Shown: positions 1 to 42,445 of the stretch, one piece after another | Layout of the letters: every line of letters starts with the position of its first letter | Position numbering within the stretch: the first letter of the stretch is position 1 | Origin: a virus | Taxonomy: Duplodnaviria > Heunggongvirae > Uroviricota > Caudoviricetes | Direction: 5' to 3' (one strand) | Length of the DNA stretch: 42,445 nucleotides | Virus record (IMG/VR): IMGVR_UViG_2693429518_000021 | Made by a program: the position numbers and the translations under genes | The notes under the pieces: model-generated | The model's database searches: none | Told to the model about the DNA's origin: nothing | What the model saw: the letters and a program-made list of their open reading frames with translations, nothing else

Positions 1-270
<270 letters not shown>

Positions 271-293
271 TTACCGTTAAATCATTTTAAAAT

Positions 294-340
294 CAGTAAG
301 TTGTATCGAGTTTGTATGCTTTACTGTCATTAACTTACTG
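294..340. repeat. 9-bp inverted repeat CAGTAAGTT / AACTTACTG (arms 294..302 and 332..340, 29-bp spacer) in the yfhL-int intergenic region
   Basis: Read directly from the sequence; function unknown (promoter/operator or part of the prophage attachment site). Confidence 0.4.
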
Positions 341-469
341 TATGTTGATCCAGTGTATTTAACCTTGATAAACTCAGTCCAGCAACACAAAACCGCAACA
401 CATTGCATTTTGTCCCGTAGAAAAGACTTGTATGTGTGAGCTTGTTTTCTGCGCCTACGCAGATAAGGA

Positions 470-1873
470 TTGAGAATGCCGCGCACTGTAACACATAATC
501 CGGATAGCCCCAATAATGACGATGTTTTAGCCGCATCTGAAAAATGGGACGCCTGTAAACCCCCCTATACCAGCGCACACATGAAAATCTGTGTTGCTGC
601 CGCCAAAATCATCCTCGCTGCTTCCGGCGTGGCTCGCCGTTCCAAATACGAAAAAGAGAACTATCTCCGTATCGATTTCAGCAAAGCCGGTAAGGTTACA
701 TTTTACGCCGAGTTTCCAAAAAAGATGGGCCTCAAGGGTAAAAAGCTCGGCGAGTGGCCGGAGCTCGCTATCCAGCTGGCGCGCGAAAAAGCGCTAGGTA
801 TGGCTGACTGTGGCTTGCGGGCAGAGTCAGTACATGCAGCGCTGGAAATGTACCGGGATGACCTCAAAGCCAAAGTCGCCCGGCAGAAGCTGAGCCCGGA
901 CAGTTTCACAACCTACGGGGTGCGTATCGACCGGATTAAAGCAACGTTCGGCGAGCGTGAGGTGTTCAGCGACGTAACATACAATCGGCTGGTGGAAGTG
1001 CTGGACGAGTGGATCGCCACTCGCTCGAACAATAACGCCCTGGAGTTGTTTGCCGAGCTCCGTCGGTTCTGGAAGTTCTGCGCACCTACTCTTTGCAACG
1101 GCCGCAATGTTGCCGCCAGTCTGCCAGATGATTATGTTTCCTCCCGCGTACAGAAACCTACCCCCACACGGCTTTTTACCGATATTGAATCAATCGCCCG
1201 ACTCTGGCTCAATGTTGCTGCCTGCACCTCTGTACACCAGAAGAATGCTGTTCGCTTCATGATCATCACTGGCGTTCGTCCGATTAATGTCCATAACCTG
1301 CGCTGGGACTACGTTCACGAGGAGGCTGGTGAAATTGTTTATCCGGAAGGGGTTATCGGCATGCGAGGGGCTATGAAAACACAAAAGGCTTTCCGCCTGC
1401 CGATAACGCCTGAGATTCGGCGGATTATCGACGAGCAGAAAGCCTGGCGTGATTCAGTTCCTGAGTGCAACAGGGATTATGTATTTTTGCAGCCACGTGA
1501 TCCAATGCAGCCATTTTCAAAACGATCACTGGATAAGCTGGTGAAAACATACAGCCCGGACGGGGCTGTAAAAGGAATAAAACATGATGGGACTGTTAAA
1601 GGGAAAGACGGTGCATTTAATACGATGTGCCGTAAATTCCTTAAGAGCAATGTTATTGCCTTGATGAAGGAAAGAGGCTATTCCCGATCAGACCGAAGGG
1701 AAATCAGCCTCCTTTGCCTTCACCACTCCAGCAAGTCAGATGACCCGATGGCAGAACATTACGACTTTTCTGATGAGATTTTACAGGAAGAGATTGCGTT
1801 AAAGCGCGAAGCTTTCGAGGCTCACGAGCGGAGCATACTTGCGCAGGTTGCATTGCTACGGCGGCGAGGTTAA
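470..1873 (+). CDS. int: Phage integrase, tyrosine recombinase family
   Basis: 467-aa ORF at the prophage/host junction; AAGGA Shine-Dalgarno 7 nt upstream; C-terminal region has Arg (GVRPINV), His-rich (LLCLHHSS) and Tyr (AEHYDF) residues in the order expected for a tyrosine recombinase catalytic domain. Start codon choice uncertain. Confidence 0.75.
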   Translation: MRMPRTVTHNPDSPNNDDVLAASEKWDACKPPYTSAHMKICVAAAKIILAASGVARRSKYEKENYLRIDFSKAGKVTFYAEFPKKMGLKGKKLGEWPELAIQLAREKALGMADCGLRAESVHAALEMYRDDLKAKVARQKLSPDSFTTYGVRIDRIKATFGEREVFSDVTYNRLVEVLDEWIATRSNNNALELFAELRRFWKFCAPTLCNGRNVAASLPDDYVSSRVQKPTPTRLFTDIESIARLWLNVAACTSVHQKNAVRFMIITGVRPINVHNLRWDYVHEEAGEIVYPEGVIGMRGAMKTQKAFRLPITPEIRRIIDEQKAWRDSVPECNRDYVFLQPRDPMQPFSKRSLDKLVKTYSPDGAVKGIKHDGTVKGKDGAFNTMCRKFLKSNVIALMKERGYSRSDRREISLLCLHHSSKSDDPMAEHYDFSDEILQEEIALKREAFEAHERSILAQVALLRRRG

Positions 1874-2070
1874 TACTGGCTGCGACACTTTTGAATAAAA
1901 GCGTCGACATTTCGGCGCTCATAACGAACTACTTTTGCACTGAAACGAATTGGTGCCAGGATAGCCCGATGACGATGCTTAATATTCCACTCACATAGCG
2001 TTTTCTGTGTAATACCTAACTTTTGGCATACTTCATCTGGGGTGAGTAAATCGTCGGGTTTCTCGCTCAT
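1870..2070 (-). CDS. Small DNA-binding protein, AlpA/Xis-like (helix-turn-helix)
   Basis: 66 aa; motif LLTPDEVCQKLGITQKTLCEW resembles AlpA-family prophage regulators/excisionases; start overlaps the helicase stop (ATGA), suggesting translational coupling. Confidence 0.55.
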   Translation of the reverse strand: MSEKPDDLLTPDEVCQKLGITQKTLCEWNIKHRHRAILAPIRFSAKVVRYERRNVDAFIQKCRSQY

Positions 2071-3461
2071 GCTATACCTCTCTTTTTCATGGCATCGAGC
2101 AGGATGTCCTGCACTGTTCGTTTTGAGTTGCGCCGCTCCATCACCATTTCGTCCATAGTGTCGGCCGCAATAATGTGGTGAATAAATACCGGACGATTGT
2201 GTCCGGCCTGTATCTGCCTGGTGGGGCCGATACGTTCAATAATTTGCTGATACTGCTCCAGGTCCCACCAGTGTGAGAAAAATACCAGTATGTTTCCGCC
2301 GTCCTGCATGTTCAGACCGTGGCCCGCGCTGGCTGGGTGTGCAAAGAGAACAGGAATCTTTCCGGAATTCCAGTCGCGCAGTGTCTGTGGATCTTGGTCG
2401 AGGTGACGACCGCGAGGGAATGCTTTAAGCAAGCGTTCAAGATCGTGTTTCCAGTGATAAGCAACCAGCACAGGTGCGCCAGCTGCTTCGGTCAGTATGC
2501 TGTCCAGCGCCTGCAGTTTGGTGTCATGCAGTTCTGACCAACTTCCGGTGTCGTCTGTGTATACTGCGCCACTGGCGATTTGCAGACACTTCAGTGTCTT
2601 TGCCGCGGCGTTTGGTGCTTCGATGCCTTCGCCATTCAGCTCGAGGAACATTTCCTTTTCCATTTCACGATACTGCTGACGGGCCTTCGGCGGCATATCC
2701 ACGCGGATTACGTTATGGATGGGGTCTTTGATATCGAACCAGTCGGCCGCATCCAGCGATAGGGTCACATCGGCTAACGCTCGCTGTATTTCACCCTGTG
2801 AGTGAGCAAACGGCTCCAGTTTGGTCCAGCTCTGCCCCGGAAACTGTATCGAGTTGAACCAGCGTGAGGTAAACGCGCCGTAAGTGCGTCCGAGACGTTG
2901 CCCCTGGTCCACAAACCACGCTTGTCCCCACAAATCTACCAGGCCGTTCGGTGCTGGCGTACCGGTGAGATTTATCCAGCGCCGGACATACTTATGCGCC
3001 ACTTTGCCCAGCGCCGCCGCGCGCTTACCACCACCTCGCAGCCGGAAGGATTTTAGCTGGGTGCTTTCATCTGGAATGACAGTACCGAACGGCCATCGTT
3101 CTCCCAATTCCTCAACCAGCCAGACAAGGTTATCGTAGTTGATGGTGAACACGCTTGCGTTGCTGTTCGCCAGCGCTGCAGAGCGCGCTTTGGCGTTACC
3201 AACAATCGGCTGCACCTCAATATTACGCAGATGCCCCCATTTAACAGCTTCATCAGGCCAGGTGCTTGCTGCAACGCGTAGCGGCGCGAGGACCAGCGCG
3301 GGGCGTGTTTCTGCTCCAGCCATGAAAAGATCTTCCAGCGTGGTGAGTGTCGCTACGGTTTTACCCATTCCCATACCTGCCCAGATGTTGCAGCGCATGA
3401 TGTCGATTTCGTGGTTGATAATGAGATCTTGGTAGGGGCGAGGGATAAAGTTTTGAGGCAT
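2067..3461 (-). CDS. Superfamily-2 helicase (SNF2/DEAD-like), phage replication module
   Basis: 464 aa; Walker A GMGKT, DEST (DExx-like) box, PYQ N-terminal motif, helicase C-terminal-like region. Confidence 0.8.
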   Translation of the reverse strand: MPQNFIPRPYQDLIINHEIDIMRCNIWAGMGMGKTVATLTTLEDLFMAGAETRPALVLAPLRVAASTWPDEAVKWGHLRNIEVQPIVGNAKARSAALANSNASVFTINYDNLVWLVEELGERWPFGTVIPDESTQLKSFRLRGGGKRAAALGKVAHKYVRRWINLTGTPAPNGLVDLWGQAWFVDQGQRLGRTYGAFTSRWFNSIQFPGQSWTKLEPFAHSQGEIQRALADVTLSLDAADWFDIKDPIHNVIRVDMPPKARQQYREMEKEMFLELNGEGIEAPNAAAKTLKCLQIASGAVYTDDTGSWSELHDTKLQALDSILTEAAGAPVLVAYHWKHDLERLLKAFPRGRHLDQDPQTLRDWNSGKIPVLFAHPASAGHGLNMQDGGNILVFFSHWWDLEQYQQIIERIGPTRQIQAGHNRPVFIHHIIAADTMDEMVMERRNSKRTVQDILLDAMKKRGIA

Positions 3462-3571
3462 TATAATCTCGCAAATTTTTGCTAGTTAGAGGTCGCACCA
3501 GTTGGCCTGGCAATTTTTACTATTCACAGCGAAGGTAACCCACAGGGTTAAATGTAAGGATAAACAATAAA

Positions 3572-4501
3572 ATGAGTGAATTTGGTGGTCAGCAACCCGC
3601 ACCCCAACAAGTACTGGACTTAGGTGTTAGTACTGAGGGGGTTTTTAACGAAATAGAAATGGGGGTTCTTCAGAACGGGATCTCCTACCTTACGCAAAAT
3701 GGGCTGGCTAGGATTTGCGGGGTGCATCGCAGTAATATCGCGGATATTTCTCGAGAGTGGGAAGAGAGCTTCCGCCACGGAGTTTTCGCTCGAGGGCGTA
3801 TGGAGTTTATCAGCTCATATTTACAGCGTGAGCAATATAATGAGCCGACTCTTTATATCCCAATCAACAAAGATGGGTCAGTCCATTATGCGTACCCAGA
3901 AGTAGTCTGTATGGCTATTCTGGAGTTCTACGCATTTGTATCTCAAAGTGCTGCAACTCCTACTGCGCTACAGTTTTTCCGCGAGCTATCCCGTGCGGGT
4001 ATGCGTGGTTACATCTATACAGCGCTTGGCTACATACCTGATGACCCTTGGCGTCATTACCACTCTCGTGTGTCAATCATGCATGGGGCAAACTCGGTTC
4101 CTGCTGGACACTTCATTGTATTCAATGAAATTGCTGGTTTAATGGTAGACCTCATCCATGCTGGATTAGCAGTAAACCAGTACACTGTACCGGATATCAG
4201 TGTGGGCCAGCACTGGGCTCGCTACTGGTCTTCTTCCAACTACGATGCGACGATTGGCCCAAGACAACGCTGCCAGCACTATTACCCTGAAGAATTCAAC
4301 CAATCCGCAAGTAATCCCCAAATGGTCTATGCATACCCTGATAATGCTTTAGCTGTATTCAGGCACTGGCTTCGTGCGGTTTATTTACCAACCAAATTCC
4401 CTAAATACCTTCTGAGTAAAGCAGGGCTATTGGCTGGCGGACAAACGGCGGCGTTGCAAATTATTGATAATTTTAATAATCGTGCATTACCTAACCCATA
4501 A
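3572..4501 (+). CDS. Hypothetical protein, possible Bro-N/KilA-N-like N-terminal DNA-binding domain; function unknown
   Basis: 309-aa ORF, the only plus-strand gene inside the minus-strand replication operon; tail-to-tail with the methyltransferase (stops 2 bp apart). N-terminal stretch FNEIEMGVLQNGISYLTQNGLARICGV resembles Bro-N/AntA/KilA-N-type folds (by eye, unverified). Confidence 0.6.
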   Translation: MSEFGGQQPAPQQVLDLGVSTEGVFNEIEMGVLQNGISYLTQNGLARICGVHRSNIADISREWEESFRHGVFARGRMEFISSYLQREQYNEPTLYIPINKDGSVHYAYPEVVCMAILEFYAFVSQSAATPTALQFFRELSRAGMRGYIYTALGYIPDDPWRHYHSRVSIMHGANSVPAGHFIVFNEIAGLMVDLIHAGLAVNQYTVPDISVGQHWARYWSSSNYDATIGPRQRCQHYYPEEFNQSASNPQMVYAYPDNALAVFRHWLRAVYLPTKFPKYLLSKAGLLAGGQTAALQIIDNFNNRALPNP

Positions 4502-4503
4502 TA

Positions 4504-5517
4504 TCAACAGATGAGGTCGTATCCTGTGCATTCCATAAACGAGCGGATGAATGTTGCGGCAGCTGGTGCGACTATCGCGTTGCCGTAGGCGCGCAGTCGT
4601 CCCACTCTGGAGGTAATCCCATGAGCCAACGGGAATGTGCCGGATTCAACTGGCCGCCAGCGACCATCCCGGCAGAGGAGCCAGTCAGCATCATCCCAGC
4701 AGCTGTTAATCGTATTGGGCCGCCGAGGGTCGTTCCCCGTTTGGTATGATTGGCCGCTGCGCCCTCGCCACGAACTTTGTTGTTGTCGACCGTCGTCACT
4801 GTCGGCCATCCCGCTAATCTGGATAGCCCCGCTAAGGTTTCTAGACCGCGTTTTGTCTCCGGCTGTGGGTTTGTGTTGCAGGTTGGGGTGTACCACCCCG
4901 CCAGGTGAGCAAAATCCCGCAGGGAGCTGTGTAGCGTGTTGCCGGACGGTCGACGATCTCCAGACATCTTCCTCAATGCTATTGAGGCGCTTTCGCCACC
5001 GCTGTGGTCGCTCGCCGCTGGCATCGGCCACCCAATACGCTCTATCTCGGATATGCGGGGCACCGACGCCCGCAGCCGGAAACGGGACAAGCCCAAAGGC
5101 GTAGTCCACTGCTTCCACGTCAGTTTGTACAAGATCGAACCAGGCATTGACTCCCGCAACCTGTTCGCCAAATACCAGCTCAGGGCGTCGCTCGCTGATG
5201 AGGTGGAATAGCGCTGGCCATAGGTGCCGCTCGTCATCAAATCCAGCGCCTTTACCAGCCGAGCTGAAAGGCTGGCACGGGCAACTTCCTGTCCAGACCG
5301 GTTTGTTATCCGGCCATCCGGCCAGACGCAGAGCATAAGACCAGACGCCGATCCCGGCGAAGAAATGGCACTGTGTGAATCCGCGCAAGTCGTCTGGTGC
5401 GACATCTTCGATACTCCTTTCATCAACTTCACCCGGGGCGATATGACCCGCAGCAATAAGGTTACGCAGCCATTGTGCTGCGTTAGGGTCTATTTCGTTG
5501 TAATAGGCTCCCCGCAC
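4504..5517 (-). CDS. DNA (cytosine-5)-methyltransferase
   Basis: 337 aa with C5-MTase motifs in canonical order: motif I FFAGIG, motif [11 protein letters not shown] (catalytic Cys), motif VI FGEQV (ENV-like), motif VIII IRDRAYW, motif X AYGNAIV. Confidence 0.85.
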
Positions 5518-5810
5518 AATATCCCCTCCAGATTTTTGCTATCCAGCACCACTACGGTAAAGCCCAGCGCGCGCAGTCGTCCGTGTTCACGCAGTTGGCC
5601 GGCGCGTGGTGTCTTGCCGGGTGCTTTACATTCAACGAAAACGATACGACCACCGGGTAGCAGAACAATGCGATCTGGTACCGAGCGGCGACCGGGAGAT
5701 ATAAACTTAAAGGCCACTCCGCCAGCTTTTTTCACTTCAGCGACGAGGTGCTTTTCGATAAGGCTTTCACGTTCATAGGCCATCTGAATCCCACTCTTCA
5801 AAAAGCACAT
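5490..5810 (-). CDS. VRR-NUC domain nuclease (PD-(D/E)xK)
   Basis: 106 aa; VPDRIVLL ... IVFVECKAPGK gives the D ... E-x-K signature; typical partner of phage PolA/helicase modules. Real start may be the internal MAYERE Met. Confidence 0.6.
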   Translation of the reverse strand: MCFLKSGIQMAYERESLIEKHLVAEVKKAGGVAFKFISPGRRSVPDRIVLLPGGRIVFVECKAPGKTPRAGQLREHGRLRALGFTVVVLDSKNLEGILCGEPITTK

Positions 5811-6072
5811 TCAATACCAGTTTCTCTGCCAACGCGTTTTCTGCACGTGCGCCGGCAGAGTACTCCCACTCTTTGAGCATATAAATCGTATCGGCACAGC
5901 GAAGCATTGCGAGGCAGATGTCCATGTACTGAGCCTGTGTCAAACCATCGGGTAAAGTTGCGGGGTTAAGCACAACATATCCCTTGTCCGTTAGCCTCTT
6001 TGCTGCGGAATGAAAGGCCGGGCGGTTAAATTGCTCGTAACCGCTCATCGGCCCGGCAACGTAAACGATCAT
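5773..6072 (-). CDS. DUF4406 / nucleoside 2-deoxyribosyltransferase-like protein
   Basis: 99 aa; N-terminal IVYVAGPMSGYEQFNRPAFH resembles the DUF4406 family signature (from memory). Confidence 0.45.
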   Translation of the reverse strand: MIVYVAGPMSGYEQFNRPAFHSAAKRLTDKGYVVLNPATLPDGLTQAQYMDICLAMLRCADTIYMLKEWEYSAGARAENALAEKLVLNVLFEEWDSDGL

Positions 6073-6284
6073 TCTTCGACCGCCTTACGCTTTTCACGCA
6101 TATTCTGCATCAGGCAAAAATCAGATCTGCGTTCACTCCATTCCTGATTCAGTTCGTGATGTGATTCGCGGTTGGCTTTTGCCCAGACCTTCGCTGCCCG
6201 GTCATATTCGCCGGATTGTTCAAGTCGCAAAGCCTCCCTTGCAGCCCTGTAATAAAGTGGATTGTCCCGGTATTTAAATGACAT
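6069..6284 (-). CDS. Hypothetical small protein
   Basis: 71-aa ORF wedged between PolA and the DUF4406 gene on the same strand, with overlapping/abutting stops and starts. Confidence 0.4.
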   Translation of the reverse strand: MSFKYRDNPLYYRAAREALRLEQSGEYDRAAKVWAKANRESHHELNQEWSERRSDFCLMQNMREKRKAVEE

Positions 6285-6289
6285 AGGAG

Positions 6290-8353
6290 TTAATCCTTAC
6301 GGTAGTGGTACGCCTCAAAACCGCCAGCGTTCAGTGGGATATCTGGCGCCCATTCGGGGTTAGTGGAGAGAAGCGCGGAAAGCGCTTTATCGTTGAAATC
6401 TTCTGTGTCAGGTGATTCGGTGATCACCTCGTCGTGTACCGTCAGCACAATGCTGTAACCGGCATCTTCGATAAGCGGCATGTTTCCGGCCAGAACGTCG
6501 CGGGCGGCCGCCTGGGTGACGTTCTCCACCAGCTTTCCGCCGTAGGTTTTGAGTCGTTGCCATTTACGCGAATAAGAGTTAACACCCATGTAGGTGATAT
6601 TCCCTTGTTCGATAACCGGAGACGGGTAGCATACAGCGCGTCCGGATGGTAGCTGTATGCGCAGCCACGCGCCATCGCGGCGGATTTTAAGATAACCGCA
6701 ATACAATGTTTTTTGCGGTGTGGCGATTGCTGTGCGGACGGTGCACTCCAGTTCGTACCAGAAATCACAGGTCGCGGGATGCGCCCGGCGCCAGAGACGT
6801 TTAAGTGAGTCGCAGGCGATAAATACCCGTTCAGAAAGCCCGTAGGTCGATTTACGTTTAACCGATTCGTCGTACCAGCTTTTCGCCTCGCGGATAACAT
6901 CGCGGGGAATGTTTGGCAGTGCGGCGTTCGCCAGCCCGTCGAGATCGAGACCGTAAACCAGAGCAAAAGTGATGAAAGCCGATACACCTCCTCCATAACC
7001 CAGACCGAGTTCCATGACTTTACCGATCTGACGCATGTGTTTATCAACATCATCTGGTGCAATATCGAAAGCTTTTGCATACGCCAGTTTATATAAGTCC
7101 GGACCCGTTCCGGCGTCGTACTCTCTGAATGCATTCAGTTTCCATTCTTCTCCCGCCAGCCATGCCAGCATACGGCCTTCAATGTTCGACAAGTCACTTA
7201 CCACCAGCTTTTTGCCTGTTGGCGCGATAATGCAGCCACGTAACGCTGAACTGGTTAGTTCCATGATATTGTCAAACAGCAGGTCTGCACATCCGGCTTT
7301 CAGTGCTTCGATGCCTTCGTCTATTTGTTCCTGTTTTAGTGAAGGGCGGGGAAGGTTCTGGGGCTGGAATAGCCGTCCGGCCCAACGACCGGTACGTGAC
7401 GCCCCGCAGAACTGTAGCGTACCGCGTAAGCGCCCGTCGTGGCTTACGCCTTTCATCAGTGCCTTGTATTTACTGGTGCTGGTAGTACTGGCCTGCAGGC
7501 GGATAGCCAGCAGTTCTTTCACGGCAGATGGTAAATCGGGGTCGGCAATACGACGTTCCAGAGTACTGCGTTGCATGTCTGGTAGCTCCACACCGTAGGA
7601 TTCAACAATGTGCTTAATCAACGCGTCTCGTTGTGTGGCTGCCTGCACTTCGCCATCAGTCATTTCCTGTGTACGCTTTGCCAGGCGCTTTTGTTCCTGG
7701 TCTACCGCGTCGATCGCAGCGCGTGCGAGTTCCACGTCCATGCAGACGCCCCGGTCATTGATCTGCTGATCACGATGCCAGAGCGCCAGTTCTGTCCCCT
7801 GATAATTCCACTTCGGCAGACGTTTATAGACTTCGCGCATTGCCTCGATATCCAGTCCGGCGTAAGCAACAAAGCGCCGCCATTCTTCCGGGTGGGTTTT
7901 GCTGGTGGCCCGGCGCAGTTTGCTGTTTTTCGGGCGTGGCTTACAGAACAGCTGGATCAGCGCTTTACCTTCTTTGTCCTTCGCTTTGTCTTGCGGGACG
8001 CCTAGTACTTCGCAGAGTTCCCCCAGAGCCCCCGGGAGACCGTGCGCCAGCGCCTGCACCATCGTGTCGCGCCAACGTTCGACTGGCGGTGCCAGTCGCG
8101 GCATTGCATAACGCAGGACGGTGCGGTCGAAGTGAGAGTTATGAAAATAAAGCAGGGTTTCAGGGGCTGCGATTGCTTCGTATAAGCCGTGTGGAATACC
8201 ACCACCGGCAGTGATATCCCATACGTTTACTGGCCCGTCGTTGATAGCCCATGCGAACAGCATCACTTCAACGCCTTCGGCATACGCATGGGTACCGTTC
8301 GTAATAGGGATTTCGCAATAGGTTTCCAGGTCGCCCCATAGTATATTGGACAT
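6290..8353 (-). CDS. DNA polymerase, family A (with 3'-5' exonuclease domain)
   Basis: 687 aa; exonuclease DxE (WGDLETY), polymerase motif A ([19 protein letters not shown]-like), motif B ([16 protein letters not shown]), motif C (VHDE). Confidence 0.85.
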
Positions 8354-8399
8354 GTGTTTACCTTGGTTTTTATTCTATTAACTGATTAAAAGATTAATT

Positions 8400-9029
8400 A
8401 TGCATATGATCCAATACTTGATTGACCATACAGAGCATCTGGAGAAAATAGCTGGATATATTTTTTCATGTTTGATTGTTATGGGAGTCTGGATAAGAAA
8501 GATCATTTTTAATTATAAGTATAAAGAGCCTAAATATGTCAAGAAGTTAATTTTATATTTAGTTAAGTATGAACGTTATCTGGATAAGGAGGATAAGAGT
8601 GCCATAGAAAAAAGAATAAATGATAAAATTATTCGTGATGCGCTGAAATTGCAATCTTCTTATAACCGAAGTGATGTTATTTACATTTGCAATAGATTAG
8701 AAAAAAGACAGTATATAAATCAGGTGATTAAGCTTCAGAATTATATAGAGAAAGATAACGGAGTGTTTTTCATCAATGTTAATTTTTCAGGTTTTTTATT
8801 TATTATTAGTCGTCTGTTTTCCTTTCTGTGTTTTGTGCTGTTTATCCTTTTTTCTATTATCTGCATTATTTCCATAGGGCAAAATGAAGGCCTTTTAAAT
8901 TATCTTGTGTATATGGTTATGACAATAGTTTTAGAGACTGTTGGTTTTTGGATGTATGATACTTTCCCGTCTAAGAAGAAGATCTGTGAACTAAATAAAG
9001 AATTGAGGAAGATTAAGATTCCTGAGTGA
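8400..9029 (+). CDS. Hypothetical membrane protein (AT-rich accessory gene)
   Basis: 209-aa ORF, visibly AT-rich with Lys/Ile/Asn/Tyr-rich codon usage unlike neighbours; predicted TM segments (IAGYIFSCLIVMGVWI; FLFIISRLFSFLCFVLFILFSIICIISI; LVYMVMTIVLETVGFWMY); antisense to the polymerase/SSB operon. Confidence 0.6.
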   Translation: MHMIQYLIDHTEHLEKIAGYIFSCLIVMGVWIRKIIFNYKYKEPKYVKKLILYLVKYERYLDKEDKSAIEKRINDKIIRDALKLQSSYNRSDVIYICNRLEKRQYINQVIKLQNYIEKDNGVFFINVNFSGFLFIISRLFSFLCFVLFILFSIICIISIGQNEGLLNYLVYMVMTIVLETVGFWMYDTFPSKKKICELNKELRKIKIPE

Positions 9030-9047
9030 TTATACGCCTAATCAGCA

Positions 9048-9066
9048 GCCCGGTATTTAACCGGGC
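9048..9066. terminator. Hairpin GCCCGGT-ATTTA-ACCGGGC between convergent genes
   Basis: Perfect 7-bp stem read from sequence; no clear U-tract on either strand, so terminator function is tentative. Confidence 0.3.
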
Positions 9067-9081
9067 GTCTATGAAGTAGGG

Positions 9082-9630
9082 TTAAATCAGTGCTTCAGCA
9101 TCAGCACCTTCGCTGATATCGTCGAAATCGTCAGCGCTTGCCACTCCGCCGCCAGCGAATGCATCGCCGTCTCGCAGGAACTGGACTCCGCCTAGTGAGG
9201 CATTAATGCGTTTACCGAAATTATTGTCCTGTGCCCAGATATCGATAACGGCGTTTACATAGCACCCTGCATAGGGACGTCCATCAGCCTGAATAAGTGG
9301 CGAACGATCGCGATCAAGAACAGCTGGGCGCGCTTTGTTAGCAGCATTCAGGAAGAAATTGCCGGGGAAGCCTTCATACTCTGCTTTTTCATCACCATCA
9401 TGCAGGCACAGATTGAGTTTTTTCTCCAGTTGGTTATAAATGGGCTCCCACTTCTCTCCCCATTTTTCCTTCGCTACCTGCTTCATAGCTTTACGGATTT
9501 CTTCCAGTTGTGGGTGTTTGGGTGACATTAAAAATACTGCGGAGAAACGTGGATCGCCTTCGCCGTTTACAGTTTTAGCTTCAAACAGAGACGGGAAGGC
9601 CAGACGAACATTGTTCAGCTTCAGTTTCAT
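9082..9630 (-). CDS. DUF2815-family phage protein, ssDNA-binding-like
   Basis: 182 aa; N-terminal MKLKLNNVRLAFPSLFE and acidic C-terminal tail (DDFDDISEGADAEALI) typical of SSB-like proteins. Confidence 0.5.
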   Translation of the reverse strand: MKLKLNNVRLAFPSLFEAKTVNGEGDPRFSAVFLMSPKHPQLEEIRKAMKQVAKEKWGEKWEPIYNQLEKKLNLCLHDGDEKAEYEGFPGNFFLNAANKARPAVLDRDRSPLIQADGRPYAGCYVNAVIDIWAQDNNFGKRINASLGGVQFLRDGDAFAGGGVASADDFDDISEGADAEALI

Positions 9631-9645
9631 GGGTATTTCCTTAAA

Positions 9646-10947
9646 TCAGATGAGGTCTGCGGTTAGCGTATCGTCGGATACGTCGTCGAAATCATTTACA
9701 GGGTTGATATTGAGTGCGGGGCGTGGGTCTGACTCGGGAACGATGGTGGGTTTACCATCAGCTCGTGTTATCAGTGCCTCGACTTTTGACCAACGGCGCG
9801 GACTGGCCTTTTTGATAAGTTTTTCGGCTTTTGTGGGGCTAATAAGTTTAAAGTCGAATACTTCTTCAGTTTTGTACCTGAACTGGTCCTTCAGAAGTGC
9901 GCGAGCTGCCTCTTCATCACTCCAGGCCCGGTTACCTTGTTTTCCTGTTACCAGTTTAAACCCCGGTACCGGATGTCCGGCATTGAGTTCATTGTGAACC
10001 CGGTCTCGTACTGCCTTTAGCCAGGATTCAATAAAGTCGGCCTGGCTATAGATCTCCGCAAGCTGCTCAATGGTTAACAGAGGTACACGTGCGCTGGCAT
10101 TGGAGATTATTTCGCTGACAGGCTTTGTCAGATCTTCAAAATCGCTGGCCGCTGTTTGTAAATGCTGCATTTTCTGGGCAGTGCAAATAGCTTTTGCTTT
10201 ACAGAAGCGGCACTGTTTTTCTCCAGGTATGAAGTTTTCCAGCGGTAGTGTCTCAATGCCTTCGCATTCAGCAATATTGAGAACAAGGATCGCACTGGTT
10301 GCGGCCTCCAGTGCCCGTTCACCGAAAGACTGAAGTTCCTGTACGGTTAACGACCATTCTGAAACGTGGTTGAGCCTTGGCTGGTGAATAAATAATCTTA
10401 CAGTCTCAAAGTCATACAGCATGCTGAATTGTTCGAGCGCACCCAGAGCATACAGTTGTAGTTGCTCATTTTGTTCTGCATCAATGCGGACGCCTTTGCC
10501 ATATTTCAGGTCGTGGATTTGTAATTCGCTACCAGCAATGATTATGCCGTCGGCAGTTCCGAAAGATTCTTCCACACCCGTTATATGTGAGAAATCAACA
10601 CGTTGTTCAACCAATAGTTCATTATTCTGTGCAAGAGTCCAGACCGTATCAACATACCGGCCAACGGCTTCGACCATTTCATCATCCACCTGTGGGCCAG
10701 ATGTATCATTAGGATTTTCGCGAAGGGGGTATGAGCTGAGAAACATAGAAACATTGCATCCGGCGTAGTGTTCCGGGTAGCTTTGCCTGTTTCGTAGAAC
10801 TTTTTCAGCAAGCGCGTGCGCTGCAGTGCCCTCGATTGCAAAAGTTGTTTCTTTATCCGGTTGTGTGGCCTCCAGCGCCAGACTTCCTGGGCAGCGCATC
10901 CATCGATGCGCTGATGATGGAGAAAGTTGTGCATGAACGTCTGGCAT
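9646..10947 (-). CDS. DUF2800-family PD-(D/E)xK nuclease, Cas4/AddB-like with Cys cluster
   Basis: 433 aa; N-terminal [15 protein letters not shown] matches the DUF2800 signature as I recall it; C-terminal [10 protein letters not shown] cysteines consistent with an Fe-S cluster. Confidence 0.65.
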
Positions 10948-10949
10948 GA

Positions 10950-11852
10950 TTAACCCTCCAGTGCTTTTTCAGCCAGGGTGATTACTTCAGCGAGATTTTC
11001 ATCCGTTACTTCACCAAGTTTCCTGGCTCCCTGTTTTTCCAGAATTGCAATAGCTTCTGCCCGGTAACCCCCTTTTGCTAACTGGAGGATCAACCCTTCA
11101 GCTTGTTTGCGTAGTGCCGCGAAATCAATTGTATGGTCATCTTTGGCGTCATGATTCTGGCTGGAATTTGCTGCGTCTCTGCGTGCAAATTCTTCTTGCA
11201 GCTGAAGGTACTCAACACGGTTGATCTCGATATGGCCTTTTTTCAGCATCTCGTTCAACTTGCGTAAGGTGTGGAGTTCACTGGCTGCTGTGCCGGATAC
11301 ATTTTTGACGTAAAACGGCCCCGTGCGTTCTCCATCTTTGTTACTGGCCTTTTTCGGCTTAACTTCATCACGCCCATCCGCAGGTGCATCAAGTAGCTGC
11401 TCGGCAAAAACACGTCGCTCGCCGATGGTTGGCAGGTCGTCCCAGAACTTAAGGATGTTACGGGACAGGTCCAGGAGAGCAGGTTTAAGCAGCGCCCTGG
11501 CTCGTTTGACGCCCTGCAATGCGCTGTCGAGAGCATCAATCTGAACTACTCGTTTATCGCCTTCAGCATCACGGTAGGCAACAGCACGTTGCAGCATGTC
11601 TTCTGTGATAGGGGTGGCTACCGGGTAGAAACCAGCCAGTGCGATAACGTCGCTGAACTCCAGATCATCCAGTGTCATTGCCGCTGACATATTTTCAGTT
11701 TCAGTTGCTGTATCCCGACATTCCTGCACTCGTGAAATCGTGTCAGGATGCATAACAATGCCTGATGCCATTGTGCGGATAAGACGTTCAAGCAGCGCAT
11801 TATGTTGTGCCAGAAGTTGATTATTAAGTTCGAGACTGGTTTCTAAACTCAT
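10950..11852 (-). CDS. Hypothetical protein, first large gene of the leftward operon
   Basis: 300-aa ORF with GAGGA Shine-Dalgarno 7 nt upstream of its ATG; no recognisable motifs. Confidence 0.5.
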
Positions 11853-12031
11853 ACTGTGGTCCTCGCTACAAGGAGAATGAAAGTGATGATCAGACCGAGC
11901 GCAGTGGCAACGGCCAGACCGGTCATCAAATCGAAGTTTTTACGGCGATAACGGAGAACATCGCGCCCCGTCAGTCGATGGAGGTATTCAGGTTTCATCG
12001 GTTGTATTCCTTTTTTCATATCGGGGAGCAC
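11849..12031 (-). CDS. Possible small membrane protein
   Basis: 60-aa ORF with hydrophobic C-terminus (LAVATALGLIITFILLV); stop overlaps the downstream start (ATGA); weak start/RBS context. Confidence 0.3.
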   Translation of the reverse strand: MLPDMKKGIQPMKPEYLHRLTGRDVLRYRRKNFDLMTGLAVATALGLIITFILLVARTTV

Positions 12032-12057
12032 GCTGTTGCGAGTGCGCTTTCAGACAT

Positions 12058-12085
12058 AAAAAAGCCCGTCACTTGAGGCGGGCAA
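12058..12085 (-). terminator. Intrinsic-terminator-like hairpin plus U-tract on the minus strand, upstream of the leftward operon
   Basis: Minus strand reads GCCCGCC-TCAAGTGA-CGGGC followed by TTTTTT. Confidence 0.35.
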
Positions 12086-12222
12086 AGGCTACACACAGCA
12101 ATTACTTGGATGTCAGCGAATGCCTGCTTTTAACCACGTCAGACGAGATGGCTCTCTCTGTACCCCTACAGCGAGAATTCGGCTAATATCTCTTTACCCC
12201 TATAGTTTTAGAGAGAATTAAG

Positions 12223-12747
12223 ATGTCTGAAGAAAAAGGACTTGTACGGCGTATAACTGAGGCGGCCACTAGTGCTGGTGGTGCTTTGAAAGGTGCTGTT
12301 GATTTAGCAAAAGAAGTTAATGCGTTGCAGGTGGATTACAATGTTAAAAGTAAAACTATCGATCTACTTGATAAACTAATTGATGCGCGTACTGGACAAT
12401 TCGCACTAACGGAGCTTTTGAACGAAGCTAAACAGCGCATTGTTGAACTCGAATCCCTTCTGGAAAAGAAACAGGATTGGGATAGTGAGAAAATGAACTA
12501 TGAAATGTACCACCCGATTACCAATACGGTGGTCTATGTACTGAAGCCTACTGACGATCCTGAGTTCAAGCCTCATTATCTTTGTACTACATGCTATGAG
12601 TCGGGTATGAAGTCTATACTTCAATACCATACTTCTAATGCCGCTTATAAAATTCTCAAGTGTCATAAATGCTCCGCTGAATATAAATTTCCCCGAAATA
12701 TAGAAGTCAGTGGCAAAACTCCTGCACCGTTACAACCTGCCAGATGA
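12223..12747 (+). CDS. Hypothetical protein with N-terminal coiled-coil and C-terminal 4-Cys zinc ribbon
   Basis: 174-aa ORF; CTTC ... CHKC motif near the C-terminus; divergent from the leftward operon; somewhat AT-rich. Confidence 0.55.
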   Translation: MSEEKGLVRRITEAATSAGGALKGAVDLAKEVNALQVDYNVKSKTIDLLDKLIDARTGQFALTELLNEAKQRIVELESLLEKKQDWDSEKMNYEMYHPITNTVVYVLKPTDDPEFKPHYLCTTCYESGMKSILQYHTSNAAYKILKCHKCSAEYKFPRNIEVSGKTPAPLQPAR

Positions 12748-12841
12748 TTAGCAGTTCTCTTTGGTGGTGGTGTAGTGGTAGATGCTGAACTTCGGATTGA
12801 CTCAATGGACTGATCTTCACCCCACCCCAAAAGGAACTAAG

Positions 12842-12859
12842 CGCCCCATCGTCGGGGCG
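12842..12859 (+). terminator. Weak hairpin CGCCCC-ATCGTC-GGGGCG downstream of 12223..12747
   Basis: 6-bp GC stem read from sequence; only a short T-run follows. Confidence 0.3.
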
Positions 12860-13110
12860 TTTCAACTTGCGTGACTTATCAGTTTGTCGCGGTGTTGTCC
12901 TCTACGCTTACCGTACGCATACGGACTCGGCGCTTACCTCGATCCCATCGGGTGCTATTTCGTTTTGCCAGGAGTACTGCGGCTTACCTGTCACGCGGTT
13001 CAGTTTGTTAAAGAGCCAGTATTAAAAAACGCATTAATTATGCGATATCGTATTTATATGCGTTATGGGATTTTGTGTCAATACGAAAATGAATTATTTT
13101 GCAAATAAGA

Positions 13111-13135
13111 AAACCGCCCTTGTGGAGAGCGGTTT
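13111..13135 (-). terminator. Intrinsic terminator downstream of the repressor gene
   Basis: Inverted repeat AAACCGC / GCGGTTT with 11-nt loop; on the minus strand it is followed by a U-rich tract (TCTTATTT), 30 nt after the cI stop. Confidence 0.45.
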
Positions 13136-13165
13136 GATCAGAAGTAAGTTATCAGACTGTAAAGG

Positions 13166-13840
13166 TTAGTACATACGTAGCGCGGATTTGGCGATCCCCG
13201 CCACGTAATGGATTTTTTCAATGTTTTCGCGTGGTACTCTGACTGGTGGATGATCTTCATTTACAGACATTAGATGGAACAGGCCATCGCGTTCGAACAA
13301 GAAGGTTTTAACCATGACCTCACCTTCCCGGGTAACCACAAGTACTTCATCACCAGGAGTGTAGTCGTGGTTGGGTTCGACGATTACGAACTCCCCCTCT
13401 TTGATTCTAGGCATCATTGAATCACCAACACATTTCAGGGCGTATGCATCTTCATCCTTTGTCGGCCAGTATATGAAACCATCACTGCTACCTACTGAAT
13501 ATTGGGTGTCGCTCCAAAGTCCTCCAACGCCTAGCTGAGTGTTTCCCAAAACAGGTACTTTATTAAACCTAAGAGAAATATACGTTTTTATACCTGTCGC
13601 GTCCTCTTTCTCCATTTCTTGAAGGCTCCTTTCTGCCAAGTCTATTGGTGACACGTGGAAGTAGTCGGCGATCTGCTTTAACGTTGCGTATTTCGGATCT
13701 TTCACCTCTCCTGATACCAGCCTGTGTAGCGTTGGTTGGTTCAGCTGTAACCGACGTGCCAGCTCAGTTATCGAGCTTATCTTGGCTTTGTCCATCAGGT
13801 ACTTGATGTTTTGAGAAAGGATATCGGTAGTATCAATCAT
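13166..13840 (-). CDS. cI: CI-like prophage repressor (HTH + S24 LexA-like autopeptidase domain)
   Basis: 224 aa; N-terminal HTH (ITELARRLQLNQPTLHRLVSG); C-terminal S24 signature with catalytic Ser in GDSMMP and Lys in VMVKTF. Confidence 0.85.
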   Translation of the reverse strand: MIDTTDILSQNIKYLMDKAKISSITELARRLQLNQPTLHRLVSGEVKDPKYATLKQIADYFHVSPIDLAERSLQEMEKEDATGIKTYISLRFNKVPVLGNTQLGVGGLWSDTQYSVGSSDGFIYWPTKDEDAYALKCVGDSMMPRIKEGEFVIVEPNHDYTPGDEVLVVTREGEVMVKTFLFERDGLFHLMSVNEDHPPVRVPRENIEKIHYVAGIAKSALRMY

Positions 13841-13981
13841 TTGGATTCATCCATGTTGTATACAGGGACGGTGATTATGCGTTATCGGATATTTTAATCT
13901 AGGATGACATAGAATTGCTGTATTGCTGAGTAATCCGTTTTCGTATAAATTTGCGCTATAGACGAAAGTGGAGACTTAAAT
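13841..13981. promoter_or_regulatory. Divergent immunity-region promoter/operator interval between cI and cro
   Basis: 141-bp AT-rich intergenic region between divergently transcribed repressor and Cro-like genes; specific operators could not be resolved by eye. Confidence 0.5.
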
Positions 13982-14182
13982 ATGTCCGGACTAACACCAC
14001 AAGAGATGGTCAAAAGCTTGATTGATTCAGGGTATACCCAAAACCAAATTGCCGAAATTGCAGGCGTGAAGCAGTCTTCTATTAGTCGGCTTCTTACCGG
14101 GGTTCATTCTGACCCTCGCTTTTCTACAGTACGTGCGATAGAAAAACTTTTTCAGGAAGTGACAGCTAGACAAAAGGTGTAA
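13982..14182 (+). CDS. cro: Cro-like HTH regulator
   Basis: 66 aa; HTH motif YTQNQIAEIAGVKQSSISRL; positioned divergently from cI. Confidence 0.65.
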   Translation: MSGLTPQEMVKSLIDSGYTQNQIAEIAGVKQSSISRLLTGVHSDPRFSTVRAIEKLFQEVTARQKV

Positions 14183-14185
14183 CCC

Positions 14186-16372
14186 ATGTCCGATAGCAAA
14201 CCATGGGGAGCTACGCCTGATGAGTGGTTTCATTTCGACCTGGTATTGGGGCGGACTGCTCATCTTCTCCCAGTTGTATGTAACCCCAGTGCGACCATAT
14301 CCCCTGATAGTAAATTGAAAGCGTTGGGTAAGACGCCGAGTCGCTATAACCGGGACCGCCAGGTCACAGGTATTGCTCAATGGACCGGGCATGTTGTTAC
14401 TGAGCATGATTTTGCCCGCTGGTCGAATGAACCGGATTATGGCATCTGCGTGCGTACAGGCCATGGCTGGCTGGCGCTGGACTGCGATAGCGAAGATGAA
14501 GACATTCAGGCAGATATTCGCAAAACACTTGTGCAACTTCTGGGTGAGTCGCCGCCGCGACGCTGGCGAGCAAACAGTAATAAGTGTCTGTATCTGCTGG
14601 CCGTTGATGGTGATTTCCGTAAGCGTATCCATCGCCTGGCGGGGGATATGGGCATTATCGAGTTGCTGGCGAACGGGCAGCAGTTCGTTGCCTGTGGTAC
14701 GCACAGCAGCGGCGCGCGTATTGAATGGGACGGTGGTTTGCCGGATGAACCTCCGGCTATTACAGGTGAGCAGCTTGAAACGCTGTGGCAGCGCCTGGCT
14801 GAACAACTCCCTGTGTCGGTAACCACCGAAGCGGGCAACACGAAGATGCGCGACCGTTCAGCATTCACGCCCGGCGCGACGGATGATACAGCTGAATATC
14901 TTGATGCCAATGGCTGGACGCTGCTGGATGGCGCAAACGGTGAACGATATATCCGCTGTCCGTTTGAAGACGGCCACAGTAGCGGAGGCGATCCAACAAG
15001 CACAGTTTATTTTCCTGCGGGAACCGCAGGCTTTGAGCAGGGGCATTTTAAATGCCTGCATGCCAGTTGCGCGCATCGTGATGACGGAGATTTCCTGAAT
15101 GCCATCGGGATCCGCAACGACGATTTCGAAGATCTGACCAGCATCGAAGTGGCGGAACCTTTACCGCTGCCTGCTTTCGAGCGTGATAAATGGGGGCGTA
15201 TCGAGGCAACCATCAGCAATGCAGCCAAAGCAGTAGTACGCTCTGATTTTGTGGACATCGATATTCGCTTTGACCAGTTCCGCGACGAAATCATGTTTGC
15301 CCCGGCAGGATCCGGACAATGGCGGGCATTCACCGATGCGGATTATGCGCGCCTGCGCATCACGATGGAAAAGCGGGGATTTAAACCTGTTGGCCGTGAA
15401 CTTATTCGCGATGTGGTGTTACTTGCAGCCGATGAACAACCATTCGATTCAGCGATCACCTGGCTGAACGGACTGGAGTGGGATGGCGTGCCGCGCATCG
15501 AATGTTTCTACCATACGCACTTCGGTACCGCCGACACGCCTTATACCCGTGCGGTGTCTATGTACATGTGGACCGCGTTGGCGGGGCGAGTACTGGAGCC
15601 AGGCATCAAAGCGGATATGGTGCCGATCCTCGTTGGTCCGCAGGGCTGCGGTAAGTCTTCCGGAGTGGAGGCACTGAGCCCTGATCCTGCGTTTTTTACT
15701 GAAATCTCTTTTGCCGAAAAAGACGATGATCTCGCTCGAAAAATGCGTGGTCGGCTGGTGGCAGAGATTGGTGAACTGCGCGGGCTTAATACCAAAGAGC
15801 TGGAGTCAATCAAAGCGTTTGTGACGCGTACTCACGAAAACTGGATCCCGAAATACCGGGAGTTCGCCACCCAGTTTCCTCGTCGCCTGGTGTTCGTTGG
15901 TACCACTAATGAGGACGAATTCCTTGCGGACAAGACTGGTAACCGTCGCTGGCTCCCCGTGGAAGTGTCGAAAGTCGACGTGAAAGCGATAAAAAGAGAT
16001 CTCCTTTTACTTTGGGCTGAGGCTCGTGAGGTGTTTCAGCGTCTGGGGGGTATCCAGTTCCGTGAGGCTGAACAACTGGCAGCGAGTGTCCATGAACAGT
16101 ACACCATCAAGGATGCTTGGCTTGAAACGGTAGAGAAATGGCTCGACACGCCCGACCTGATGACTAATGAACTTCCGCGAAATTGCGAATTTTTACGCGC
16201 AAGTGATGTTTTGCGTGATGCGATTGGGCTAAATCCTGACCGCATCGGAAAACGCGAAGAAATGCGAATTAGTAATGTTTTGCAAAATTGCGGGTATAAG
16301 CGTGCCCAAAGGCGAATTGGGGGGAAAAAATGCAAGGTTTGGGAACCGCTGGAACCACGCGGAACCACCTAG
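14186..16372 (+). CDS. Phage primase / replication initiator (prim-pol N-terminal region plus P-loop NTPase)
   Basis: 728 aa; Walker A GPQGCGKSS in the C-terminal half; acidic cluster ALDCDSEDED in the N-terminal half; first gene after cro; iteron repeats begin within its 3' end. Confidence 0.75.
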   Translation: MSDSKPWGATPDEWFHFDLVLGRTAHLLPVVCNPSATISPDSKLKALGKTPSRYNRDRQVTGIAQWTGHVVTEHDFARWSNEPDYGICVRTGHGWLALDCDSEDEDIQADIRKTLVQLLGESPPRRWRANSNKCLYLLAVDGDFRKRIHRLAGDMGIIELLANGQQFVACGTHSSGARIEWDGGLPDEPPAITGEQLETLWQRLAEQLPVSVTTEAGNTKMRDRSAFTPGATDDTAEYLDANGWTLLDGANGERYIRCPFEDGHSSGGDPTSTVYFPAGTAGFEQGHFKCLHASCAHRDDGDFLNAIGIRNDDFEDLTSIEVAEPLPLPAFERDKWGRIEATISNAAKAVVRSDFVDIDIRFDQFRDEIMFAPAGSGQWRAFTDADYARLRITMEKRGFKPVGRELIRDVVLLAADEQPFDSAITWLNGLEWDGVPRIECFYHTHFGTADTPYTRAVSMYMWTALAGRVLEPGIKADMVPILVGPQGCGKSSGVEALSPDPAFFTEISFAEKDDDLARKMRGRLVAEIGELRGLNTKELESIKAFVTRTHENWIPKYREFATQFPRRLVFVGTTNEDEFLADKTGNRRWLPVEVSKVDVKAIKRDLLLLWAEAREVFQRLGGIQFREAEQLAASVHEQYTIKDAWLETVEKWLDTPDLMTNELPRNCEFLRASDVLRDAIGLNPDRIGKREEMRISNVLQNCGYKRAQRRIGGKKCKVWEPLEPRGTT

Positions 16373-16528
16373 AAGAGAAGGTGGTTCCACCTTGCAGACC
16401 TTGTGGCAAGCGGGGCGGAACTACTGGAACCACTGGAACCGCCTTTCTACTAGAAACCCCATATATATATATAAGTCGATTGAGGGAAAGGTTAGGAAAA
16501 GGTGGTTCCAGGTGGGGGCAGGTGGTTC
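16342..16528. repeat. Iteron cluster / putative origin of replication: GGAACC(AC) repeats in both orientations around an (AT)n tract
   Basis: Direct GGAACC at 16342, 16351, 16361, 16426, 16435 (variant GGAACT at 16417); inverted GGTTCC at 16383, 16503, 16523; ATATATATATATA at 16460..16473. Confidence 0.55.
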
Positions 16529-16660
16529 CACTCCGAATTAGCAACTTTTTGCATGTTGATACATGCAATATGCGGATCGGAACTGCGTTATCCACACCCA
16601 CGGATAAACAGACGTAGTTCTCAGAAAAATTTTTCGTAGCAAAACGTAGAGGTCAGAGCT

Positions 16661-17083
16661 ATGCGTAATATTCAACAGGTTTTAGAGCGCTGGGGTGGCT
16701 GGGCAGCGAGTGAAGGTGGTAGCGTCTACTTTCCTCCTGTTGCAGCCGGGTTTAAGAATCTGCTACCCGCGACGCAGTCTGGAAGGCTGAAATGCAGTGA
16801 CAATGACGGTCTTATCATCAACTCCGCTATGAGCTGCCTGAAGAAAAAAGATCCGTATCTGTGCACGCTCCTTGAGTGGCATTACGTCCAGGCCATGCCC
16901 GTGCGGGCGATGGGTGAGAAGCTCGGCGTATCTCACACCCACGTTCTGAAGAGGCTTCAGGCGGCAGAGGGATTTATTGACGGTTGCTTAGCCATGCTGG
17001 ATGTGGTGCTCGAAATGGATCAGTCGGTTCAGTCAAAGCCTCAGGCTATCAGGACTTTGCGTAGGAGCTGCTCGGCGGCATAA
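16661..17083 (+). CDS. Q: Late-gene antiterminator Q-like protein
   Basis: 140 aa; N-terminus MRNIQQVLERWGGWAA and the CSDNDGLII / GEKLGVSHTHVLKRLQAAEGFIDGCLAMLDVVLEMD regions resemble the short Q antiterminator family of lambdoid phages (from memory); sits upstream of the lysis cassette. Confidence 0.65.
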   Translation: MRNIQQVLERWGGWAASEGGSVYFPPVAAGFKNLLPATQSGRLKCSDNDGLIINSAMSCLKKKDPYLCTLLEWHYVQAMPVRAMGEKLGVSHTHVLKRLQAAEGFIDGCLAMLDVVLEMDQSVQSKPQAIRTLRRSCSAA

Positions 17084-17114
17084 TATCCAGCAATCAATCA
17101 CGTAAGGGAACCAG

Positions 17115-17456
17115 ATGGCTCTGATCAGCGTTCGCAACAGATTTGAAAGCTTCATGGAACAGAGGTACCCAGACCTGTCGTTGCAGGTCAAAGGTAATAT
17201 TGGCGCATCAATGAAGGCTCAACTTGGCATCAGGATTGAACGAGAATTGTACAGTGAAGATGTTACTTACTGTGATTCAGCAGTTCAGTTGATGTGGACA
17301 CTCTTTCAGGCAGGTGTTCTGGCCGAACGAAGAGCTACCAGCGTTACGCTTCCTGCGCTGAAGGCAAAGCCGGATAGCTTCTACGATGCGGGTTATAATG
17401 AAGGTATTCAGGACTGTCGTAAACATCTGACGGCATCAGGCATCAAGGTAAGATAA
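17115..17456 (+). CDS. Hypothetical protein
   Basis: 113-aa ORF between Q and the putative late promoter; no recognisable motifs. Confidence 0.45.
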   Translation: MALISVRNRFESFMEQRYPDLSLQVKGNIGASMKAQLGIRIERELYSEDVTYCDSAVQLMWTLFQAGVLAERRATSVTLPALKAKPDSFYDAGYNEGIQDCRKHLTASGIKVR

Positions 17457-17702
17457 AAAATAGTTGTGGAATTCCAAAAAGCCGATTAGCCTGATATCTG
17501 TTGAAAACAGTTCATCACGAAGAGGCTTCCGCAAGGGGGCCTTTTTTATTGCCCCATTCTGGGGAAAAGTTAATAAAACAGGGCTTTCGCTGCGAAAAAA
17601 CGCTATGCAGTTTTTGCCCTTTTTTATGCACCTTTTATTCACTCGAATTTCGTCATTCTGGACCACTTAAGTTGATTAAATAGGCCTTTCATCGCAAATC
17701 TA

Positions 17703-17733
17703 TTGCGAGCGGGGATCGTGTGGTTCCTATAAC
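17703..17733 (+). promoter_or_regulatory. Candidate late promoter (-35 TTGCGA, -10 TATAAC, about 19-bp spacer)
   Basis: Hexamers read from sequence upstream of the terminator and lysis genes; spacing slightly long, so tentative. Confidence 0.3.
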
Positions 17734-17777
17734 GTACATTATGTTAAATAACTTCCTTTTTTAACAAATTTAACAAG

Positions 17778-17801
17778 GTTCGCTATGGCGAACTTTTTTT
17801 G
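17778..17801 (+). terminator. Intrinsic terminator (GTTCGC-TATG-GCGAAC followed by TTTTTTT), tR'-like
   Basis: Perfect 6-bp stem, 4-nt loop, 7 consecutive T; located between Q and the holin gene. Confidence 0.55.
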
Positions 17802-17901
17802 TATTCAGGGCCCACCGAAGGACGGCTCATAACCCAATCCTACGGGCGTATACGCAGGGCCCGCCTTTCAACAACACCCCGTAATGGCGGAGGTGGGAAG
17901 T

Positions 17902-18243
17902 ATGAAAATGCACAATGCTCCTCATTCCTGGCCTGACTTACTGGAACTCTTACAAAGTTGGTGGCGTGGAGATACGCCGTTGGGCGCAGTGGTTATGTCA
18001 ATTGTTATGGCTGGCTTGCGCATTGCCTATTTTGGCGGTGGCGGCGGCTGGAAACGAAAAACGCTTGAGATTTTGCTCTGTGGTGCTCTGACGCTGACCT
18101 TTGCATCCGCTCTTGAGTATGTTGGATGGCCTAAATCTCTTTCTGTTGCCATTGGTGGTGGTGTTGGGCTGATCGGTGTCGATGCTATTCGTGGGGCTGC
18201 AATGCGAGTAATCGGTAACAAGTTTGGTGGCTCTAAGGAGTAA
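17902..18243 (+). CDS. Holin with Met-Lys-Met dual-start motif
   Basis: GGAGGTG Shine-Dalgarno 8 nt upstream of ATG 17902 (the track's upstream ATG at 17884 lacks an SD); product begins MKM and has hydrophobic segments; directly precedes the endolysin. Confidence 0.7.
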   Translation: MKMHNAPHSWPDLLELLQSWWRGDTPLGAVVMSIVMAGLRIAYFGGGGGWKRKTLEILLCGALTLTFASALEYVGWPKSLSVAIGGGVGLIGVDAIRGAAMRVIGNKFGGSKE

Positions 18244-18246
18244 TTC

Positions 18247-18723
18247 ATGCAGACACTAAATTCCCAACGCAAAGCTTTCCTGGATATGGTGGCATGGTCA
18301 GAAGGAACGGATAACGGGCGACAACCGACACGTAATCACGGTTATGACGTTATCGTCGGAGGTGAGTTGTTCACTGATTACTCCGATCACCCTCGCAAAC
18401 TTGTCACGCTAAACCCGAAGCTTAAATCAACAGCCGCAGGCCGGTATCAGCTTCTTTCACGCTGGTGGGATGCCTACCGCAAGCAGCTTGGCCTGAAAGA
18501 TTTTTCGCCAGAAAGTCAGGACGCTGTGGCGCTGCAGCAGATTAAAGAGCGTGGCGCTTTACCGATGATTGACCGTGGCGATATTCGTCAGGCAATCGAC
18601 CGTTGCAGCAATATCTGGGCGTCGTTACCTGGTGCAGGTTACGGTCAGTATGAACATAAAATCGGTGACCTGATTTCCAGGTTTAAAGATGCTGGTGGGG
18701 TGGTAAATGAAGCTGACTTATAA
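18247..18723 (+). CDS. R: Endolysin, lambda R-like lytic transglycosylase
   Basis: 158 aa; near-identical over most of its length to lambda R as I recall it (NSQRKAFLDMVAWSEGTDNGRQPTRNHGYDVIVGGELFTDYSDHPRKLVTLNPKLKST...). Confidence 0.9.
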   Translation: MQTLNSQRKAFLDMVAWSEGTDNGRQPTRNHGYDVIVGGELFTDYSDHPRKLVTLNPKLKSTAAGRYQLLSRWWDAYRKQLGLKDFSPESQDAVALQQIKERGALPMIDRGDIRQAIDRCSNIWASLPGAGYGQYEHKIGDLISRFKDAGGVVNEADL

Positions 18724-19231
18724 GATTGTCATCGCGGCATTTTTCTTCTCTGCCTTTGGGGCGCTCGTCTGGTCTGCAAACCATTACCACAGCAAGTATC
18801 AGGCAGAAAAGTTGCGGGCTGATAAAGCGGAAGGTGAAGCTGAATATCAAGGGAAAGTGATAGCTAATCAGGCATTAAACTTCAATCGTTTTAACCAGAT
18901 AGCAGAAAACGCAAGCCGATTAAATTCTCTGGTCGACATCGGTCACGAGAAGACAGTCATCAAATACCGTGAGGTTCTGCTCCGTGAAAAGAACTGTGAT
19001 TTCCCTGTTCCTGTTGATATTGCTGTCGGGTTGCTCAACTACGCGAACCGTTTACGCGCCAGCGCATTGCACGCCGATTCCGGGGACATTGACTCAGCCG
19101 GTGATCGTGCCACTACCACCAGAACGTTGACATATTGCCAGGCTGTTCTGTGGATTAACCCACTGTTGGCAGCCATCGAGAAGGCGAATAACCAGTTGGC
19201 TGGTGTCCGACAAATAGAACAGTCCCGGTAA
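18707..19231 (+). CDS. Rz: Rz-like inner-membrane spanin (i-spanin)
   Basis: 174 aa; N-terminal TM segment (IVIAAFFFSAFGALVW) then coiled-coil-like region; overlaps the endolysin 3' end. Confidence 0.65.
   Translation: MKLTYKIVIAAFFFSAFGALVWSANHYHSKYQAEKLRADKAEGEAEYQGKVIANQALNFNRFNQIAENASRLNSLVDIGHEKTVIKYREVLLREKNCDFPVPVDIAVGLLNYANRLRASALHADSGDIDSAGDRATTTRTLTYCQAVLWINPLLAAIEKANNQLAGVRQIEQSR
18984..19130 (+). CDS. Rz1: Rz1-like outer-membrane lipoprotein spanin embedded in the +1 frame of Rz
   Basis: Embedded frame reads (V/M)KRTVISLFLLILLSGCSTTRTVYAPAHCTPIPGTLTQPVIVPLPPER: lipobox LLSGC and proline-rich mature region. No in-frame ATG; start is probably GTG (18984 or nearby). Confidence 0.5.
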   Translation: MKRTVISLFLLILLSGCSTTRTVYAPAHCTPIPGTLTQPVIVPLPPER

Positions 19232-19292
19232 TAGCATTACAGAAGCTCTTCCAGGAGGGGCTTCGATAATGACCTGATAACTGGAAAATAAA

Positions 19293-19865
19293 ATGACTAA
19301 GAAGCTGAAAGCAAAACACGAGGTGTTTTGTCGCGAGTTTCTTGTCGATCTGAATGCTACACAAGCAGCTATTCGCGCAGGCTACGTCTCCAGGCGAGCA
19401 CATGTTACGGGGGCTGAACTATACGGTAAACCTGAGATACGCGCCCGTATTAACGAGCTAAAGCAGGAGCGTATTGATCAACTGGGCATTGATGCTAATT
19501 ATGTGCTGATGCGACTGGTTGAGATCGACAGGCTCGATGTGGCTGACATCCTGGAGGACGATTTAAGTATTAAGCCTCTGTCTGCGTGGCCGGAATCGTG
19601 GCGTCGGTACCTGAGTGGATTTAACCTCGCTGAAATGTTTGAGGGGCGAGGAGATGACAGAGAAATGGTCGGGATCCTTAAAAAGATTAAGTGGCCTGAT
19701 AAGGTTAAAAACCTTGAGTTGCTTGGGCGTCATGTTTCTGTTCAGGCGTTTAAAGACAACGTCAAAAATGAAGTGACTGGCGCTGATGGAGGACCCGTCA
19801 GAACAGAAATTACCAACTTAACGCCGGAGCAGGCTGCAGAGGCGTATAGAAAAATGATGGGCTAA
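19293..19865 (+). CDS. Terminase small subunit
   Basis: 190-aa ORF immediately upstream of the large terminase; N-terminal [23 protein letters not shown] resembles small-terminase DNA-binding regions. Confidence 0.6.
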
Positions 19866-19867
19866 GT

Positions 19868-21490
19868 ATGCCGTTACCATTCCCCTTCGATTTTAAACAT
19901 CCTGATTACCAGATGGTTTTTGAATGGCGGATGGAACGCCTACAGCGCATTCGCCAGAATCCTGAAATATTGCCCGTATTGAAGCAGTTTTACCGAACCA
20001 ATCCGGCTCAGTTCATCATCGACTGGGGCATGACAACGGACCCGCGTAATATTGATTATGGCCTGCCGGTGACCATTCCGTTTTTACTCTTCCCTAAGCA
20101 GGAGGAGTGGATCCACTGGATTATGGAACGCTGGGGCAATCGGGAGAATGGTATTACCGAAAAATCCCGTGAAATGGGGCTCAGTTGGACCGCGATCGGA
20201 CTGGCCTGCTCGCTTTGTCTCTTCAACAAAGAAATGGTTATCGGTTTCGGCTCCCGTAAAGAGGAATACGTCGACAGCACCGGTGACCCGAAAGCATTGT
20301 TCTGGAAGGCACGCAAGTTCGTGGAAACGCTACCTGTAGAGTTTCGCGGTTCGTGGAGCGAGAAGAAGCACGCGCCATATATGCGTGTTGAGTTTCCTGA
20401 AACTGGTGCCGTTATCAAAGGCGAGGCTGGCGATAATATTGGTCGTGGTGACCGTACCACGCTTTATCTGGTTGATGAGGCTGCATTCCTTCAGCGTCCT
20501 CTGCTGATTGATGCGGCGTTGTCACAAACGACGCGTTGCCGTATCGACCTGAGTTCAGTTAACGGCATGGCTAACCCGTTCGCTCAGAAGCGTCATGGCG
20601 GGAAGATACCGGTATTCACATTCCACTGGCGGGATGATCCTCGCAAGGATGAAGAGTGGTATCGCAGGGAATGCGAGAAAATCGATAATCCGGTGGTGGT
20701 GGCACAGGAACTTGATCTGAACTACAGCGCATCAGCGGAAGGCGTTCTGATTCCATCCGAATGGGTACAGGCTGCCGTTGATGCGCATATCAAACTGGGT
20801 ATCCAGCCAACAGGCAAACGACTTGGCGCGATGGATGTCGCCGACGAAGGCAGGGACAAAAATGCCTTTTCCACCCGTCATGGCTTCCTCCTGGAAAATG
20901 TGCGGGAATGGTCCGGTGTGGGCAGCGACATTTATCAGTCCGTCGAGAAGGTTTTCGGCTTTTGCGAACAGGACAACCTCGAAGAGTTTCGCTTTGACGA
21001 GGACGGGCTGGGCGCTGGCGTTCGCGGCGATGCACGCGCTATCAACGAACTGCGTAACGCTGCGCGTCGACCGTCAATACTTGCCACACCGTTTCGAGGT
21101 AGTGGCGCGGTATTTGATCCGGATGATGAAGCTGTTCGCGGGGACAACGGGCAAGCCGCACGTCTGAACAAGGACTTCTTCGCTAACGCCAAAGCCCAGA
21201 GCTGGTGGCGGTTACGTAAACTTTTTCAGAATACCTGGCGCGCCGTGGTTGAAGGTATGGCTTACAACCCGGACGAAATCATCTCAATCAGCAGTAGCAT
21301 GGCACTCAAAGATAAACTCATCATCGAGCTTTCGCAGCCGACCTATTCCATTAATGGTGTGGGAAAAATCGTTATTGATAAACAGCCTGATGGAACCCGA
21401 TCGCCAAACCTTGCCGACTCGGTGATGATCAACTATGCCCCAATGAATTCAGCCCTGAACATCTGGGAGCTGCTAGGGAGACAGGCCTGA
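19868..21490 (+). CDS. Terminase large subunit
   Basis: 540-aa ORF in the canonical position between small terminase and portal; contains an acidic DE motif (LYLVDEAAF) consistent with a Walker B ATPase element. Confidence 0.75.
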
Positions 21491-22956
21491 TGGCACGAAA
21501 CAAACAAGCCCTGCGGCGAACTGCGCAGGCCACAGCTGATGGTTATGAGAATTTTATTGCCCGCGTAGGGATGCAGACACCTAACCAGCACTCAGCATCC
21601 ACCTACCGGGCTAATTTCACCAGTCGTAACCGCATGCTGGTGGAATGGTCCTATCGTTCATCCTGGATCATCGGCGAAGCAGTCGATGCTATCCCGGATG
21701 ATATGACCCGCAAAGGCATTCGCATCACGTCGGAAATTGATGCAAAAGATCGTGGCATTCTCGAATCACAACTGGATGAGTTGCAAATCTGGGATGCGCT
21801 GAATGACGTGCTGAAATGGTCGCGCCTCTACGGCGGCGCGGTGGGTTTCATCATGATTGAGGGGCAGGCACCAATGACCCCGCTGCGACCCGAAACCATC
21901 GGTAAGGGCAAGTTTAAGGGGATTCTCCCGCTCGACCGCTGGATGATCGACCCGGTACTGACCCGCCGCATTAAAGATATGGGGCCGGACCTGGGTAAAC
22001 CTGAGTTTTACGATGTGGTGACCACAGCAACGGGAATTCCTGCCTGGCGCATTCATCACAGTCGCCTGATTCGCTTTGATGGCGTCACGCTGCCATTTCA
22101 GCAGAAGATGACCGAGAACGAATGGGGAATGTCGGTTGTAGAGCGTATCTGGGATCGTCTTACCGCGTTCGACAGCGCTACTGTCGGCGCGGCGCAGCTG
22201 GTCTACAAGGCGCATCTGCGCACCTACAGCGTGGAGAAGCTACGCGAGCTTATCGCACTTGGTGGTCCTGCGTATGAAGCGTTGCTGAAGAATATCGACC
22301 TGATTCGACAGTTCCAGAGCAATGAAGGTATGACACTCATGGACTCGCGGGATAAGTTTGAAACGCATCAGTACAGCTTCAGTGGTCTGGATGACATCCT
22401 TTCGCAGTTTGCAGAACAGATTAGTGGCGCTGTTGGTATCCCACTGGTGCGGTTGTTCGGACAGTCCCCGAAAGGATTTTCTACCGGCGATGCAGACCTT
22501 GCCAACTATTACGACCGGGTAAGCTCGTTACAGGAGAGGCGTTTACGTCTTCCGGTGCGGCGGATACTGGACATCATGCATCGTTCGGAGCTTGGCAAGC
22601 CGCTGCCGGACGATTTCACGTTTGAGTTTAACCCGCTCTGGCAAATGTCTGATGTCGATCGCTCAACGGTGGCGTTAAACACTACCAACGCAATCAGTAC
22701 GGCGCTGGGTGATGGTCTGATGACACTGAAAGCCGCTATGACTGATTTGCGCGAAAATTCTGACGTAACCGGCATCGGGGCATCCATTACCGACGAGGAC
22801 ATCGAGAATGCCGAAGATGAAGCGCCGCCCGGCATCGGCGAATCTGATGACGAACCGCAGGAACCGTCAGGCGGAAATCCGCTATCGAACCAGCCTACGC
22901 AGGATAGCGCGGGCGGTCGGAGACATCGTAAATGGTCGCTACGATGGTTCAAATGA
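21490..22956 (+). CDS. Portal protein
   Basis: 488-aa ORF following the large terminase with a 1-nt overlap (TGATG); acidic C-terminal region. Confidence 0.7.
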   Translation: MARNKQALRRTAQATADGYENFIARVGMQTPNQHSASTYRANFTSRNRMLVEWSYRSSWIIGEAVDAIPDDMTRKGIRITSEIDAKDRGILESQLDELQIWDALNDVLKWSRLYGGAVGFIMIEGQAPMTPLRPETIGKGKFKGILPLDRWMIDPVLTRRIKDMGPDLGKPEFYDVVTTATGIPAWRIHHSRLIRFDGVTLPFQQKMTENEWGMSVVERIWDRLTAFDSATVGAAQLVYKAHLRTYSVEKLRELIALGGPAYEALLKNIDLIRQFQSNEGMTLMDSRDKFETHQYSFSGLDDILSQFAEQISGAVGIPLVRLFGQSPKGFSTGDADLANYYDRVSSLQERRLRLPVRRILDIMHRSELGKPLPDDFTFEFNPLWQMSDVDRSTVALNTTNAISTALGDGLMTLKAAMTDLRENSDVTGIGASITDEDIENAEDEAPPGIGESDDEPQEPSGGNPLSNQPTQDSAGGRRHRKWSLRWFK

Positions 22957-23581
22957 CAGTATCACGGAAATTATTGAGGCGCTGGAACGCTACAGTGAAA
23001 TCATCACCCCCTGGGCGACAAAGGTCGCGGAAAACTTTACTGCGGACCTAACCCGGCAGAACGAGAAAGTTTGGCGGCAACACAGCAAGAACATCAGTCG
23101 CGAGCTCCGCAATCTTGTGGAAAGCGCTCCTGTGGGCCAGGTGATGCAATCCATCATCGCCGAACAGGTCAAGTACATCAAATCGCTCCCCCTCGAGGCG
23201 GCTGACAGGGTGTACGACATCCAGAATCGGGCGACAGAAGCTGTTGTGACCGGTGGGAGAGCAGAATATTTTGCTAAAGAAATAGCCGCATCGGGTGATA
23301 TAGCAAAGTCCAGAGCTGACCTGATTGCCCGTACTGAACTTGGACGTGCAACCGGCGCGCTGGATCAGGCGCGTGCGCTGTCAATTGGTTCGAATGGTTA
23401 TATCTGGCGTACAGCCGAAGATGGTGACGTCAGGCATTCTCATCGGGAAATGGAAGGTAAATTTGTCGAATGGGGCAAACCTCCAACGCTTGACGGCATG
23501 ACAGGTCACGCTGGCGAGCTCCCGAATTGTCGCTGTTATAAAGAAATCGTTTTTCCCACCTCCCAATCTTATCCCGCCTGA
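22808..23581 (+). CDS. Head morphogenesis protein (Mu F / SPP1 gp7-like)
   Basis: 257-aa ORF with GAGGA Shine-Dalgarno 8 nt upstream of ATG 22808; overlaps the portal 3' end by 149 nt in another frame; assignment by position after portal. Confidence 0.5.
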   Translation: MPKMKRRPASANLMTNRRNRQAEIRYRTSLRRIARAVGDIVNGRYDGSNDSITEIIEALERYSEIITPWATKVAENFTADLTRQNEKVWRQHSKNISRELRNLVESAPVGQVMQSIIAEQVKYIKSLPLEAADRVYDIQNRATEAVVTGGRAEYFAKEIAASGDIAKSRADLIARTELGRATGALDQARALSIGSNGYIWRTAEDGDVRHSHREMEGKFVEWGKPPTLDGMTGHAGELPNCRCYKEIVFPTSQSYPA

Positions 23582-23595
23582 ATCGCAGGTAACAC

Positions 23596-24816
23596 ATGAA
23601 ATATTTTTTCAATACCCGGCTGGGGGAAACCCGCTATCAGCTGGCTGACGGCTCGTTGCTGTGCAGAGACGTGCCGATAGGACGAACAGGTAAGCAGCTC
23701 TATGGTGCTGATGACCTGCCAAAACTGAAACCCGATAAGTTCGGTGAAATAGTCGTCACGCGTTCTCCTGAGCAGGTATTCCATCCGGCCACGCTTGCCT
23801 CATTCGAAGGGATGAGCATCACGATTCTGCATCCTGAAGATGAAAACGGGAATGTGCGGCTGGTAAATCCCGAGAACTGGAAAGAGCTTGCTGTCGGGCA
23901 CCTCCAGAATGTCCGGCGCGGGACGGGTGAGCAGTCTGATTTGATGCTGGCTGACCTTATCGTCAAAGACGAAAACGCCATTCAGCTTATCGAAGATGGC
24001 CTGCGCGAAGTGTCGTGCGGCTATGACGCGGAGTACGAGCAGACCGAGCCAGGTAAAGCTGAGCAGGTCGATATTACCGGAAACCATGTGGCTCTTGTCC
24101 CTAAAGGCAGAGCCGGAAATCGTTGTGCAATTGGAGACAGAGACACAATGGCAAATCAAAAGAAAAACTGGTGGAACCGCATGCGTGCGGCCATCAAGAC
24201 AGGAGATGCCGACACCATGAACGAACTGGTGGAGTCGGCTCCCGCATCGGTTACAGGAGATGAGGGGGATTTGCCGCAGGGCGTTAATCTCAATATCAAC
24301 CTGTCCCCGCAGCAACCACTACCGGACAAAGCACCAGAGATGGGGGGAGGCCCAACCGGCGACAGTGATGATGACCTCAAAACATTACTGAAAGCCCTGC
24401 TGGCTAAGCTGGAAGGAAATGCCACGGGCGATAACGATAATAAGCCTGACGATAATCCGACCGGTGACGGCGAGGACGATGAAGAGGAAACCACGATTAC
24501 TGGTGACTCAGCCTGGCGTGCCGAAGTTATTGTTCCGGGTATCGATCTGAGCCGTAAGATGAAACCGACCGCGTTCAAACGCGAGGTTCTGGCTTCCGCT
24601 GACAAAACGCTGGTTCGCCAGATAGTCGGTGATGCGGATATCCGCAAATTGCCGAAACAATCGGTCGACATGGCGTTTAATGCCGTGTCTGAGATTGCCA
24701 AAGGGCGAAACACCCGCGCCACCACCGGCGATGCACAGCGCCTAAACATGGGCATGACCAGTATCGCTTCCCTGAACAAACAAAACGCTGAATTCTGGGC
24801 AAACCGTAAAGGGTAA
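23596..24816 (+). CDS. Putative prohead protease/scaffold protein
   Basis: 406-aa ORF between the head-morphogenesis and capsid genes; acidic, low-complexity C-terminal half typical of scaffolds; assignment by position only. Confidence 0.4.
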   Translation: MKYFFNTRLGETRYQLADGSLLCRDVPIGRTGKQLYGADDLPKLKPDKFGEIVVTRSPEQVFHPATLASFEGMSITILHPEDENGNVRLVNPENWKELAVGHLQNVRRGTGEQSDLMLADLIVKDENAIQLIEDGLREVSCGYDAEYEQTEPGKAEQVDITGNHVALVPKGRAGNRCAIGDRDTMANQKKNWWNRMRAAIKTGDADTMNELVESAPASVTGDEGDLPQGVNLNINLSPQQPLPDKAPEMGGGPTGDSDDDLKTLLKALLAKLEGNATGDNDNKPDDNPTGDGEDDEEETTITGDSAWRAEVIVPGIDLSRKMKPTAFKREVLASADKTLVRQIVGDADIRKLPKQSVDMAFNAVSEIAKGRNTRATTGDAQRLNMGMTSIASLNKQNAEFWANRKG

Positions 24817-24819
24817 AAA

Positions 24820-25326
24820 ATGAATAATGTATTTCTGTACCGGATGCCTGTTGGTATTGCCGGGGCTGTCTCTCGCCCGCAGGACTTAACCGTCGAACCG
24901 GTGGTCCTTAAATCCGATAACGCCTTCGCTGCCTATGGGCTGGCTGGTAAATACGATGATGACGGTTTTTTCGTGCCGCTGGCAGATGGTGATACCGCAG
25001 ACAAGGTGAAGGGGATCTACGTGCGCCCTTATCCGACCACGTCGCAGCCGGACATGGTTCGCCAGGTGGGAACAGGCAAGAACTTCCCGGGCGACGCCAT
25101 GAAGCGTGGCTACGTGACCGTTAATCTCGGTTCTGATTTTGATGCCAGCACTATCAAAAAAGGCGACCCGGTATACGTTGTCGTCTCCACTGATGAATCC
25201 ATCAAAGTGCCGCTGGGTGGATTCATGTCCACGTCAGTCAGTGGCAAAAATGTGGTGCTGACCAACGCTGAATTCACAGGTGCCGGTGATGCTAACGGCA
25301 ATGCAGAAATTTCCTGGAAGATTTAA
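24820..25326 (+). CDS. Putative head protein (decoration/scaffold-like)
   Basis: 168-aa ORF immediately upstream of the major capsid gene. Confidence 0.4.
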   Translation: MNNVFLYRMPVGIAGAVSRPQDLTVEPVVLKSDNAFAAYGLAGKYDDDGFFVPLADGDTADKVKGIYVRPYPTTSQPDMVRQVGTGKNFPGDAMKRGYVTVNLGSDFDASTIKKGDPVYVVVSTDESIKVPLGGFMSTSVSGKNVVLTNAEFTGAGDANGNAEISWKI

Positions 25327-25337
25327 GGAACAGACGA

Positions 25338-26279
25338 ATGATTACTTTTGATCAGGCAACCGTTGACAGCTCTGGTGCCTTTCTCATCGGGGAGCTGGAG
25401 CGACTCGACCAGACGCTGAACCTGCCACTGGTGGGGTACACCTGGACCCGCGATATTCAGTTGCGTGAAGATGTCTCTATCGCAGATGACATTTCCAGCT
25501 GGACGAATACCAGCTTCGCCGCTGCGGGTACTGGTGCAAATCCGAATGGCAAAAACTGGGTAGGCAAAGACTCAACCGCTATTGCTGGCGTGAACGTGGA
25601 TACCGGCAAATCCGGTAACCCGCTGAACCTGTGGGGGATGGAACTTGGCTGGACGGTCATAGAATTGCAGGCTGCTCAGCAGGTCGGCCGCCCGATTGAT
25701 ACGCAGAAGTATGACGGGATGCAACTGAAATGGCAGATGGATAACGATGAACAGGTATATGTTGGCGATTCCGCATTAAACCTGAAAGGCCTTGTTACCC
25801 TGGACGGCGTGCCTGTCAACAACGCTGCCAAAACGTGGGCAACCTCAACACCGGACGAAATCCGCGCAAGCATTAACCAGGTGCTGTCTGATGCGTGGGC
25901 CGCTTCTGGTTACTCTGTGGTCCCGCGTGATTTGCTGATCCCGCCTGAACAGTTTGCTCTGTTGTCCAGCATCATCGTTTCATCTGCGGGTAACCAGTCC
26001 CTGTTGACGTACCTTCAGACCAACACCATCAGCTATCACCAGAACGGTGTTCCGCTGAATATCCGCGCGGTTAAATGGCTGAAAGGCCGTGGTGTGGGGA
26101 ATAAGGATCGCATGGTTGCGTACACCAACGATAAAAAATACGTCCGCTACCCGCTGGTTCCGCTTCAGAGCGTGCCGGTGCAGTATCGCGGCCTGTATCA
26201 GATCGTCACTTACTACGGCAAGCTGGGTGCAGTCGAGCCAGTGTATAAAGAAACTCTGTCCTATGTGGACGGTATCTGA
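25338..26279 (+). CDS. Major capsid protein
   Basis: 313-aa ORF in the expected position; followed by a stable stem-loop (26290..26305), as often seen after highly expressed capsid genes. Confidence 0.6.
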   Translation: MITFDQATVDSSGAFLIGELERLDQTLNLPLVGYTWTRDIQLREDVSIADDISSWTNTSFAAAGTGANPNGKNWVGKDSTAIAGVNVDTGKSGNPLNLWGMELGWTVIELQAAQQVGRPIDTQKYDGMQLKWQMDNDEQVYVGDSALNLKGLVTLDGVPVNNAAKTWATSTPDEIRASINQVLSDAWAASGYSVVPRDLLIPPEQFALLSSIIVSSAGNQSLLTYLQTNTISYHQNGVPLNIRAVKWLKGRGVGNKDRMVAYTNDKKYVRYPLVPLQSVPVQYRGLYQIVTYYGKLGAVEPVYKETLSYVDGI

Positions 26280-26289
26280 TAACCAGAAT

Positions 26290-26305
26290 GGCCCCGAAAG
26301 GGGCC
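26290..26305 (+). other. GC stem-loop GGCCCC-GAAA-GGGGCC (GNRA tetraloop) immediately after the capsid gene
   Basis: Perfect 6-bp stem read from sequence; no U-tract, so more likely an RNA stability/processing element than a terminator. Confidence 0.4.
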
Positions 26306-26319
26306 TGAAGGAAACTGAA

Positions 26320-26688
26320 ATGGCGAAAGAAAAGCTGGTTACCATCCATGTTCACACCCCGTTTACGCTGACGCTCGGCGATCAGTCAAAACAGGAGTTT
26401 GGCCGGGGACGGCATAACGTACCGGAAGAGGTCGCGTCGCACTGGTTCACCCAGGCGCACTCTGAGCTTTCCGAAAGCGTGATTAGCGACACCGATGATC
26501 TGCAACCCATTATCGACGGCCTGCAAGCGCAGATTGCCGACAAAGATAAGCTGATTGCCGATCTTAAAGATGCATTGCTCAAACTGCAGGAGCAGAACGA
26601 CAGCCTGCAGGCGCAGATTACTGCCGCCCGGACTGGCGGTAATGGGGCTAAAGATGTCAAAGAATCAAAGTCTGCCAGCGGTAAGTGA
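26320..26688 (+). CDS. Hypothetical head-associated protein with coiled-coil
   Basis: ATG at 26320 preceded by AGGAAA; the track's longer ORF (26089..) starts inside the capsid gene. Coiled-coil segment [33 protein letters not shown]. Confidence 0.45.
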
Positions 26689-27061
26689 TTTTCGCCGCGA
26701 CTTCCCGCAGTTTGCTGACCCGGCAAAATATCCCGACGCCCAAATCGGGTTCCGTCTGAATCTGGCCGATGAACTGCTGAGCGAAAATGTCACCGGCAAA
26801 AAGTTGTTTCCGTACTTTGCCGGGTTGTTCGTTGCTCACTACATGACGCTCTGGGCGGCTGACAGCAGAGCGATGCTGGCTGGTGGTCCGGGCGGTTCAA
26901 CCAATGGTGTTCAGTCCTCAAAGTCCGTGGATAAGGTAAGCGTCAGCTATGACACCAGCGCGACGCTGAATCCTGATGCAGGTTTCTGGAATAACACCCG
27001 ATATGGCGCTGAATTTTATCAGTTGATCACGATGTTCGGTGCAGGCGGTCGCCAGCTATGA
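26654..27061 (+). CDS. Hypothetical head-tail connector/completion protein
   Basis: Internal ATG at 26654 (MSKNQSL...) chosen over the track start at 26555; assignment by position. Confidence 0.4.
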
Positions 27062-27612
27062 GTTTCAAAAGCGGTGTAACAACGAGGGTGGATAACGCTA
27101 AGGCCATTCTGGATGCGCTCAGGTCGTTAACCAAAAAAGATGTGCTGGTCGGCATCCCTTCGGAAGACAGCGAACGGGATGATGTTCCGTTTGGTAATGC
27201 GGGCATCGGTTACCTCAACGAATACGGCTCACCAGAGCAGAACATCCCGCCACGACCTCACCTGGTCCCCGGCGTTAAATCGGCAGAAGAGCAGACGGTG
27301 CCGCAGCTTAAAGCCGCGGCGCAGGCTGCACTTGATGGTAATGCTGCGGGAGCAGAAAGTGCACTCAACCGTGCCGGAACGCTGGCCGTTAATGGCGTCA
27401 GGCGTTACATGACCATTACCGGCTTTACGCCGCTTGCTGACAGTACTGTTGAAGCCCGGGCTCGTCGGGGGCGCAAGGGGGCAACACTGGAACTTGCCCG
27501 GCGTGTTGCTGGCGAATCTCCCGGAACCGATCTGGCGAAACCATTAATTGACACCGGGCAATATCGCAGAGCTATTACCCATGTAGTGAGGGATAAAGAT
27601 GCCGACTCTTGA
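27058..27612 (+). CDS. Hypothetical virion protein (head-tail joining region)
   Basis: 184-aa ORF overlapping its neighbours by 4 nt (ATGA). Confidence 0.4.
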
Positions 27613-27988
27613 TGTAACAGATGTGCTTTTTGACCCCGATTTTTGCGACTTCAATTTGTGGGTAACACGCCGTGTGCAAACGGTGGATGAGGACGGAATC
27701 GGCAGCGACAGCGAAGTTAAAAAGCAGTTTGCCGGAGTCGTTACTGTTGATCGCTCTCTGGAAAACCGTCGTATGCAGGCCGGGCAGGTAATCAGTGGTG
27801 CAATTCTGATTGTGACGACTGAGCGACTGACGCAGGGACAGACTGGCCGTGATGCCGATATCGTGACGTATCAGGGCCGTGATTACCGTGTGACCTTCGT
27901 CGACCCGTATACAGCTTATGGGGCCGGATTCGTTCAGGCGCATTGTGAGTTGATGCCGTTTGATGGGGGAACTCCGGTTGAGCAATAA
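27599..27988 (+). CDS. Hypothetical virion protein (head-tail joining region)
   Basis: 129-aa ORF in the head-to-tail gene series. Confidence 0.4.
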   Translation: MPTLDVTDVLFDPDFCDFNLWVTRRVQTVDEDGIGSDSEVKKQFAGVVTVDRSLENRRMQAGQVISGAILIVTTERLTQGQTGRDADIVTYQGRDYRVTFVDPYTAYGAGFVQAHCELMPFDGGTPVEQ

Positions 27989-28526
27989 CACCAGTACAGA
28001 GCGCGGATGGTTAATACCAACCAGTGGCGATCCGGATTATGACGAAGCGCTCGACAGGCTGTTAAGCCAGTGGATACGTAACGTTTCCGGTCTGTCTGCC
28101 GGGATGGTTCGCCCGCGCTGGCAGAAAGAGCAGCCGCCACTGCTACCGGTTGAAACGAACTGGTGTGCGTTTGGGGTTATCGGATGGTCAGGTGATGACA
28201 GTCCGGCATTCACCAGACAGACCGATGATGGCTCTCAGCTCTGGCGGCATGAAACGATTGAGTGTATGGCTTCGTTTTATGGACCGGCGGGGATGGTGTA
28301 TGCGTCCCGGTTTCGTGACGGTATATCTGTGCCGCAGAACAATGCAGCACTGAATGCGCTGGGGCTGTCTCTTGGCGATTACACAGGTCTGACTCCCTTC
28401 CCTGAACTTATTAATCAGCAATGGGTCCGCCGCTACGATATGACGGTGCGCCTGCGCCGGAAGGTTGTGCGCGAGTACGGTATTAAATCGCTGGTGGATG
28501 CACCAGTCATCTTTTTCGGAGATTAA
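27960..28526 (+). CDS. Hypothetical tail completion protein
   Basis: 188-aa ORF; start uncertain (ATG 27960 overlaps the upstream gene by 29 nt; alternative TTG near 27978). Confidence 0.4.
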   Translation: MMGELRLSNNTSTERGWLIPTSGDPDYDEALDRLLSQWIRNVSGLSAGMVRPRWQKEQPPLLPVETNWCAFGVIGWSGDDSPAFTRQTDDGSQLWRHETIECMASFYGPAGMVYASRFRDGISVPQNNAALNALGLSLGDYTGLTPFPELINQQWVRRYDMTVRLRRKVVREYGIKSLVDAPVIFFGD

Positions 28527-28529
28527 GCT

Positions 28530-29675
28530 ATGGCACAGGGCTTGCCTGTATCAAACGTTGTTAATGTTGATGTGATCATGTCGCCGCGTGCAGCATCAGG
28601 GCGAAATTTTGGTGCATTACTCATTCTCGGCCCGTCCACAATCATTCCGGTAAGTGAGCGCATTCGCCGTTATTCTGCCGCGGAAGATATTGGAAAAGAT
28701 TTTGGCGTGGAATCACCAGAATATAAGGCTGCGCAGGTGTTTTTCTCTCAATCACCGAAACCTCAGGAGGTTTTTGTTGGTCGTTGGGTGAAAACGAAGG
28801 GAGACAGCGAACAGGCCACGCCTGAGACGCTGGAGCAGGCTGTGAATGCCATGCTTGATTATACTTCATGGTATGGGCTGGGGATTGCAGACGATGAAGA
28901 TATTCAGGATGCAGACTGGCTGAAAGTGGCTGCGGCGATCGAATCCTCTTCTGTAAGCCGTATTCTGGCGATTACGACAAGCGATGAGAAATGCCTGCAG
29001 ACTGCATCCAGCGATGATTTGGCATCAAAACTGAAAACCGCCGGATATTCACGCAGTTTTATTCAGTATTCATCGGGTAATAAATACGCTGCGTTATCTG
29101 CATTTGGCCGGGCATTCACGGTTAATTTCAATGGCAGTAATACCGCGATTACGCTCAAGTTTAAGCAGGAGCCGGGTATCGGGTATGAAACACTGACAGT
29201 CAGCCAGGCATCGGCACTTGATGCAAAAAACTGCAATGTATTCGTGTACTACCAGAATGATACGGCTATCCTCCAGCAGGGAGTGATGGCTAACGGCGAT
29301 TTCTTTGATGAACGCCACGGCCTGGACTGGTTACAGAATTATGTGCAGACCAACCTCTATAACCTGCTTTATACCAGCACCACGAAAGTTCCCCAGACTG
29401 AAGCCGGTATTACCCGACTGTTATCAAATGTTGAAAAATCACTGGATCAGGCCGTTCAGAATGGACTGATTGCTCCGGGCGTATGGAACGGGGGCGACCT
29501 TGGTCAGTTGTCATCAGGTGACACACTGCCCAAAGGTTATTACGTATACGCTCAGCCGCTGGATGAACAGGCTCAATCAGAACGTGAAGCCCGTAAGGCT
29601 CCGGTGATTCAGGCTGCAATAAAACTTGCAGGCGCGGTTCATTACGCTGACGTACAGATTAACGTTGTTCGCTAA
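28530..29675 (+). CDS. Tail sheath protein
   Basis: 381-aa ORF followed in order by a ~146-aa tube-sized gene, a frameshifting chaperone and a tape-measure gene, the conserved contractile-tail gene order. Confidence 0.6.
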
Positions 29676-29685
29676 GGGGAAGTGA

Positions 29686-30126
29686 ATGTCTACCTATTCT
29701 TTTATGGATGTCACTGCGACGCTGACCGGGCCGACAGGTTCGATTGACCTCGGGTACGGTTCGGCAAGTTCTGAAGAGGGGATTGTGGTTGCGATGGGCG
29801 GTCCTAAAAACACCATGACCATCGGTGCTGATGGCGAAGTGATGCACAGTCTCCATGCAGATAAAAGCGGGACGATTACCGTTAACCTTCTGAAGACATC
29901 ACCGACAAATAAAAAATTGTCGCTGGCGTATAACGCACAGAGCCAGTCTTCTGCCACATGGGGGAATAACGTTATCGTGATCCGCAACAAGGTCAGCGGC
30001 GACATCATCACGGCACGCAGTGTTGCGTTCCAGAAACAACCGGATAACGCCAACGCTAAAACCGGTAATACGATGCCGTGGGTGTTTGACTGCGGCAAGA
30101 TTGACCAGGTTCTCGGGGAGTTTTAA
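29686..30126 (+). CDS. Tail tube protein
   Basis: 146-aa ORF between sheath and chaperone. Confidence 0.55.
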   Translation: MSTYSFMDVTATLTGPTGSIDLGYGSASSEEGIVVAMGGPKNTMTIGADGEVMHSLHADKSGTITVNLLKTSPTNKKLSLAYNAQSQSSATWGNNVIVIRNKVSGDIITARSVAFQKQPDNANAKTGNTMPWVFDCGKIDQVLGEF

Positions 30127-30129
30127 TGC

Positions 30130-30582
30130 ATGGAATTCGAAATTAAAGGCGTGAAATATCGCACGGCAAAACTCAGCGTTTTTGACCAGCTGAAAGTGAC
30201 CCGCAAACTTCTGCCGGTGCTGGCAGGAATGATGTCAGATTTCGGGAGTATTCGCTCCCGTTTGCCTGCTGACGGCAAAATCGACACCGTGAAATTCGAA
30301 CAGTTAAAACCGGTGTTTGAAACCATGCTCCCGCGTATCGCTGAGGAACTGTCTTCCCTGACCGAAGATGACACCGATGCGATTATTCATCCCTGTCTTG
30401 CGGTGGTATCGCGGCGTCATATGGACGGATGGGTGCCGGTATTTACCCAGGGCGAACTGATGTTTGATGATATTGACTTGCTGGTCATGCTGCAGCTGGT
30501 GGCGCGGGTGGTCGCCGATTCGCTGGGAAATTTTTTGCCTACACCCCTTACCAGCACGACGCAGAGCCTGCAACAAGGCTGA
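30130..30582 (+). CDS. Tail assembly chaperone (short form)
   Basis: 150-aa ORF immediately upstream of the tape-measure gene, with a slippery site near its 3' end. Confidence 0.6.
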   Translation: MEFEIKGVKYRTAKLSVFDQLKVTRKLLPVLAGMMSDFGSIRSRLPADGKIDTVKFEQLKPVFETMLPRIAEELSSLTEDDTDAIIHPCLAVVSRRHMDGWVPVFTQGELMFDDIDLLVMLQLVARVVADSLGNFLPTPLTSTTQSLQQG

Positions 30583-30770
30583 CGTTTAACAGCCTGCCGG
30601 ACGGGCTGTCCTACCTTCTCAATCCGGTTGACGCCGGGTTAATTCCTTATACAGCACTTAAAGATGGCTCTGTCGATTTGTATGACATTGCTCTCTTGAA
30701 TGACCATCTGGCGGTAAAAGCGGATAACCAGCGACGCATTGAGAAATGGAGAGAGGATAATGAACGCTGA
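30528..30770 (+). other. Programmed -1 frameshift site (A_AAT_TTT_TTG, 30528..30537) and -1-frame extension of the chaperone to stop at 30768..30770
   Basis: Zero-frame codons GGA AAT TTT TTG give overlapping heptamers A_AAT_TTT and T_TTT_TTG; the -1 frame is open from 30537 to the TGA at 30768 (AYTPYQHDAEPATRLTFNSLPDGLSYLLNPVDAGLIPYTALKDGSVDLYDIALLNDHLAVKADNQRRIEKWREDNER), overlapping the tape-measure start. Confidence 0.5.
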
Positions 30771-32748
30771 AACTATTAAAGATTTCCTCGTCTCGCTTGG
30801 CTTCAGTGTGGATGATGCAGGAGCGAAAAAGTTCGGTTCTGTCCTCGCCGGTACAACTGCAAATGTCATCAAAATGGGGCTGGCTGTTGAAGGAGCTGCG
30901 TTGTCCGTGGTGGCCTTCACGGCTAAGATCGCCTCCGGCCTGGATAATCTTTACTGGGCGTCACAGCGCACCGGCGCGACAGTCCAGGGAATTCAGTCTA
31001 TTGGCTATGCGGTTTCGCAGGTTGGCGGCAGCGTGGACGCTGCGCGATCTTCTCTGGAAAGCCTATCCCGGTTTATTCGTAACAATCCCGGTGCAGAAGG
31101 CTTTCTGAATCGCCTGGGCGTACAGACCCGTGATGCCAGCGGTAACATGCGTGACATGGCCGCTATTTTTACGGGCGTTGGACAGAAACTCAGCAGCATG
31201 CCGTATTACCGGGCTAACCAGTATGCGCAGATGCTGGGCATTGACGAAAATACCCTTATGGCGATGCGCCGGGGTGTGGGTGGCTTCTCCGGGCAGTACA
31301 GCGCAATGGCGAAAGCTATCGGCTTCAATGCTGACGAGGCGGCCAGAAGCTCCAACAAATTTATGACCTCCCTGCGTGAGTTTGGCGCGATGGCAGGCAT
31401 GGCCCGTGACAAAATCGGCTCTAATCTTGCGGGGGGGCTTGCGGGTTCGCTGGACACCCTGCGCCGCCATATCCTGGACAACTTCCCTCGTATCGAGCAG
31501 ACCCTGACGAAAGCCATAAAAGGCATTCTGGCGCTCGGGGATATTATCGGGCGGCTGTTCTTCAGACTGATTGAGGGGACATCAGGCCTTATCACCTGGT
31601 GGCAATCGCTGGATAAGCAAACGCGGGAGTTGATCTCGCTGTTTGGCGCACTGACGATTGCGCTGCGCATTCTGAACAGTACGTTCTGGATGTCGCCGAT
31701 TGGCCTCATTACCGCGCTGGCGGCGGGTATTGCCCTCCTGTGGGAGGACTATCAGACCTGGAAGGAAGGCGGCGACAGCCTGATTGACTGGGGCAAGTGG
31801 AAACCGGAGGTCGATGCCGCGCTGAAGATGGTTCGTGACCTTAAAACGACCGTTAACGACCTGGTGAAAGCGCTGGCGAAACTGCTCAATATTGACCCCA
31901 AATCATGGTCCCTGAAGTGGGATTTCAGCAACTTCATCGACCAGATGGGCGAATTCAGCAAAATGCTGAACATGATCGCCGACCTGCTCAACGCTATCAA
32001 AGATGGCCGCTGGGCTGATGCCGTCAGCATCGGCAAACAGATACTTAATCAGGGCAGCGAAAATCCGTCAGCGATGCCGATGGTTACAGACAGCGCTAAC
32101 AGTACTGCCGACTGGATTAAAGAGCACTGGGGATTCGATCCCCGCAGTGTGGGCCGGACGGTACGCGGCTGGTTTGGTGATGATGAGCCGGAACAACATG
32201 CACAGGCTACGAAACGAGGAGAACGGAATAACAATCCGGGAAACCTTAATTTTGCTGGTCAGGCAGGGGCTTCTCTTGAACGCCCGGGCGGGCGATTTGC
32301 CAGATTTGAAACTGCTTTTGATGGATTACGGGCTCTTGCTCGTCAGTTAATGCTGTACGCCGGACGGGGAATAAACAGTGTGGAGAAAATTATCTCTACC
32401 TGGGCACCTGCGTCTGATAATAACAACACAACTGCGTATATCAGGGCTGTATCGCAACGACTGGGAGTGGATCCCCGGGCTGCCCTGAATATGAGCGATC
32501 CGCAAACCATGTCAGCATTGATGAGCAGCATTATCCAGCATGAGAATGGAAGAAATATCTATTCTCGGGAGCTGATTAATAAGGCTGCCGTGGCGGGAAT
32601 TAGTGGCAAAGTGACAGAGGTTAACCAGCAAAATACCTACCACATTTACGGTGGTGGAGATCCGCACGCTGTCGGTAATGAGGTTGCACGTCGGCAACAG
32701 TCTGCAAATGCTCAGGTCATGCGAAGTAATCAGGTGAGGGTGGGTTAG
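30760..32748 (+). CDS. Tail tape measure protein
   Basis: Largest tail-module ORF, after the frameshifting chaperone; ATG 30760 preceded by GGAGAGAGG; long Ala/Leu/Gly-rich helical regions. Confidence 0.7.
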   Translation: MNAETIKDFLVSLGFSVDDAGAKKFGSVLAGTTANVIKMGLAVEGAALSVVAFTAKIASGLDNLYWASQRTGATVQGIQSIGYAVSQVGGSVDAARSSLESLSRFIRNNPGAEGFLNRLGVQTRDASGNMRDMAAIFTGVGQKLSSMPYYRANQYAQMLGIDENTLMAMRRGVGGFSGQYSAMAKAIGFNADEAARSSNKFMTSLREFGAMAGMARDKIGSNLAGGLAGSLDTLRRHILDNFPRIEQTLTKAIKGILALGDIIGRLFFRLIEGTSGLITWWQSLDKQTRELISLFGALTIALRILNSTFWMSPIGLITALAAGIALLWEDYQTWKEGGDSLIDWGKWKPEVDAALKMVRDLKTTVNDLVKALAKLLNIDPKSWSLKWDFSNFIDQMGEFSKMLNMIADLLNAIKDGRWADAVSIGKQILNQGSENPSAMPMVTDSANSTADWIKEHWGFDPRSVGRTVRGWFGDDEPEQHAQATKRGERNNNPGNLNFAGQAGASLERPGGRFARFETAFDGLRALARQLMLYAGRGINSVEKIISTWAPASDNNNTTAYIRAVSQRLGVDPRAALNMSDPQTMSALMSSIIQHENGRNIYSRELINKAAVAGISGKVTEVNQQNTYHIYGGGDPHAVGNEVARRQQSANAQVMRSNQVRVG

Positions 32749-33335
32749 TGGATATTCTCTCTACACTTTTTCATCAGCAGAGCAGAAAAATAGGAATGAT
32801 TGTTCCCTGTGTTGTTATTTCAGAGAAGCATACAGATATGCTTGAAATAACAGAGCATCCGGTAGAGGTCGGGGCCGCTGTCGCTGATCATGCCTATAAA
32901 AAACCGTCAGAAGTGGTGATGGAGGTTGGTTTCGCCGGTGGTGGCGCATTGCTGGATTTTGCCAGTAACCTGACGGCTACCAGCCTGCTCGGCCTGAGTC
33001 CTCAGCAGACGTATCAGGAGCTACTGGATCTGCAGGAAAGCCGTATCCCCTTCGATGTGGTAACCGGTAAACGACTGTACAGCAACATGTTGATCCGGGC
33101 GCTGGAAGTGACGACGGACAAGACAACCGAAAACGTCCTGTCCGCCGTCCTCACCCTGAGGGAGGTCCTTATCTCCCGGACACAGCAGATTTCCGTCGCG
33201 GATAAAACCAACATGAAGGAAGGGGCCAGCACCTCGGCGGTACAGAACAGCGGCAACAAAACCACCAAGCCTCCAGATACTTCACTGCTGAAAAGCATCA
33301 CGGGTAACGTGGCGTCATTACTGGGGGGCGGCTAA
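32748..33335 (+). CDS. Hypothetical tail/baseplate protein
   Basis: 195-aa ORF, start overlapping the tape-measure stop. Confidence 0.4.
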   Translation: MDILSTLFHQQSRKIGMIVPCVVISEKHTDMLEITEHPVEVGAAVADHAYKKPSEVVMEVGFAGGGALLDFASNLTATSLLGLSPQQTYQELLDLQESRIPFDVVTGKRLYSNMLIRALEVTTDKTTENVLSAVLTLREVLISRTQQISVADKTNMKEGASTSAVQNSGNKTTKPPDTSLLKSITGNVASLLGGG

Positions 33336-33637
33336 TGGCAATTCAGGAAATTCCGCTGACAGCGGACAACCAGCAGTTCAGCATCGTCCTGGGTGGTGTT
33401 ACCTGGCGGATTAGCATCATATGGCGCGATCTGTACTGGATTATGGACCTGCAGAACGACAGAGGGGAGCCGGTAATCTCCGGTATTCCTCTCGTCACTG
33501 GTGCTGACCTGCTGGCGCAGTACGCCTGTATGGGGCTTGGTTTTAAGCTGGTGGTGGTCTGTGATGACAACACACAGGATTACCCCACAAAAACTGACCT
33601 GGGCGGTCGCAGCCATTTACTGGTATCAACGGAGTAA
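33335..33637 (+). CDS. Hypothetical tail/baseplate protein
   Basis: 100-aa ORF in the tail gene series. Confidence 0.35.
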   Translation: MAIQEIPLTADNQQFSIVLGGVTWRISIIWRDLYWIMDLQNDRGEPVISGIPLVTGADLLAQYACMGLGFKLVVVCDDNTQDYPTKTDLGGRSHLLVSTE

Positions 33638-33639
33638 GC

Positions 33640-34704
33640 ATGTCACAGAACTGGATGAGACATTTCGAGCTGCAGCTTGTGGACGGGAACGGTCAGGGAA
33701 TTGAGCTAAGTGATTTTAAAGTGACCTTTACGATCGACTGGTTCAACATCAGCAGCGCGTCCCGGGTAGGGACTATCAAAATTTATAACCTCTCGGCAGA
33801 TACTGTGAACCGAATCACCGGGCGGGAGTTTTCGAAAGTGCGTCTGATTGCGGGTTACGACGGTATCGCGCCGGAGGTGTCGGCAAGCGACGTCGGGATC
33901 GTGCGGGAGGTTGATGCGGCGGACGTGGGCCAGAGTGATGGCCGCAACTACGGACTGATTTTCAGCGGTGAAATTCGCTACTCGGTTACAGGAAAAGACA
34001 GTCCGGTTGATTCCTACGTCCTGATTCAGGCAGCAGATACTGATCTGGCTTTTGCCACCAGTATAACCTCACAGACGCTGGCTGCCGGTTACACGGTCGC
34101 TGATGTGAACCGTGCGCTGATGAAAGACTTCGAAGCCAAAGGTGCGACCGAAGGCCTGACGCCTGAAATGCCTGCTACTGTATTCCCCCGGGGGCGGGTG
34201 CTCTTTGGCATGACGCGGCATCTAATGGATAACGTAGCCGGGCAATGTGGCGCAACATGGCAATTCGTAGACGGTCAGCGCCAGATGGTGGCGAATAATG
34301 AATATGTTCACGAAGCGATTGTGCTCAACAGCGCTACCGGGCTTATTGGCATGCCGCAGCAGACCATCGGCAACGGCGTAAACGTTCGCGCGCTTATTAA
34401 TCCGAACATCCGGGTTAATGGGCTCATTCAACTGGATCAGGCTTCCGTATATCGCACCGCGTTGTCGAACAACGATATCGCTATGGCTGGTGGGCAGATC
34501 ACCGACCAGAACACGGACGGAAATATTACGCTAAGCGGCACCACATCGCAGCCTGCCAGCATCGCAACGGATGGCGTTTATATTGTGCGCGGGATTATGT
34601 ACACTGGCGATACAAGGGGCCAGGCGTGGTACATGGATATGATGTGCGAAGCGCGCGGTGCGCAGGATATGCCATCCAGCACTGCTTTTCAGAGAGGATT
34701 ATAG
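33640..34704 (+). CDS. Putative baseplate hub/tail protein
   Basis: 354-aa ORF between the tape-measure region and the baseplate V/W/J genes. Confidence 0.45.
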   Translation: MSQNWMRHFELQLVDGNGQGIELSDFKVTFTIDWFNISSASRVGTIKIYNLSADTVNRITGREFSKVRLIAGYDGIAPEVSASDVGIVREVDAADVGQSDGRNYGLIFSGEIRYSVTGKDSPVDSYVLIQAADTDLAFATSITSQTLAAGYTVADVNRALMKDFEAKGATEGLTPEMPATVFPRGRVLFGMTRHLMDNVAGQCGATWQFVDGQRQMVANNEYVHEAIVLNSATGLIGMPQQTIGNGVNVRALINPNIRVNGLIQLDQASVYRTALSNNDIAMAGGQITDQNTDGNITLSGTTSQPASIATDGVYIVRGIMYTGDTRGQAWYMDMMCEARGAQDMPSSTAFQRGL

Positions 34705-34706
34705 AA

Positions 34707-35054
34707 ATGAAACGATGGATATTTTCATTGCTGGCATTAGTGTCTGTTGGTGTAAGTGCAAACACCATAACGATGCAATGCGGCAACTTTCGTATGGATG
34801 CGATCCCTGATTCATTATTTAAAATCAATGGCGAAACAGTAACGTCCCAAAAAGTAAAAATGTTGGGTAAAGACGGTACAGGCATGCAGATCAAAATGGA
34901 CCTGATGCCTGCCAAAGATGGCAACAATTATGGGTTCGAGTATATCCATCGACCTGGCACTAAAACGCGTTTCCTGAACGTCCAGTTGTTGCAGAACAGC
35001 ATGGATGCTCCGAAAATTATTGGCTCTTTCCCGTGTAAGAAAGTTGTTGGTTGA
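34707..35054 (+). CDS. Secreted (periplasmic) small protein, accessory
   Basis: 115 aa; N-terminal signal peptide MKRWIFSLLALVSVGVSA with an AxA-type cleavage site; no convincing lipobox. Confidence 0.55.
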   Translation: MKRWIFSLLALVSVGVSANTITMQCGNFRMDAIPDSLFKINGETVTSQKVKMLGKDGTGMQIKMDLMPAKDGNNYGFEYIHRPGTKTRFLNVQLLQNSMDAPKIIGSFPCKKVVG

Positions 35055-35061
35055 TTGAGAA

Positions 35062-35616
35062 ATGAGCAAGCGTTCGTCAATAGATACAACAGAAGAACAA
35101 AAGGCAATTGAGACTATAGGCGCTGATTTTATTTCGTCATATTATAAAGATAGATATGAGGAAGCAAAATCAACATATCGTCGTCTTGAGGACAAAGTTA
35201 ACTACCTTCTTGCTATTTTAGCTGTAGAAACCTCTGCTCTACTGGCTGTATTTGGGACTGTTGATTTCAAAAGTGGGCTAAAGAGTAATTGGTTTTTAAC
35301 ATTATCTATACTTTGTGCATATCTGTGCTTTGTTTGTATTGTTATGTGCTTTTTTTTCCTATGGCGTACTTGGGGACTGAAAGATATACCAAAAATGCCT
35401 ATTCATAAGCGAAAAGAAGAGCATGATTTTTTATTTTACGGTGATAAAATTAAAACGCTTAGATACCATATGTTTCAGTATGGTAAAGCTGTTGAATTGA
35501 TCGAAAGTCTTCATAAAGAAAAGGCAGTTTACGCTCGTTATCTTTTTGAAGGAATTGCGTTATCTTTCGGTTTTTTCATATTATCGGTTACTTTTCTTTT
35601 GATAAATAAGGCATAG
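35062..35616 (+). CDS. Hypothetical inner-membrane protein, accessory (AT-rich)
   Basis: 184 aa; TM segments (YLLAILAVETSALLAVFGTV; FLTLSILCAYLCFVCIVMCFFFLW; GIALSFGFFILSVTFLLI); codon usage visibly AT-rich. Confidence 0.55.
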   Translation: MSKRSSIDTTEEQKAIETIGADFISSYYKDRYEEAKSTYRRLEDKVNYLLAILAVETSALLAVFGTVDFKSGLKSNWFLTLSILCAYLCFVCIVMCFFFLWRTWGLKDIPKMPIHKRKEEHDFLFYGDKIKTLRYHMFQYGKAVELIESLHKEKAVYARYLFEGIALSFGFFILSVTFLLINKA

Positions 35617-35619
35617 TTG

Positions 35620-35790
35620 ATGACAACATCAAATAATGACAACTCACAGCAAAGCAAGCCAACGCAAGCAGAGCAATCCATGGCTGATTATGAAAGCAGT
35701 ATAATGCTTGAAGTACCTTTTGGTGGATTGGATTACATGACAGAAAGCGTTAAAGAACCTGAGTTGGACAATTTTAAACAGAAAAAATAA
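35620..35790 (+). CDS. Hypothetical small acidic protein (56 aa), accessory
   Basis: ATG 35620 to TAA 35788..35790 (MTTSNNDNSQQSKPTQAEQSMADYESSIMLEVPFGGLDYMTESVKEPELDNFKQKK); below the ORF-track size cut-off; followed by a terminator. Confidence 0.35.
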   Translation: MTTSNNDNSQQSKPTQAEQSMADYESSIMLEVPFGGLDYMTESVKEPELDNFKQKK

Positions 35791-35811
35791 ACTTAGAGTT
35801 GTTCCTGTAGA

Positions 35812-35838
35812 CCCGCCACTTGGCGGGTTTTTTGTTTT
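35812..35838 (+). terminator. Intrinsic terminator (CCCGCC-ACTT-GGCGGG plus T-run) closing the accessory cassette
   Basis: Perfect 6-bp GC stem followed by TTTTTTGTTTT. Confidence 0.55.
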
Positions 35839-35852
35839 CAGGAGTTTATCAA

Positions 35853-36605
35853 ATGGCCATATCAGACCAGACTCGTAGCGGCGACCTTGCCGAAACATTC
35901 AAATCCGAGCGGGAAACCACAAAGAACCAGATCCGCGTCGCTTTGCCTGGCATCGTTCAGTCATTCGATCCTGACGCGGTGACGGCGGTTGTGCAGCCTG
36001 CTATTCGTTCGGTTGAAACCGACAACGACGGCAACCGCGTAACCAAAAATTACCCGCTGCTGGTGGATGTGCCGGTGGTATTTCCGCGCGGCGGCGGCTG
36101 CACGTTAACTTTCCCGGTAAAAGCCGGCGATGAATGCCTGGTGATTTTTGCCGATCGCTGCATCGATTTCTGGTGGCAGAGTGGCGGGATACAGGAGACG
36201 GTCGATGACAGAATGCATGATTTATCGGATGCGTTTTGTATTGTCGGTCCCCAGTCGCAGGCAAGGAGGATTAGCGGTATTAATACCAGTGCCACACAGT
36301 TGCGTAGTGATGACGGCAGCACCTATTTTGAGCTTAATCCTGATACCAGGAAAATTAAAATTGTCGCTCCGGGTGGTCTTGATGTGGTTGCCCCTCTGGC
36401 TGATTTTTCTGAGAAAGTAACCATTCATGGCCTGTTAACCTGGATGGGGGGCATGGTGGGGTCTGTGGTTTCTGGTGTGGCTTCAAAAATCACTGGTGCT
36501 GTTGAGTTTTTGGGGAGCGTGAAGGCTAACGGCAAGCCAATCGATGATACGCACACTCATGGCGGTGTTCAGCGCGGTGGAAGCAATACCGATAGGGTAA
36601 ACTGA
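35853..36605 (+). CDS. Baseplate assembly protein V-like (spike)
   Basis: ATG 35853 (MAISDQ...) preceded by CAGGAG; C-terminal HTHGG motif resembles P2 gpV/Mu gp45-type spikes; the track start at 35820 lies inside the upstream terminator. Confidence 0.6.
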   Translation: MAISDQTRSGDLAETFKSERETTKNQIRVALPGIVQSFDPDAVTAVVQPAIRSVETDNDGNRVTKNYPLLVDVPVVFPRGGGCTLTFPVKAGDECLVIFADRCIDFWWQSGGIQETVDDRMHDLSDAFCIVGPQSQARRISGINTSATQLRSDDGSTYFELNPDTRKIKIVAPGGLDVVAPLADFSEKVTIHGLLTWMGGMVGSVVSGVASKITGAVEFLGSVKANGKPIDDTHTHGGVQRGGSNTDRVN

Positions 36606-36958
36606 TGCGATACAGACGTGAAGACGCCGATGGCGATTACACCTTTGGCAGCGGTGATGACACCTGGCTGATTAACTCACCGGAGGCCGTGGCGCAGGCG
36701 GTAAAAACGCGATTTGAATTGTGGTATGGGCAATGGTTTCTCGACACCACCGAAGGGACCCCGTGGATCCAGTCTGTGCTCGGTAAGCAGAAGCCGGAAA
36801 CCTACAACCTGGCGATCCGTAAGCGCATCCTCGAAACGCGGGGCGTTAAATCAATCCTCTCTTTCAATACGACGGTGGATACCACGACCCGACGTGTCAT
36901 GTTTTCCGCTGAAATCGACACTCTCTATGGAATAACGACTGTTAAATCGGAGGCGTAA
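36605..36958 (+). CDS. Baseplate protein W-like (gp25/GPW family)
   Basis: 117-aa ORF between V-like and J-like genes; assignment by size and order. Confidence 0.5.
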   Translation: MRYRREDADGDYTFGSGDDTWLINSPEAVAQAVKTRFELWYGQWFLDTTEGTPWIQSVLGKQKPETYNLAIRKRILETRGVKSILSFNTTVDTTTRRVMFSAEIDTLYGITTVKSEA

Positions 36959-38157
36959 TGGCTCTGAACCTTGATTCTCTCGGTTTATCTGCAAAGGTAA
37001 CCGCGGAGGGGATCAGTGCGCCTGATTATCAGACGATACTCAGCACCCTGATTAGCTATTTTCAGCAGATTTATGGCAGTGATGCCTACCTCGAACCGGA
37101 TAGTAAAGACGGCCAGATGGTGGCTCTGATGGCGCTGGCGATTCATGATGCCAATAATACTGCGATAACTGTCTACAACTGTTTTTCACCGGCAACCGGC
37201 TATGGGGCCGCACTGACCAGTAACGTGAAAATAAATGGTATTTCACGTAAAGGCGCGACGAATTCTACGGTTGATTTGCTTCTTACAGGAACTGCCGGAA
37301 CAACCATCATTAATGGCAGCGTGAAAGACAGTAATAGTGTGATATGGCGTTTGCCTGCTTCAGTGGTGGTCGGCGTGGATGGTACAGTGATGGCGACCGC
37401 AACATGTTCCGTCAGTGGTGCAGTGGCGGCGCTGGCTGGAACTATCACTGAAATTAATACGCCAACCCGTGGCTGGGTTTCGGTAACTAATCCTGCTGCG
37501 GCTACTGTTGGCTCTCCGGCAGAAACTGATGCGGAGTTACGTATCCGCCAGTCGCAAAGTGTTGCGTTGCCATCAATAACCCCATTTGAAGCACTGGATG
37601 GTGCTGTTTCTAATGTTACCGGTGTAACCCGCCACAAACTCTATGAAAACGATACTGGTTCGGAGGACGGTAACGGGTTACCGCCACACTCTGTTGCTGT
37701 AATTGTGGATGGCGGTGATGTGATGGATATTGCTCAGGCTATCAGAGGGAATAAAGGCCAGGGGACAGCCACTCACGGTACAACATCCGTTACGGTTCCG
37801 GATAAATACGGCAATCCCCATGTAATCAAATTCTCGCGTTCCAGTGATGTGCCTGTTTATGCCCGGATTAAATTAAAAGTTTTTACGGGTTATACCTCAC
37901 AGATAGGGCAGCAGATCCAGCAGGCTATTTCCGACTATATCAATAGTCTGATGATTGGTGATTCGGTCCTTTTAAGTCGCATTTACTCACCGGCGAATCT
38001 TGGCGTGGTGAGTGGCGGGAATGCACGCTATTACGATATTCAGGAACTGACGATTGGGAAATCTCCGGGGGCTTTGTCGTCATCAAACATTGATATCAGA
38101 TACAACGAATCTGCGTCCTGTACCCCGGAAAATATCGTTATAACGGTGGAGTCATGA
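36958..38157 (+). CDS. Baseplate J-like protein
   Basis: 399-aa ORF in the V-W-J-I-fibre order; its last ~140 codons lie in the duplicated module. Confidence 0.6.
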   Translation: MALNLDSLGLSAKVTAEGISAPDYQTILSTLISYFQQIYGSDAYLEPDSKDGQMVALMALAIHDANNTAITVYNCFSPATGYGAALTSNVKINGISRKGATNSTVDLLLTGTAGTTIINGSVKDSNSVIWRLPASVVVGVDGTVMATATCSVSGAVAALAGTITEINTPTRGWVSVTNPAAATVGSPAETDAELRIRQSQSVALPSITPFEALDGAVSNVTGVTRHKLYENDTGSEDGNGLPPHSVAVIVDGGDVMDIAQAIRGNKGQGTATHGTTSVTVPDKYGNPHVIKFSRSSDVPVYARIKLKVFTGYTSQIGQQIQQAISDYINSLMIGDSVLLSRIYSPANLGVVSGGNARYYDIQELTIGKSPGALSSSNIDIRYNESASCTPENIVITVES

Positions 38158-38834
38158 GCAAATACACCGAACTAATCACGAACTACCACGCCACCAAACC
38201 TAAATTTCTTGCACATGTTGATCTGATGACCCGGCCGCTTATTGATGTTGCGGCGGCCACCAGAGGGCTGATTACTGCATTTGATATTGACTCTGCGGTT
38301 GGTGTGCAACTTGACATTCTGGGATTGTGGATCGGACGTAGCCGTGTTGTCAGCCAGCCTATCTCAGGTGTTTATTTCAGCTGGGATACCGACGGGCTTG
38401 GATATGATCAGGGTGTATGGCAGGGACCATACGATCCTGATTCCGGATACATGTACCTCAGCGATGAAACTTATCGTGTCATCCTTAAAGCGAAGATTGC
38501 GATTAATAACTGGGACGGACGGAATGATTCGCTTCCGGCAATTCTTGACGCGGCAACAGCAGGATCCGGGCTGCGAATGCAGATAGTCGATAACCAGGAC
38601 ATGACGATATCGGTCTGGGTCTTTCCTGATACTGATATTTCAGATGTATCGCGTGAGTTAATTGCGGCAATTAAACAGGGGTATCTCACAGTAAAAGCCG
38701 CCGGGGTATGGGCGGGGGGCATTGAAACTCCTTCGGTGGAAACCCCATCGGAAGGCTCAAAATTTTTTGGTTTTGATATGGATAACGAATTCATCAGTGG
38801 TTTTGATGTAGGAGCATGGGGAGTATTACTCTGA
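38154..38834 (+). CDS. Baseplate/tail protein I-like (copy 1)
   Basis: 226-aa ORF; translation identical to 39972..40652. Confidence 0.5.
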
Positions 38835-39643
38835 TGGCGAAAAATGACTTTAAAGCGTTTGCAACTGATCGAAATGCCAATGTTATGTCGCAGGAGGAAT
38901 GGGAAGCGTTGCCTGCGCTTTTATCCGGATTTACAGCAGGGAAAGCATCCAGTGCGCAGGTGAACAAAGCCATTCGACAGGCCAGCTTTATTGCTGCAGC
39001 TCTGGCCCAGTTTGTAAGTGACAAAACGCAACGGGATGTGCTTGATAATGGTGATCTGCCCGGTTTTGTTGAATTGCTGGGATCGGGGTTTGCTGTTGAA
39101 TACCTGAGCCGCAAGAATCCGTTTGGCGATATCAAATCGGATGGCACTGTGCAAACGGCTCTCGAAAACCTTGGTTTGGGAGAAGGTTCTGCATTACCTG
39201 TTGGTGTGCCTGTTCCGTGGCCTTCAGTCACACCGCCAACAGGCTGGCTGAAATGCAACGGTGCGGCTTTTTCTGCTGAAGAATACCCGGAACTGGCAAA
39301 GGCTTACCCGACCAATAAATTGCCTGATTTACGCGGTGAATTTATTCGTGGCTGGGATGACGGTCGCGGGATTGATACTGGTCGCGCTTTGCTTAATTGG
39401 CAGCCACACACAATTTTGGACCATGCACACTATATGGAATTATGGACAGGGGACGGACTCGCCGCAGGAAGTGCACGGGAAGGAGTAAACCCAGGAATAC
39501 TGGCTACATACGGTGACGGGGGAATAGTTAAAACGGACGAACCCGGTCTTAAAAGGCTATCAGAGGGAATAAAGGCCAGGGGACAGCCACTCACGGTACA
39601 ACATCCGTTACGGTTCCGGATAAATACGGCAATCCCCATGTAA
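38834..39643 (+). pseudogene. Tail fibre gene, copy 1: constant N-terminus plus truncated collar-domain variable cassette, fused out of frame to the duplicated J fragment
   Basis: First ~117 codons identical to fibre copy 2; from 39186 a different C-terminal cassette with tail-collar-like motifs ([23 protein letters not shown]); the frame crosses the junction at 39553/39554 and ends after ~30 unrelated codons. Confidence 0.5.
39159..39184 (+). other. hix/gix/cix-like DNA invertase crossover site, copy 1 (CTCTCGAAAACC-TT-GGTTTGGGAGAA)
   Basis: 26-bp imperfect palindrome with the AAACC-NN-GGTTT core typical of Hin/Gin/Cin sites (from memory); copy identity ends 1 bp after the site. Confidence 0.55.
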
Positions 39644-39975
39644 TCAAATTCTCGCGTTCCAGTGATGTGCCTGTTTATGCCCGGATTAAATTAAAAGTTT
39701 TTACGGGTTATACCTCACAGATAGGGCAGCAGATCCAGCAGGCTATTTCCGACTATATCAATAGTCTGATGATTGGTGATTCGGTCCTTTTAAGTCGCAT
39801 TTACTCACCGGCGAATCTTGGCGTGGTGAGTGGCGGGAATGCACGCTATTACGATATTCAGGAACTGACGATTGGGAAATCTCCGGGGGCTTTGTCGTCA
39901 TCAAACATTGATATCAGATACAACGAATCTGCGTCCTGTACCCCGGAAAATATCGTTATAACGGTGGAGTCATGA
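39554..39975 (+). pseudogene. 3' fragment of the J-like baseplate gene (duplicate, no start)
   Basis: Translation of 39667..39975 is identical to the last 102 residues of the J-like protein; the fragment begins at the duplication junction. Confidence 0.6.
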
Positions 39976-40652
39976 GCAAATACACCGAACTAATCACGAA
40001 CTACCACGCCACCAAACCTAAATTTCTTGCACATGTTGATCTGATGACCCGGCCGCTTATTGATGTTGCGGCGGCCACCAGAGGGCTGATTACTGCATTT
40101 GATATTGACTCTGCGGTTGGTGTGCAACTTGACATTCTGGGATTGTGGATCGGACGTAGCCGTGTTGTCAGCCAGCCTATCTCAGGTGTTTATTTCAGCT
40201 GGGATACCGACGGGCTTGGATATGATCAGGGTGTATGGCAGGGACCATACGATCCTGATTCCGGATACATGTACCTCAGCGATGAAACTTATCGTGTCAT
40301 CCTTAAAGCGAAGATTGCGATTAATAACTGGGACGGACGGAATGATTCGCTTCCGGCAATTCTTGACGCGGCAACAGCAGGATCCGGGCTGCGAATGCAG
40401 ATAGTCGATAACCAGGACATGACGATATCGGTCTGGGTCTTTCCTGATACTGATATTTCAGATGTATCGCGTGAGTTAATTGCGGCAATTAAACAGGGGT
40501 ATCTCACAGTAAAAGCCGCCGGGGTATGGGCGGGGGGCATTGAAACTCCTTCGGTGGAAACCCCATCGGAAGGCTCAAAATTTTTTGGTTTTGATATGGA
40601 TAACGAATTCATCAGTGGTTTTGATGTAGGAGCATGGGGAGTATTACTCTGA
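39972..40652 (+). CDS. Baseplate/tail protein I-like (copy 2)
   Basis: Identical to 38154..38834. Confidence 0.5.
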
Positions 40653-41350
40653 TGGCGAAAAATGACTTTAAAGCGTTTGCAACTGATCGAAATGCCAATG
40701 TTATGTCGCAGGAGGAATGGGAAGCGTTGCCTGCGCTTTTATCCGGATTTACAGCAGGGAAAGCATCCAGTGCGCAGGTGAACAAAGCCATTCGACAGGC
40801 CAGCTTTATTGCTGCAGCTCTGGCCCAGTTTGTAAGTGACAAAACGCAACGGGATGTGCTTGATAATGGTGATCTGCCCGGTTTTGTTGAATTGCTGGGA
40901 TCGGGGTTTGCTGTTGAATACCTGAGCCGCAAGAATCCGTTTGGCGATATCAAATCGGATGGCACTGTGCAAACGGCTCTCGAAAACCTTGGTTTGGGAG
41001 AAGCGGCGAAAAGGGATGTGGGTACAGGAGAAAATCAGATACCGGATATGTCAGCCTGGAAAAGAAATCCGAGTTCTAATCGCTGGAGAAAATTGCCTGA
41101 TGGAACCATCATTCAAATGGGAATATCAGCATCAGGGCCATTAGGCTCACCTGTAAATATCACCCTGCCGATATCTTTCAGCAATACCAATTATTGTGTT
41201 GTTGCATCGTACGATAATGCACGGTCAGGTGTGTCAACAATGGTTAGTTTTGCAGCATTACCTGTTTCACCATCGCAATTTTCCCTGATGTCATCTGTGA
41301 CTGAGCAAGGAGTAAATCCTTTTGCTTACTGGATTGCTTTTGGAGATTGA
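40652..41350 (+). CDS. Tail fibre protein (constant N-terminus plus variable cassette in current orientation)
   Basis: ATG 40652 overlaps the I-like stop (TGATG); sequence diverges from copy 1 after the gix-like site at 41003. Confidence 0.6.
40977..41002 (+). other. hix/gix/cix-like DNA invertase crossover site, copy 2; probable left boundary of the invertible segment
   Basis: Identical to the site at 39159..39184; lies at the constant/variable junction of the fibre gene. Confidence 0.55.
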
Positions 41351-41353
41351 TAA

Positions 41354-41773
41354 ATGGACAGATACTTCTATTCACAAAAAGAAAATGGTTTTTTTACCGA
41401 TTTAAATAAAGCACCTTCAGATGCTGTTGAGATAACCACGGATGAATGGCTGTCACTACTGGATGGTCAGGATAATGGCATGAAAATAGTCAGCAATCAG
41501 GAGGGATATCCGGTTTTGACAGAGCAACCACCTTTATCAAAAGAAAACCTTATTGCATTGGCAGAGTTGAAAAAAGGAAAACTTATTAATGAAGCCAACG
41601 AGCACATGAATAGCAGGCAATGGCCTGGTAAAGCCGCTATTGGTCGTCTGAAAGGTGACGAGCTGGAACAATATAATTTATGGCTGGATTATCTGGACGC
41701 ACTGGAACTGGTTGATATCTCCAGTGCTCCAGATATTGAATGGCCTACGCCTCCGGCAGTTCAGGCCAGATGA
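41354..41773 (+). CDS. tfa: Tail fibre assembly protein (Tfa/U-like)
   Basis: 139 aa; C-terminal motif DISSAPDIEWPTPP typical of Tfa chaperones; directly follows the fibre gene. Confidence 0.65.
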   Translation: MDRYFYSQKENGFFTDLNKAPSDAVEITTDEWLSLLDGQDNGMKIVSNQEGYPVLTEQPPLSKENLIALAELKKGKLINEANEHMNSRQWPGKAAIGRLKGDELEQYNLWLDYLDALELVDISSAPDIEWPTPPAVQAR

Positions 41774-42350
41774 CATCCGGCGCGGTGCTGGTATCTGTTG
41801 CAGTCACCGCGTCAATGTAATCCAGCACAGCGTTAAGCCGGGTTGTTTCTGCCTGCGTCAGCTTCCGCCCGGCCTGTAATTTCAGTTGAATCAGACTAAT
41901 GGAAGCCATTGCAGCATCAATCAGTGACTGACGCTGTGCTTCTGCCGCTTCGACTGCTGCGCTATGCTGTGCCTCAGTATCGGTCACCCATTTCTCACCA
42001 TCCCATTTATCGTATGGCGTTAATGGAGCGATAGTGGTTGTATTTTCAGGGTAATCACCCGGAGCTGTGATTTCTTTTGATTCTCCTGTTTCAGTGCTAT
42101 AGACCGTTTCACCGCGATGGTCTGGCACATATTCCCATGAGTTAAAATCTGCAGAACGGCAAATTGCATAACCAGCTTTATATGAGCCAGGAGCATCTAA
42201 ACAGGAACATGCCGGGATACCGACACCCACAGCAAGATATTCAGTTGATGTGGAAATATATTCCCGTGTCTCACCATCATAATTGTAAACGGTAATGTCT
42301 CCCGCCTTTGTGGTGATGAGTTCGCTATTTAATACAGCTTTATTCATCAT
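41745..42350 (-). CDS. tfa: Tail fibre assembly protein, alternative copy (Tfa'/U'-like), inverted orientation
   Basis: 201 aa; resembles lambda Tfa as I recall it (EYVPDHRGETVYSTETGE, DTSTAPDVIWPELP); convergent with and overlapping the plus-strand tfa by 29 nt. Confidence 0.7.
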   Translation of the reverse strand: MMNKAVLNSELITTKAGDITVYNYDGETREYISTSTEYLAVGVGIPACSCLDAPGSYKAGYAICRSADFNSWEYVPDHRGETVYSTETGESKEITAPGDYPENTTTIAPLTPYDKWDGEKWVTDTEAQHSAAVEAAEAQRQSLIDAAMASISLIQLKLQAGRKLTQAETTRLNAVLDYIDAVTATDTSTAPDVIWPELPEA

Positions 42351-42445
42351 GCGGCCCTTACGATATAATTAAAAGCGATGTTACGAGGACGAGTTTCTGT
42401 ACCTACATTTTCACTAATTTCACCATAACGTTTAACACTACGAGA
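42345..42445 (-). CDS. 3' end of an alternative tail-fibre variable cassette (partial; continues beyond the window)
   Basis: Minus-strand frame is open from the window edge (...SRSVKRYGEISENVGTETRPRNIAFNYIVRAA) to a TGA overlapping the Tfa' start (ATGA). Confidence 0.5.

Follow-up and report, generated by a model that had tools for sequence, protein, structure and literature searches.

The window, by which we mean the whole stretch of 42,445 nt, is a PolA-type myovirus prophage integrated beside yfhL, and it carries integrase, CI-like repressor, Q, replication, lysis, terminase and myovirus tail and structural genes. Within its leftward replication operon, the genes for an SNF2 helicase, a VRR-NUC nuclease and PolA lie where the original prediction had placed them, and an ORF encoding 309 aa, with an ATG start and a TAA stop (4499-4501), runs in the opposite direction between the first two (Table 1). 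This ORF is a real gene, because it has hundreds of full-length homologues (329 at E<=1e-10) and a confident predicted fold (pLDDT of 89.4 for the AF2 model). It had also been described as the sole plus-strand gene inside the minus-strand operon, which is wrong, since two other plus-strand ORFs are found further along.

Table 1. Features of the bstA locus and its surroundings, in window positions (residues are those of the 309-aa protein)
Feature	Position	Strand	Description and evidence
SNF2-family helicase gene	2067..3461	-	Left wall of the slot; Pfam SNF2-rel_dom, E 2.3e-11; RefSeq of near-identical locus
Non-coding region upstream of bstA	3465..3571	+	Left end of the cassette; travels with bstA; presumed promoter and 5' leader
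Palindrome GCAAATTTTTGC	3471..3482	.	Candidate promoter/operator element; sequence and upstream alignment
Palindrome AACCCACAGGGTT	3537..3549	+	First 8 nt, AACCCACA (3537-3544), are the candidate upstream aba-like repeat copy
Shine-Dalgarno-like AAGGA	3556..3560	+	Within the conserved leader ATAAGGAAATCAAT; kept in 6/7 alleles
bstA coding sequence	3572..4501	+	309 aa; profile matches, BstA_C, BTP1 identity, AF2 model
N-terminal DNA-binding-type domain of BstA	residues ~15-155
BstA_C domain of BstA	residues ~156-305
AACCCGCACCCC, candidate downstream aba-like repeat copy	3594..3605	+	Codons 8-12 (Q-P-A-P); 57 bp from 3537
C5 cytosine DNA methyltransferase, frame 0 ('alpha')	4504..5517	-	FAGIG, PCQPFS, GEQV, RDR, C-terminal YGNAIV
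Second conserved ORF ('beta'-like), +1 frame of the methyltransferase gene	4572..5423	-	294 codons (ORF)
VRR-NUC nuclease gene	5490..5783	-	Right wall of the variable region; RefSeq annotation; phmmer matches in all related loci
PolA gene	6290..8353	-
ORF phrog_10579	8400..9029	+	209 aa, low GC, between the PolA and DUF2815 genes
Further plus-strand ORF	12223..12747	+

The 309-aa protein belongs to the BstA family over its full length. Indeed, the PADLOC BstA profile matches residues 10-303 at E 2.5e-110, covering profile positions 4-289 of 292, and the PHROG search returned phrog_6287, "BstA abortive infection system, replication inhibitor", at E 6.2e-98. The BstA protein of the Salmonella prophage BTP1 aligns to residues 19-308 with 38% identity (BLASTP, 294 columns, E 2e-67), and an alignment of the protein with 23 diverse homologues contains 37 invariant columns, which span both domains. 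The BstA_C domain, PF26567, is assigned to the identical protein P0001 and to all listed homologues by precomputed Pfam annotation; the local Pfam copy, apparently without this model, gave no PF26567 match. The AF2 model begins with a beta/alpha unit that extends to residue ~152, loses confidence over residues 160-200 and continues as a helical C-terminal unit, and its domain boundary near residue 155 agrees with the one published for BstA (PMC8585504). A sequence search of the PDB with the family profile found no match. Judging from these matches, the gene very probably encodes a prophage abortive-infection protein of the BstA type, so that the abortive-infection half of the original prediction was correct.

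This allele is moreover already known. Its translation is identical to WP_001288450.1 from E. coli O103:H2 12009, encoded at 3182172-3183101 of NC_013353.1, which we take to be the same replicon as AP010958, an assumption with which the coordinates agree. BstA was defined by Owen et al. 2021 (PMC8585504), whose Table S1 lists a homologue from this strain at AP010958 3183047-3182178, an interval that falls within the WP_001288450.1 gene, and both the protein and its context are identical to those in the window. The E. coli protein tested by the same authors, BstA^Ec, is another allele of 897 nt (PMC8585504). In every genome that we inspected, RefSeq labels the 309-aa protein as hypothetical; it can now be named BstA and need no longer count among possible new defence or restriction genes.

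From the comparison of related prophages, bstA and an upstream region of its own form an independent cassette, which occupies a cargo slot of the replication operon in antisense orientation. Its limits are set at 3465..4510 by the BH100 prophage, a relative that lacks bstA and to which homology stops at 3464 and restarts at 4511. Six sister alleles, 60-66% identical, occupy the same SNF2 helicase|VRR-NUC slot of related prophages, all of them without any methyltransferase, and in such relatives the 3' end of bstA abuts or overlaps the 3' end of the VRR-NUC gene (6001-6933 and 6916-7197, respectively, in locus L012). Many close relatives are devoid of bstA, and their slot is filled with a 106-aa ORF, a 265-aa ORF, Rha/Arc regulators or a TIR-like protein. 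Defence-like cargo is also found in this slot and the neighbouring ones among the relatives (TIR-like/PDC-S35, SIR2-like, DrmA-like ATPase), and some bstA homologues lie directly downstream of IS1595 transposases.

The comparison with the BTP1 system (Owen et al. 2021, PMC8585504) brings out what is particular to this location. Both proteins share the family over its full length, the two domains and a prophage origin, the latter being the case for 79% of the published BstA homologues (PMC8585504), although they are just 38% identical. A position downstream of the prophage repressor, with presumed co-transcription, is frequent but not universal among bstA genes and is stressed in the published account (PMC8585504); the homologues of the phage records BTP1, PseuP_222 and D14H are indeed located after CI. 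In the window, by contrast, the repressor-like gene (13166..13840, minus strand) is about 8.7 kb away and bstA is not downstream of it, but antisense in a PolA-type operon, between the helicase and the methyltransferase and VRR-NUC genes. BstA genes are not confined to the immunity region, and an entire sub-clade has long resided in the cargo slot of the replication operon. Lambda RexAB and other abortive-infection genes of the moron kind would be comparable to the window bstA as prophage genes that are presumed to be expressed in lysogeny, abort other phages and sit in mosaic hot spots; they encode, however, unrelated proteins, and the hot spot here belongs to the replication module rather than to the immunity region.

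The immediate neighbour of bstA invites a different reading, in which the 309-aa protein would be the restriction endonuclease of a Type II pair. The genes are convergent, with exactly 2 bp (4502-4503) between their stops (bstA, 4499-4501; methyltransferase, 4504-4506), as had been predicted, and the C5 methyltransferase has its catalytic motifs and clear profile matches (PF00145, E 8.6e-12; phrog_363, E 2.6e-90). In orientation and in closely abutting stops beside a C5 methyltransferase, the locus does look like known Type II convergent pairs, and M.EcoHK31I, a methyltransferase with the same two-frame gene architecture, recognises a defined site, YGGCCR, as other Type II enzymes do (PMC2836561, PMC3404938). 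The locus differs from such pairs in having neither an endonuclease match nor co-inheritance. Profile searches of the 309-aa protein matched no nuclease family and returned BstA, a family of non-nuclease proteins, over the full length instead. The tail-to-tail layout, which had been taken as a sign of pairing, is a property of the insertion slot, since relatives lacking the methyltransferase pack bstA against VRR-NUC. The two genes assort independently: besides the six sister alleles, about 21 complete E. coli genomes have a 96% identical methyltransferase, in BH100-type prophages, but no bstA beside it, and none of 80 distant bstA loci has a homologue of this enzyme within 5 kb. In epsilon15-like, lambdoid, P2-like and lytic Kagunavirus genomes, homologues of the methyltransferase occur as solitary early genes, and the same module order with the methyltransferase occurs in the lytic Kagunavirus phiEc4. 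On this sequence evidence the methyltransferase is a separate, facultative orphan phage gene and not the partner of bstA; being unrelated and separately inherited, the two therefore do not form a restriction-modification pair. Family identity and independent assortment led us to reject this reading, which is effectively refuted and retains a negligible probability.

Two other readings would keep the protein in the service of its own prophage. It could be a KilA-N/Bro-N-type antirepressor or regulator of the lysis-lysogeny decision rather than a defence protein. The model of the 309-aa protein weakly resembles phage antirepressor, "repressor domain", KilA and Bro-N proteins (BFVD, E 3e-4 to 0.7), and Rha and Arc regulators occupy the corresponding slot of the relative STEC435. 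The KilA-N/Bro-N-type N-terminus that had been predicted thus stands as a weak structural resemblance but not as a Pfam KilA-N/Bro-N match, none being found at E<=0.1; a KilA-N-like fold of this domain is a tentative assignment, based mainly on the remote homology published for BstA (PMC8585504). The BstA homology, however, extends over the full length and includes BstA_C, a domain that antirepressors lack, and no Ant, Rha or KilA-N family of Pfam or PHROG matched the protein at the thresholds used. More generally, KilA-N/Bro-N/APSES proteins (phage antirepressors, baculovirus Bro, yeast Mbp1) are without BstA_C and serve in regulation, as opposed to the defence role of BstA. The characterised BstA members act on foreign phages and leave lysogenic development unaffected (PMC8585504). 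A regulatory role is accordingly very unlikely. Slightly less so, though still improbable, is the co-option of the protein, in this phage lineage, as an accessory factor in the replication of the prophage itself, for example a DNA-binding protein associated with the origin or the replisome. This would explain the stable residence of bstA in the replication module, where all seven alleles are found despite their divergence, and BstA is reported to localise where phage DNA replicates (PMC8585504). Yet bstA is antisense to the operon and has its own upstream region, and it is dispensable for replication, given that many close relatives carry unrelated cargo instead.

We therefore retain the abortive-infection reading, whose steps we propose by analogy with the family members characterised in BTP1, in Klebsiella and in E. 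coli NCTC10963 (PMC8585504). The window BstA would be made in the lysogen, and a preferential expression of the gene in lysogeny is plausible. It would block the DNA replication of a superinfecting phage, so that the infected cell would die with no progeny released, and this defence phenotype we infer from the characterised members of the family. Its own prophage would escape the block during lytic replication through aba, a cognate DNA element located at the 5' end of the locus. Because the terminal direct repeat of BTP1 is recognisable only weakly in the window and scores at chance level, a self-immunity step of that type is no more than presumed for this clade, and both the existence of an aba here and its position should be read as putative.

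The region upstream of bstA offers several candidate elements. A scan of 3300-4800 for promoters and terminators found no consensus sigma-70 promoter on the plus strand upstream of the gene, and its two terminator-like hits correspond to the chance frequency. A perfect TATAAT at 3462-3467 is without a -35 box, and the palindrome GCAAATTTTTGC is surrounded by a block, CTCGCAAAwwTTGCwAGTTG, that is common to the upstream regions of the sister alleles L012 and L105. From about -35, at the palindrome AACCCACAGGGTT, the seven slot alleles become conserved, and the conserved part takes in CAG..CACCCC at +19..+34. The CACCCC at +29..+34 is present in 4/7 slot alleles, with CACCCT or CATCCC in two others, and BTP1 has the same motif at +26..+31, so that it is found some 30 nt inside the gene in both loci; in BTP1 it belongs to the downstream half of aba. 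A Rfam search of the whole window found nothing.

In BTP1, the aba carries a terminal direct repeat, CCCGCC x2, with a spacing of 56 bp, whereas the window has only AACCCACA (3537) and AACCCGCA (3594), which are 57 bp apart, at the usual position of the family, and whose score of 5, which other offsets and shuffles reach as well, is at chance level. Several short repeat pairs of 6-18 nt surround the bstA start, none of them significant alone, and no direct or inverted repeat is consistent among the seven slot alleles, which have conserved islands only. Family-wide, a direct repeat with a 56-57-bp spacing flanks the start codon and is clear in 46/79 loci. While aba has been defined experimentally in BTP1 only (PMC8585504), the survey of these 79 loci suggests that it has a family-wide architecture, in which two co-varying copies with a spacing of 56-57 bp bracket the start codon, and this would give a direct handle on how BstA recognises "self". 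It is possible, but rather doubtful, that the BstA clade of the helicase|VRR-NUC slot uses another self-immunity logic in place of this repeat. One option would be that transcription of the early operon, which necessarily runs antisense through bstA to reach the helicase gene downstream in the leftward operon, shuts bstA off on induction. Another would be a diverged aba, formed by the AACCC palindrome at 3537-3549 and AACCCGCACCCC at 3594-3605.

The methyltransferase gene has a peculiarity of its own, namely a second conserved ORF in its +1 frame. Two in-frame ATGs of this ORF are located at 5423 and 5405, AAGGAG is present at 5419-5414, and the product contains GWPTP-type modules and a C-terminal stretch resembling motif IX. 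The +1 frame is open over 257-348 codons in seven methyltransferase homologues, against 13-23 stops in the +2 frame; matches to its product number 220 among phage records and more than 6000 among database proteins, and midway through the gene the codon-phase pattern of substitutions shifts to the +1 frame. A programmed frameshift was rejected, as the chimeric database proteins differ in their junctions and both frames are constrained in the same nucleotides, and so was a gene-caller artefact, since the open frame is conserved among phages ranging from those of Rhodobacter to those of Escherichia. The AF2 model of the +1 product is only partly confident (pLDDT of 59.7), while its N-terminal part has no selection signal, is predicted to be disordered and looks dispensable. 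The correspondence of its C-terminal stretch to motif IX, like that of FAGIG, PCQPFS, GEQV, RDR and YGNAIV in frame 0 to the motifs of C5 methyltransferases, is presumed from a comparison by eye with the consensus.

Such an arrangement is reminiscent of M.EcoHK31I, a heterodimeric C5 methyltransferase whose beta chain is read from a second frame of the alpha gene, with motifs I-VIII and X in alpha and motif IX in beta, which needs both chains for methylation, and for which the first 42 residues of beta are not needed (PMC2836561, PMC3404938). The likeness concerns the architecture of the gene: in the window too, the catalytic motifs lie in frame 0, whose product has GNA(I/V) at its C-terminus, and a long second ORF lies on the same strand. 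The window gene differs in that a cognate endonuclease is absent, that the +1 ORF takes up about 85% of the gene and that it has repeated GWPTP modules. Because these modules fall where frame 0 is unconserved, the target-recognition part of the enzyme may sit in "beta" rather than in "alpha".

The 309-aa protein encoded by bstA belongs to the BstA family, so that the original prediction was right in listing abortive infection among the possible functions of the gene and in pointing to BstA-like proteins. The PADLOC BstA model matches residues 10-303 (E 2.5e-110), PHROG 6287 ('BstA abortive infection system, replication inhibitor') also matches the protein (E 6.2e-98), and BstA of the Salmonella prophage BTP1 is 38% identical across residues 19-308 (E 2e-67). 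The alignment with 23 diverse homologues runs end to end, with 37 invariant columns across both halves. A precomputed Pfam domain, PF26567 (BstA_C), is present on the identical database protein and on all close homologues; our local Pfam-A scan gave no BstA_C match, the library apparently being without that model, and this negative scan by itself would have kept the bstA product 'unknown'. RefSeq labels the identical protein, WP_001288450.1, as hypothetical in E. coli 2011C-4251, DEC5E and O103:H2 12009. Table S1 of Owen et al. 2021 (PMC8585504) lists a BstA homologue of E. coli O103:H2 12009 at AP010958 3183047-3182178, an interval that falls within the WP_001288450.1 gene (3182172-3183101 of NC_013353.1). 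The gene was therefore already in the published BstA family dataset, and it is a known BstA homologue; the allele tested experimentally, BstA^Ec, is the 897-nt one from NCTC10963 (PMC8585504) and not that of the window.

With 119 sequences as input, AlphaFold2 gave a confident model of the protein (mean pLDDT 89.4, pTM 0.76), in which a beta/alpha N-terminal unit up to about residue 152 is followed by a mostly helical C-terminal unit; this agrees with the domain boundary reported near residue 155 of BstA^BTP1 (PMC8585504). No solved structure is sequence-related to the protein. The KilA-N/Bro-N-type N-terminus that had been proposed is weakly reproduced: Foldseek against predicted viral structures gave weak matches, among which Bro-N, KilA, antirepressor and 'repressor domain' proteins are over-represented, but the Pfam scan detected no KilA-N, and the published KilA-N-like assignment is plausible here. 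As had been noticed by eye, there is no clear nuclease motif, and Pfam, PHROG, PADLOC and the other searches were all without a nuclease signature.

Positions of bstA, its neighbours and the related features (window positions, unless a related locus, numbered L, is named)
Feature	Position	Strand	Remark
bstA ORF	3572..4501	+	309 aa, ATG start, TAA stop 4499-4501
C5 methyltransferase ORF	4504..5517	-	stop 2 bp from bstA stop
+1-frame ORF in methyltransferase gene	4572..5456	-	294 codons, same strand as annotated frame
In-frame ATGs of the +1 ORF	5423, 5405	-	AAGGAG 8 nt upstream of 5405 ATG
SNF2 helicase	2067..3461	-	
VRR-NUC	5490..5783	-	
PolA	6290..8353	-	
ORF within leftward block	8400..9029	+	209 aa, low GC
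ORF within leftward block	12223..12747	+	174 aa
CI-like repressor	13166..13840		phrog_4, E 1e-34
E. coli BH100 slot			106-aa ORF (+), then methyltransferase
STEC435 slot			Rha and Arc regulators
24AR0357 slot			265-aa ORF (+), without methyltransferase
Phage vB_EcoM-689R2 slot			305-aa ORF, weak TIR-effector similarity
Defence-like cargo in relatives	L001 1458-2375 and 3105-3866; L107 4788-5549; L109 4803-5109; L004 3883-4911		
Loci with transposase upstream	L018, L019, L020, L022, L024, L025 (3932-4861), L031, L033, L037, L040, L046, L051, L059, L085		and others

The bstA feature is real: its ORF, the short gap to the methyltransferase stop and the minus-strand helicase, VRR-NUC and PolA genes are all where they had been described. 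It is not, as had been claimed, the only plus-strand gene of the leftward block, which holds two more such ORFs. The tail-to-tail layout had also been read as that of a possible restriction-modification pair. This reading is ruled out by the BstA identity of the protein and by the separate inheritance of the two genes among relatives. The six closest other alleles (P0002, P0003, P0012, P0006, P0010, P0013) are 60-66% identical and occupy the same slot, the interval between the helicase and VRR-NUC genes, in related prophages; each is tail-to-tail with the VRR-NUC gene, and none of the six has a methyltransferase. About 21 complete E. coli genomes carry the window's methyltransferase (96% identity) but no bstA, both genes together being found in about 15. 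Homologues of the methyltransferase stand alone as early genes in prophages of the epsilon15-like, lambdoid and P2-like types, and the lytic Kagunavirus phiEc4 carries one in the order PolA, nuclease, methyltransferase, SNF2 helicase, as in the window. Finally, in 80 bstA loci that are more distant, no homologue of the window's methyltransferase, helicase, VRR-NUC or PolA lies within 5 kb. Thus, bstA and the methyltransferase adjoin by accident of insertion and are no functional pair.

Related prophages have the helicase and VRR-NUC genes in common, and the content between them varies (see table). Homology between BH100 and the window stops at 3464 and restarts at 4511, which makes bstA a cassette of some 1.05 kb with its own 107-bp upstream region. 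The replication module of relatives also carries a TIR-like PDC-S35 candidate (E 1e-108), a SIR2_2 protein and a DrmA-like ATPase, and the slot of one relative encodes a 305-aa, weakly TIR-effector-like protein. With such defence-like cargo, the module looks like a hot spot for defence genes. Elsewhere in the family, 16 of 68 loci, mostly from Alphaproteobacteria, have the gene of an IS1595/ISXO2-type DDE transposase as the immediate upstream neighbour of bstA. There the transposase stop overlaps a long-form bstA start (CTGAATG), which suggests that BstA travels as an insertion-sequence passenger gene. HTH/S24 repressor-like upstream neighbours are found in only 3-4 of the 68.

The prophage that makes up the window lies next to yfhL and has the gene order integrase, excisionase-like HTH, SNF2 helicase, bstA, C5 methyltransferase, VRR-NUC, DUF4406, PolA, DUF2815/DUF2800, CI-like repressor, Cro-like gene, VapE primase, Q, lysis, terminase and myovirus tail. 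Owen et al. (PMC8585504) stress the position of bstA after the prophage repressor, and it does come after CI in BTP1, PseuP_222 and D14H. The window's bstA does not match this arrangement: it is antisense to the replication operon, about 8.7 kb away from the CI-like repressor. This non-canonical home is still mildly interesting. Besides bstA, the replication block has another antisense cargo gene, the ORF that follows PolA (8400-9029), with a hydrophobic C-terminal half and a GC content of 0.38 (about 0.53 in the surroundings); it matches phrog_10579, of unknown function, and gave no PADLOC match. In relatives, the PolA|DUF2815 slot holds different plus-strand genes (DUF4145 in L013, UCP028583 in L014).

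The methyltransferase gene has a second reading frame. The annotated frame (frame 0) is matched by phrog_363 and the +1 product by phrog_1008 and phrog_31772, and for the latter product the matches also include 220 phage records, with identities of 27-49%, and >6000 database proteins. Seven homologues, taken from different types of phage, have the +1 frame open over 257-348 codons and 13-23 stops in the +2 frame; the two-frame layout is also found in epsilon15, BcepC6B, phiEc4 and a Rhodobacter phage. At both gene ends it is the third codon positions of frame 0 that carry the substitutions, and in the middle those of the +1 frame, which shows that selection moves to the +1 frame mid-gene. Both frames appear constrained in two stretches, one of which (4574-4712, 139 bp) encodes conserved peptides in both; its DNA shares 86-88% identity with Burkholderia and Pseudomonas phages, much more than the remainder of the gene does. 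In M.EcoHK31I, the alpha gene also encodes the beta chain, in a different frame (PMC2836561, PMC3404938). The likeness is one of gene layout, and the window's gene looks like an alpha/beta C5 methyltransferase of this type. AlphaFold2 gives the +1 product a partial fold (pLDDT 59.7). RefSeq annotates frame 0 only, and some phage records, such as phiEc4, the +1 frame only.

By analogy with BTP1, BstA would be produced in the lysogen, bind the DNA of a superinfecting phage as it replicates and block this replication, thus aborting the infection; a cognate DNA element, sited at the locus's 5' end, would spare the prophage. In BTP1 this element, aba, is a 63-bp DNA from -29 to +34 with CCCGCC at each end (PMC8585504), the copies being spaced by 56 bp (locus L008, 2906-2968). 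We compared repeats in the 150 nt before the conserved Met-Gly codons (M30 in the window, nt 3659) of 79 non-redundant loci. The score is at least 8 in 43 loci, with the copies 56 or 57 bp apart in 36 of these. Over all 79, the mean best score is 7.6 at 56-57 bp vs 3.6 at other offsets, and this spacing outscores every other offset pair in 46. The direct repeat, of 8-22 nt with a core resembling GGCCACCCC (L006-L094, e.g. L025 4870-4945, L084, L026), has one copy upstream of the short-form start and the other in the N-terminal-tail codons, the same start-codon-flanking geometry as in the BTP1 aba. The two copies of each locus co-vary, own-locus pairs matching better than cross-locus ones (mean 8.05 vs 5.50, permutation p<=1e-4). 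The main text of Owen et al. (PMC8585504) mentions the repeat for BTP1 only.

The window has AACCCACA (3537-3544) and AACCCGCA (3594-3601) at the expected position, 57 bp apart, with a score of 5, no better than other offsets or shuffles, and the seven slot alleles (the window's and its six sisters) have no consistent repeat. Their conservation begins abruptly at about -35 (CYCWCAGGGT, then ATAAGGAAATCAAT) and returns at +19..+34 (CAG..CACCCC). These islands match the position of aba, but they may just as well stem from translation signals and coding constraint. The AACCC/GGGTT pentamer, noticed post hoc, occurs five times in 131 bp (3537-3667) vs 1.6 per kb window-wide, an excess that is partly coding-driven because two of the five fall in conserved Gly-Val codons.

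The helicase gene is downstream of bstA in the leftward operon, so early transcription after induction must cross bstA antisense, unless the helicase has its own promoter. Such transcription could stop new BstA synthesis and would then be a second layer of self-protection. A consensus promoter scan detected no promoter for bstA, and Rfam gave no family match. The palindrome GCAAATTTTTGC (3471-3482) lies within a block that also occurs upstream of bstA in two sister alleles (L012, L105), and a perfect TATAAT (3462-3467), without a -35 box, adjoins the helicase start codon; judged from their sequence, they are a possible bstA promoter or operator.

Follow-up and report, generated by a model that had tools for sequence, protein, structure and literature searches.

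A cytosine C5-methyltransferase gene of an Escherichia coli prophage with a conserved nested reading frame: a putative two-subunit enzyme

Background

M.EcoHK31I of Escherichia coli is a C5-methyltransferase of two polypeptides that recognises YGGCCR (Lee, Kam & Shaw 1995, cited via PMC2836561 and PMC3404938). [quoted passage not shown] M.AquI is another C5-methyltransferase of two subunits, which is split in the variable region and needs subunit association (Karreman & de Waard 1990, PMC3404938). Its alpha carries motifs I-VIII and its beta carries the rest of the variable region with motifs IX and X, the two genes lying in sequence (PMC3404938).

The DNA analysed here, called the window, is the whole 42,445-nucleotide stretch of IMG/VR virus record IMGVR_UViG_2693429518_000021. 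This stretch is a prophage inserted next to the E. coli gene yfhL, with 99.7% identity to O103:H2 12009 and ETEC H10407. One of its genes encodes a C5-methyltransferase, and a second long ORF was found within this gene. As in M.EcoHK31I, with which the locus was compared by description only, this ORF (beta) lies fully inside the methyltransferase ORF (alpha) on the same strand and in a different frame, here at a +1 offset.

Methyltransferase locus and its neighbours

The alpha ORF occupies 4504..5517 on the minus strand and encodes 337 aa from a GTG start. A Shine-Dalgarno sequence, GGAGGGG (5523..5529, minus strand), was read from the sequence 5 nt upstream of the GTG. The neighbours of the gene are the abortive-infection defence gene bstA on the opposite strand (3572..4501, plus strand) and a PD-(D/E)XK/VRR-NUC nuclease gene of the replication module (5490..5810, minus strand; RefSeq start 5784). 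The nuclease ORF had no Pfam match at E 0.01; it matched PHROG 93 'endonuclease' (E 1.7e-30) and is named VRR-NUC/PDDEXK nuclease in RefSeq. Next to it are the gene for a nucleoside 2-deoxyribosyltransferase-like DUF4406 protein (5773..6072, minus strand; 99 aa) and polA (6290-8353, minus strand). An earlier sequence-only reading had placed an orphan-looking C5-methyltransferase gene in the replication module, in the same orientation as the VRR-NUC, DUF4406 and PolA genes, and all four were recovered in this arrangement on the minus strand. That reading had taken the methyltransferase for an ordinary single gene, and the second long ORF in the +1 frame of the same strand went unseen.

The ORF list of the window contains two same-strand ORFs of 337 and 294 codons at a +1 offset. 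The second frame is open from stop to stop over 4572-5456 and has an ATG at 5405. Beta thus covers 4572..5405 (minus strand), encoding 277 aa and ending with a TAG stop codon at 4572-4574.

The VRR-NUC nuclease was also considered as a restriction partner of the methyltransferase. This candidate was rejected, because the nuclease adjoins alpha/beta in only nine of 78 related loci and thus shows no linkage across relatives.

Catalytic core of alpha

Alpha contains a C5-methyltransferase core. Its full length matched PHROG 363 'DNA methyltransferase' (E 2.6e-90), and residues 71-171 matched motifs IV-VIII of M.HhaI (E 1.8e-12). The top Foldseek matches of its AF2 model were M.HhaI, M.HaeIII and DNMT1 (E about 1e-6), and the core (residues 1-170) was confidently modelled as an M.HhaI-like class I methyltransferase fold. 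The motifs are FFAGIG (motif I, residues 52-57), PCQ (80-82), GEQV (117-120), HIRDR (155-159) and YGNAI (putative motif X, 311-315). PCQ was aligned by HMM to the PCQ of M.HhaI, the catalytic motif IV with its nucleophilic Cys, and was invariant in 68 homologues. GEQV and HIRDR align to ENV and QKRER of M.HhaI (motifs VI and VIII), with Gln in place of the ENV Asn, and E118, R157 and R159 are conserved in the 68 homologues. In having PCQ, the ENV-like GEQV, R-x-R and the AdoMet-binding FxGxG, alpha resembles M.HhaI, M.HaeIII and Dcm, which belong to PF00145. Unlike in these enzymes, motif II/III-like elements precede motif I, and the match to PF00145 (DNA_methylase, E 8.6e-12) covers only residues 76-171.

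Single-chain C5-methyltransferases have a target-recognition domain and motif IX between motifs VIII and X, and neither is recognisable in this part of alpha. Instead, it contains a linker (residues 184-277; 4687..4968, minus strand) that is disordered, not conserved and free of stop codons. The AF2 pLDDT of the linker is 32-45, and relatives could not be aligned there. Because the middle of alpha is disordered and has a dN/dS of about 1.2-1.3, alpha has no recognisable target-recognition domain. Unlike the monomeric M.HhaI, M.HaeIII and Dcm, it is without an in-frame folded small domain.

The putative motif X and the C-terminal helix are encoded at 4525..4587 (minus strand), for the most part past the stop codon of beta. 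Y311, G312, N313 and A314 were invariant in the 68 homologues, no HMM aligned the motif X region, and the AF2 block-mean pLDDT of the helix (residues 317-331) was 88. In addition, the C-terminal segment 'RPVEPGTFPL..G' could be a degenerate motif IX; if it is real, alpha might work alone with low specificity.

Nested ORF and its start signal

Beta has its own start signal, which is written in alpha codons. A Shine-Dalgarno sequence, AAAGGAG (5414..5420, minus strand), is located 8 nt upstream of the ATG (5403-5405) and is spelled by the alpha codons for E33, R34 and S35 in the motif DERSIEDV. In 75 of the 77 unique loci, this ATG precedes PCQ by 42 codons, and the alpha Asp codon at the beta start was GAT in 76 of the 77 (background 31%). 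The Arg codon at the Shine-Dalgarno was AGG or CGG in 61 of 77 unique loci (background 22%), with AGG alone accounting for 52% vs 3% in the background. The Ser codon was AGT or AGC in 63 of 77, with AGT alone accounting for 62% vs 5%. Together, the Arg-Ser codons (A/C)GG-AGY spell GGAG.

Four stretches can be distinguished downstream of the ATG. The leader of beta (residues 2-45; 5271..5402, minus strand) lies over alpha from motif I to the region before PCQ, has an AF2 pLDDT below 50, and is replaced in EBPR siphovirus 2, in which an intein interrupts alpha. Residues 46-125 (5031..5270, minus strand) lie over alpha motifs IV-VIII and form a helix and a beta-hairpin, including a 14-residue segment followed by RLRAS. 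This helix and hairpin (residues 70-115) was the best part of the AF2 model of beta, with a pLDDT of 75-88 in a poor whole model (mean pLDDT 57). The following variable-repeat region, which is the putative target-recognition region (4722..5030, minus strand), overlaps most of the alpha linker. It contains three G-W-P-T-P-like modules, at residues 126, 171 and 200; relatives have one to six of these modules, and the changes in number keep the beta motifs. In the 3' stretch (4575..4721, minus strand), both frames are constrained, with a 28-residue motif IX-like segment in beta and segments of 25 and 12 residues in alpha. A 139-nt block in this part (4574-4712) showed 87-89% identity to Burkholderia and Pseudomonas phages in megablast.

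The nested arrangement is widely conserved. Among 80 diverse IMG/VR loci picked by beta similarity, both ORFs were open at the same offset in 78; alpha was disrupted in the other two, and beta was open in all 80. Both were also open in eight checked GenBank phages. Phages with both frames open include the Burkholderia phages PhiBt-E264.1 and BcepC6B, the coliphages K1ind3, Bas76 and SCS92, Vibrio phage Marilyn (GC 0.49), Rhodobacter phage RcWhiteOak, Erwinia phage SNUABM_08 and EBPR siphovirus 2. The third forward frame contained 8-22 stops per locus (median 15).

Selection along the two frames

The dN/dS values were estimated with our own implementation of an OLGenie-type estimator with codon bootstrap; the confidence intervals are only approximate, because the sequence pairs are not phylogenetically independent. 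Upstream of the overlap, the alternate-frame control gave a dN/dS of 1.1-1.4. The third-frame controls gave 0.8-1.3 with confidence intervals including 1, and the control in the 3' stretch gave 1.30. In the leader, the dN/dS of beta was 0.94-1.27, vs 0.07-0.10 for alpha in the same DNA. For beta residues 70-125 it was 0.40-0.49, with 0.30-0.39 for alpha, and the alpha-synonymous rate dropped from 1.3-1.8 to 0.4-0.7 in the doubly constrained stretch 5031..5270. In the repeat region the relation was reversed, with 0.18-0.19 for beta vs 1.2-1.3 for alpha. Finally, both frames were constrained in the 3' stretch (alpha, 0.26-0.43; beta, 0.25-0.39).

Stop codons were analysed by synonymous-codon shuffles in 64 loci. 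In the N region, 1.6 beta-frame stops were expected per locus (P open 0.18), and none was observed in the 64 loci. In the middle, 2.55 alpha-frame stops were expected per locus (P open 0.076), and again none was observed. Both ORFs exist, are conserved and are under selection. The constraint alternates along the gene: near the N-terminus it acts on alpha, in the middle, where alpha evolves neutrally, only on beta, and at the 3' end on both.

Homology searches with beta

The only positive matches of beta were PHROG 31772 and PHROG 1008, both labelled 'DNA methyltransferase'; these two families may consist simply of beta-frame ORFs. No Pfam match to methyltransferase small domains was obtained at E 0.01 or E 10, including with C-terminal fragments, or with an artificial hybrid of IX and X. 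Beta had no PADLOC match, and a PDB profile search gave only chance matches to dipeptidyl aminopeptidase (E 0.11). An hhalign comparison with E. coli Dcm found no match (probability 0.1%), and the low-confidence model of beta had no match in Foldseek. Near the C-terminus, a 17-residue segment of beta with a predicted helix resembles motif IX by pattern only. Since beta has no detectable small-domain homology, 'motif IX-like' is used here as a label of pattern recognition only.

BstA and DUF4406 genes

The ORF at 3572-4501 encodes full-length BstA. It matched PADLOC PDLC02356 (residues 10-303 against profile positions 4-289 of 292, E 2.5e-110) and PHROG 6287 (E 6e-98). According to Owen et al. 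(2021, PMC8585504), BstA defends by inhibiting replication and does not act as a nuclease. No cognate restriction endonuclease is adjacent to the methyltransferase, the neighbours being BstA and the VRR-NUC nuclease of the replication module. Among nine relatives with the same replication module, three have BstA, which, like the nuclease, shows no linkage to the methyltransferase across relatives. It is missing in the close relatives L006, L007 and L009, in which the helicase gene directly follows the methyltransferase gene.

The DUF4406 ORF matched Pfam PF14359 (residues 1-90 against profile positions 1-90 of 91, E 1.1e-33) and PHROG 355 (E 2e-43), and no solved homologue was found by sequence search. 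The replication module is common to nine of the 78 related loci, only two of which have DUF4406 next to it; the 69 loci with other surroundings are without DUF4406, save for two distant, non-adjacent matches. In the related phage vB_EcoM-689R2, other genes occupy both slots, and no other base-modification genes were found in the early region. Hence, DUF4406 is an optional cassette that shows no detectable association with the methyltransferase. It and BstA form separate accessory cassettes that occupy one variable slot of the replication module, and nothing in the prophage points to a pathway for hypermodified bases.

Two-subunit model and alternative explanations

We consider it probable that the gene encodes a two-subunit orphan m5C methyltransferase in which alpha is catalytic and beta provides target recognition, for which M.EcoHK31I is the precedent. 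In this model, the 1014-nt gene would encode two proteins from nested same-strand ORFs. Alpha, translated from the GTG at 5517, would contribute the core for AdoMet binding and catalysis, with motifs I and IV-VIII, and the putative motif X at its far C-terminus. Beta would start independently in the +1 frame, from its own ATG and the Shine-Dalgarno within the alpha codons for DERSIEDV. Its first residues (about 45) would be an unconstrained leader over the conserved alpha N-terminus, and alpha residues of about 184-277 would be an unconstrained, disordered tether over the conserved G-W-P-T-P repeat region of beta. Dual constraint would apply over alpha motifs IV-VIII and then over the last ~50 beta codons. 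We infer that beta is translated and supplies the small (target-recognition) domain and the motif IX-like element missing from alpha, and that the two chains may assemble as one orphan m5C methyltransferase. The enzyme might then methylate phage DNA and, in the lysogen, also host DNA, so that restriction would be blunted. By analogy with known orphan methyltransferases of phages, the methyltransferase would most plausibly serve to protect the phage's own DNA from restriction.

The resemblance to M.EcoHK31I may extend to motif X, which in the prophage is a putative element of alpha, and to motif IX, which is on beta in M.EcoHK31I and to which the prophage beta has a motif IX-like counterpart by pattern. 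Unlike in M.EcoHK31I, the variable region of the prophage alpha is disordered and neutral, with the conserved repeat region in beta (277 aa), and beta starts upstream of motif IV. Additionally, M.EcoHK31I belongs to a restriction-modification system, whereas the prophage gene is a phage orphan. The proposed split is shared with M.AquI, from which the prophage enzyme differs in having the putative motif X on alpha and beta almost wholly nested. The Rz/Rz1 spanin genes are the classic nested +1-frame pair in phages, with products that work together and an Rz1 of about 60 codons. As in that pair, one gene lies wholly in the +1 frame of the other; unlike in that pair, the overlap is 277 codons, and the proteins are not related to the spanins and take part in another process.

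Several alternatives were weighed against the two-subunit model. Beta might be a real, selected protein that is unrelated to methylation, such as a regulator, an anti-defence protein or a DNA-binding protein, overprinted to save space. The failure to detect methyltransferase small-domain homology in Pfam, PADLOC, PDB sequences or fold agrees with this view, as does the presence in alpha of motifs I and IV-VIII, of the putative motif X and possibly of its own degenerate motif IX. We nevertheless regard it as unlikely, given that nothing folded or conserved lies between motif VIII and the C-terminus of alpha, that the C-terminus of beta is motif IX-like at just the place in the DNA where motif IX is expected ahead of motif X, and that beta is a subunit of the methyltransferase in M.EcoHK31I, the one nested case that has been characterised. 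The view that alpha is a single-polypeptide orphan enzyme, and beta a non-functional by-product of GC-rich sequence and alpha-frame conservation, would fit the RefSeq/PGAP annotation of alpha alone and the fairly high GC content of the loci (0.49-0.66), which gives fewer stop codons. This by-product reading is already contradicted by the selection tests and is hardly tenable: beta is under purifying selection (dN/dS 0.18-0.19) exactly where alpha is unconstrained, its frame lacks the expected stops in the 64 loci, its Shine-Dalgarno and ATG are kept via strongly biased alpha codons, the third frame is full of stops, and changes in repeat number keep its sequence motifs.

A single chain could also arise by programmed ribosomal frameshifting from the alpha core into the beta repeats and IX, possibly returning to alpha for X. 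Because the motif IX-like element of beta is directly followed by motif X of alpha, a path of core, repeats, IX and X would restore the canonical motif order, and alpha-to-beta fusion proteins occur sporadically in databases. Still, we judge it very unlikely, as beta possesses a conserved Shine-Dalgarno and ATG of its own, which precede the repeat region by 125 codons, the alpha frame stays open through its unconstrained middle, and the region upstream of motif X is selected in the alpha frame. No slippery heptamer or stop-codon-stimulated +1 site was seen, by eye only, at either junction. The fusion proteins are each rare and their junctions all differ, a pattern expected of errors or pseudogenes, and we therefore rejected them as natural single-chain forms. 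Finally, the sequence-only reading had raised two further possibilities: that DUF4406 and the methyltransferase belong to one pathway for a non-canonical base, or that the methyltransferase and the ORF at 3572-4501 make up a restriction-modification pair. The genes are adjacent, DUF4406 is co-oriented with the methyltransferase, and Pfam and PHROG place DUF4406 among nucleoside 2-deoxyribosyltransferase-like families. The chance of either is close to negligible. The pair fails because the ORF is full-length BstA, and the module finds no support in adjacency at two of 78 loci, the different genes in the slots of vB_EcoM-689R2 and an early region without further modification genes.

Implications and annotation

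There is about an even chance that a very large phage and prophage methyltransferase family, with thousands of clusters in Proteobacteria, consists of split enzymes whose specificity subunit is overprinted almost entirely on the catalytic gene. If so, about 614 protein residues would be obtained from 1014 nt, and each frame would alternate functional sequence with 'stop-free filler', namely the beta leader and the alpha tether of about 100 residues. A same-strand overlap of 277 codons is rare, and this one would rank with the longest same-strand gene overlaps that are conserved in bacteria and their viruses. Since alpha would need only an open frame in the middle, the beta modules could expand, contract and diverge, shifting specificity harmlessly for alpha. 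If specificity does reside in the modular beta, predicting which restriction systems are evaded would require beta rather than alpha. Moreover, because selection switches frames along one gene and so provides an internal control, the locus is a clean natural model for the evolvability of overlapping genes.

The two-subunit model would also imply systematic mis-annotation by current pipelines; because these call one frame only, one protein would be absent from thousands of phage and prophage annotations. Protein databases contain over 6000 beta-like clusters and over 8000 alpha-like ones, and beta was found in 236 phage records. Orphan methyltransferases of this kind occur in both temperate and virulent phages, with Escherichia, Klebsiella, Salmonella, Burkholderia, Pseudomonas, Xanthomonas and Vibrio as hosts. 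In the searched literature on this phage family, the nested gene is nowhere described, and the source of the 'Mte8-like' label on ORF29 of K1ind3 was found neither in the literature nor by protein search. RefSeq/PGAP annotates alpha only and leaves beta unannotated. Several GenBank phage records call beta only, as 'methyltransferase', 'metabolic enzyme' or 'hypothetical'.

A conserved reading frame nested in the methyltransferase gene

The C5-cytosine methyltransferase ORF (alpha; 4504-5517, minus strand, 337 aa) contains, in the +1 frame of its own strand, another long ORF (beta; 4572-5405, 277 aa), which appears in the ORF list as a stop-to-stop frame at 4572-5456. Its ATG (5403-5405) is preceded by AAAGGAG 8 nt upstream. 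At the 3' end, a stretch of 139 nt (4574-4712) showed 87-89% megablast identity to Burkholderia and Pseudomonas phages, far above the rest of the gene. Both ORFs are present in Burkholderia phage PhiBt-E264.1, where beta is the frame annotated in GenBank. When beta was used as a protein query, it hit more than 6000 clusters, all of them lacking Pfam domains. In the alignment, the N-terminal part is conserved, G-W-P-T-P-like modules follow in varying number (1-6 per protein, mode 3), and the C-terminus (24 residues) is strongly conserved.

Among 80 IMG/VR loci fetched by beta similarity alone, a selection that cannot bias alpha openness and could mildly favour intact beta, both ORFs were open at the same +1 offset in 78, and alpha was disrupted in the other two. 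Across 75 unique sequences, the beta frame contained no internal stops and the alpha frame two in total within the beta span, whereas the third forward frame contained 1130 (median 15 per locus). When the synonymous codons of the constrained frame were shuffled and stops in the other frame counted, 1.6 beta-frame stops per locus were expected in the N-terminal region (P open 0.18) and, for the alpha frame, 2.55 in the middle region (P open 0.076); all 64 loci were free of such stops. The arrangement is kept at a GC content of 0.49-0.55 (K1ind3, Bas76, SCS92 and Vibrio phage Marilyn) and also in Rhodobacter, Erwinia and Burkholderia phages and EBPR siphovirus 2. Several independent lines thus agree that beta is more than a chance ORF.

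Some relatives carry variants of the locus. In EBPR siphovirus 2 (JF412297, 3-2330), a large insertion that by eye looks like an intein splits the catalytic PCQ motif of alpha ('...TGSCPCF...VVHNCQPFS...'); beta has a different leader there and begins within the last part of the insert. The virulent Kagunavirus-type coliphages K1ind3, Bas76 and SCS92 have shorter alpha/beta pairs (alpha about 265-309 aa), with the gene order of the prophage (PolA, resolvase/nuclease, methyltransferase, SNF2 helicase). In PhiBt-E264.1, the gene directly downstream of alpha/beta (1813-2979) encodes an enzyme of the amino-methyltransferase type with an SPPYW motif, so that this phage has two different methyltransferases in tandem.

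Start signal and selection in the two frames

Of 77 unique loci, 75 have an ATG 42 codons ahead of PCQ, covering the Asp-Val codons of alpha 'DERSIEDV'. The alpha codons around it are strongly biased: Asp is GAT in 76 of 77 loci (31% in the background of the same genes), Arg is AGG in 40 and CGG in 21 (background 3% and 19%, respectively), and Ser is AGT in 48 and AGC in 15 (background for AGT 5%). Together, the biased Arg-Ser-Asp codons spell (A/C)GGAG, a spacer and ATG, and shortly ahead of the ATG the beta frame is closed by stops whose position varies.

Selection was estimated with our own code for an OLGenie-type estimator, in which changes were sorted as synonymous or non-synonymous per frame over all sequence pairs, which are not phylogenetically independent, with bootstrapping over codons. 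In the pre-overlap negative control (alpha codons 1-36), dN/dS was 0.07 for alpha and 1.1-1.4 for the alternate frame, and alpha-synonymous sites were saturated (p 0.61-0.70). Values were similar over beta residues 2-45 (alpha 0.07-0.10, beta 0.94-1.27). From about beta residue 46 on, the alpha-synonymous rate drops three-fold; both frames were constrained over residues 70-125 (alpha 0.30-0.32, beta 0.40-0.49, with CIs below 1), only beta in the repeat region (alpha 1.2-1.3, beta 0.18-0.19), and both again over the last ~50 beta codons (alpha 0.26-0.43, beta 0.25-0.39), which accounts for the ultra-conserved 139-nt block. The third frame as alternate gave 0.8-1.3, with intervals including 1. 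Selection therefore switches between the alpha and beta frames along the gene.

The predicted structures agree with this switching. In the AlphaFold model of alpha, residues 1-170 and a C-terminal helix (317-331) are confident, and residues 184-277, which are not alignable between relatives, are predicted to be disordered (pLDDT 32-45). Beta alone was modelled poorly (mean pLDDT 57); its best part, a helix plus beta-hairpin at residues 70-115, falls within the doubly constrained stretch.

These results bear on how beta arises. A by-product ORF is contradicted by both the selection data and the start signal. Programmed frameshifting, which would join the two frames into one product, is disfavoured: beta has its own start signal with beta-frame stops upstream, which argues for independent initiation, the alpha frame is kept open, and selection acts on the part of alpha that precedes motif X. 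The protein database does contain scattered alpha-beta fusions (P0013, P0015, P0017, P0018 and P0138), but they are rare and their junctions differ, as expected of errors or pseudogenes. In E. coli EL361 (NZ_CP193497, 4605-5619), RefSeq flags the 1015-nt methyltransferase gene as a frameshifted pseudogene.

A candidate two-subunit methyltransferase

Alpha carries a methyltransferase core. Its match to PHROG 363 spans the entire protein (E 2.6e-90), that to Pfam DNA_methylase residues 76-171 only (E 8.6e-12) and that to M.HhaI residues 71-171 (motifs IV-VIII; E 1.8e-12), and its confident Rossmann-type core gave M.HhaI, M.HaeIII and DNMT1 as the best Foldseek matches. Besides this core and motif X, alpha has no folded or conserved segment at the usual place of the target-recognition domain and motif IX. 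By our own reading of sequence patterns, from which motifs IX and X were assigned, the beta sequence after the modules resembles motif IX, a likeness that no tool tried confirmed; in the DNA, this element is directly followed by alpha motif X. In M.EcoHK31I, motif IX is on beta, and alpha holds motifs I-VIII and X together with the recognition domain (PMC2836561, PMC3404938).

Taken together, the missing recognition segment of alpha, the modular beta with its motif IX-like end, the DNA order and the M.EcoHK31I precedent make a heteromeric orphan m5C methyltransferase the favoured reading; alpha would be its catalytic subunit, beta would supply target recognition, and the enzyme would probably serve to shield phage DNA from restriction. 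The data establish two ORFs under selection and a methyltransferase core in alpha, whereas translation of beta, complex formation, the role of beta, and the activity and specificity of the enzyme are what we infer here. Less probably, the role of beta lies outside methylation, in keeping with its lack of detectable homologues of known function. The nested architecture, compared by published description, is that of M.EcoHK31I, the one characterised enzyme from which it is known. However, the conserved variable region here lies in beta, whereas that of alpha is neutral filler, so the division of labour appears different; moreover, the phage alpha/beta genes are orphans.

Our literature search found no description of the nested architecture in this very large phage family. 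RefSeq annotates alpha only, some phage records beta only, and the K1ind3 GenBank record both ('C-specific methylase' and 'Mte8-like protein'). The GenBank records of K1ind3, Bas76 and SCS92 differ on which frame is 'the' methyltransferase.

The replication region of the prophage

The source is a temperate phage with an integration site adjoining yfhL; the window opens with yfhL, followed by the integrase. Over 3400-6400, the sequence shares 99.7% identity with prophages of E. coli O103:H2 12009, ETEC H10407 and others. The minus strand carries the early and replication genes, and the C5-methyltransferase, nuclease, DUF4406 and PolA genes named in the sequence-only reading were all found there: SNF2 helicase (2067-3461), methyltransferase (4504-5517), PD-(D/E)XK/VRR-NUC nuclease (5490-5810), DUF4406 (5773-6072), an ANR-family regulator (6069-6284; NCBIfam NF033650, E 9e-20) and PolA (6290-8353). 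Beyond PolA follow DUF2815, DUF2800, a CI-like repressor, a primase-helicase, and lysis, terminase and structural genes. The nuclease matched PHROG 93 and is named VRR-NUC / PDDEXK in RefSeq, with no Pfam match at E 0.01. By longest-ORF coordinates, its overlap with the methyltransferase start is 28 nt (5490-5517) and that with the 3' end of DUF4406 is 38 nt (5773-5810; 12 nt with the RefSeq start at 5784), and such tight packing suggests translational coupling along the operon.

A restriction-modification pair with the ORF at 3572-4501 (plus strand), which the sequence-only reading had considered, is not borne out, as this ORF encodes a full-length BstA (PADLOC E 2.5e-110; PHROG 6287 E 6e-98) rather than a restriction enzyme. 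BstA is a prophage abortive-infection protein that keeps incoming phages from replicating, and a DNA element in the BstA locus neutralises it (Owen et al. 2021, PMC8585504). In the prophage, such an anti-BstA (aba) element would be expected close to the 5' end of the gene. The gene lies between the methyltransferase and SNF2 helicase genes on the opposite strand. Only 3 close relatives sharing the replication module have BstA, and in three related loci (L006, L007 and L009) the helicase gene begins 8 nt after the methyltransferase gene, indicating that bstA is an inserted accessory gene.

The DUF4406 protein matched its Pfam family over the full length (E 1.1e-33), and sequence search found no solved homologue. 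In the 78 analysable loci (the beta-similarity set of 80 without the two in which alpha is disrupted), the VRR-NUC/PolA/SNF2 module was common to nine, only two of which had DUF4406 alongside; DUF4406 is thus an optional gene. The related phage vB_EcoM-689R2 carries different genes in both the BstA and DUF4406 slots. Since no further base-modification genes were found in the early region of the window either, the suggested methyltransferase-plus-DUF4406 pathway is unsupported.

Additionally, the ANR (AraC negative regulator) small protein at 6069-6284 (minus strand) sits within a phage replication operon. The prophage also occurs in ETEC H10407 and in O103, O45 and O55 strains from humans and cattle, so this protein may bear on virulence regulation. 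Between PolA and DUF2815, a region of low GC content (8400-9029; ~0.38 versus ~0.53 in the flanks) holds an opposite-strand ORF (plus strand, 209 aa), which matches PHROG 10579 (unknown function) and has a C-terminus that looks hydrophobic; it looks like an accessory (moron) gene. A second low-GC island (35001-36000; 0.386), within the tail/late region, may be another accessory cassette.

What the first reader, a model, noticed from the sequence alone, without database searches (positions are those of the whole stretch)
8400..9029. AT-rich membrane-protein gene inserted antisense between the polymerase and SSB-like genes
The 209-aa ORF has much lower G+C than its neighbours (by eye, not computed), Lys/Ile/Asn-rich codon usage, one N-terminal and two or more C-terminal predicted TM segments, and opposite orientation to the operon around it. 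Only 46 bp separate its start from the PolA start, so polymerase transcripts must read antisense through it. This is the signature of a horizontally acquired moron; small membrane proteins in such positions are often superinfection-exclusion or abortive-infection factors.
Basis: partly seen in the sequence, partly recalled or inferred. Interest (0 to 1): 0.55.

Follow-up and report, generated by a model that had tools for sequence, protein, structure and literature searches.

The report
Orphan membrane-protein moron in a prophage
A small, very AT-rich gene for an inner-membrane protein sits backwards inside the replication operon of an E. coli prophage. It is a swappable cargo cassette from a rare, uncharacterised protein family that also turns up in cargo slots of unrelated phages and islands, and it most likely excludes other phages, though that is untested.

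Summary
ORF 8400-9029 (+, 209 aa) has 29.5% G+C, the lowest of any 630-nt stretch in a 50% G+C window. It lies 46 bp from the start of the divergent family-A DNA polymerase gene and converges on the DUF2815/Enc34 SSB gene.

The window is an E. coli prophage (ETEC H10407 type, 98% identical to phage vB_EcoM-606R2). In prophages whose flanks are 98-99% identical, the same pol|SSB slot holds other cargo. One alternative is a 199-aa allele that is a remote homologue of this protein (hhalign 98.4%, E 1e-14).

The family is tiny and confined to Enterobacterales. An exhaustive HMMER search of 1.84 billion proteins gave 10 hits. Members are always solitary and AT-rich. They occur in the P2 S|V (orf30) slot, upstream of a lambdoid Q gene, next to TraG, on integrase islands, or alone in the chromosome.

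The predicted topology is N-out/C-in with three TM helices and a cytoplasmic helical domain of about 90 aa. There is no significant match to Pfam, NCBIfam, PADLOC, PDB, SieA, SieB or RexB.

Moron status is strongly supported. A Sie/Abi function is a reasonable inference without direct evidence. The closest positional analogue is sieB of lambda and P22.

The parts
8400..9029 (+). Moron gene: 209-aa predicted inner-membrane protein (identical to WP_000551021.1 in ETEC H10407; phrog_10579). Layout: acidic N-tail 1-13, TM1 about 14-36, basic cytoplasmic helical domain about 37-115, beta-hairpin 116-125 (GxFFI motif), TM2 about 127-160, 6-residue loop, TM3 165-188, basic C-terminal amphipathic helix with the family motif FPxxKxIxxxNxxLxK.
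8354..9047 (.). Exchangeable cargo cassette. The left edge abuts the polymerase start codon. The right edge lies in the left arm of the hairpin downstream of the SSB gene. The cassette also supplies the polymerase ribosome-binding site (AAGG at 8362-8365, - strand).
   Evidence: Junction comparison with L004-L009; alternative cargo in sister prophages; G+C trough
8347..8376 (+). Candidate sigma-70 promoter for the moron (TGGACA-18-TATTCT, 9 of 12 matches). Its -35 element overlaps the polymerase start codon. It is a consensus match only; the region has no more such sites than shuffled sequence.
9048..9066 (.). GC-rich hairpin (GCCCGGT-ATTTA-ACCGGGC) between the two convergent stop codons. No T-run follows it on either strand. 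It is shared with sister prophages that carry other cargo (L008, L009), so it belongs to the backbone downstream of the SSB gene.
   Evidence: z = -2.2 on +, -3.5 on -; no canonical terminator
6290..8353 (-). Left flank of the slot: family-A DNA polymerase gene (687 aa).
9082..9630 (-). Right flank of the slot: DUF2815 / Enc34-type ssDNA-binding protein gene (182 aa).

Best explanation
The region 8354-9047 is a self-contained moron cassette. It was dropped by recombination into a cargo hotspot between the SSB and DNA polymerase genes of the early-left (replication) operon of a temperate E. coli phage.

It encodes a three-TM inner-membrane protein. The predicted topology is N-out/C-in, with a cytoplasmic helical domain of about 90 aa and a basic C-terminal helix also in the cytoplasm.

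Most likely the gene is transcribed from its own promoter while the prophage operon around it is repressed. Lytic-phase transcription running the other way would then oppose it. The protein most likely serves the lysogen as a single-gene phage-exclusion factor working at the cytoplasmic face of the inner membrane. It could block a step of genome entry, or it could sense infection and damage the membrane (abortive infection).

Shown here: cassette status, family membership, mobility between elements, predicted membrane architecture, purifying selection. Inferred: expression in the lysogen, the exclusion function and its mechanism.
For: 1. Hotspot. 159 of 5426 complete E. coli genomes match the pol-SSB query and 67 carry this gene, always in this slot. 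Sister prophages with 98-99% identical flanks carry instead:
- a 199-aa allele (L005 type, found in 13 genomes; a second 199-aa allele in L008);
- an 89-aa two-TM gene;
- a 166-aa one-TM gene;
- a 229-aa soluble gene.
All of these lie on the + strand and have low G+C (0.29-0.40). Other variants carry Nmad5, Ant or BRO-N genes on the - strand.
2. The 199-aa allele is a remote homologue: hhalign probability 98.4%, E 1e-14, 191 columns. It also occupies the same slot in a Klebsiella aerogenes prophage.
3. Family members are solitary and AT-poor (gene G+C 0.28-0.40 against 0.41-0.58 for the locus) in unrelated mobile contexts:
- the P2-like S|V slot, which holds non-essential Orf30 in P2;
- upstream of a lambdoid Q gene, after a methylase, an HNH gene, an HD/dGTPase-like gene and an unannotated 424-aa gene;
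- near TraG_N;
- integrase or toxin-antitoxin islands;
- isolated chromosomal islets.
They share no conserved neighbour, so the gene works alone.
4. dN/dS is 0.32-0.37, against 0.07 for pol and 0 for SSB. The gene is constrained but fast-evolving, as conflict genes tend to be.
5. In ETEC H10407 the polymerase gene is frameshifted and the SNF2 gene has an internal stop, yet this gene is intact and identical to the window copy.
6. Charge distribution fits the topology: 21 K/R in the 34-126 segment, 7 in the C-tail, none in the N-tail or the 6-residue loop.
7. Precedent. sieB of lambda and P22 is likewise a gene of 184-192 aa placed antisense inside the early-left operon. In P22 it has its own mapped promoter.
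Against: - There is no experimental or expression data of any kind.
- No member has a significant match to any of the 5027 PADLOC models. The SieA, SieB and RexB profiles are also negative.
- The promoter match is no better than chance, and no canonical terminator follows the gene.
- Orientation relative to the host operon is not conserved. The gene is co-directional in the Rahnella P2-like and the lambdoid contexts. Antisense placement is therefore not intrinsic to the family, and lytic-phase expression is possible there.
- Almost nothing is exposed to the periplasm (13 + 6 residues). This argues against classical periplasm-facing blockers of injection.
- Membrane morons can also be lysogenic-conversion or fitness factors unrelated to phages.
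Confidence: 0.5

Rival explanations
1. The gene is a lysogenic-conversion or host-fitness factor unrelated to phage conflict. Examples would be a modulator of a host transporter, of envelope stress or of a cell-division component, kept because it benefits the lysogen in some niche.
For: The moron architecture and the retention in a decaying prophage fit this equally well. No defence-database match exists. Two homologues sit alone among housekeeping or metabolic genes: SLT|thrS in Xenorhabdus and eut|LysR in Pluralibacter.
Against: Hosts span very different niches: gut E. coli, plant-associated Rahnella and Pantoea, nematode-symbiotic Xenorhabdus. That argues against a niche-specific trait. Very divergent alleles (about 20% identity) replace each other at one slot in near-identical prophages. 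This pattern is more typical of conflict genes. Several contexts hold known or suspected conflict genes: an HD/dGTPase-like gene, a methylase and HNH gene, CbtA/CbeA, HicA.
Confidence: 0.2
2. The gene works for the phage itself during lytic growth or establishment. It could be a counter-defence or host-takeover membrane protein, or a membrane anchor for the replication machinery encoded around it.
For: It sits between the polymerase and SSB genes. In the Rahnella and lambdoid contexts it is co-directional with phage operons and could be read through in the lytic cycle. Its soluble domain is predicted to face the cytoplasm.
Against: Near-identical prophages replace it with non-homologous genes or with none on the + strand (L009), so the replication module does not need it. 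Homologues occur outside any replication module and outside phages. In this window it is antisense to the early operon, a poor arrangement for co-expression with replication genes.
Confidence: 0.15
3. The gene is a lysis-related protein (holin, antiholin or lysis regulator).
For: It is small, has several TM helices and a basic C-tail. There are very weak holin-type hits: phrog_2508 at E 0.066 and Pfam Phage_holin_3_6 at E 0.25 or worse in 4 of 22 members.
Against: The same prophage has a standard lysis cassette elsewhere (lambda-family holin, GH24 endolysin, a downstream ORF). None of the ten contexts examined places the gene inside a lysis cassette. The cytoplasmic domain of about 90 aa is atypical for holins. 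All the hits are far below threshold.
Confidence: 0.05
4. The ORF is not functional: a chance reading frame in an AT-rich spacer, or a decaying remnant.
For: There is no Shine-Dalgarno sequence upstream of 8400, no annotated function, and a few truncated variants exist (P0002, 158 aa).
Against: Full-length relatives at 22-44% identity exist in at least seven genera, with the same length and the same TM layout. dN/dS is below 0.4. The AF2 model built on the family alignment reaches pLDDT 79.5. 66 of the 67 E. coli copies are full length.
Confidence: 0.03

Closest known systems
SieB of phages lambda and P22 (abortive-type superinfection exclusion)
   Same: Similar size (184-192 aa against 209). 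Lower G+C than its neighbours (0.39). Placed antisense inside the early-left operon of a temperate enterobacterial phage, between N/gene 24 and ral. In P22 it has its own annotated promoter and start site, so it can be made in the lysogen. It has a hydrophobic N-terminal segment.
   Different: No sequence relationship: hhalign probability 0.1% for both. SieB has only one hydrophobic region by hydropathy (one or two overlapping peaks) and a soluble C-terminal half, whereas this protein ends in a TM hairpin. M28 is not conserved in the family, so there is no counterpart of the esc internal start.
SieA of phage P22 (Pfam PF26849; inner-membrane exclusion protein)
   Same: The overall layout is alike: N-terminal TM, charged loop, a C-terminal cluster of TM helices, a short basic C-tail. 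It is an AT-rich (0.34) single gene with its own promoter in a prophage.
   Different: No homology. No member matched the Pfam SieA model at E <= 1. hhalign against a 9-sequence SieA profile gives probability 0.5-0.6%. SieA is 164 aa with a much shorter loop and three C-terminal TM helices.
Orf30 of phage P2 (non-essential gene in the S|V slot)
   Same: An AT-rich (0.34), non-essential membrane-protein gene of unknown function inserted between two operons of a temperate phage. A 38%-identical homologue of the window protein occupies exactly this S|V slot in a Rahnella P2-like prophage.
   Different: No sequence similarity: BLASTP E 0.51. Orf30 is 261 aa and its three TM helices are evenly spaced.
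Membrane effectors of abortive-infection systems (RexB; SLATT, PycTM and CBASS 2TM effectors)
   Same: Small multi-TM inner-membrane proteins carried by prophages and defence islands.
   Different: RexB: hhalign probability 0.15%. SLATT-type: one marginal hit in each of two 199-aa alleles, E 0.049 for L008 and 0.085 for P0013. Those effectors work with a partner sensor (RexA, a cyclase, a reverse transcriptase). This gene has no conserved partner in any context.
DUF2207 C-terminal domain (PF20990, predicted membrane protein)
   Same: Nine of 22 members give sub-threshold hits. In the four members shown individually the hits are colinear, covering profile positions about 61-190 (best E 0.0048, 17 bits). 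NCBI names one member 'DUF2207 domain-containing'.
   Different: All hits are far below the gathering score of 33 bits. The window protein itself does not hit. DUF2207 has no known function, so the link would explain nothing.

Membership tests
Moron (autonomous accessory cassette in a temperate phage) | Present or absent, or replaced, in otherwise near-identical phage genomes | tested here: met
   Flanks 98-99% identical with different cargo; 67 of the 159 genomes matching the pol-SSB query carry this gene
Moron (autonomous accessory cassette in a temperate phage) | Base composition different from the surrounding phage genes | tested here: met
   G+C 0.295 against 0.49-0.54 in the flanks; lowest in the window, z = -4.5. 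The same holds for homologues in nine other loci
Moron (autonomous accessory cassette in a temperate phage) | Own promoter and terminator; expressed from the repressed prophage | tested here: inconclusive
   One 9/12 promoter-like site at 8347-8376, no better than shuffled sequence, and no canonical terminator. A hairpin without a T-run lies at 9048-9066. Expression is not testable with these tools
SieA (PF26849) | Sequence match to the family profile | tested here: not met
   No Pfam hit at E <= 1 in 22 members; hhalign probability 0.5-0.6% against a 9-sequence SieA alignment
SieB (lambda, P22) | Sequence match to SieB | tested here: not met
   hhalign probability 0.1% for both proteins
SieB (lambda, P22) | Gene antisense within the early-left operon | tested here: met
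   Window gene order compared with the lambda and P22 annotations. This is a resemblance of position, not of family
RexB | Sequence match, and a RexA-like partner gene | tested here: not met
   hhalign probability 0.15%; no conserved neighbour in ten contexts
Known or candidate defence proteins in PADLOC-DB 2.0 | Significant match to any of 5027 models | tested here: not met
   Window protein: no hits at E <= 1. Among 22 members only isolated marginal hits: PDC-S47 E 4e-4 in one, REase_II E 0.005 in three, RTasSLATT E 0.085 in one
Superinfection exclusion or abortive infection (functional class) | Expression reduces infection by other phages | not testable with these tools
   Needs plaque and liquid-infection assays
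phrog_10579 | Match to the PHROG profile | tested here: met
   E 2e-109 over residues 28-209. The PHROG has no known function

The most novel reading that the evidence does not exclude
The 209-aa protein and its 199-aa allele may be founding members of a previously unrecognised family of single-gene, inner-membrane phage-exclusion proteins. On this reading the family moves as an AT-rich cassette between cargo hotspots of unrelated temperate phages (the pol|SSB slot of this phage group, the P2 S|V/orf30 slot, the region upstream of a lambdoid Q gene) and islands, and it diversifies by allele replacement at a given slot. The pol|SSB junction would then be a defence hotspot comparable to the P2 and P4 hotspots.
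Probability: 0.35. Interest if true: 0.6.

Novelty: new member of a known kind. Interest (0 to 1): 0.4.

Why it matters
If the protein is an exclusion factor, it adds a defence family that current detectors (PADLOC, Pfam, NCBIfam) do not see. About 1.2% of complete E. coli genomes carry it, including ETEC H10407 and several STEC lineages.

It would also mark the pol|SSB junction of this phage group as a mineable cargo hotspot. At least five different small + strand genes, three of them membrane proteins, alternate there, and none has a known function.

One family also appears in the P2 orf30 slot, upstream of a lambdoid Q gene and in this slot. That makes it a clean example of cassette traffic between unrelated phage backbones.

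If it turns out to be a fitness factor or has no phenotype, it remains an ordinary hypothetical moron.

Tried and rejected
- Pfam, NCBIfam, PADLOC and PHROGs scans of the protein and of 22 family members gave nothing above threshold, apart from phrog_10579, which has no known function.
- The word-indexed search of 5.8 billion proteins found only near-identical E. coli copies. The exhaustive HMMER search was needed to find the family.
- tblastn against 50,697 phage records found only three near-identical E. coli phages. tblastn against 72,556 plasmids found nothing.
- A profile search of PDB sequences found nothing.
- Homology to SieA, SieB, RexB and P2 Orf30 was tested and rejected.
- Transposon-like insertion was rejected. 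No meaningful terminal direct or inverted repeats flank the cassette.
- The search for related loci could not use the family alignment because it is too divergent.
- Literature searches by accession, PHROG id, phage name and PDC-S47 found no paper.
- An Esc-like internal start at M28 was considered, because the PHROG profile begins there. It was rejected because M28 is not conserved.

Full report
**1. The observation**

The ORF at 8400..9029 (+) encodes 209 aa.

Composition:
- G+C is 0.295 and GC3 is 0.333. The polymerase gene on its left has 0.543/0.567, the SSB gene on its right 0.488/0.454, and the window 0.503.
- The 630-nt stretch starting at 8371 has the lowest G+C of the whole 42-kb window (0.286, z = -4.5).
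- The 300-nt profile shows a sharp trough limited to about 8300-9000.

Geometry:
- The polymerase ATG is at 8353-8351 on the - strand and the ORF ATG is at 8400, so 46 nt separate the divergent starts.
- The ORF converges on the SSB gene. 52 nt lie between the two stop codons, and they contain a GC-rich hairpin at 9048-9066.

Neighbours and protein features:
- The flanking genes are a family-A DNA polymerase, a DUF2815/Enc34-type ssDNA-binding protein and a DUF2800 PD-(D/E)XK nuclease, all on the - strand.
- The protein is rich in Ile, Leu, Lys, Tyr, Phe and Asn.
- Hydropathy and the AlphaFold model agree on one N-terminal and two C-terminal TM helices.

Every descriptive element of the finding is therefore confirmed.

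**2. Where the window comes from**

- The region is 98% identical to Escherichia phage vB_EcoM-606R2 and two sibling phages.
- It is 100% identical to prophages in E. coli chromosomes. In ETEC H10407 the prophage sits next to yfhL/shoB.
- In that prophage a leftward gene run covers ORF300, DUF2800, SSB, the slot, pol, ANR, DUF4406, VRR-NUC, methylase, SNF2 and integrase. It lies to the left of a CI-type repressor gene. Rightward come Cro, a VapE primase, Q, lysis genes and morphogenesis genes.
- The gene is annotated only as 'hypothetical protein' (WP_000551021.1).
- More distant relatives of the replication module are Yersinia phages YeP4-6, Bordetella BPP-1 and the APSE phages.

**3. The slot is a cargo hotspot**

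A query spanning pol 5' end, the gene and SSB matched 159 of 5426 complete E. coli genomes, but only 67 over its full length. These are the same 67 that carry the gene, so in E. coli the gene occurs only in this slot.

The remaining genomes have flanks 98-99% identical and different contents:
- a 199-aa + strand gene (L005; with Ant in L008);
- an 89-aa two-TM + strand gene plus Nmad5 (L004);
- a 229-aa soluble + strand gene plus Nmad5 (L006);
- a 166-aa one-TM + strand gene (L007);
- only - strand BRO-N (L009).

All five + strand alternatives have low G+C (0.29-0.40).

Homology between the variants stops exactly at the polymerase start codon. On the other side it stops within a few bases to about 35 nt after the SSB stop codon. 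Each cassette therefore even brings its own ribosome-binding site for pol. No terminal repeats flank the cassette, so exchange is by recombination, not transposition. In Yersinia phage YeP4 the same interval holds two unrelated co-directional genes.

**4. The protein family**

- The word-indexed search found only near-identical copies.
- The exhaustive HMMER search of 1.84 billion representatives found ten proteins. All with a named source are from Enterobacterales: Rahnella/Rouxiella, Serratia, Pantoea/Erwiniaceae and Xenorhabdus. The clusters hold 1-6 members.
- These proteins are 209-218 aa and 26-43% identical to the query, and their N-termini are conserved. This supports the start at 8400. 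It argues against the internal Met at residue 28, where the PHROG profile begins.
- The 199-aa gene from the same slot in sister prophages aligns colinearly, including the C-terminal FPxxxxIxxxNxxLxK motif.
- Profile-profile comparison of the two groups gives probability 98.4% and E 1e-14 over 191 columns. They are very divergent alleles (about 20% identity) of one family.
- The L005-type 199-aa allele is in 13 complete E. coli genomes. Related 199-aa proteins occur in Enterobacter, Klebsiella and Pluralibacter.

**5. Genomic contexts of relatives**

| Relative | Context |
|---|---|
| 38%-identical, Rahnella | P2-like prophage between gpS and gpV, co-directional; G+C 0.27-0.32 against 0.55 |
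| Erwiniaceae | Just upstream of a lambdoid Q gene, after methylase, HNH, an HD/dGTPase-like gene and an unannotated 424-aa gene |
| Metagenomic member | Near TraG_N and a UvrD-type helicase |
| Xenorhabdus (two members) | Edge of a prophage remnant; alone between SLT and thrS |
| 199-aa type, Enterobacter (two) | Integrase/CbtA-type island; integrase/YjhX island |
| 199-aa type, Pluralibacter | Isolated islet |
| 199-aa type, Klebsiella aerogenes | The same pol\|SSB slot |

In phage P2 the S|V interval holds the non-essential, antisense, AT-rich Orf30, bracketed by a terminator and the pV promoter.

In all nine loci the gene is an AT-poor island (0.28-0.40 against 0.41-0.58). No neighbour is conserved. 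The gene is thus an autonomous unit that moves between cargo slots of unrelated elements.

**6. Structure and topology**

The family alignment gave an AF2 model with mean pLDDT 79.5:
- helix 11-37 (TM1);
- four cytoplasmic helices at 43-111;
- a beta-hairpin at 116-125 (the conserved GxFFI motif);
- helices 132-160 and 165-188 (a TM hairpin);
- a final helix at 192-202.

Charges follow the positive-inside rule for an N-out/C-in topology. The N-tail and the 6-residue loop have no K/R, the 34-126 segment has 21, and the C-tail has 7. Almost nothing faces the periplasm.

Fold searches gave only generic helical matches. CorA-type channels are among them but are not specific.

**7. Selection**

dN/dS is 0.37 between the window and phage 606R2 (8 non-synonymous and 5 synonymous changes). 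It is 0.32 between two 199-aa alleles (74 and 47). The same genome pair gives 0.07 for pol and 0 for SSB. The gene is constrained as a protein but evolves much faster than the replication genes.

In ETEC H10407 pol is frameshifted and SNF2 has an internal stop, while this gene is intact and identical to the window copy.

**8. Comparison with known systems**

- No significant match exists in Pfam, NCBIfam, PADLOC or PDB sequences.
- Two weak leads are recorded but not relied on. DUF2207_C gives sub-threshold hits in 9 of 22 members. PDC-S47 hits one Xenorhabdus member at E 4e-4.
All probabilities are below 1%, including against a 9-sequence SieA profile. The protein is not a member of those families.
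- The positional resemblance to sieB is close, however. In both lambda and P22, sieB is a gene of 184-192 aa with lower G+C, lying antisense inside the early-left operon. In P22 it has its own mapped promoter.
- From my own knowledge, not tested here: SieB aborts the lytic growth of superinfecting phages, and SieA acts at the inner membrane against DNA entry.
- SieA also shares the general layout of N-terminal TM, charged loop, C-terminal TM cluster and basic tail.

**9. Interpretation**

Moron status is well supported, at about 0.9. The functional reading is an inference at about 0.5. It holds that the protein is a single-gene phage-exclusion factor made by the lysogen and acting at the cytoplasmic face of the inner membrane. 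It rests on:
- the hotspot behaviour;
- allele replacement at one slot;
- solitary mobility between elements;
- fast evolution;
- retention in a decaying prophage;
- the sieB precedent.

The rivals are a non-phage fitness factor (0.2), a phage-serving lytic-phase protein (0.15), a lysis protein (0.05) and a non-functional ORF (0.03).

The claim that polymerase transcripts must cross the gene antisense is plausible. No - strand promoter-like site and no terminator were found between SSB and pol, and co-directional relatives keep the two genes in one run. It remains unproven.

**10. Verdict**

This is a real, well-delimited cargo cassette carrying a member of a rare, uncharacterised membrane-protein family. 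It is a new member of a known kind, the prophage moron and candidate exclusion gene. Interest is moderate. It is a good candidate for a defence screen, and the slot itself deserves mining, but nothing here is mechanistically surprising yet.

Noticed in passing
window 34626-36010 (ORFs 34707-35054 + and 35062-35616 +): A second AT-rich patch (630-nt G+C below 0.40) lies inside the tail/baseplate module. It holds a 115-aa ORF with a signal-peptide-like N-terminus and a 184-aa protein with a soluble N-terminal part and TM helices. The 184-aa protein weakly matches the Pycsar PycTM effector (E 2.6e-4) and the CBASS 2TM effector (E 7e-3), with no cyclase nearby. It is probably another moron pair.
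   Followed up: partly
window 12223-12747 (+): A 174-aa + strand gene with low G+C (0.41) lies to the right of the - strand early-left operon, towards the repressor in the H10407 annotation. It matches phrog_1244 (unknown function, E 2e-43), has a coiled-coil N-terminal half and four Cys near the C-terminus. It looks like another moron-type insertion.
   Followed up: partly
L004-L009 (sister E. coli prophages), slot equivalent to window 8354-9081: The pol|SSB junction alternates between at least five unrelated small + strand genes: 89 aa with two TM, 166 aa with one TM, 199 aa, 209 aa and 229 aa soluble. Some variants add - strand Nmad5, Ant or BRO-N genes. One variant has an HNH endonuclease gene between SSB and DUF2800. 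None of the + strand genes has a Pfam or PADLOC match.
   Followed up: partly
L001 3109-3870 (phage vB_EcoM-606R2), equivalent to window about 5500-6290: Downstream of pol, phage 606R2 carries a TIR-like domain protein where the window has ANR, DUF4406 and VRR-NUC genes. This is a second variable region of the same operon.
   Followed up: no
L002 (ETEC H10407) 13703-15097 and 17926-20000: In ETEC H10407 the prophage SNF2 gene has an internal stop and the polymerase gene is frameshifted, so that copy is probably defective. The moron is nevertheless intact and identical to the window copy.
   Followed up: partly
window 8340-8353 and the same sequence in L004-L008: The first polymerase codons, read on the + strand (CATAGTATATTGGACAT), are conserved in most slot variants (L007 differs at several bases). 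They contain -10-like (TATATT) and -35-like (TGGACA) hexamers facing into the slot. A resident outward promoter that would drive whatever + strand cargo lands there is conceivable but untested.
   Followed up: no

Follow-up and report, generated by a model that had tools for sequence, protein, structure and literature searches.

A Rip1-family gene with a sieB-type promoter, and the leftward early control region beside it, in the immunity region of a temperate enterobacterial phage

Ring interacting pore 1 (Rip1) of Escherichia phage HK446 belongs to a recently described family of prophage pore-forming anti-phage proteins. In the mechanism that the review PMC13434031 describes after Patel et al. 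2026 (Nature 651:1060), the N-terminal amphipathic part of Rip1 provides the pore, while the C-terminal part makes the contact with the ring. A second described system is the sieB-sas locus of P22 and lambda (Ranade and Poteete 1993, via PMC12197685 and PMC7067206). As these two later sources relate it, the antisense RNA sas of P22 silences sieB and switches translation to the internal Esc start.

Here, we describe a locus that shares features with both systems. It lies in a 42,445-nucleotide stretch of caudoviral DNA (IMG/VR record IMGVR_UViG_2693429518_000021; hereafter "the window"), a prophage that is present in 152 of 5,426 complete E. coli genomes. We consider it probable that the locus as a whole comprises a Rip1-family defence gene, with a sieB-type promoter and antisense control, and the control region of the leftward early operon (Table 1). 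Both the rip1 cassette and the repressor-controlled early promoter region are ordinary in kind for the immunity region of a temperate phage.

The protein has full-length homology with HK446 Rip1 (PDB 9oox) at 47% identity, the same predicted fold, four zinc-binding cysteines, and an amphipathic N terminus, and both genes are prophage-encoded, with a sieB/sas-type region upstream, and antisense to the leftward early operon. The window allele is 174 amino acids long versus 164 in HK446, and its phage differs in being non-lambdoid, with a DUF2800/Enc34-SSB/VapE replication module, in having rip1 directly beside cI, and in having no N gene between PL and rip1. The likeness to the P22/lambda sieB locus resides in a promoter/leader/antisense region that is ~80% identical, in both copies of ACCCCTAYAG and the AACCAC/GUGGUU stem, and in an Abi-type gene that is expressed rightward inside a leftward operon. 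The protein encoded downstream, however, is Rip1 in the window, without a conserved Esc-like internal start codon, and whereas the sas region of P22 and lambda is followed by ral/orf28, the sas-like region here is followed by an RprA-like module and an intrinsic terminator. The order known from the lambdoid PL-OL-nutL region is found as well: repressor gene, terminator, three operators over a leftward sigma-70 promoter, and a boxA 30 nt into the transcript. Unlike lambda, whose boxA is CGCUCUUA, the window has the rrn consensus, and a conserved leader of ~150 nt stands in place of a boxB hairpin and an N gene.

Table 1. Features of the rip1-cI interval and its left flank, in window coordinates
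Feature	Position	Strand	Remarks
RprA-3'-domain-like sRNA module (candidate)	12054..12110	-	also the terminator before the first leftward gene; outside the studied interval
sas-like antisense RNA region	12117..12228	-	complementary to the rip1 5' UTR, ribosome-binding site, and start codon; RNA ends inferred
sieB-type rip1 promoter, TGTACC...TAATAT	12159..12196	+	-10 at 12184-12189; inferred start near 12196
rip1 homologue	12223..12747	+	N-terminal amphipathic/helical half and C-terminal four-cysteine zinc-ribbon/beta domain
GC hairpin CGCCCC-ATCGTC-GGGGCG	12842..12859	both	last element of the PL leader (-); likely rip1 terminator (+), then TTTCAACTT
Conserved untranslated PL leader	12860..13018	-	starts with rrn-type boxA GCUCUUUAACAA (13016-13005)
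PL promoter and three operators	13040..13094	-	sequence read on the minus strand
cI intrinsic terminator	13101..13135	-	terminator scan: 10-bp stem AAACCGCTCT/GGGCGGTTT, then TCTTATTTGC; hairpin 13135-13111

A Rip1 homologue behind a sieB-type promoter

The open reading frame (ORF) at 12223-12747 on the plus strand, which the first-pass annotation had picked out for its CxxC...CxxC motif, is a real and conserved gene of 174 codons whose product is labelled a hypothetical protein in RefSeq (WP_001288046.1). A phmmer search against the PDB matched it to 9oox_L, i.e., Rip1, with E = 8.4e-45, the alignment running from residue 3 to 159 of 174 and from residue 3 to 160 of the 164 of 9oox_L, which amounts to full-length homology. 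A profile search with the family gave E = 1e-74, and the protein falls into PHROG 1244 (E = 2e-43), the group common to the HK446 and HK620 proteins. The four cysteines C121, C124, C147, and C150 are invariant across 15 homologues. An AlphaFold2 model (pLDDT 76.5) has helices at residues 4-16, 21-34, and 39-92 in the N-terminal half and a C-terminal half rich in beta structure. When this model was submitted to Foldseek, the only significant matches were 9oox_M and 9oox_L, from the structure of HK446 Rip1 with the T6 small terminase (probability 1.00; E = 2e-11 and 2e-10; target TM scores 0.66 and 0.59, respectively; 47% identity). Residues 1-24 have a hydrophobic moment of 0.43-0.49, compared to 0.40 for the 95th percentile of shuffled sequences, which indicates an N-terminal amphipathic helix. 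Judged by sequence and modelled fold, the protein is a previously unnamed member of the Rip1 family.

Ring-triggered pore formation and protection against phage are what homology with HK446 Rip1 predicts for this product. The protein would be inert until ring-shaped oligomers of an infecting phage appear (small terminase or portal), upon which the zinc-ribbon C-terminal half would assemble round the ring and the N-terminal amphipathic helices would form a pore across the inner membrane and so abort the infection. Pfam yielded nothing for this protein beyond a sub-threshold coiled-coil match, and PADLOC (PADLOC-DB 2023) yielded no match; evidently, neither library holds a Rip1 model, and the putative defence role thus derives from a single recent study, which dealt with homologues of 47% identity. 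The "hypothetical protein" of ~150 complete E. coli genomes, including those of ETEC H10407 and O103:H2 12009, can be named as a putative defence gene of the Rip1 type.

Scanning the genome contigs with the Rip1 family alignment returned three loci, and Rip1 homologues adjoin cI repressors in prophages of Citrobacter, Edwardsiella, and Pantoea. In phage 606R2, the rip1 coding sequence is swapped for an allele of 45% identity, while the flanks are still 90-98% identical, and both alleles (174 and 189 amino acids) recur among the IMG/VR relatives. From these alignments, the rip1 coding sequence behaves as an exchangeable cassette between conserved flanks.

The flank upstream of rip1 is of the sieB type. 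Bases 12117-12228 are homologous to the sieB promoter and leader of P22 and lambda and to the sas antisense RNA: The region aligns with five phage loci (P22, lambda, HK446, HK620, and Lambda_2E9) and with the P22A-sas RNA sequence of PMC13397905 Table 2, and blastn against lambda 34396-34483 gave 79% identity over 89 nt (E = 2e-15). It was also found in Citrobacter and Pantoea prophages. The rip1 promoter aligns with the promoter feature of the P22 record (29690-29720) and with its "sieB RNA start site" (29727), and homology with this record would place the start of rip1 transcription near 12196. Read on the minus strand, the region holds CTRTAGGGGT twice and a stem AGCCAU/GUGGUU, and substitutions in the stem keep the pairing solely as G-U, on the minus strand. 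The block covers the putative mRNA start, upstream of the ATG at 12223, and is therefore antisense by position; no promoter for a separate sas-like RNA was recognised. In the Rip1 alignment, no internal in-frame start of the Esc kind is conserved (M91 and M95 are variable). If an antisense RNA acts on rip1, it would do so by plain silencing.

The control region between rip1 and cI

The ~420 bp between rip1 and the repressor gene had been annotated as apparently non-coding, with several hairpins, and as a place where the leftward early promoter may lie. This last suggestion proved right. As read from its sequence, 12748-13165 is the control region of the leftward early operon, made up of the cI terminator, PL with its operators, and an untranslated boxA leader. 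The cI repressor gene itself (13166-13840, minus strand) encodes HTH and Peptidase_S24 domains, and the hairpin proposed as its terminator was recovered on the minus strand by the terminator scan. PL has a -35 element TTGACA (13081-13076), a 17-nt spacer, and a -10 element TATAAA (13058-13053), from which we infer a start near 13046; the promoter scan missed it because the tool demands a T at position 6 of the -10. Three operators of the form ATRCG-N4-NGNAT overlap PL (13040-13053, 13058-13071, and 13081-13094), and the same repeats occur in the cI-cro intergenic region (13877-13890 and 13933-13946). The pattern, which was derived from these same sites, has 7 matches versus 0.43 expected. Relatives with other immunity types have a different promoter-like sequence, which always ends a few bases before boxA. 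With PL inside the spacer, early leftward transcripts would run antisense through rip1, as the first-pass annotation had anticipated; the gene is then not simply divergent from the leftward operon, as that annotation also had it, but lies inside the leftward transcription unit in antisense orientation.

The boxA sequence occurs only once in the window. Together with its spacer (GCTCTTTAACAA, 13016-13005 on the minus strand), it lies ~30 nt past the putative PL start and is identical to the boxA-spacer of rrnG, ugcucuuuaacaa (PMC2724277 Table 1). It thus has the make-up of an rrn-type element, i.e., a consensus boxA GCUCUUUA with an ACAA spacer, early in an untranslated transcript. Of the parts of a lambda-type nut site (boxA, boxB hairpin, and downstream N gene), boxA alone is present: We found no boxB-like conserved hairpin in the leader, no ORF for an N protein between PL and rip1, and no N_peptide match among the neighbours tested, and the small sense ORFs in the rip1 slot of relatives do not encode arginine-rich proteins of the N kind. 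Complexes formed at rrn-type boxA counter Rho-dependent terminators, not intrinsic ones (PMC2724277). With a boxA but no boxB, and no N-like protein encoded between PL and the terminator, the model does not account for readthrough of the strong U6 intrinsic terminator downstream, which counts against it; the strongly conserved leader raises this question for the phage group in general.

The leader spans ~176 nt when taken through to the GC hairpin (13018-12840, minus strand) and contains an invariant long-range helix GCGUGAC/GUCACGC and three GGUAAGC repeats. It is carried by 67 IMG/VR contigs, with a mean pairwise identity of 92% versus 47% upstream and 61-67% downstream, an apparent conservation that is somewhat inflated, since the loci were gathered by exact match to a 29-nt pattern taken from the leader. 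It persists under no fewer than six distinct promoter/operator sequences, and the mosaic junction falls precisely at boxA. The GC hairpin at its end, confirmed with the stem and loop given in Table 1, is kept in all leader variants, with or without rip1, and likely terminates rip1; the terminator scan called it on neither strand because the T-run is short. The hairpin CCGTA-CGCA-TACGG is likewise present, at 12911-12924 and not at 12912..12925 as first given. The spacer is, however, not "hairpin-rich" beyond chance, as the minus-strand RNA 13046-12830 has a folding energy of z = +0.87 relative to dinucleotide shuffles, i.e., no unusual structure. Similarly, the AT-rich stretches that had been noted are real only for 12990-13169 (GC 31-36%), the promoter/operator/terminator part, whereas the leader has a GC content of 54-56%.

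A small RNA in the spacer, which had also been suggested, did not hold up. A covariance search of 12748-13165 gave no Rfam family match even at E <= 10, except for RNAI at chance level; this sole sub-threshold match reaching the spacer (E = 3.1) was centred on the cI terminator. An independent sRNA gene was rejected for this stretch, which has no Rfam family and is no more stable than shuffled sequences; the spacer is the 5' leader of PL. The candidate small RNAs of the locus lie on the other side of rip1 and on the other strand (sas-like and RprA-like, 12228-12054).

Two alternative views of what the locus encodes can be weighed at this point. That the spacer encodes a small protein, be it a 47-aa coding sequence as annotated at the equivalent place in the vB_EcoM-606R2 record or the 74-aa ORF 12884-13108 with its TTG start, we regard as very improbable, in line with the expectation that the spacer has no convincing ORF. 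No conserved ORF was found in 12748-13165; the window ORF crosses boxA, PL, and the operators and showed neither a homologue nor a family, phages of other immunity types have unrelated sequence ahead of boxA, and the leader variants differ by 1-nt indels that would shift the frame. The 606R2 coding sequence lies, by position, over the PL/operator end of the spacer, in the segment that differs between immunity types. Equally remote is the view that the ORF at 12223-12747 encodes a superinfection-exclusion protein of the SieB type, even though it occupies the sieB slot, with the sieB promoter/sas region upstream, and the HK620 record names HkaP a "putative superinfection exclusion protein". Both the sequence and the fold agree with Rip1; identity to lambda-type SieB is 18% in the alignment, without common motifs, and the N-terminal transmembrane segment typical of SieB proteins is absent. 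BLASTP, moreover, put each ORF downstream of a sieB/sas module with either the SieB or the Rip1 references, and of 119 IMG/VR loci with the module, 78 have SieB as the ORF that follows it, 24 have Rip1, and 6 have another membrane protein, while no such ORF was found in the other 11. The expectation of an accessory gene of the lysogeny type near the repressor is thus answered by a putative defence gene of the Rip1 family, placed in the lambdoid sieB slot under a promoter and leader like those of P22 and lambda sieB.

An RprA-like element at the leftward terminator

To the left of the sas-like region, the minus strand carries a module with a seed AAUUGCUGUGUGUAGCCUUUG (12103-12083), a stem GCCCG/CGGGC (12083-12079 / 12068-12064), and a U6 run (12063-12058). 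The Rfam family RprA (RF00034) matched it with 45.5 bits (E = 8e-4), where the gathering score is 70, and the modules of five relatives scored 51-55 bits. With E. coli RprA, the module shares AAUUGCUGUGUGUAG(U/C)CUUUGCCC followed by a terminator, a UCCCA-type loop in many relatives, and a 46-nt stretch that is 82.6% identical to chromosomal rprA. The similarity sets in at the RprA processing site; of the 25 nt upstream of the stem, 24 are identical to the RprA 3' domain (processed RprA, the last 47 nt). Unlike RprA, the module has neither the two 5' stem-loops nor most of the stretch that pairs with the rpoS leader, and its 5' part is sas-like sequence. It is located in a prophage, whereas chromosomal rprA is followed by ydiL, and nothing points to an Rcs-controlled promoter. 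The duplex with positions -140..-86 of the rpoS leader has an energy of -32.4 kcal/mol for RprA (0 of 500 shuffles as good) versus -18.9 for the window variant (17%). The combined sas-plus-RprA-like RNA is not unusually stable (z = -1.01). The module occurs in 57 of the 67 related phage contigs, with an invariant core and compensatory changes in the stem, and has a match in 5,420 of the 5,426 genomes. About 149 of them hold the full-length prophage copy, and in nearly all others the best match is the annotated rprA (82.6% over 46 nt). Our literature searches returned no description of a phage-borne RprA homologue.

A parallel is provided by lambda LPR1/PreS at tL2a (bioRxiv 10.1101/2024.10.31.621285). 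There, too, the 3' end of an sRNA-like element is the terminator of the early leftward operon, positioned just ahead of the early genes, in a similar context of CUUUGCCC, stem, U6, and AU, and the window element would presumably also be made only when PL is active. The body and the seed differ, and the candidate sRNA of the window resembles RprA, not LPR1.

How much function resides in the RNA of these two elements can be read in more than one way. The conserved leader (13018-12840) may itself be a functional RNA, a reading that we consider possible although on the unlikely side. One possibility is a put-like processive antiterminator acting in cis, by which polymerase would pass both the GC hairpin and the RprA-like terminator with no need of an N protein; or it could be, in relatives without rip1, the 5' body of an early RNA of ~300 nt that ends at the RprA-like terminator. 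The leader is the most conserved segment of the region and was retained under differing promoters, with the junction at boxA; a strong terminator has to be passed though an N-like gene is absent; a divergent leader type retains the invariant 7-bp closing helix and has other hairpins where the two small ones would stand; and the leader continues straight into the RprA-like module, within 220-225 nt, in 16 relatives. The folding energy, however, is no better than that of shuffles, there is no Rfam match, compensatory change affects just 3 of 32 consensus pairs with a covariation term of -0.6 kcal/mol, and the collection pattern somewhat inflates the conservation. For the module, we give slightly less than even weight to the simpler reading that its RprA likeness is a by-product of terminator selection and that 12110-12054 is merely tL, the first terminator of the leftward operon. 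The sub-threshold Rfam score, the similar context at lambda tL2a, a pairing with the rpoS leader that 17% of shuffles equal or exceed, and the finding of no complementary site for the seed within the phage are all consistent with it. It does not readily account for the 22 nt upstream of the stem (UUGCUGUGUGUAGYCUUUGCCC), which are essentially invariant in the 57 contigs while the stem varies with compensation, a pattern of a seed or protein-binding site and not of a terminator. The 24 shared nucleotides are, furthermore, the most conserved part of RprA, with a similarity that starts exactly at the 5' end of processed RprA, and a functional Hfq sRNA, LPR1/PreS, has lambda tL2a as its 3' end.

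A tentative joint reading, which we put forward with low confidence, links two ideas: (a) an RprA-mimic sRNA would end the PL leader, and (b) the block of sieB promoter and sas would serve as a portable "self-immunity adaptor". If (a) were true, the PL leader of this temperate enterobacterial phage family would end in an sRNA that copies the seed-plus-terminator 3' domain of host RprA, and the lytic or induced phage would feed a processed-RprA mimic into the host Hfq network; rip1 carriers would have the RprA-like RNA joined to an antisense domain of the sas type, combining cis and trans functions in one RNA. The module would then join lambda LPR1/PreS and StxS as early or late leader terminators that double as host-directed sRNAs. 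If (b) were true, differing abortive-infection genes (sieB, rip1, and others) would be carried within the early operon and silenced by the early transcription of the phage itself.

Proposed working of the locus

Returning to the model that we favour, of a Rip1-family gene inside the leftward early operon, a lysogen would transcribe rip1 rightward from the promoter at ~12159-12189, starting near 12196 and ending at the GC hairpin. Once repression is lifted, RNA polymerase would start near 13046 and probably load Nus factors at boxA, which would give it Rho resistance over ~1 kb of untranslated RNA. The leftward polymerase would cross the whole of rip1 in antisense, then the sas-like region, and would next meet the RprA-like terminator (12083-12058) and then the early genes, which encode a 49-aa membrane protein, a 300-aa protein, a DUF2800 nuclease, and an SSB. 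No promoter-like site was found in the ~55 nt between this terminator and the first leftward start codon, so that the left operon would depend on transcription from upstream. Antisense transcription and a sas-like RNA over the rip1 ribosome-binding site would together keep rip1 silent while the phage itself grows lytically, in the manner of sas and sieB in P22.

The neighbouring "non-coding" DNA can now be annotated as PL/OL, boxA leader, and terminators, and the promoter/antisense module common to rip1 and sieB suggests how prophages may avoid the self-firing of suicide-type defences. In HK620, HK446, and a Pantoea prophage, the same antisense arrangement is found within an N-dependent pL operon.

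A Rip1-family gene behind a sieB-type promoter block

What was noted in the interval 12223-13165 proved to be real and to be largely explained by known kinds of elements, namely a new member of the Rip1 (ring interacting pore 1) family in a sieB-type cassette beside the leftward early promoter PL and its operators OL, with a boxA leader. The first-pass annotation had correctly placed the ORF, the CxxC...CxxC motif in it, and three hairpins. The more unusual items, recognised by sequence comparison, adjoin this interval rather than lying within it: an antisense module shared by sieB and rip1, a strongly conserved N-less boxA leader, and a phage-borne RprA-like module. The window is an E. coli prophage whose nearest isolated phages are the vB_EcoM-606R2 group; positions 11800-14200 are 100% identical in ETEC H10407, O103:H2 12009, and other strains, and are matched in 152 of 5,426 complete E. 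coli genomes. In one genome (E. coli JNEC-KY208, NZ_AP045181.1 1350429-1354165), an IS2 element sits within the equivalent stretch.

Features of the rip1 locus and its surroundings, in window positions
Feature	Position	Strand	Remarks
Enc34-type SSB gene	9082-9630		leftward operon
DUF2800/PD-(D/E)XK nuclease gene	9646-10947		leftward operon
Gene for 300-aa protein	10950-11852		leftward operon
Gene for 49-aa protein	11849-11998	minus	leftward operon, first leftward gene
RprA-like module	12110-12054	minus	UUGCUGUGUGUAG(U/C)CUUUGCCC, then hairpin, then U-run
rip1 ORF	12223-12747	plus	
boxA GCUCUUUAACAA	13016-13005	minus	~30 nt into predicted PL transcript; single occurrence in window
Three 14-bp sites	13040, 13058, 13081	minus	sequence pattern ATRCG-N4-NGNAT
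Predicted PL promoter	TTGACA 13081-13076, TATAAA 13058-13053	minus	17-nt spacer; near-consensus sequence
cI terminator	13135-13111	minus	terminator scan
cI-type repressor gene	13166-13840	minus	HTH + Peptidase_S24
Cro-like HTH protein gene	13982-14182	plus	
VapE-type primase/helicase gene			last in listed local order, after Cro-like gene

Pfam and PADLOC yielded no identification of the ORF product, and PHROGs placed it with HK620 HkaP and HK446 gp37 in family 1244, whose function is unassigned. Among PDB sequences there was one strong match, to 9oox chain L, entitled "ring interacting pore 1 (Rip1)"; it was nearly full-length, with an E-value of 8.4e-45 for the sequence by itself and of 1e-74 for a profile of 15 members. 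Structure prediction, which had been proposed for this supposed zinc-ribbon protein, led to the same family: the only significant Foldseek match of the AlphaFold2 model (pLDDT 76.5) was 9oox, i.e., HK446 Rip1 complexed with the small terminase of phage T6 (47% identity at a probability of 1.00). Residues 1-24, in the N-terminal helical half, have a high hydrophobic moment, and four cysteines of the C-terminal beta domain are invariant in 15/15 homologues; the predicted layout, an amphipathic helical N-terminal half and a beta C-terminal domain, matches that of Rip1. As outlined in a 2026 review (PMC13434031) drawing on Patel et al. (2026, Nature 651:1060), Rip1 is a single-protein prophage defence, harmless alone, that is triggered by ring-forming phage proteins, the portal in Pseudomonas phages and the small terminase in E. 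coli phages. There, twelve Rip1 subunits are described as encircling an 11-mer terminase ring through their C-terminal halves, while a pore built by the amphipathic N-terminal helices kills the cell ahead of phage maturation.

The rip1 coding sequence is exchanged as a cassette: phage 606R2 carries a 189-aa allele instead, only 45% identical between flanks that are 90-98% identical, and both alleles recur among relatives. In an Edwardsiella prophage (L008, 1406-3525), a rip1 homologue with 76% identity follows, 62 nt downstream, a same-strand gene whose 510-aa product faintly matches ORC/CDC6-like ATPases; most of the sas-like block is missing from that locus, and the pair may be a two-gene variant.

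Upstream of rip1, positions 12117-12225 of a block at 12117-12228 are ~80% identical to lambdoid phages that are otherwise unrelated to the window. The lambda counterpart (34396-34483) directly precedes the sieB start codon, and that of P22 spans the positions annotated there as the promoter and the RNA start of sieB; transfer of the P22 positions would place the rip1 promoter at ~12159-12189 (-10 TAATAT), with transcription starting near 12196. The opposite strand of the block corresponds to the sas antisense RNA, as the window's minus strand aligns base for base with "P22A-sas" (sequence in PMC13397905), and the alignment takes in both CUGUAGGGGU copies as well as the AACCAC/GUGGUU stem. Three independent substitutions in this stem, the window's AGCCAU among them, retain pairing solely as G-U on the minus strand, which favours a structured antisense RNA. 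Across 119 IMG/VR contigs with the block, the next ORF encodes SieB in 78, Rip1 in 24, and another membrane protein in 6 (N-terminally hydrophobic, 105-184 aa), with none found in 11; the window's rip1 is thus in a sieB-type cassette, whose regulatory block is better conserved than the proteins encoded behind it. The "superinfection exclusion" label of HkaP was rejected as a sign of kinship to SieB, since Rip1 and SieB do not align and the label is positional only.

Leftward promoter, boxA leader and cargo slot

The suggestion that the leftward early promoter might lie in the spacer beside cI was borne out by a TTGACA/TATAAA promoter and three operator sites read on the minus strand, which we take from their sequence to be PL with OL1-3. 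The only further copies of the 14-bp site are two between cI and cro and one, ATGCGCTTACGGAT, at 36815-36828 (minus), far from the immunity region; with 0.43 expected per window, the latter is compatible with chance. At 13024-13044 (minus), ~+3 to +23 in the predicted PL transcript, is the palindrome CGCATAATTAATGCG with T6 after it. It was scored as terminator-like by the scan, is built of operator half-sites, and is confined to the window's immunity type; it may act as an additional, fourth operator, as an attenuator, or as a pause site.

The spacer holds no conserved ORF, in line with the first-pass annotation. The same annotation had called it hairpin-rich, which folding did not support (leftward RNA 13046-12830, -54 kcal/mol vs -57.5 ± 4.0 in dinucleotide shuffles, z +0.87), and its AT-rich stretches are limited to 12990-13169.

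The window's boxA equals the rrnG boxA plus spacer (PMC2724277), whereas it differs from lambda's CGCUCUUA. We retrieved 67 IMG/VR contigs by a scan with 29 nt of the leader, i.e., of the stretch of the PL transcript that boxA opens and the GC hairpin (12859-12842) closes. The promoter/operator sequences upstream of boxA in these contigs are of at least six unrelated kinds, while from boxA to the hairpin the contigs are nearly identical (mean pairwise identity 92% in the leader, whose first 29 nt are biased by the search pattern, vs 47% upstream and 61-67% in the downstream genes). Because the consensus fold, with an invariant 7-bp closing helix, shows little covariation, we regard a structured-RNA function as only possible. 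Three copies of GGUAAGC(G/C) lie within 12860-13018 (minus; near 12988, 12936, and 12910, spaced by 52 and 26 nt); the sequence matched no known motif and might be bound by a protein or by the RNA polymerase complex.

The GC hairpin belongs to the conserved leader and is kept with or without rip1; the rip1 cassette is inserted directly after it, and the hairpin likely ends the rightward gene. How far the first leftward gene lies from boxA depends on the cargo: 220-225 nt without an ORF (16 loci), 350-510 nt with none or small sense-strand ORFs (25), 768-858 nt with a 170-175-aa sense-strand ORF (3), and 891-917 nt with antisense rip1 and sas (14, including the window). This variation marks the slot as a cargo site within the early operon, where the stretch between leader hairpin and RprA-like module behaves as a moron insertion point. 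Other cargo among the relatives comprises sense-strand ORFs of 62-91 aa and the 170-175-aa ORF (MITVNRAEYLSALTCAGVKDVRYY...).

A phage-borne RprA-like module

In 57 of the 67 contigs, and irrespective of rip1, the slot closes with an RprA-like module that immediately precedes the first leftward gene. RprA was Rfam's only match in the region (45.5 bits, E 8e-4), and this score, like those of five relatives' modules (51-55 bits), is under the gathering score of 70. By blastn, the module's 81 nt found matches in 5,420 of 5,426 complete E. coli genomes; ~149 hold a full-length prophage copy, and the best match in nearly all others is the annotated rprA gene. Processed RprA comprises the final 47 nt of this sRNA (PMC9262595), and it is precisely with the first of these that identity to the module begins. 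The single-stranded 22 nt (UUGCUGUGUGUAGYCUUUGCCC) are essentially invariant, and the stem covaries (GCCCG/CGGGC, GCCCC/GGGGC, GCCCGUC/GACGGGC; E. coli GCCCAUC/GAUGGGC). A precedent is LPR1/PreS of lambda, an Hfq-dependent lytic-cycle sRNA whose end at tL2a is in the corresponding place (bioRxiv 10.1101/2024.10.31.621285).

In a site-restricted test against shuffles, RprA paired with the rpoS leader at -32.4 kcal/mol, far better than shuffles, and a relative of the L023 type was marginal (-21.3; 3.6% of shuffles as good). Since the window variant (-18.9; 17%) was not distinguishable from shuffles, we do not claim rpoS activation by it.

Proposed working of the locus

In the lysogen, cI on OL would keep PL silent while rip1, expressed from its own promoter, would guard the cell. 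Upon induction, or infection by the window's phage, PL would fire, and boxA would presumably recruit Nus factors that keep Rho from acting on ~1 kb of untranslated RNA. The first-pass annotation had raised the possibility that 12223-12747 is antisense to early transcripts, and the predicted PL transcript does run opposite to all of rip1, with sas-like sequence over the rip1 ribosome-binding site. By analogy with P22 sieB/sas, this should silence rip1 at the time when the phage's own terminase and portal rings are being made; an Esc-like internal start is absent from rip1. On reaching the RprA-like intrinsic terminator, some transcripts would end, possibly yielding an sRNA, and others would have to pass it into the early genes without N/boxB. 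The 49-aa gene starts only ~55 nt past this terminator; its product belongs to PHROG 11981, combines a basic stretch with a hydrophobic helix at the C-terminus, and may be Kil-like.

Follow-up and report, generated by a model that had tools for sequence, protein, structure and literature searches.

A putative SaPI/PICI-type replication origin, with iterons that co-vary with the initiator's C terminus, in a temperate Escherichia coli prophage

The cluster of short repeats at about 16341-16553 of the window (the whole stretch of DNA analysed here, 42,445 bp) is very probably the vegetative origin of a temperate E. coli prophage, with the 728-aa protein encoded beside it as the putative initiator, helicase and primase. 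This reading, which rests on comparative sequence analysis, is supported by the nature of the adjacent gene, a primase-polymerase joined to a VapE-type helicase homologous to SaPI1 Rep, by a layout that is that of published SaPI and PICI origins, by ∼100 relatives that keep the layout while their iterons change with the last residues of the initiator, and by overlapping short ORFs that are neither conserved nor called by RefSeq. The features of the locus are as follows.

14186-16372, + strand: initiator gene, 728 aa, with an N-terminal primase-polymerase (AEP), a VapE-type SF3-like helicase (about aa 393-657) and a C-terminal winged-helix-like domain (about aa 643-721)
16295-16348, + strand: predicted β-hairpin wing, codons 704-721 (YKRAQRRI-GG-KKCKVWEP; AlphaFold2 models)
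16341-16368, + strand: iterons 1-3, direct, spacing 9 and 10 bp (GGGAACCGC, TGGAACCAC, CGGAACCAC), overlapping codons 719-728
16381-16389, - strand: iteron 4, inverted
16416-16442, + strand: iterons 5-7, left core array, direct, 9-bp spacing (variant CGGAACTAC, TGGAACCAC, TGGAACCGC)
16443-16499, no strand assigned: AT-rich central block, proposed DNA-unwinding element, containing (AT)6A at 16461-16473
16500-16530, - strand: iterons 8-10, right core array, inverted, 10-bp spacing (AGGTGGTTCC, degenerate AGGTGGGGGC, AGGTGGTTCC)
16544-16553, + strand: right-border motif ACTTTTTGCA, in most relatives (G)TAATTT(T/A)TTGCA

The window is an E. coli prophage of ∼40 kb with a complete structural gene set. 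Terminase, portal-like, head, neck, tail-assembly, baseplate, tail-fibre and lysis genes are accompanied by the phage's own DNA polymerase, which belongs to family A, and the regulatory layout is a lambda-like cI/cro/Q arrangement. The prophage was found in 109 of 5,426 complete E. coli genomes (∼2%), including O103:H2, O45:H2 and ETEC H10407; the present copy may be defective, because two of its genes are annotated as frameshifted.

The assignment of the 728-aa protein draws on both sequence and fold searches. Pfam VapE (PF05272) matches it with an E value of 2.4e-60, its PHROG matches are to primase and helicase families, and its homologues carry PF09250 together with PF05272. A phmmer search against PDB chains recovered SaPI1 Rep (7PDS_A) at an E value of 7.5e-34 over aa 393-657, and no PDB chain besides 7PDS matched at E ≤1 in this sequence search. 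The best Foldseek match is also a 7PDS chain (E ∼1e-21, ∼450 columns, 22-24% identity to Rep1), followed by the primase-helicases of poxvirus, ASFV, phage NrS-1 and plasmid pRN1. These matches identify the helicase core as homologous to that of SaPI1 Rep, a self-loading helicase that binds its origin. No HUH/Rep_trans nuclease was found among the Pfam, PHROG, homologue and Foldseek matches, which are limited to Prim-Pol, VapE and helicase families. A preliminary description of this DNA had read the iterons and unwinding element as an origin of theta or rolling-circle type; the origin part is supported by comparison with the SaPI/PICI layout, but with initiator matches to primase and helicase families only, rolling-circle replication is unlikely and theta-type initiation is indicated.

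The repeats themselves are strongly concentrated. Eight exact copies of GGAACC, five direct (16342, 16351, 16361, 16426 and 16435) and three inverted (16383, 16504 and 16524), lie within 16342-16529 around an (AT)6A tract, with a variant, GGAACT, at 16417-16422. A motif count thus agrees with the preliminary figure of at least eight copies, five direct and three inverted plus one variant, although the cluster ends at 16529 and not 16528, and the alternating AT tract that had been reported as 14 bp is present between the repeats but is 13 nt long (ATATATATATATA, 16461-16473). The window as a whole holds 22 copies of GGAACC, 8 of which fall in the cluster, compared with a maximum of 3 per 190-bp span in 300 first-order Markov simulations of the window; a Poisson estimate corrected for the number of spans gives ∼1e-12. 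Allowing one mismatch, the 9-mer TGGAACCAC is found at seven of the eight exact-core sites, and the copy at 16342 (GGGAACCGC) differs from it at two positions. A tenth unit (AGGTGGGGGC, 16510-16519), between the two right-hand inverted copies, makes up the middle of the right array; in the GGAACC class this unit is degenerate, a point against the origin reading. At the left-array position, mapped relatives carry two or three copies. Elsewhere in the window near-matches to the 9-mer occur singly and no more often than chance would allow, and a search for it with at most one mismatch found no second iteron cluster of the P4 crr kind in the window.

The first three iterons had been placed inside the last codons of the primase gene, and this is correct because they spell codons 719-728 (WEPLEPRGTT). 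Iterons 3 and 4 together form a 10-bp inverted repeat (GGAACCACCT-N8-AGGTGGTTCC) that straddles the stop codon, and a direct/inverted pair at this position is also present in other mapped iteron classes. As an intrinsic terminator the inverted repeat is unsupported in the GGAACC class, where there is no T-run and a promoter/terminator scan of 13700-17600 returned no site within 16300-16660. Several other iteron classes have TTTT after the stop-codon inverted repeat. An Rfam scan of 16200-16750 at E ≤1 found no RNA family.

The arrangement of these elements can be compared with that of characterized origins. In SaPIs, the C-terminal winged helix of Rep binds 5-6-nt iterons; these follow rep directly and flank a central AT-rich region, with two or more on each side and the two sides in opposite directions (PMC9371898). 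The layout is shared by E. coli PICIs, from which a rep-ori fragment has been shown to drive the replication of a plasmid (Fillol-Salom et al. 2018, PMC6092414). At the prophage locus the short iterons likewise start at the 3' end of the gene, the first at codon 719 of 728 with the array running to 16530, three direct units (16416-16442) and three inverted units (16500-16530) oppose each other across the AT block, and the product of the neighbouring gene includes a helicase of Rep type (VapE/SF3-like AAA+), a homologue of SaPI Rep. The likeness to the SaPIs (PDB 7PDS, 7OLA) extends to the fusion of primase and helicase, as in SaPI5 PriRep5, and may include a C-terminal winged-helix-like domain, here predicted from models. 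Unlike the SaPIs, the element resides in a Gram-negative host and is a full prophage with structural genes instead of a satellite. Its iteron units measure 9-10 bp around an exact 6-bp core, the first of them fall within the coding sequence, and an additional direct/inverted pair straddles the stop codon. The pri-rep-ori of the PICI EcCICFT073 comes from the same host species and, by its stated layout, has two iteron sets flanking an AT-rich region 3' of the initiator, whereas the element described here carries a complete virion gene set. The origin is thus of the PICI type but the element is not a PICI, because it has its own virion structural genes.

Other systems resemble the locus in part. 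The alpha protein of satellite phage P4 holds primase, helicase and C-terminal origin-binding domain in a single polypeptide and reads short iterons (it is mentioned in PMC6092414), as is predicted for the 728-aa protein, although replication of P4 depends on two cis sites that lie apart, ori and crr, whereas the window has a single cluster. There is no detectable similarity to any solved P4 alpha domain, because only 7PDS matched at E ≤1. Iteron-type theta plasmids (RepA, pi and TrfA families) and lambda ori/O also have initiator-specific repeats adjoining an AT-rich unwinding element, and the lambda origin and initiator gene overlap. The initiators of these systems only recruit host DnaB, and their iterons are typically 17-22 bp long and in one orientation; compared with these plasmids and lambda, the predicted initiator here is itself helicase and primase, and its short iterons stand in opposed arrays.

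The layout is kept by ∼100 related loci with 40-100% identity over the backbone, defined as the first 698 residues of the initiator protein (36-100% by best tblastn segment). Of 88 loci, 81 have at least two inverted copies, to the right of (TA)n, of a 6-mer repeated to its left; none of the 88 has two or more direct copies there. From E. coli to Gilliamella and Burkholderiales the cluster lies directly 3' of the initiator gene whatever gene follows, and the same kind of origin is also found in the deposited Yersinia phages YeP4-6. These comparisons bear on an alternative in which the array binds the primase-helicase but is mainly regulatory, a roadblock or autoregulator that times read-through into the late genes, with the origin elsewhere. 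Such a role would suit the cluster's place within the early rightward transcript, with the initiator gene on one side and Q, the antiterminator gene (16661-17083), on the other, and also the conserved direct/inverted pair that straddles the stop codon in the mapped iteron classes. We nevertheless consider it improbable: the layout is retained in relatives whose downstream gene is not Q, the window holds no second iteron cluster that could serve as the real origin, opposed arrays around an AT tract suit a helicase loader and not a roadblock, and the published homologous systems are origins (PMC9371898, PMC6092414). Regulatory and origin roles are, moreover, not mutually exclusive.

Between the arrays, the central block has the consensus CTAnGAACCCC(AT)nAAGTCGnTTnGGGGAAAGGTTAGAAAA across iteron classes, is nearly invariant in relatives with differing iterons and falls among the least stable 1% of the 30-mers of the window. 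The length of (TA)n differs among relatives in 2-bp steps. Relatives of the GGAACC class show almost no change in the iteron cores and central block but diverge in the spacers and to the right of 16531. This pattern weighs against the idea that the region is coding, or that its repeats are functionless slippage products, to which we attach almost no credence. ORFs of 88-110 aa can indeed be drawn at 16275-16541 (+), 16330-16617 (+) and 16269-16601 (-), but the 2-bp (TA)n changes and a 10-bp indel alter the frames between prophages with 99-100% identical initiators, so that the longest stop-to-stop frames fall from 127, 105 and 102 codons to 79, 72 and 72, with 32-44 in distant relatives, and the RefSeq annotation calls nothing over the region. 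The short ORFs are almost certainly artefacts, as first suspected, and conserved iteron cores with varying spacers are the opposite of what neutral slippage would leave.

To the right of the arrays, the right-border motif is present in most of 22 aligned relatives, including Yersinia phage YeP4 (74% identical) and a 53%-identical Burkholderiales MAG; it is absent from the two Gilliamella loci and from locus L106. The motif may belong to the origin, perhaps as a site for priming or for a host factor. A perfect DnaA box (TTATCCACA, 16588-16596) was considered as a defining part of the origin and rejected; it is not a conserved origin feature, because it is confined to the closest relatives.

The repeats and the protein are linked by their joint variation. 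At least 14 iteron sequences occur among the related loci, each paired with its own wing motif. In four loci (L016, L017, L018 and L075) the protein has 99% identity to that of the window across the 698-residue backbone and then switches to ...GKMTRIF, with CTGTACCAAC iterons, whereas a Photorhabdus homologue with a 72%-identical backbone nonetheless has GKKCKVW and 12 copies of GGAACC. The identical upstream sequence KRVQRRVDGK precedes four different iteron classes, and GKKCKVW and GKVCKVW pair with TGGAACC and TGTA(A/T)CC, respectively. Initiator and iterons thus appear to form cognate, allele-specific pairs, independent of backbone identity and including natural chimeras. Part of this co-variation is explained by physical linkage, because the tail codons and the iterons are <30 bp apart, and past W719 it is trivial, because the iterons themselves encode those residues. 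Could the repeats instead bind a different protein, as a pac site for the small terminase or the operator array of a regulator, with the primase adjacent by accident? The small terminase gene lies 2.8 kb downstream, and some pac sites are arrays of short repeats around bendable AT-rich DNA. Against this, the iterons track the last residues of the primase-helicase on 72-100%-identical backbones, they stay immediately 3' of the initiator gene in loci from E. coli to Gilliamella and Burkholderiales, irrespective of the next gene, and no other variable DNA-binding gene is adjacent, which leaves this explanation very improbable.

The C-terminal domain offers a plausible reader for the iterons. AlphaFold2 models place a helix-helix-helix-hairpin at aa 643-721 with moderate confidence (pLDDT 72-87, ∼75), in which strands 704-711 and 714-721 follow a helix at 689-701. 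Searched on its own with Foldseek, the domain gives weak matches (E ≥0.03), nearly all of them to winged-helix domains, including the C-terminal domain of 7PDS. We propose residues 715-719 (KCKVW), in the second wing strand, as the determinant of iteron-core specificity, because this five-residue stretch differs between iteron classes that have identical upstream sequence; a role for the wing in iteron recognition is thus suggested by the co-variation.

By analogy with the Rep proteins of SaPIs and PICIs, initiation might proceed as follows. On induction, the protein would be made from the rightward early operon (a cro-like gene, then the initiator gene), and its C-terminal winged-helix domain would bind the 9-10-bp iterons (consensus TGGAACCAC), which are one helical turn apart and whose two opposed arrays flank the ∼57-bp AT-rich block. 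Specificity would come mainly from KCKVW (715-719) reading the variable 3-nt core, TG[GAA]CCAC. Two oppositely oriented hexamers would assemble at the arrays, melt the (AT)n tract and thread onto the single strands as 3'-5' helicases, after which the fused primase-polymerase would prime and the phage family-A DNA polymerase would extend, giving bidirectional theta-type initiation. The stop-codon iterons (three direct, one inverted) would then act as an auxiliary binding site.

Origins of the PICI/SaPI kind are already known, and the prophage origin does not overturn current understanding; what the relatives appear to add is a repeat and a protein tail that change together. The work assigns a putative origin and initiator to a prophage that ∼2% of complete E. 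coli genomes carry and would extend the SaPI/PICI origin design to full-size temperate phages of Enterobacterales, as well as to Gilliamella and Burkholderiales. We put forward tentatively, as a possibility worth serious consideration, that the family is a natural allelic series in which about five wing-strand residues (GK-xxxxx) re-programme the 3-nt core TG[NNN]CCAC, and that the PICI-type origin is a phage origin that satellites share or have borrowed. Examples from such a series are K715V, paired with a G-to-T change, and mixed GTAACC/GTATCC arrays, which look like evolutionary intermediates; all of the ∼ten iteron copies on both sides of the conserved unwinding block would change in concert. 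The classes of tail and iteron would also provide ready-made orthogonal initiator/origin pairs and a hypothesis for how the wing reads DNA. If the reading is true, it would show how pairs of initiator and origin speciate so as to avoid cross-activation among co-resident prophages and satellites, and it bears on the source of satellite replication modules, in that an origin described as unique to satellites would be a phage origin that they share or borrowed.

Inspection of 16100-16800 together with a motif search bore out the preliminary description of at least eight GGAACC copies, five direct and three inverted; the window contains 22 copies altogether, and these eight lie within 188 bp. The variant copy reads GGAACT (16417), and a tenth, degenerate unit (AGGTGGGGGC, 16510-19) separates the final two inverted copies. 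The repeat unit is 9-10 bp (consensus TGGAACCAC(C)), spaced at 9-10 bp. The alternating AT tract is also present, but at 13 nt ((AT)6A, 16461-16473) rather than the 14 bp originally given. No more than three copies per 190-bp span arose in 300 Markov-simulated windows, the chance of such a cluster is ∼1e-12 by a corrected Poisson estimate, and the motif search found no second iteron cluster in the window.

Features in and around the repeat cluster
13166-13840, - strand, cI-like S24 repressor
13982-14182, cro-like HTH gene
16342, 16351, 16361, 16426, 16435, + strand, GGAACC direct copies (motif search)
16383, 16504, 16524, - strand, GGAACC inverted copies (motif search)
16416-16442, + strand, left array, three direct units
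between 16442 and 16500, AT-rich block between the arrays, 57 bp
16500-16530, - strand, right array, three inverted units
16661-17083, Q antiterminator

The first three units lie, as proposed, within the last codons of the primase gene (ORF 14186-16372), where they spell codons 719-728 (WEPLEPRGTT-stop). The 728-aa product contains a VapE-like domain (Pfam, E 2.4e-60); its N terminus matches phage primase families and the remainder phage helicase families, and its homologues combine Prim-Pol (PF09250) with VapE (PF05272). The sole solved structure matched by sequence is 7PDS (E 7.5e-34, residues 393-657), a complex of SaPI1 Rep with DNA (PMC9371898), which is also the best fold match of the AlphaFold2 model (pLDDT 77; E ∼1e-21, ∼450 columns), followed by poxvirus E5/D5, ASFV PrimPol, and the phage NrS-1 and pRN1 prim-pol proteins. 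In the AlphaFold2 models the last 90 residues form three helices and then a β-hairpin (704-711, 714-721), the predicted wing. Modeled alone, the C-terminal domain gave weak fold matches (E 0.03 or worse), nearly all winged-helix and including the 7PDS C-terminal domain.

SaPI Reps are self-loading helicases whose C-terminal winged helix binds iterons of 5-6 nt; six to twelve of these lie directly 3' of rep, divided between the two sides of an AT-rich centre so that each side has two or more and the sides face opposite ways, and in SaPI5 Rep is fused to a primase (PMC9371898). E. coli PICIs share the SaPI design, and a rep-ori fragment drives plasmid replication (PMC6092414). The window shares this design, with opposed arrays of three units each around a melting-prone AT-rich block (within the least stable 1% of window 30-mers), 3' of the initiator gene; it also carries three extra direct units and one inverted unit over the stop codon.

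This layout is conserved across relatives, whereas the repeated sequence varies. We compared 80 viral contigs, 24 genome loci, and Yersinia phage YeP4, whose homologues match the window protein at 40-100% identity across the backbone (the first 698 residues; 36-100% by tblastn best segment). De novo k-mer counts gave, in nearly every locus, a 6-8-mer repeated 4-12 times just 3' of the gene, examples being TGGAACCAC, TGTAACCAC, TGTTACCAC, TGTATCCAC, CTGTACCAAC, TGTCCCAAC, CTAGACCACC, AGACAACCT, GTAACAACC, and AGCCACCT, with TGTCACCAC in Burkholderiales, TTCTACACT in Gilliamella, and ACTTAACC in Symbiopectobacterium. Of 88 loci, 81 have a 6-mer that is repeated left of (TA)n and found again, inverted, two or more times on the right; in none of the 88 does such a 6-mer occur there two or more times in direct orientation. 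Among control pairs drawn from different classes, only 3% have a 6-mer of this kind in common. A central block of ∼60 bp, CTAnGAACCCC(AT)nAAGTCG..GGGGAAAGGTTAGAAAA, is nearly constant in most Enterobacterales classes while the flanking iterons differ. Within the GGAACC class this block and the iteron cores are nearly invariant, and the spacers and all sequence right of 16531 diverge.

The residues that follow the conserved "GK" of the wing form a motif specific to each iteron class.

Wing motifs and their iterons
KCKVW or KSKVW, GGAACC
MTRIF, VTRIF, or MVRIF, TGTACCAAC
KMRIF, TGTCCCAAC
LMKVW, TGTTACC
VQRVW, TGTAACC
VLKVW or VCKVW, TGTA(A/T)CC, mixed arrays
QIRVW, AGACCAC
QQRIF, AGACAAC
SQRVY, GTAACAAC

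Judged from these sequences, the pairing is independent of the remaining protein. In four loci (L016, L017, L018, and L075) the first 698 residues match the window protein at 99% identity, after which MTRIF occurs with TGTACC iterons; a Photorhabdus homologue has a backbone only 72% identical, yet KCKVW and 12 GGAACC copies. The upstream KRVQRRVDGK is identical in four iteron classes. The iterons themselves encode the residues beyond W719, and because the codons for residues 715-718 precede the first iteron, the co-variation of these four residues is not a coding artefact. Two loci (L015 and L064) lack one unit of 10 bp at the end of the gene (equivalent to window 16349-16358); the resulting frameshift extends the protein to 736 aa and gives it a different tail, EPLEPPKREGGSTLQAL, suggesting that the protein can do without its final residues beyond W719. 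Specificity switches appear to map to ∼5 residues of one wing strand; since tail codons and iterons are tightly linked, the co-variation is strong comparative support, not proof. Four further loci (L026, L030, L044, and L092) have arrays that mix GTAACC with GTATCC, and their wings read GKVLKVW or GKVCKVW; they look like switch intermediates or cases in which the protein is indifferent to that base.

An origin accounts for the data better than a purely regulatory role of the repeats or a binding site for another protein would, because the repeats keep their position 3' of the initiator gene regardless of the next gene, they follow the tail of the initiator protein, and opposed arrays flanking a melting-prone tract are how a helicase-loading site is built. 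Scans of the repeat region gave no Rfam match, promoter, or terminator. The short ORFs called there do seem to be artefacts, as 2-bp differences in (TA)n length alter them between near-identical prophages; they are absent in distant relatives. Comparison thus favors the proposed phage origin with a cognate initiator, and the cluster is probably the replication origin of the prophage, of SaPI/PICI type and served by the fused primase-helicase, although we infer every mechanistic step. Rolling-circle replication, offered earlier beside the theta mode, is unlikely, since all families matched by the initiator are primases or helicases.

To the right, 10-20 bp from the last inverted iteron, lies a motif, (G)TAATTT(T/A)TTGCA (window 16544-16553, ACTTTTTGCA), that is present in most of 22 aligned relatives (L001, L016, L023, L091, and others) and shared by YeP4 and, at an initiator identity of only ∼50%, by a Burkholderiales MAG; the motif may form part of the origin as a site for priming or for a host factor. 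The window has a single perfect DnaA box (TTATCCACA, 16588-16596), 58 bp right of the last iteron. This box occurs in only 21 of 107 fetched loci, all close relatives sharing the downstream sequence of the window, and is therefore either an accessory of that subgroup or a chance match. Between the origin and the Q gene, a perfect 8-bp palindrome, TTGCATGT-N4-ACATGCAA (16549-16568), is confined to the closest relatives.

The window is identical, over the 2,475 bp compared, to a prophage beside yfhL in E. coli SJ7, with matching gene layout, and of 5,426 complete E. coli genomes, 109 carry the 2.5-kb stretch of gene plus repeats. The prophage encodes an integrase, a leftward early operon (DEAD-box helicase, cytosine methyltransferase, VRR-NUC, family-A DNA polymerase, and DUF2815 and DUF2800 proteins), a full virion structural gene set, and lysis genes. 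From the cro-like gene the order is 728-aa gene, repeat cluster, Q antiterminator, lysis, and virion structural genes, and 16373-16660 is without any RefSeq annotation. The replication module of the leftward operon (family-A DNA polymerase, DUF2815, DUF2800, VRR-NUC, and DEAD-box helicase; 6290-11852, - strand) is divergent from the cro-initiator operon and origin. The least stable, most AT-rich stretch of the window (8357-8825) falls within a hypothetical CDS (8400-9029, + strand) on the strand opposite to the surrounding leftward operon; this CDS resembles a moron or defence-type insertion. Because RefSeq marks the minor head protein and pinE invertase genes of the SJ7 prophage as frameshifted (window 22847-23582 and 41106-41659), the copy in the window may be defective. 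pinE adjoins oppositely oriented tail-fibre and tail-fibre-assembly genes (39537-41078), and together they look like an invertible host-range segment.

The SaPI/PICI-type origin design is already known, and the window adds another example. Here it belongs to a family of full-size temperate phages, among them the deposited Yersinia phages YeP4-6, and across this family the switches in initiator/iteron specificity form a clean natural series.

Follow-up and report, generated by a model that had tools for sequence, protein, structure and literature searches.

Predicted -1 frameshifting, as in lambda G/GT, in a tail chaperone gene of a temperate Escherichia coli myovirus prophage

In the tail chaperone gene of a temperate Escherichia coli prophage, ribosomes very probably undergo a programmed shift to the -1 frame like that of lambda G/GT, as judged from the sequence of the locus and of its relatives. 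The gene lies in a 42,445-nucleotide stretch of Caudoviricetes DNA (IMG/VR record IMGVR_UViG_2693429518_000021), which is called the window here. An overlapping pair of open reading frames (ORFs) is found on its + strand between the tail tube and tape-measure genes. The zero frame (30130..30582) encodes a chaperone of 150 aa and 16.8 kDa, here called G, while the -1 frame continues to 30770 and encodes an extension, here called T (30534..30770; 78 codons plus TGA). The predicted GT fusion, join(30130..30534, 30534..30770), would be a protein of 213 aa and 24.1 kDa that is reached only by frameshift. Each frame matches its own protein families. G matches Pfam Phage_TAC_15 (PF21822; E=4.9e-31, 108.3 bits against a gathering cut-off of 22, residues 6-138) and phrog_1688 (3.6e-65), and the -1-frame translation of 30534-30767 matches Pfam DUF6889 (PF21829; E=1.2e-20, 73.4 bits against a gathering cut-off of 23.9) and phrog_4364 (1.8e-23).

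The element that carries the chaperone gene is a temperate E. coli myovirus prophage with a contractile tail. The window is the reverse complement of a prophage of ~40 kb located next to yfhL in E. coli ETEC H10407, to which it is 99.88% identical across 39 kb. In the chaperone region, the window is 99.4% identical to four phages that were induced or isolated, vB_EcoM-606R2, -689R2, -611R5 and -683R1. Of 5426 complete E. coli genomes, 368 carry the chaperone locus. On the + strand, the tail module begins with a sheath gene of 381 aa (28530..29675; Pfam DUF3383, 1e-100; phrog_205 tail sheath, 1.4e-135) and a tube gene of 146 aa directly 5' of the chaperone (29686..30126; Pfam KPP10_Orf10, PF11681, also listed as Phage_Tube_PhiTE, 8.8e-61; NCBIfam gp105_phage_fam). 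After the 150-codon ORF comes the tape-measure gene, followed by Dit-like, plug and hub baseplate genes. The tape-measure gene (30760..32748) encodes 662 aa with a C-terminal lytic domain (phrog_2276, 9.3e-284; phrog_873 endolysin over residues 474-650). Its ATG is preceded by a purine-rich, Shine-Dalgarno-like sequence, GGAGAGAGGA (30748..30757), which sits within the 3' end of the T reading frame and is conserved in relatives. The baseplate genes match Pfam families named after the phages Pam3 and E217.

The candidate slip site is the run G_GGA_AAT_TTT_TTG at 30525..30537, which covers chaperone codons 131-135 in the zero frame: CTG (30523), GGA (30526), AAT (30529), TTT (30532) and TTG (30535). 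Three overlapping heptamers of the form X_XXY_YYZ are in phase with these codons, G_GGA_AAT (30525-30531), A_AAT_TTT (30528-30534) and T_TTT_TTG (30531-30537). The first-pass annotation had placed the last two in the zero frame, and direct reading finds both in phase; its list was incomplete only in that the third in-phase heptamer, G_GGA_AAT, had been overlooked. Its distance of 45 nt to the chaperone stop also stands when measured from the end of A_AAT_TTT to the zero-frame TGA at 30580. No stop interrupts the -1 frame between 30477 and its TGA at 30768-30770, a span of 97 codons, so that the two frames overlap over 30477-30582 and the slippery heptamers lie inside this overlap. A shift on T_TTT_TTG would leave 77 codons in the -1 frame, the number given originally, and a shift on A_AAT_TTT would leave 78. 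As had been claimed, the -1-frame TGA overlaps the tape-measure start; it lies 8 nt past the ATG at 30760, and the overlap between T and the tape-measure gene is 11 nt. The +1 frame was rejected as an extension, as it closes after 19 codons at 30587-30589. The program-made list of ORFs has no entry for T because the earliest ATG, GTG or TTG in the -1 frame is a TTG at 30678, which bears out the earlier explanation that the extension was missed for want of a start codon.

The earlier annotation had proposed checking whether related phages keep the slip site and the -1 ORF, and conservation of both is found at every distance examined. Among 20 diverse phages, all 20 carry a -1 ORF, 75-95 codons long, whose end falls at the tape-measure gene or just within it. 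These phages are labelled as Escherichia, Yersinia, Salmonella, Klebsiella, Hafnia, Citrobacter, Providencia, Edwardsiella, Acinetobacter, Bordetella, Ralstonia and Burkholderia phages, and one is labelled Elizabethkingia. Across 19 of them, identity to the window is 28-85% for the T part and 28-89% for the N-terminal domain. The zero-frame tails of the 20 phages are variable in length and 10-53% identical. A tblastn search of 50,697 phage records gave a similar picture: the zero-frame match stops at residue 134-135 in 38 of 40 records, and in most of those 38 the -1-frame match starts at the same nucleotide. The homology of G to its relatives thus ends at residue 135, the slip site, and its final 15 residues are unconserved.

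We also scanned species-dereplicated genomes using only the N-terminal domain as the query, a design that is unbiased with respect to the -1 ORF. A 14-sequence alignment proved too diverse as a query, and the scan was rerun with five enteric sequences, yielding 33 usable loci. The slip site and the -1 ORF are both kept in ~30 of the 33; the three exceptions (L111, L123 and L125) resemble decayed prophages. When these 33 genomes are combined with the 20 phages, 52 of the 53 loci have xxT_TTT at the homologous pair of codons, and 29 of the 53 have the exact sequence [C/T]TG GGA AAT TTT TTG. Where A_AAT has been lost (to AGT, GAT or GGT AAT), TTT follows as the next codon and T_TTT_TTT is thereby restored. 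From these alignments, the TTT that follows a broken A_AAT looks like a compensatory pattern.

More distant viral contigs (n=80) carry T in the -1 phase in 78 cases, in frame in two and in the +1 phase in none. The 78 -1-phase loci gave 67 distinct overlaps, 64 of which contain a canonical in-phase heptamer, almost always X_XXT_TTN. TTTTTTT was counted 26 times, CCCTTTT 18, TTTTTTG 10, TTTTTTC 10, CCCTTTC 6 and AAATTTT 5. The remaining three overlaps show G_GAT_TTT instead, and a few relatives carry only G_GAT_TTT, T_TCT_TTT or G_CCT_TTT, in which the P-site triplet is non-canonical. Counting all loci that were classified or read directly, the T domain is in the -1 phase in 129 of 131, in frame in 2 of 131 and in the +1 phase in 0 of 131, and nearly all of the 131 have an X_XXT_TTN heptamer at the homologous codon. 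Throughout the family, the A-site codon is one for Phe, UUU (or UUC), and the P site is mostly a homotriplet. The -1 arrangement with an in-phase heptamer was found from Enterobacterales to Acinetobacter, Burkholderia, Bordetella and Ralstonia. Additionally, an exhaustive, profile-free search with the fused sequence returned 1358 cluster representatives at 50% identity, most of them 130-160 aa long with a match that stops near the slip position.

Selection on the two frames was read from an alignment of 14 diverged enteric relatives, in which 30526-30536 is invariant. When entropy is split by codon position in the -1 frame, the values are 0.72/0.69/1.30 for the overlap after the slip site and 0.74/0.63/1.41 beyond the zero-frame stop, the same periodicity. 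From 30537 on, variability is maximal at the third position of the -1 frame and minimal at the wobble position of the zero frame. The alignment therefore indicates that, from the slip site on, purifying selection acts on the -1 frame instead of the zero frame. Because this periodicity is present from 30537 on, -1 translation would start at the slippery run rather than further downstream.

In E. coli, A_AAU_UUU shifts at 0.070% with no stimulator, 0.355% with IS911 stimulators and 11.4% with the IS3 pseudoknot; the corresponding values are 0.118%, 0.247% and 0.765% for U_UUU_UUG and 0.069%, 0.112% and 1.05% for G_GGA_AAU (PMC4066793, Table S3). The reporter background was 0.055%, so that the unstimulated A_AAU_UUU value lies near it, and H_HHU_UUY heptamers rank among the best -1 motifs in E. 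coli (PMC4066793). Because of the comparative data and these published efficiencies, we favor A_AAU_UUU over T_TTT_TTG with moderate confidence as the likeliest shift site. A ribosomal shift on T_TTT_TTG or G_GGA_AAT, instead of or besides A_AAT_TTT, is possible but appears the less probable course, and tandem heptamers may be additive. All three heptamers are in phase, and distant relatives repeatedly show X_XXT_TTT_TTG doublets (such as CCCTTTT with TTTTTTG), but only the Phe codon at the A_AAT_TTT position is common to the whole family, as the xxT_TTT that 52 of 53 loci retain. While Bordetella phage IFTN9 retains only G_GGA_AAT, Acinetobacter and Burkholderia relatives carry ATT or ATC after TTT and therefore have no second heptamer. 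The published efficiencies cut both ways: unstimulated U_UUU_UUG (0.118%) is no worse than A_AAU_UUU (0.070%), whereas stimulated U_UUU_UUG and G_GGA_AAU are ~10-fold weaker than A_AAU_UUU in E. coli (PMC4066793). The choice of heptamer alters the predicted junction, which would read ...LGNF-FAYTPYQHD... for A_AAU_UUU and ...GNFL-AYTPY... for T_TTT_TTG. The predicted tryptic junction peptide is VVADSLGNFFAYTPYQHDAEPATR for a shift on G_GGA_AAU or A_AAU_UUU and VVADSLGNFLAYTPYQHDAEPATR for a shift on U_UUU_UUG.

Searches for a stimulatory element at the site were negative. Folding of 30538-30640 gave z=-1.43 with the first 20 nt unpaired, and no hairpin or pseudoknot was found 5-9 nt past the heptamer. 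RNAalifold found no conserved downstream structure in 14 relatives (two trivial pairs), and an Rfam search of the site returned no family, only a sub-threshold miRNA match. A G-rich GGGTGG lies ~15 nt upstream (30507-30512) and codes for conserved ARVV residues, so that by inspection it is inseparable from protein constraint. Since unstimulated A_AAU_UUU is near the reporter background and no stimulator was found, efficiency at the chaperone could be very low.

A second explanation is that the DUF6889 ORF is a small gene in its own right, expressed from its own start (CTG at 30606) or by coupling or re-initiation near the G stop. In its favor, PGAP annotates a 54-aa protein, several GenBank records call stand-alone ORFs of 50-63 aa, and gp60 of BgManors32 starts at a GTG that overlaps the upstream stop. 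Against this, the -1 frame has no ATG, GTG or TTG before 30678, and no promoter-like site was found for the T ORF. The called starts also vary among relatives and cut off upstream conserved residues (FxRTPY and SLPDG), and the -1-frame periodicity sets in with the slip site, which lies 70 nt before the CTG. Lastly, fusions of G and T in a single ORF are known in a sister lineage. A separate gene is therefore very improbable. The RefSeq/PGAP model in question, a "DUF6889 family protein" of 54 aa with a CTG start that maps to 30606..30770 of the window, leaves out the conserved SLPDG motif and the FxxTPY segment, both of which lie before its start, and we judge it to be a truncated mis-call of the T part.

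It is likewise highly improbable that the fusion is made by transcriptional slippage, with one U inserted on the T6 run. There is a run of six T at 30531-30536, and one public assembly has T7 here, giving an in-frame fusion. However, programmed transcriptional realignment has been described for A runs >7 or T runs >8 (PMC3711429), and T6 falls below this threshold. The same -1 architecture is also found in relatives with only T4 (Acinetobacter and Burkholderia) or no run (Bordetella), and it is the phase of the heptamer, not the length of the run, that is conserved.

A heptamer with an open -1 frame is by itself only suggestive, as the bare pattern is not rare. The window has 87 ORFs that reach 100 aa or more; their last 60 codons contain 27 in-frame heptamers, and seven ORFs other than the chaperone combine an in-phase heptamer with a -1 frame that stays open for at least 30 codons beyond the stop. 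Four of these seven were mapped on the H10407 annotation: 4637-5104, 5224-5778 and 7610-8005 are antisense to annotated genes, and in 32748-33335 the -1 frame runs into the next gene. The chaperone signal is significant because of its position, the Pfam matches in both frames and the comparative data. A functionless coincidence has a negligible probability: heptamers with open -1 frames do arise by chance elsewhere in the window, but the -1 frame here matches DUF6889 at E=1.2e-20, and across >100 diverged loci the -1 phase and the slip site are retained and the -1 frame is under selection, so that the comparative data effectively refute it.

The favored reading, a programmed -1 ribosomal frameshift, has annotated counterparts in phages of other hosts. 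Klebsiella phage Mulock (MN098327) carries a joined CDS annotated as "tape measure chaperone frameshift product" (CPT_Mulock_014/015) at the same gene position; its slip sequence, GGGAAATTTTTTG, is identical to that of the window, and identity in the two frames is 60% and 62%. Burkholderia phage Magia (NC_070954) has an annotated frameshift product (gp16/gp15), also at the same gene position, with C_CCT_TTT at the homologous codon and 28% and 37% identity in the two frames. A programmed translational frameshift was identified in Magia, as stated in its paper (PMC7883833). The Mulock genome announcement makes no mention of the frameshift, although the GenBank record annotates it. In both phages the annotated frameshift is, as here, a predicted one. 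In contrast, it is unannotated in the E. coli prophage and in near-identical isolates such as vB_EcoM-606R2. We found no paper that uses the term "DUF6889", and NCBIfam has no model for the G part or the T part.

The class to which the chaperone would belong is widely conserved among long-tailed phages (PMC5009743). In lambda, gpG is accompanied by gpGT, which arises when ribosomes shift to the -1 frame at G_GGA_AAG (Levin, Hendrix & Casjens 1993; Xu, Hendrix & Duda 2004, 2013, 2014; via PMC5009743). The likeness consists in an overlapping ORF pair between the major tail and tape-measure genes and a low-level -1 shift that yields a long form (PMC5009743). All features of a lambda G-T-type frameshift, as proposed in the first-pass annotation, that lend themselves to computation were found at the chaperone locus; the fusion protein itself is predicted from them. 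The two systems differ in that the window chaperone has no detectable sequence similarity to that of lambda (its only Pfam matches at E<=0.01 are Phage_TAC_15 and DUF6889), in that Phe UUU takes the place of Lys AAG in the A site, and in that the window phage is a myovirus with sheath and tube while lambda is a siphovirus. P2 E/E+E' is similar in having a contractile tail, a chaperone gene pair beside the tape-measure gene and a -1 shift, but the protein families were unrelated in the searches run. The efficiency in P2 is reported to be 2-3-fold different from that in lambda (PMC5009743). With the dnaX and IS911/IS3 sites, the window site shares an X_XXZ_ZZN heptamer and, as predicted, tandem tRNA re-pairing. 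Stimulation at the dnaX and IS911/IS3 sites comes from a Shine-Dalgarno-like element ~10-14 nt before the heptamer, a hairpin or pseudoknot 5-9 nt after it, or both; at the window site no conserved downstream structure was found.

The slippage itself, its efficiency, the heptamer used and the binding partners are what we infer in the following scheme. Most ribosomes would read 30130-30582 and release G (150 aa), while a minority would slip back one base on G_GGA_AAU_UUU_UUG. In the likeliest slip, the P-site tRNA-Asn, paired with AAU, would re-pair to AAA, and the A-site tRNA-Phe, paired with UUU, would again find UUU. The slipped ribosomes would then read the -1 frame to the TGA at 30768 and release GT (213 aa). 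By analogy with lambda, G would be in excess and GT a minor product. The N-terminal domain common to both might coat or bind the tape-measure protein, and the rarer C-terminal T domain (DUF6889) might recruit the tube protein, with the tail polymerizing to the correct length. Again as in lambda, neither G nor GT would be expected to end up in the virion. AlphaFold2 modeling of a natural in-frame variant (P0003) with an 80-sequence alignment gave a poor monomer model (pLDDT 43.9, pTM 0.27), and a sequence search of the PDB found nothing (E=0.78).

Natural fusions of G and T in a single ORF occur in a sister lineage. Seven of them, 190-210 aa long, are among the best 150 of the 1358 cluster representatives. 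We read four of the fusion loci (L137-L140), in which the chaperone comes after the tape-measure gene and the order is TMP, GT, Dit-like and plug. The four loci are rich in GC (0.60-0.65 in L137 and L138), and the junction of L137 and L138 is TTC TTC with no slippery sequence. The natural fusions provide independent support for G and T on one polypeptide.

We regard the chaperone frameshift as real and ordinary; it is a textbook mechanism, and joined CDSs are annotated in Mulock and Magia. Its practical value is mainly one of annotation: in this E. coli prophage group, G and T should be given as one CDS joined by a -1 frameshift. PGAP, in the RefSeq records listed, makes T a separate "DUF6889 family protein" (with a CTG start in ETEC H10407), and older records name the T-part ORF "NTP pyrophosphohydrolase". 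On the present comparison, DUF6889 itself would be the frameshift-dependent, C-terminal (T-like) domain of Phage_TAC_15 chaperones in those myoviruses whose baseplate genes hit the Pam3- and E217-named Pfam families.

Two broader readings are jointly put forward only tentatively. The first is that X_XXU_UUY slippage occurs family-wide with no RNA stimulator, and the second is that the in-frame sister lineage makes GT only. If the first is true, the Phage_TAC_15 and DUF6889 family (>1300 clusters at 50% identity) would shift unstimulated on a Phe A-site codon; as a signal of this sort is close to background in the reporter data, this would imply either an unrecognized stimulator, such as the nascent peptide or tandem heptamers, or a very low G:GT requirement. 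If the second is true, the high-GC sister lineage would contradict the lambda-derived rule that an excess of free G is required.

In the RefSeq (PGAP) annotation of the prophage of E. coli ETEC strain H10407, the region corresponding to window positions 30606-30770 is given as a separate gene that starts at CTG and encodes a 'DUF6889 family protein'. Homologous fragments are named 'NTP pyrophosphohydrolase' in older GenBank records. Both calls appear to be mis-annotations of T, the -1-frame extension of the tail assembly chaperone gene G. Three genes in H10407's copy of the window's prophage are also labelled pseudogenes by RefSeq: a frameshifted DNA polymerase gene, an SNF2-related protein gene with an internal stop and a frameshifted recombinase family protein gene.

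Within the fetched loci, the CTGGGAAA(T)nG pattern at the slip site carries a run of six T residues (T6) in 102 occurrences other than that of one public assembly, a Logan contig from SRR23924998 (L136, position ~1600), where the run is replaced by T7. The additional T places G and T in one frame and yields a 213-aa fusion protein (P0003, ...LGNFFAYTPY...). This variant may reflect an error in sequencing the homopolymer, or it may be a mutant that occurs naturally and makes only the GT fusion. In the loci from Enterobacter sp. R1 (L111), Izhakiella australiensis (L123) and an Arsenophonus MAG (L125), the -1 ORF is cut short, continues into unrelated sequence or is broken past the slip site, and these loci look like decaying prophages.

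The tape-measure protein (window 30760-32748) carries a C-terminal lytic domain at residues ~474-650. This domain matches both the endolysin family phrog_873 (3.2e-49) and the tail injection transglycosylase family phrog_7182, and relatives carry the annotation 'lytic transglycosylase' or 'SLT domain protein'. The Dit-like gene (32748-33335) has an in-phase G_GGG_GGC heptamer at 33323-33329, 12 nt 5' of its stop, where the -1 frame coincides with the reading frame of the plug gene that follows (ATG at 33335). Because the plug gene's own ATG overlaps the Dit-like stop, the heptamer is probably coincidental.

Further along the tail region, we found a direct duplication whose two copies (37736-39186 and 39554-41003) are spaced 1818 nt apart. 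A DUF2612 gene lies entirely within the duplicated segment (38154-38834 and 39972-40652), which also takes in the 3' part of a baseplate-J-like gene and the 5' part of a tail-fibre gene. The two copies do not differ in their first 300 nt; one copy is a 100% match to the H10407 segment and the other lies within a 99.88% alignment. The duplication is missing from the H10407 prophage, which is elsewhere 99.9% identical to the window, and could be real or an assembly artefact.

Among the relatives outside the window, a high-GC sister lineage joins Phage_TAC_15 and DUF6889 within one ORF (L137:1038-1664, L138:2501-3133, L139:2959-3594 and L140:~2960-3591). Junction DNA was read in L137 and L138, and neither contains a slippery heptamer at the G-T junction, which reads TTC TTC. 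The gene order in this lineage is tape measure, GT, Dit-like, plug, with GT 3' of the tape-measure gene rather than 5'. Seven of the best 150 cluster representatives have the single-ORF G+T architecture. This lineage would produce the long form only.
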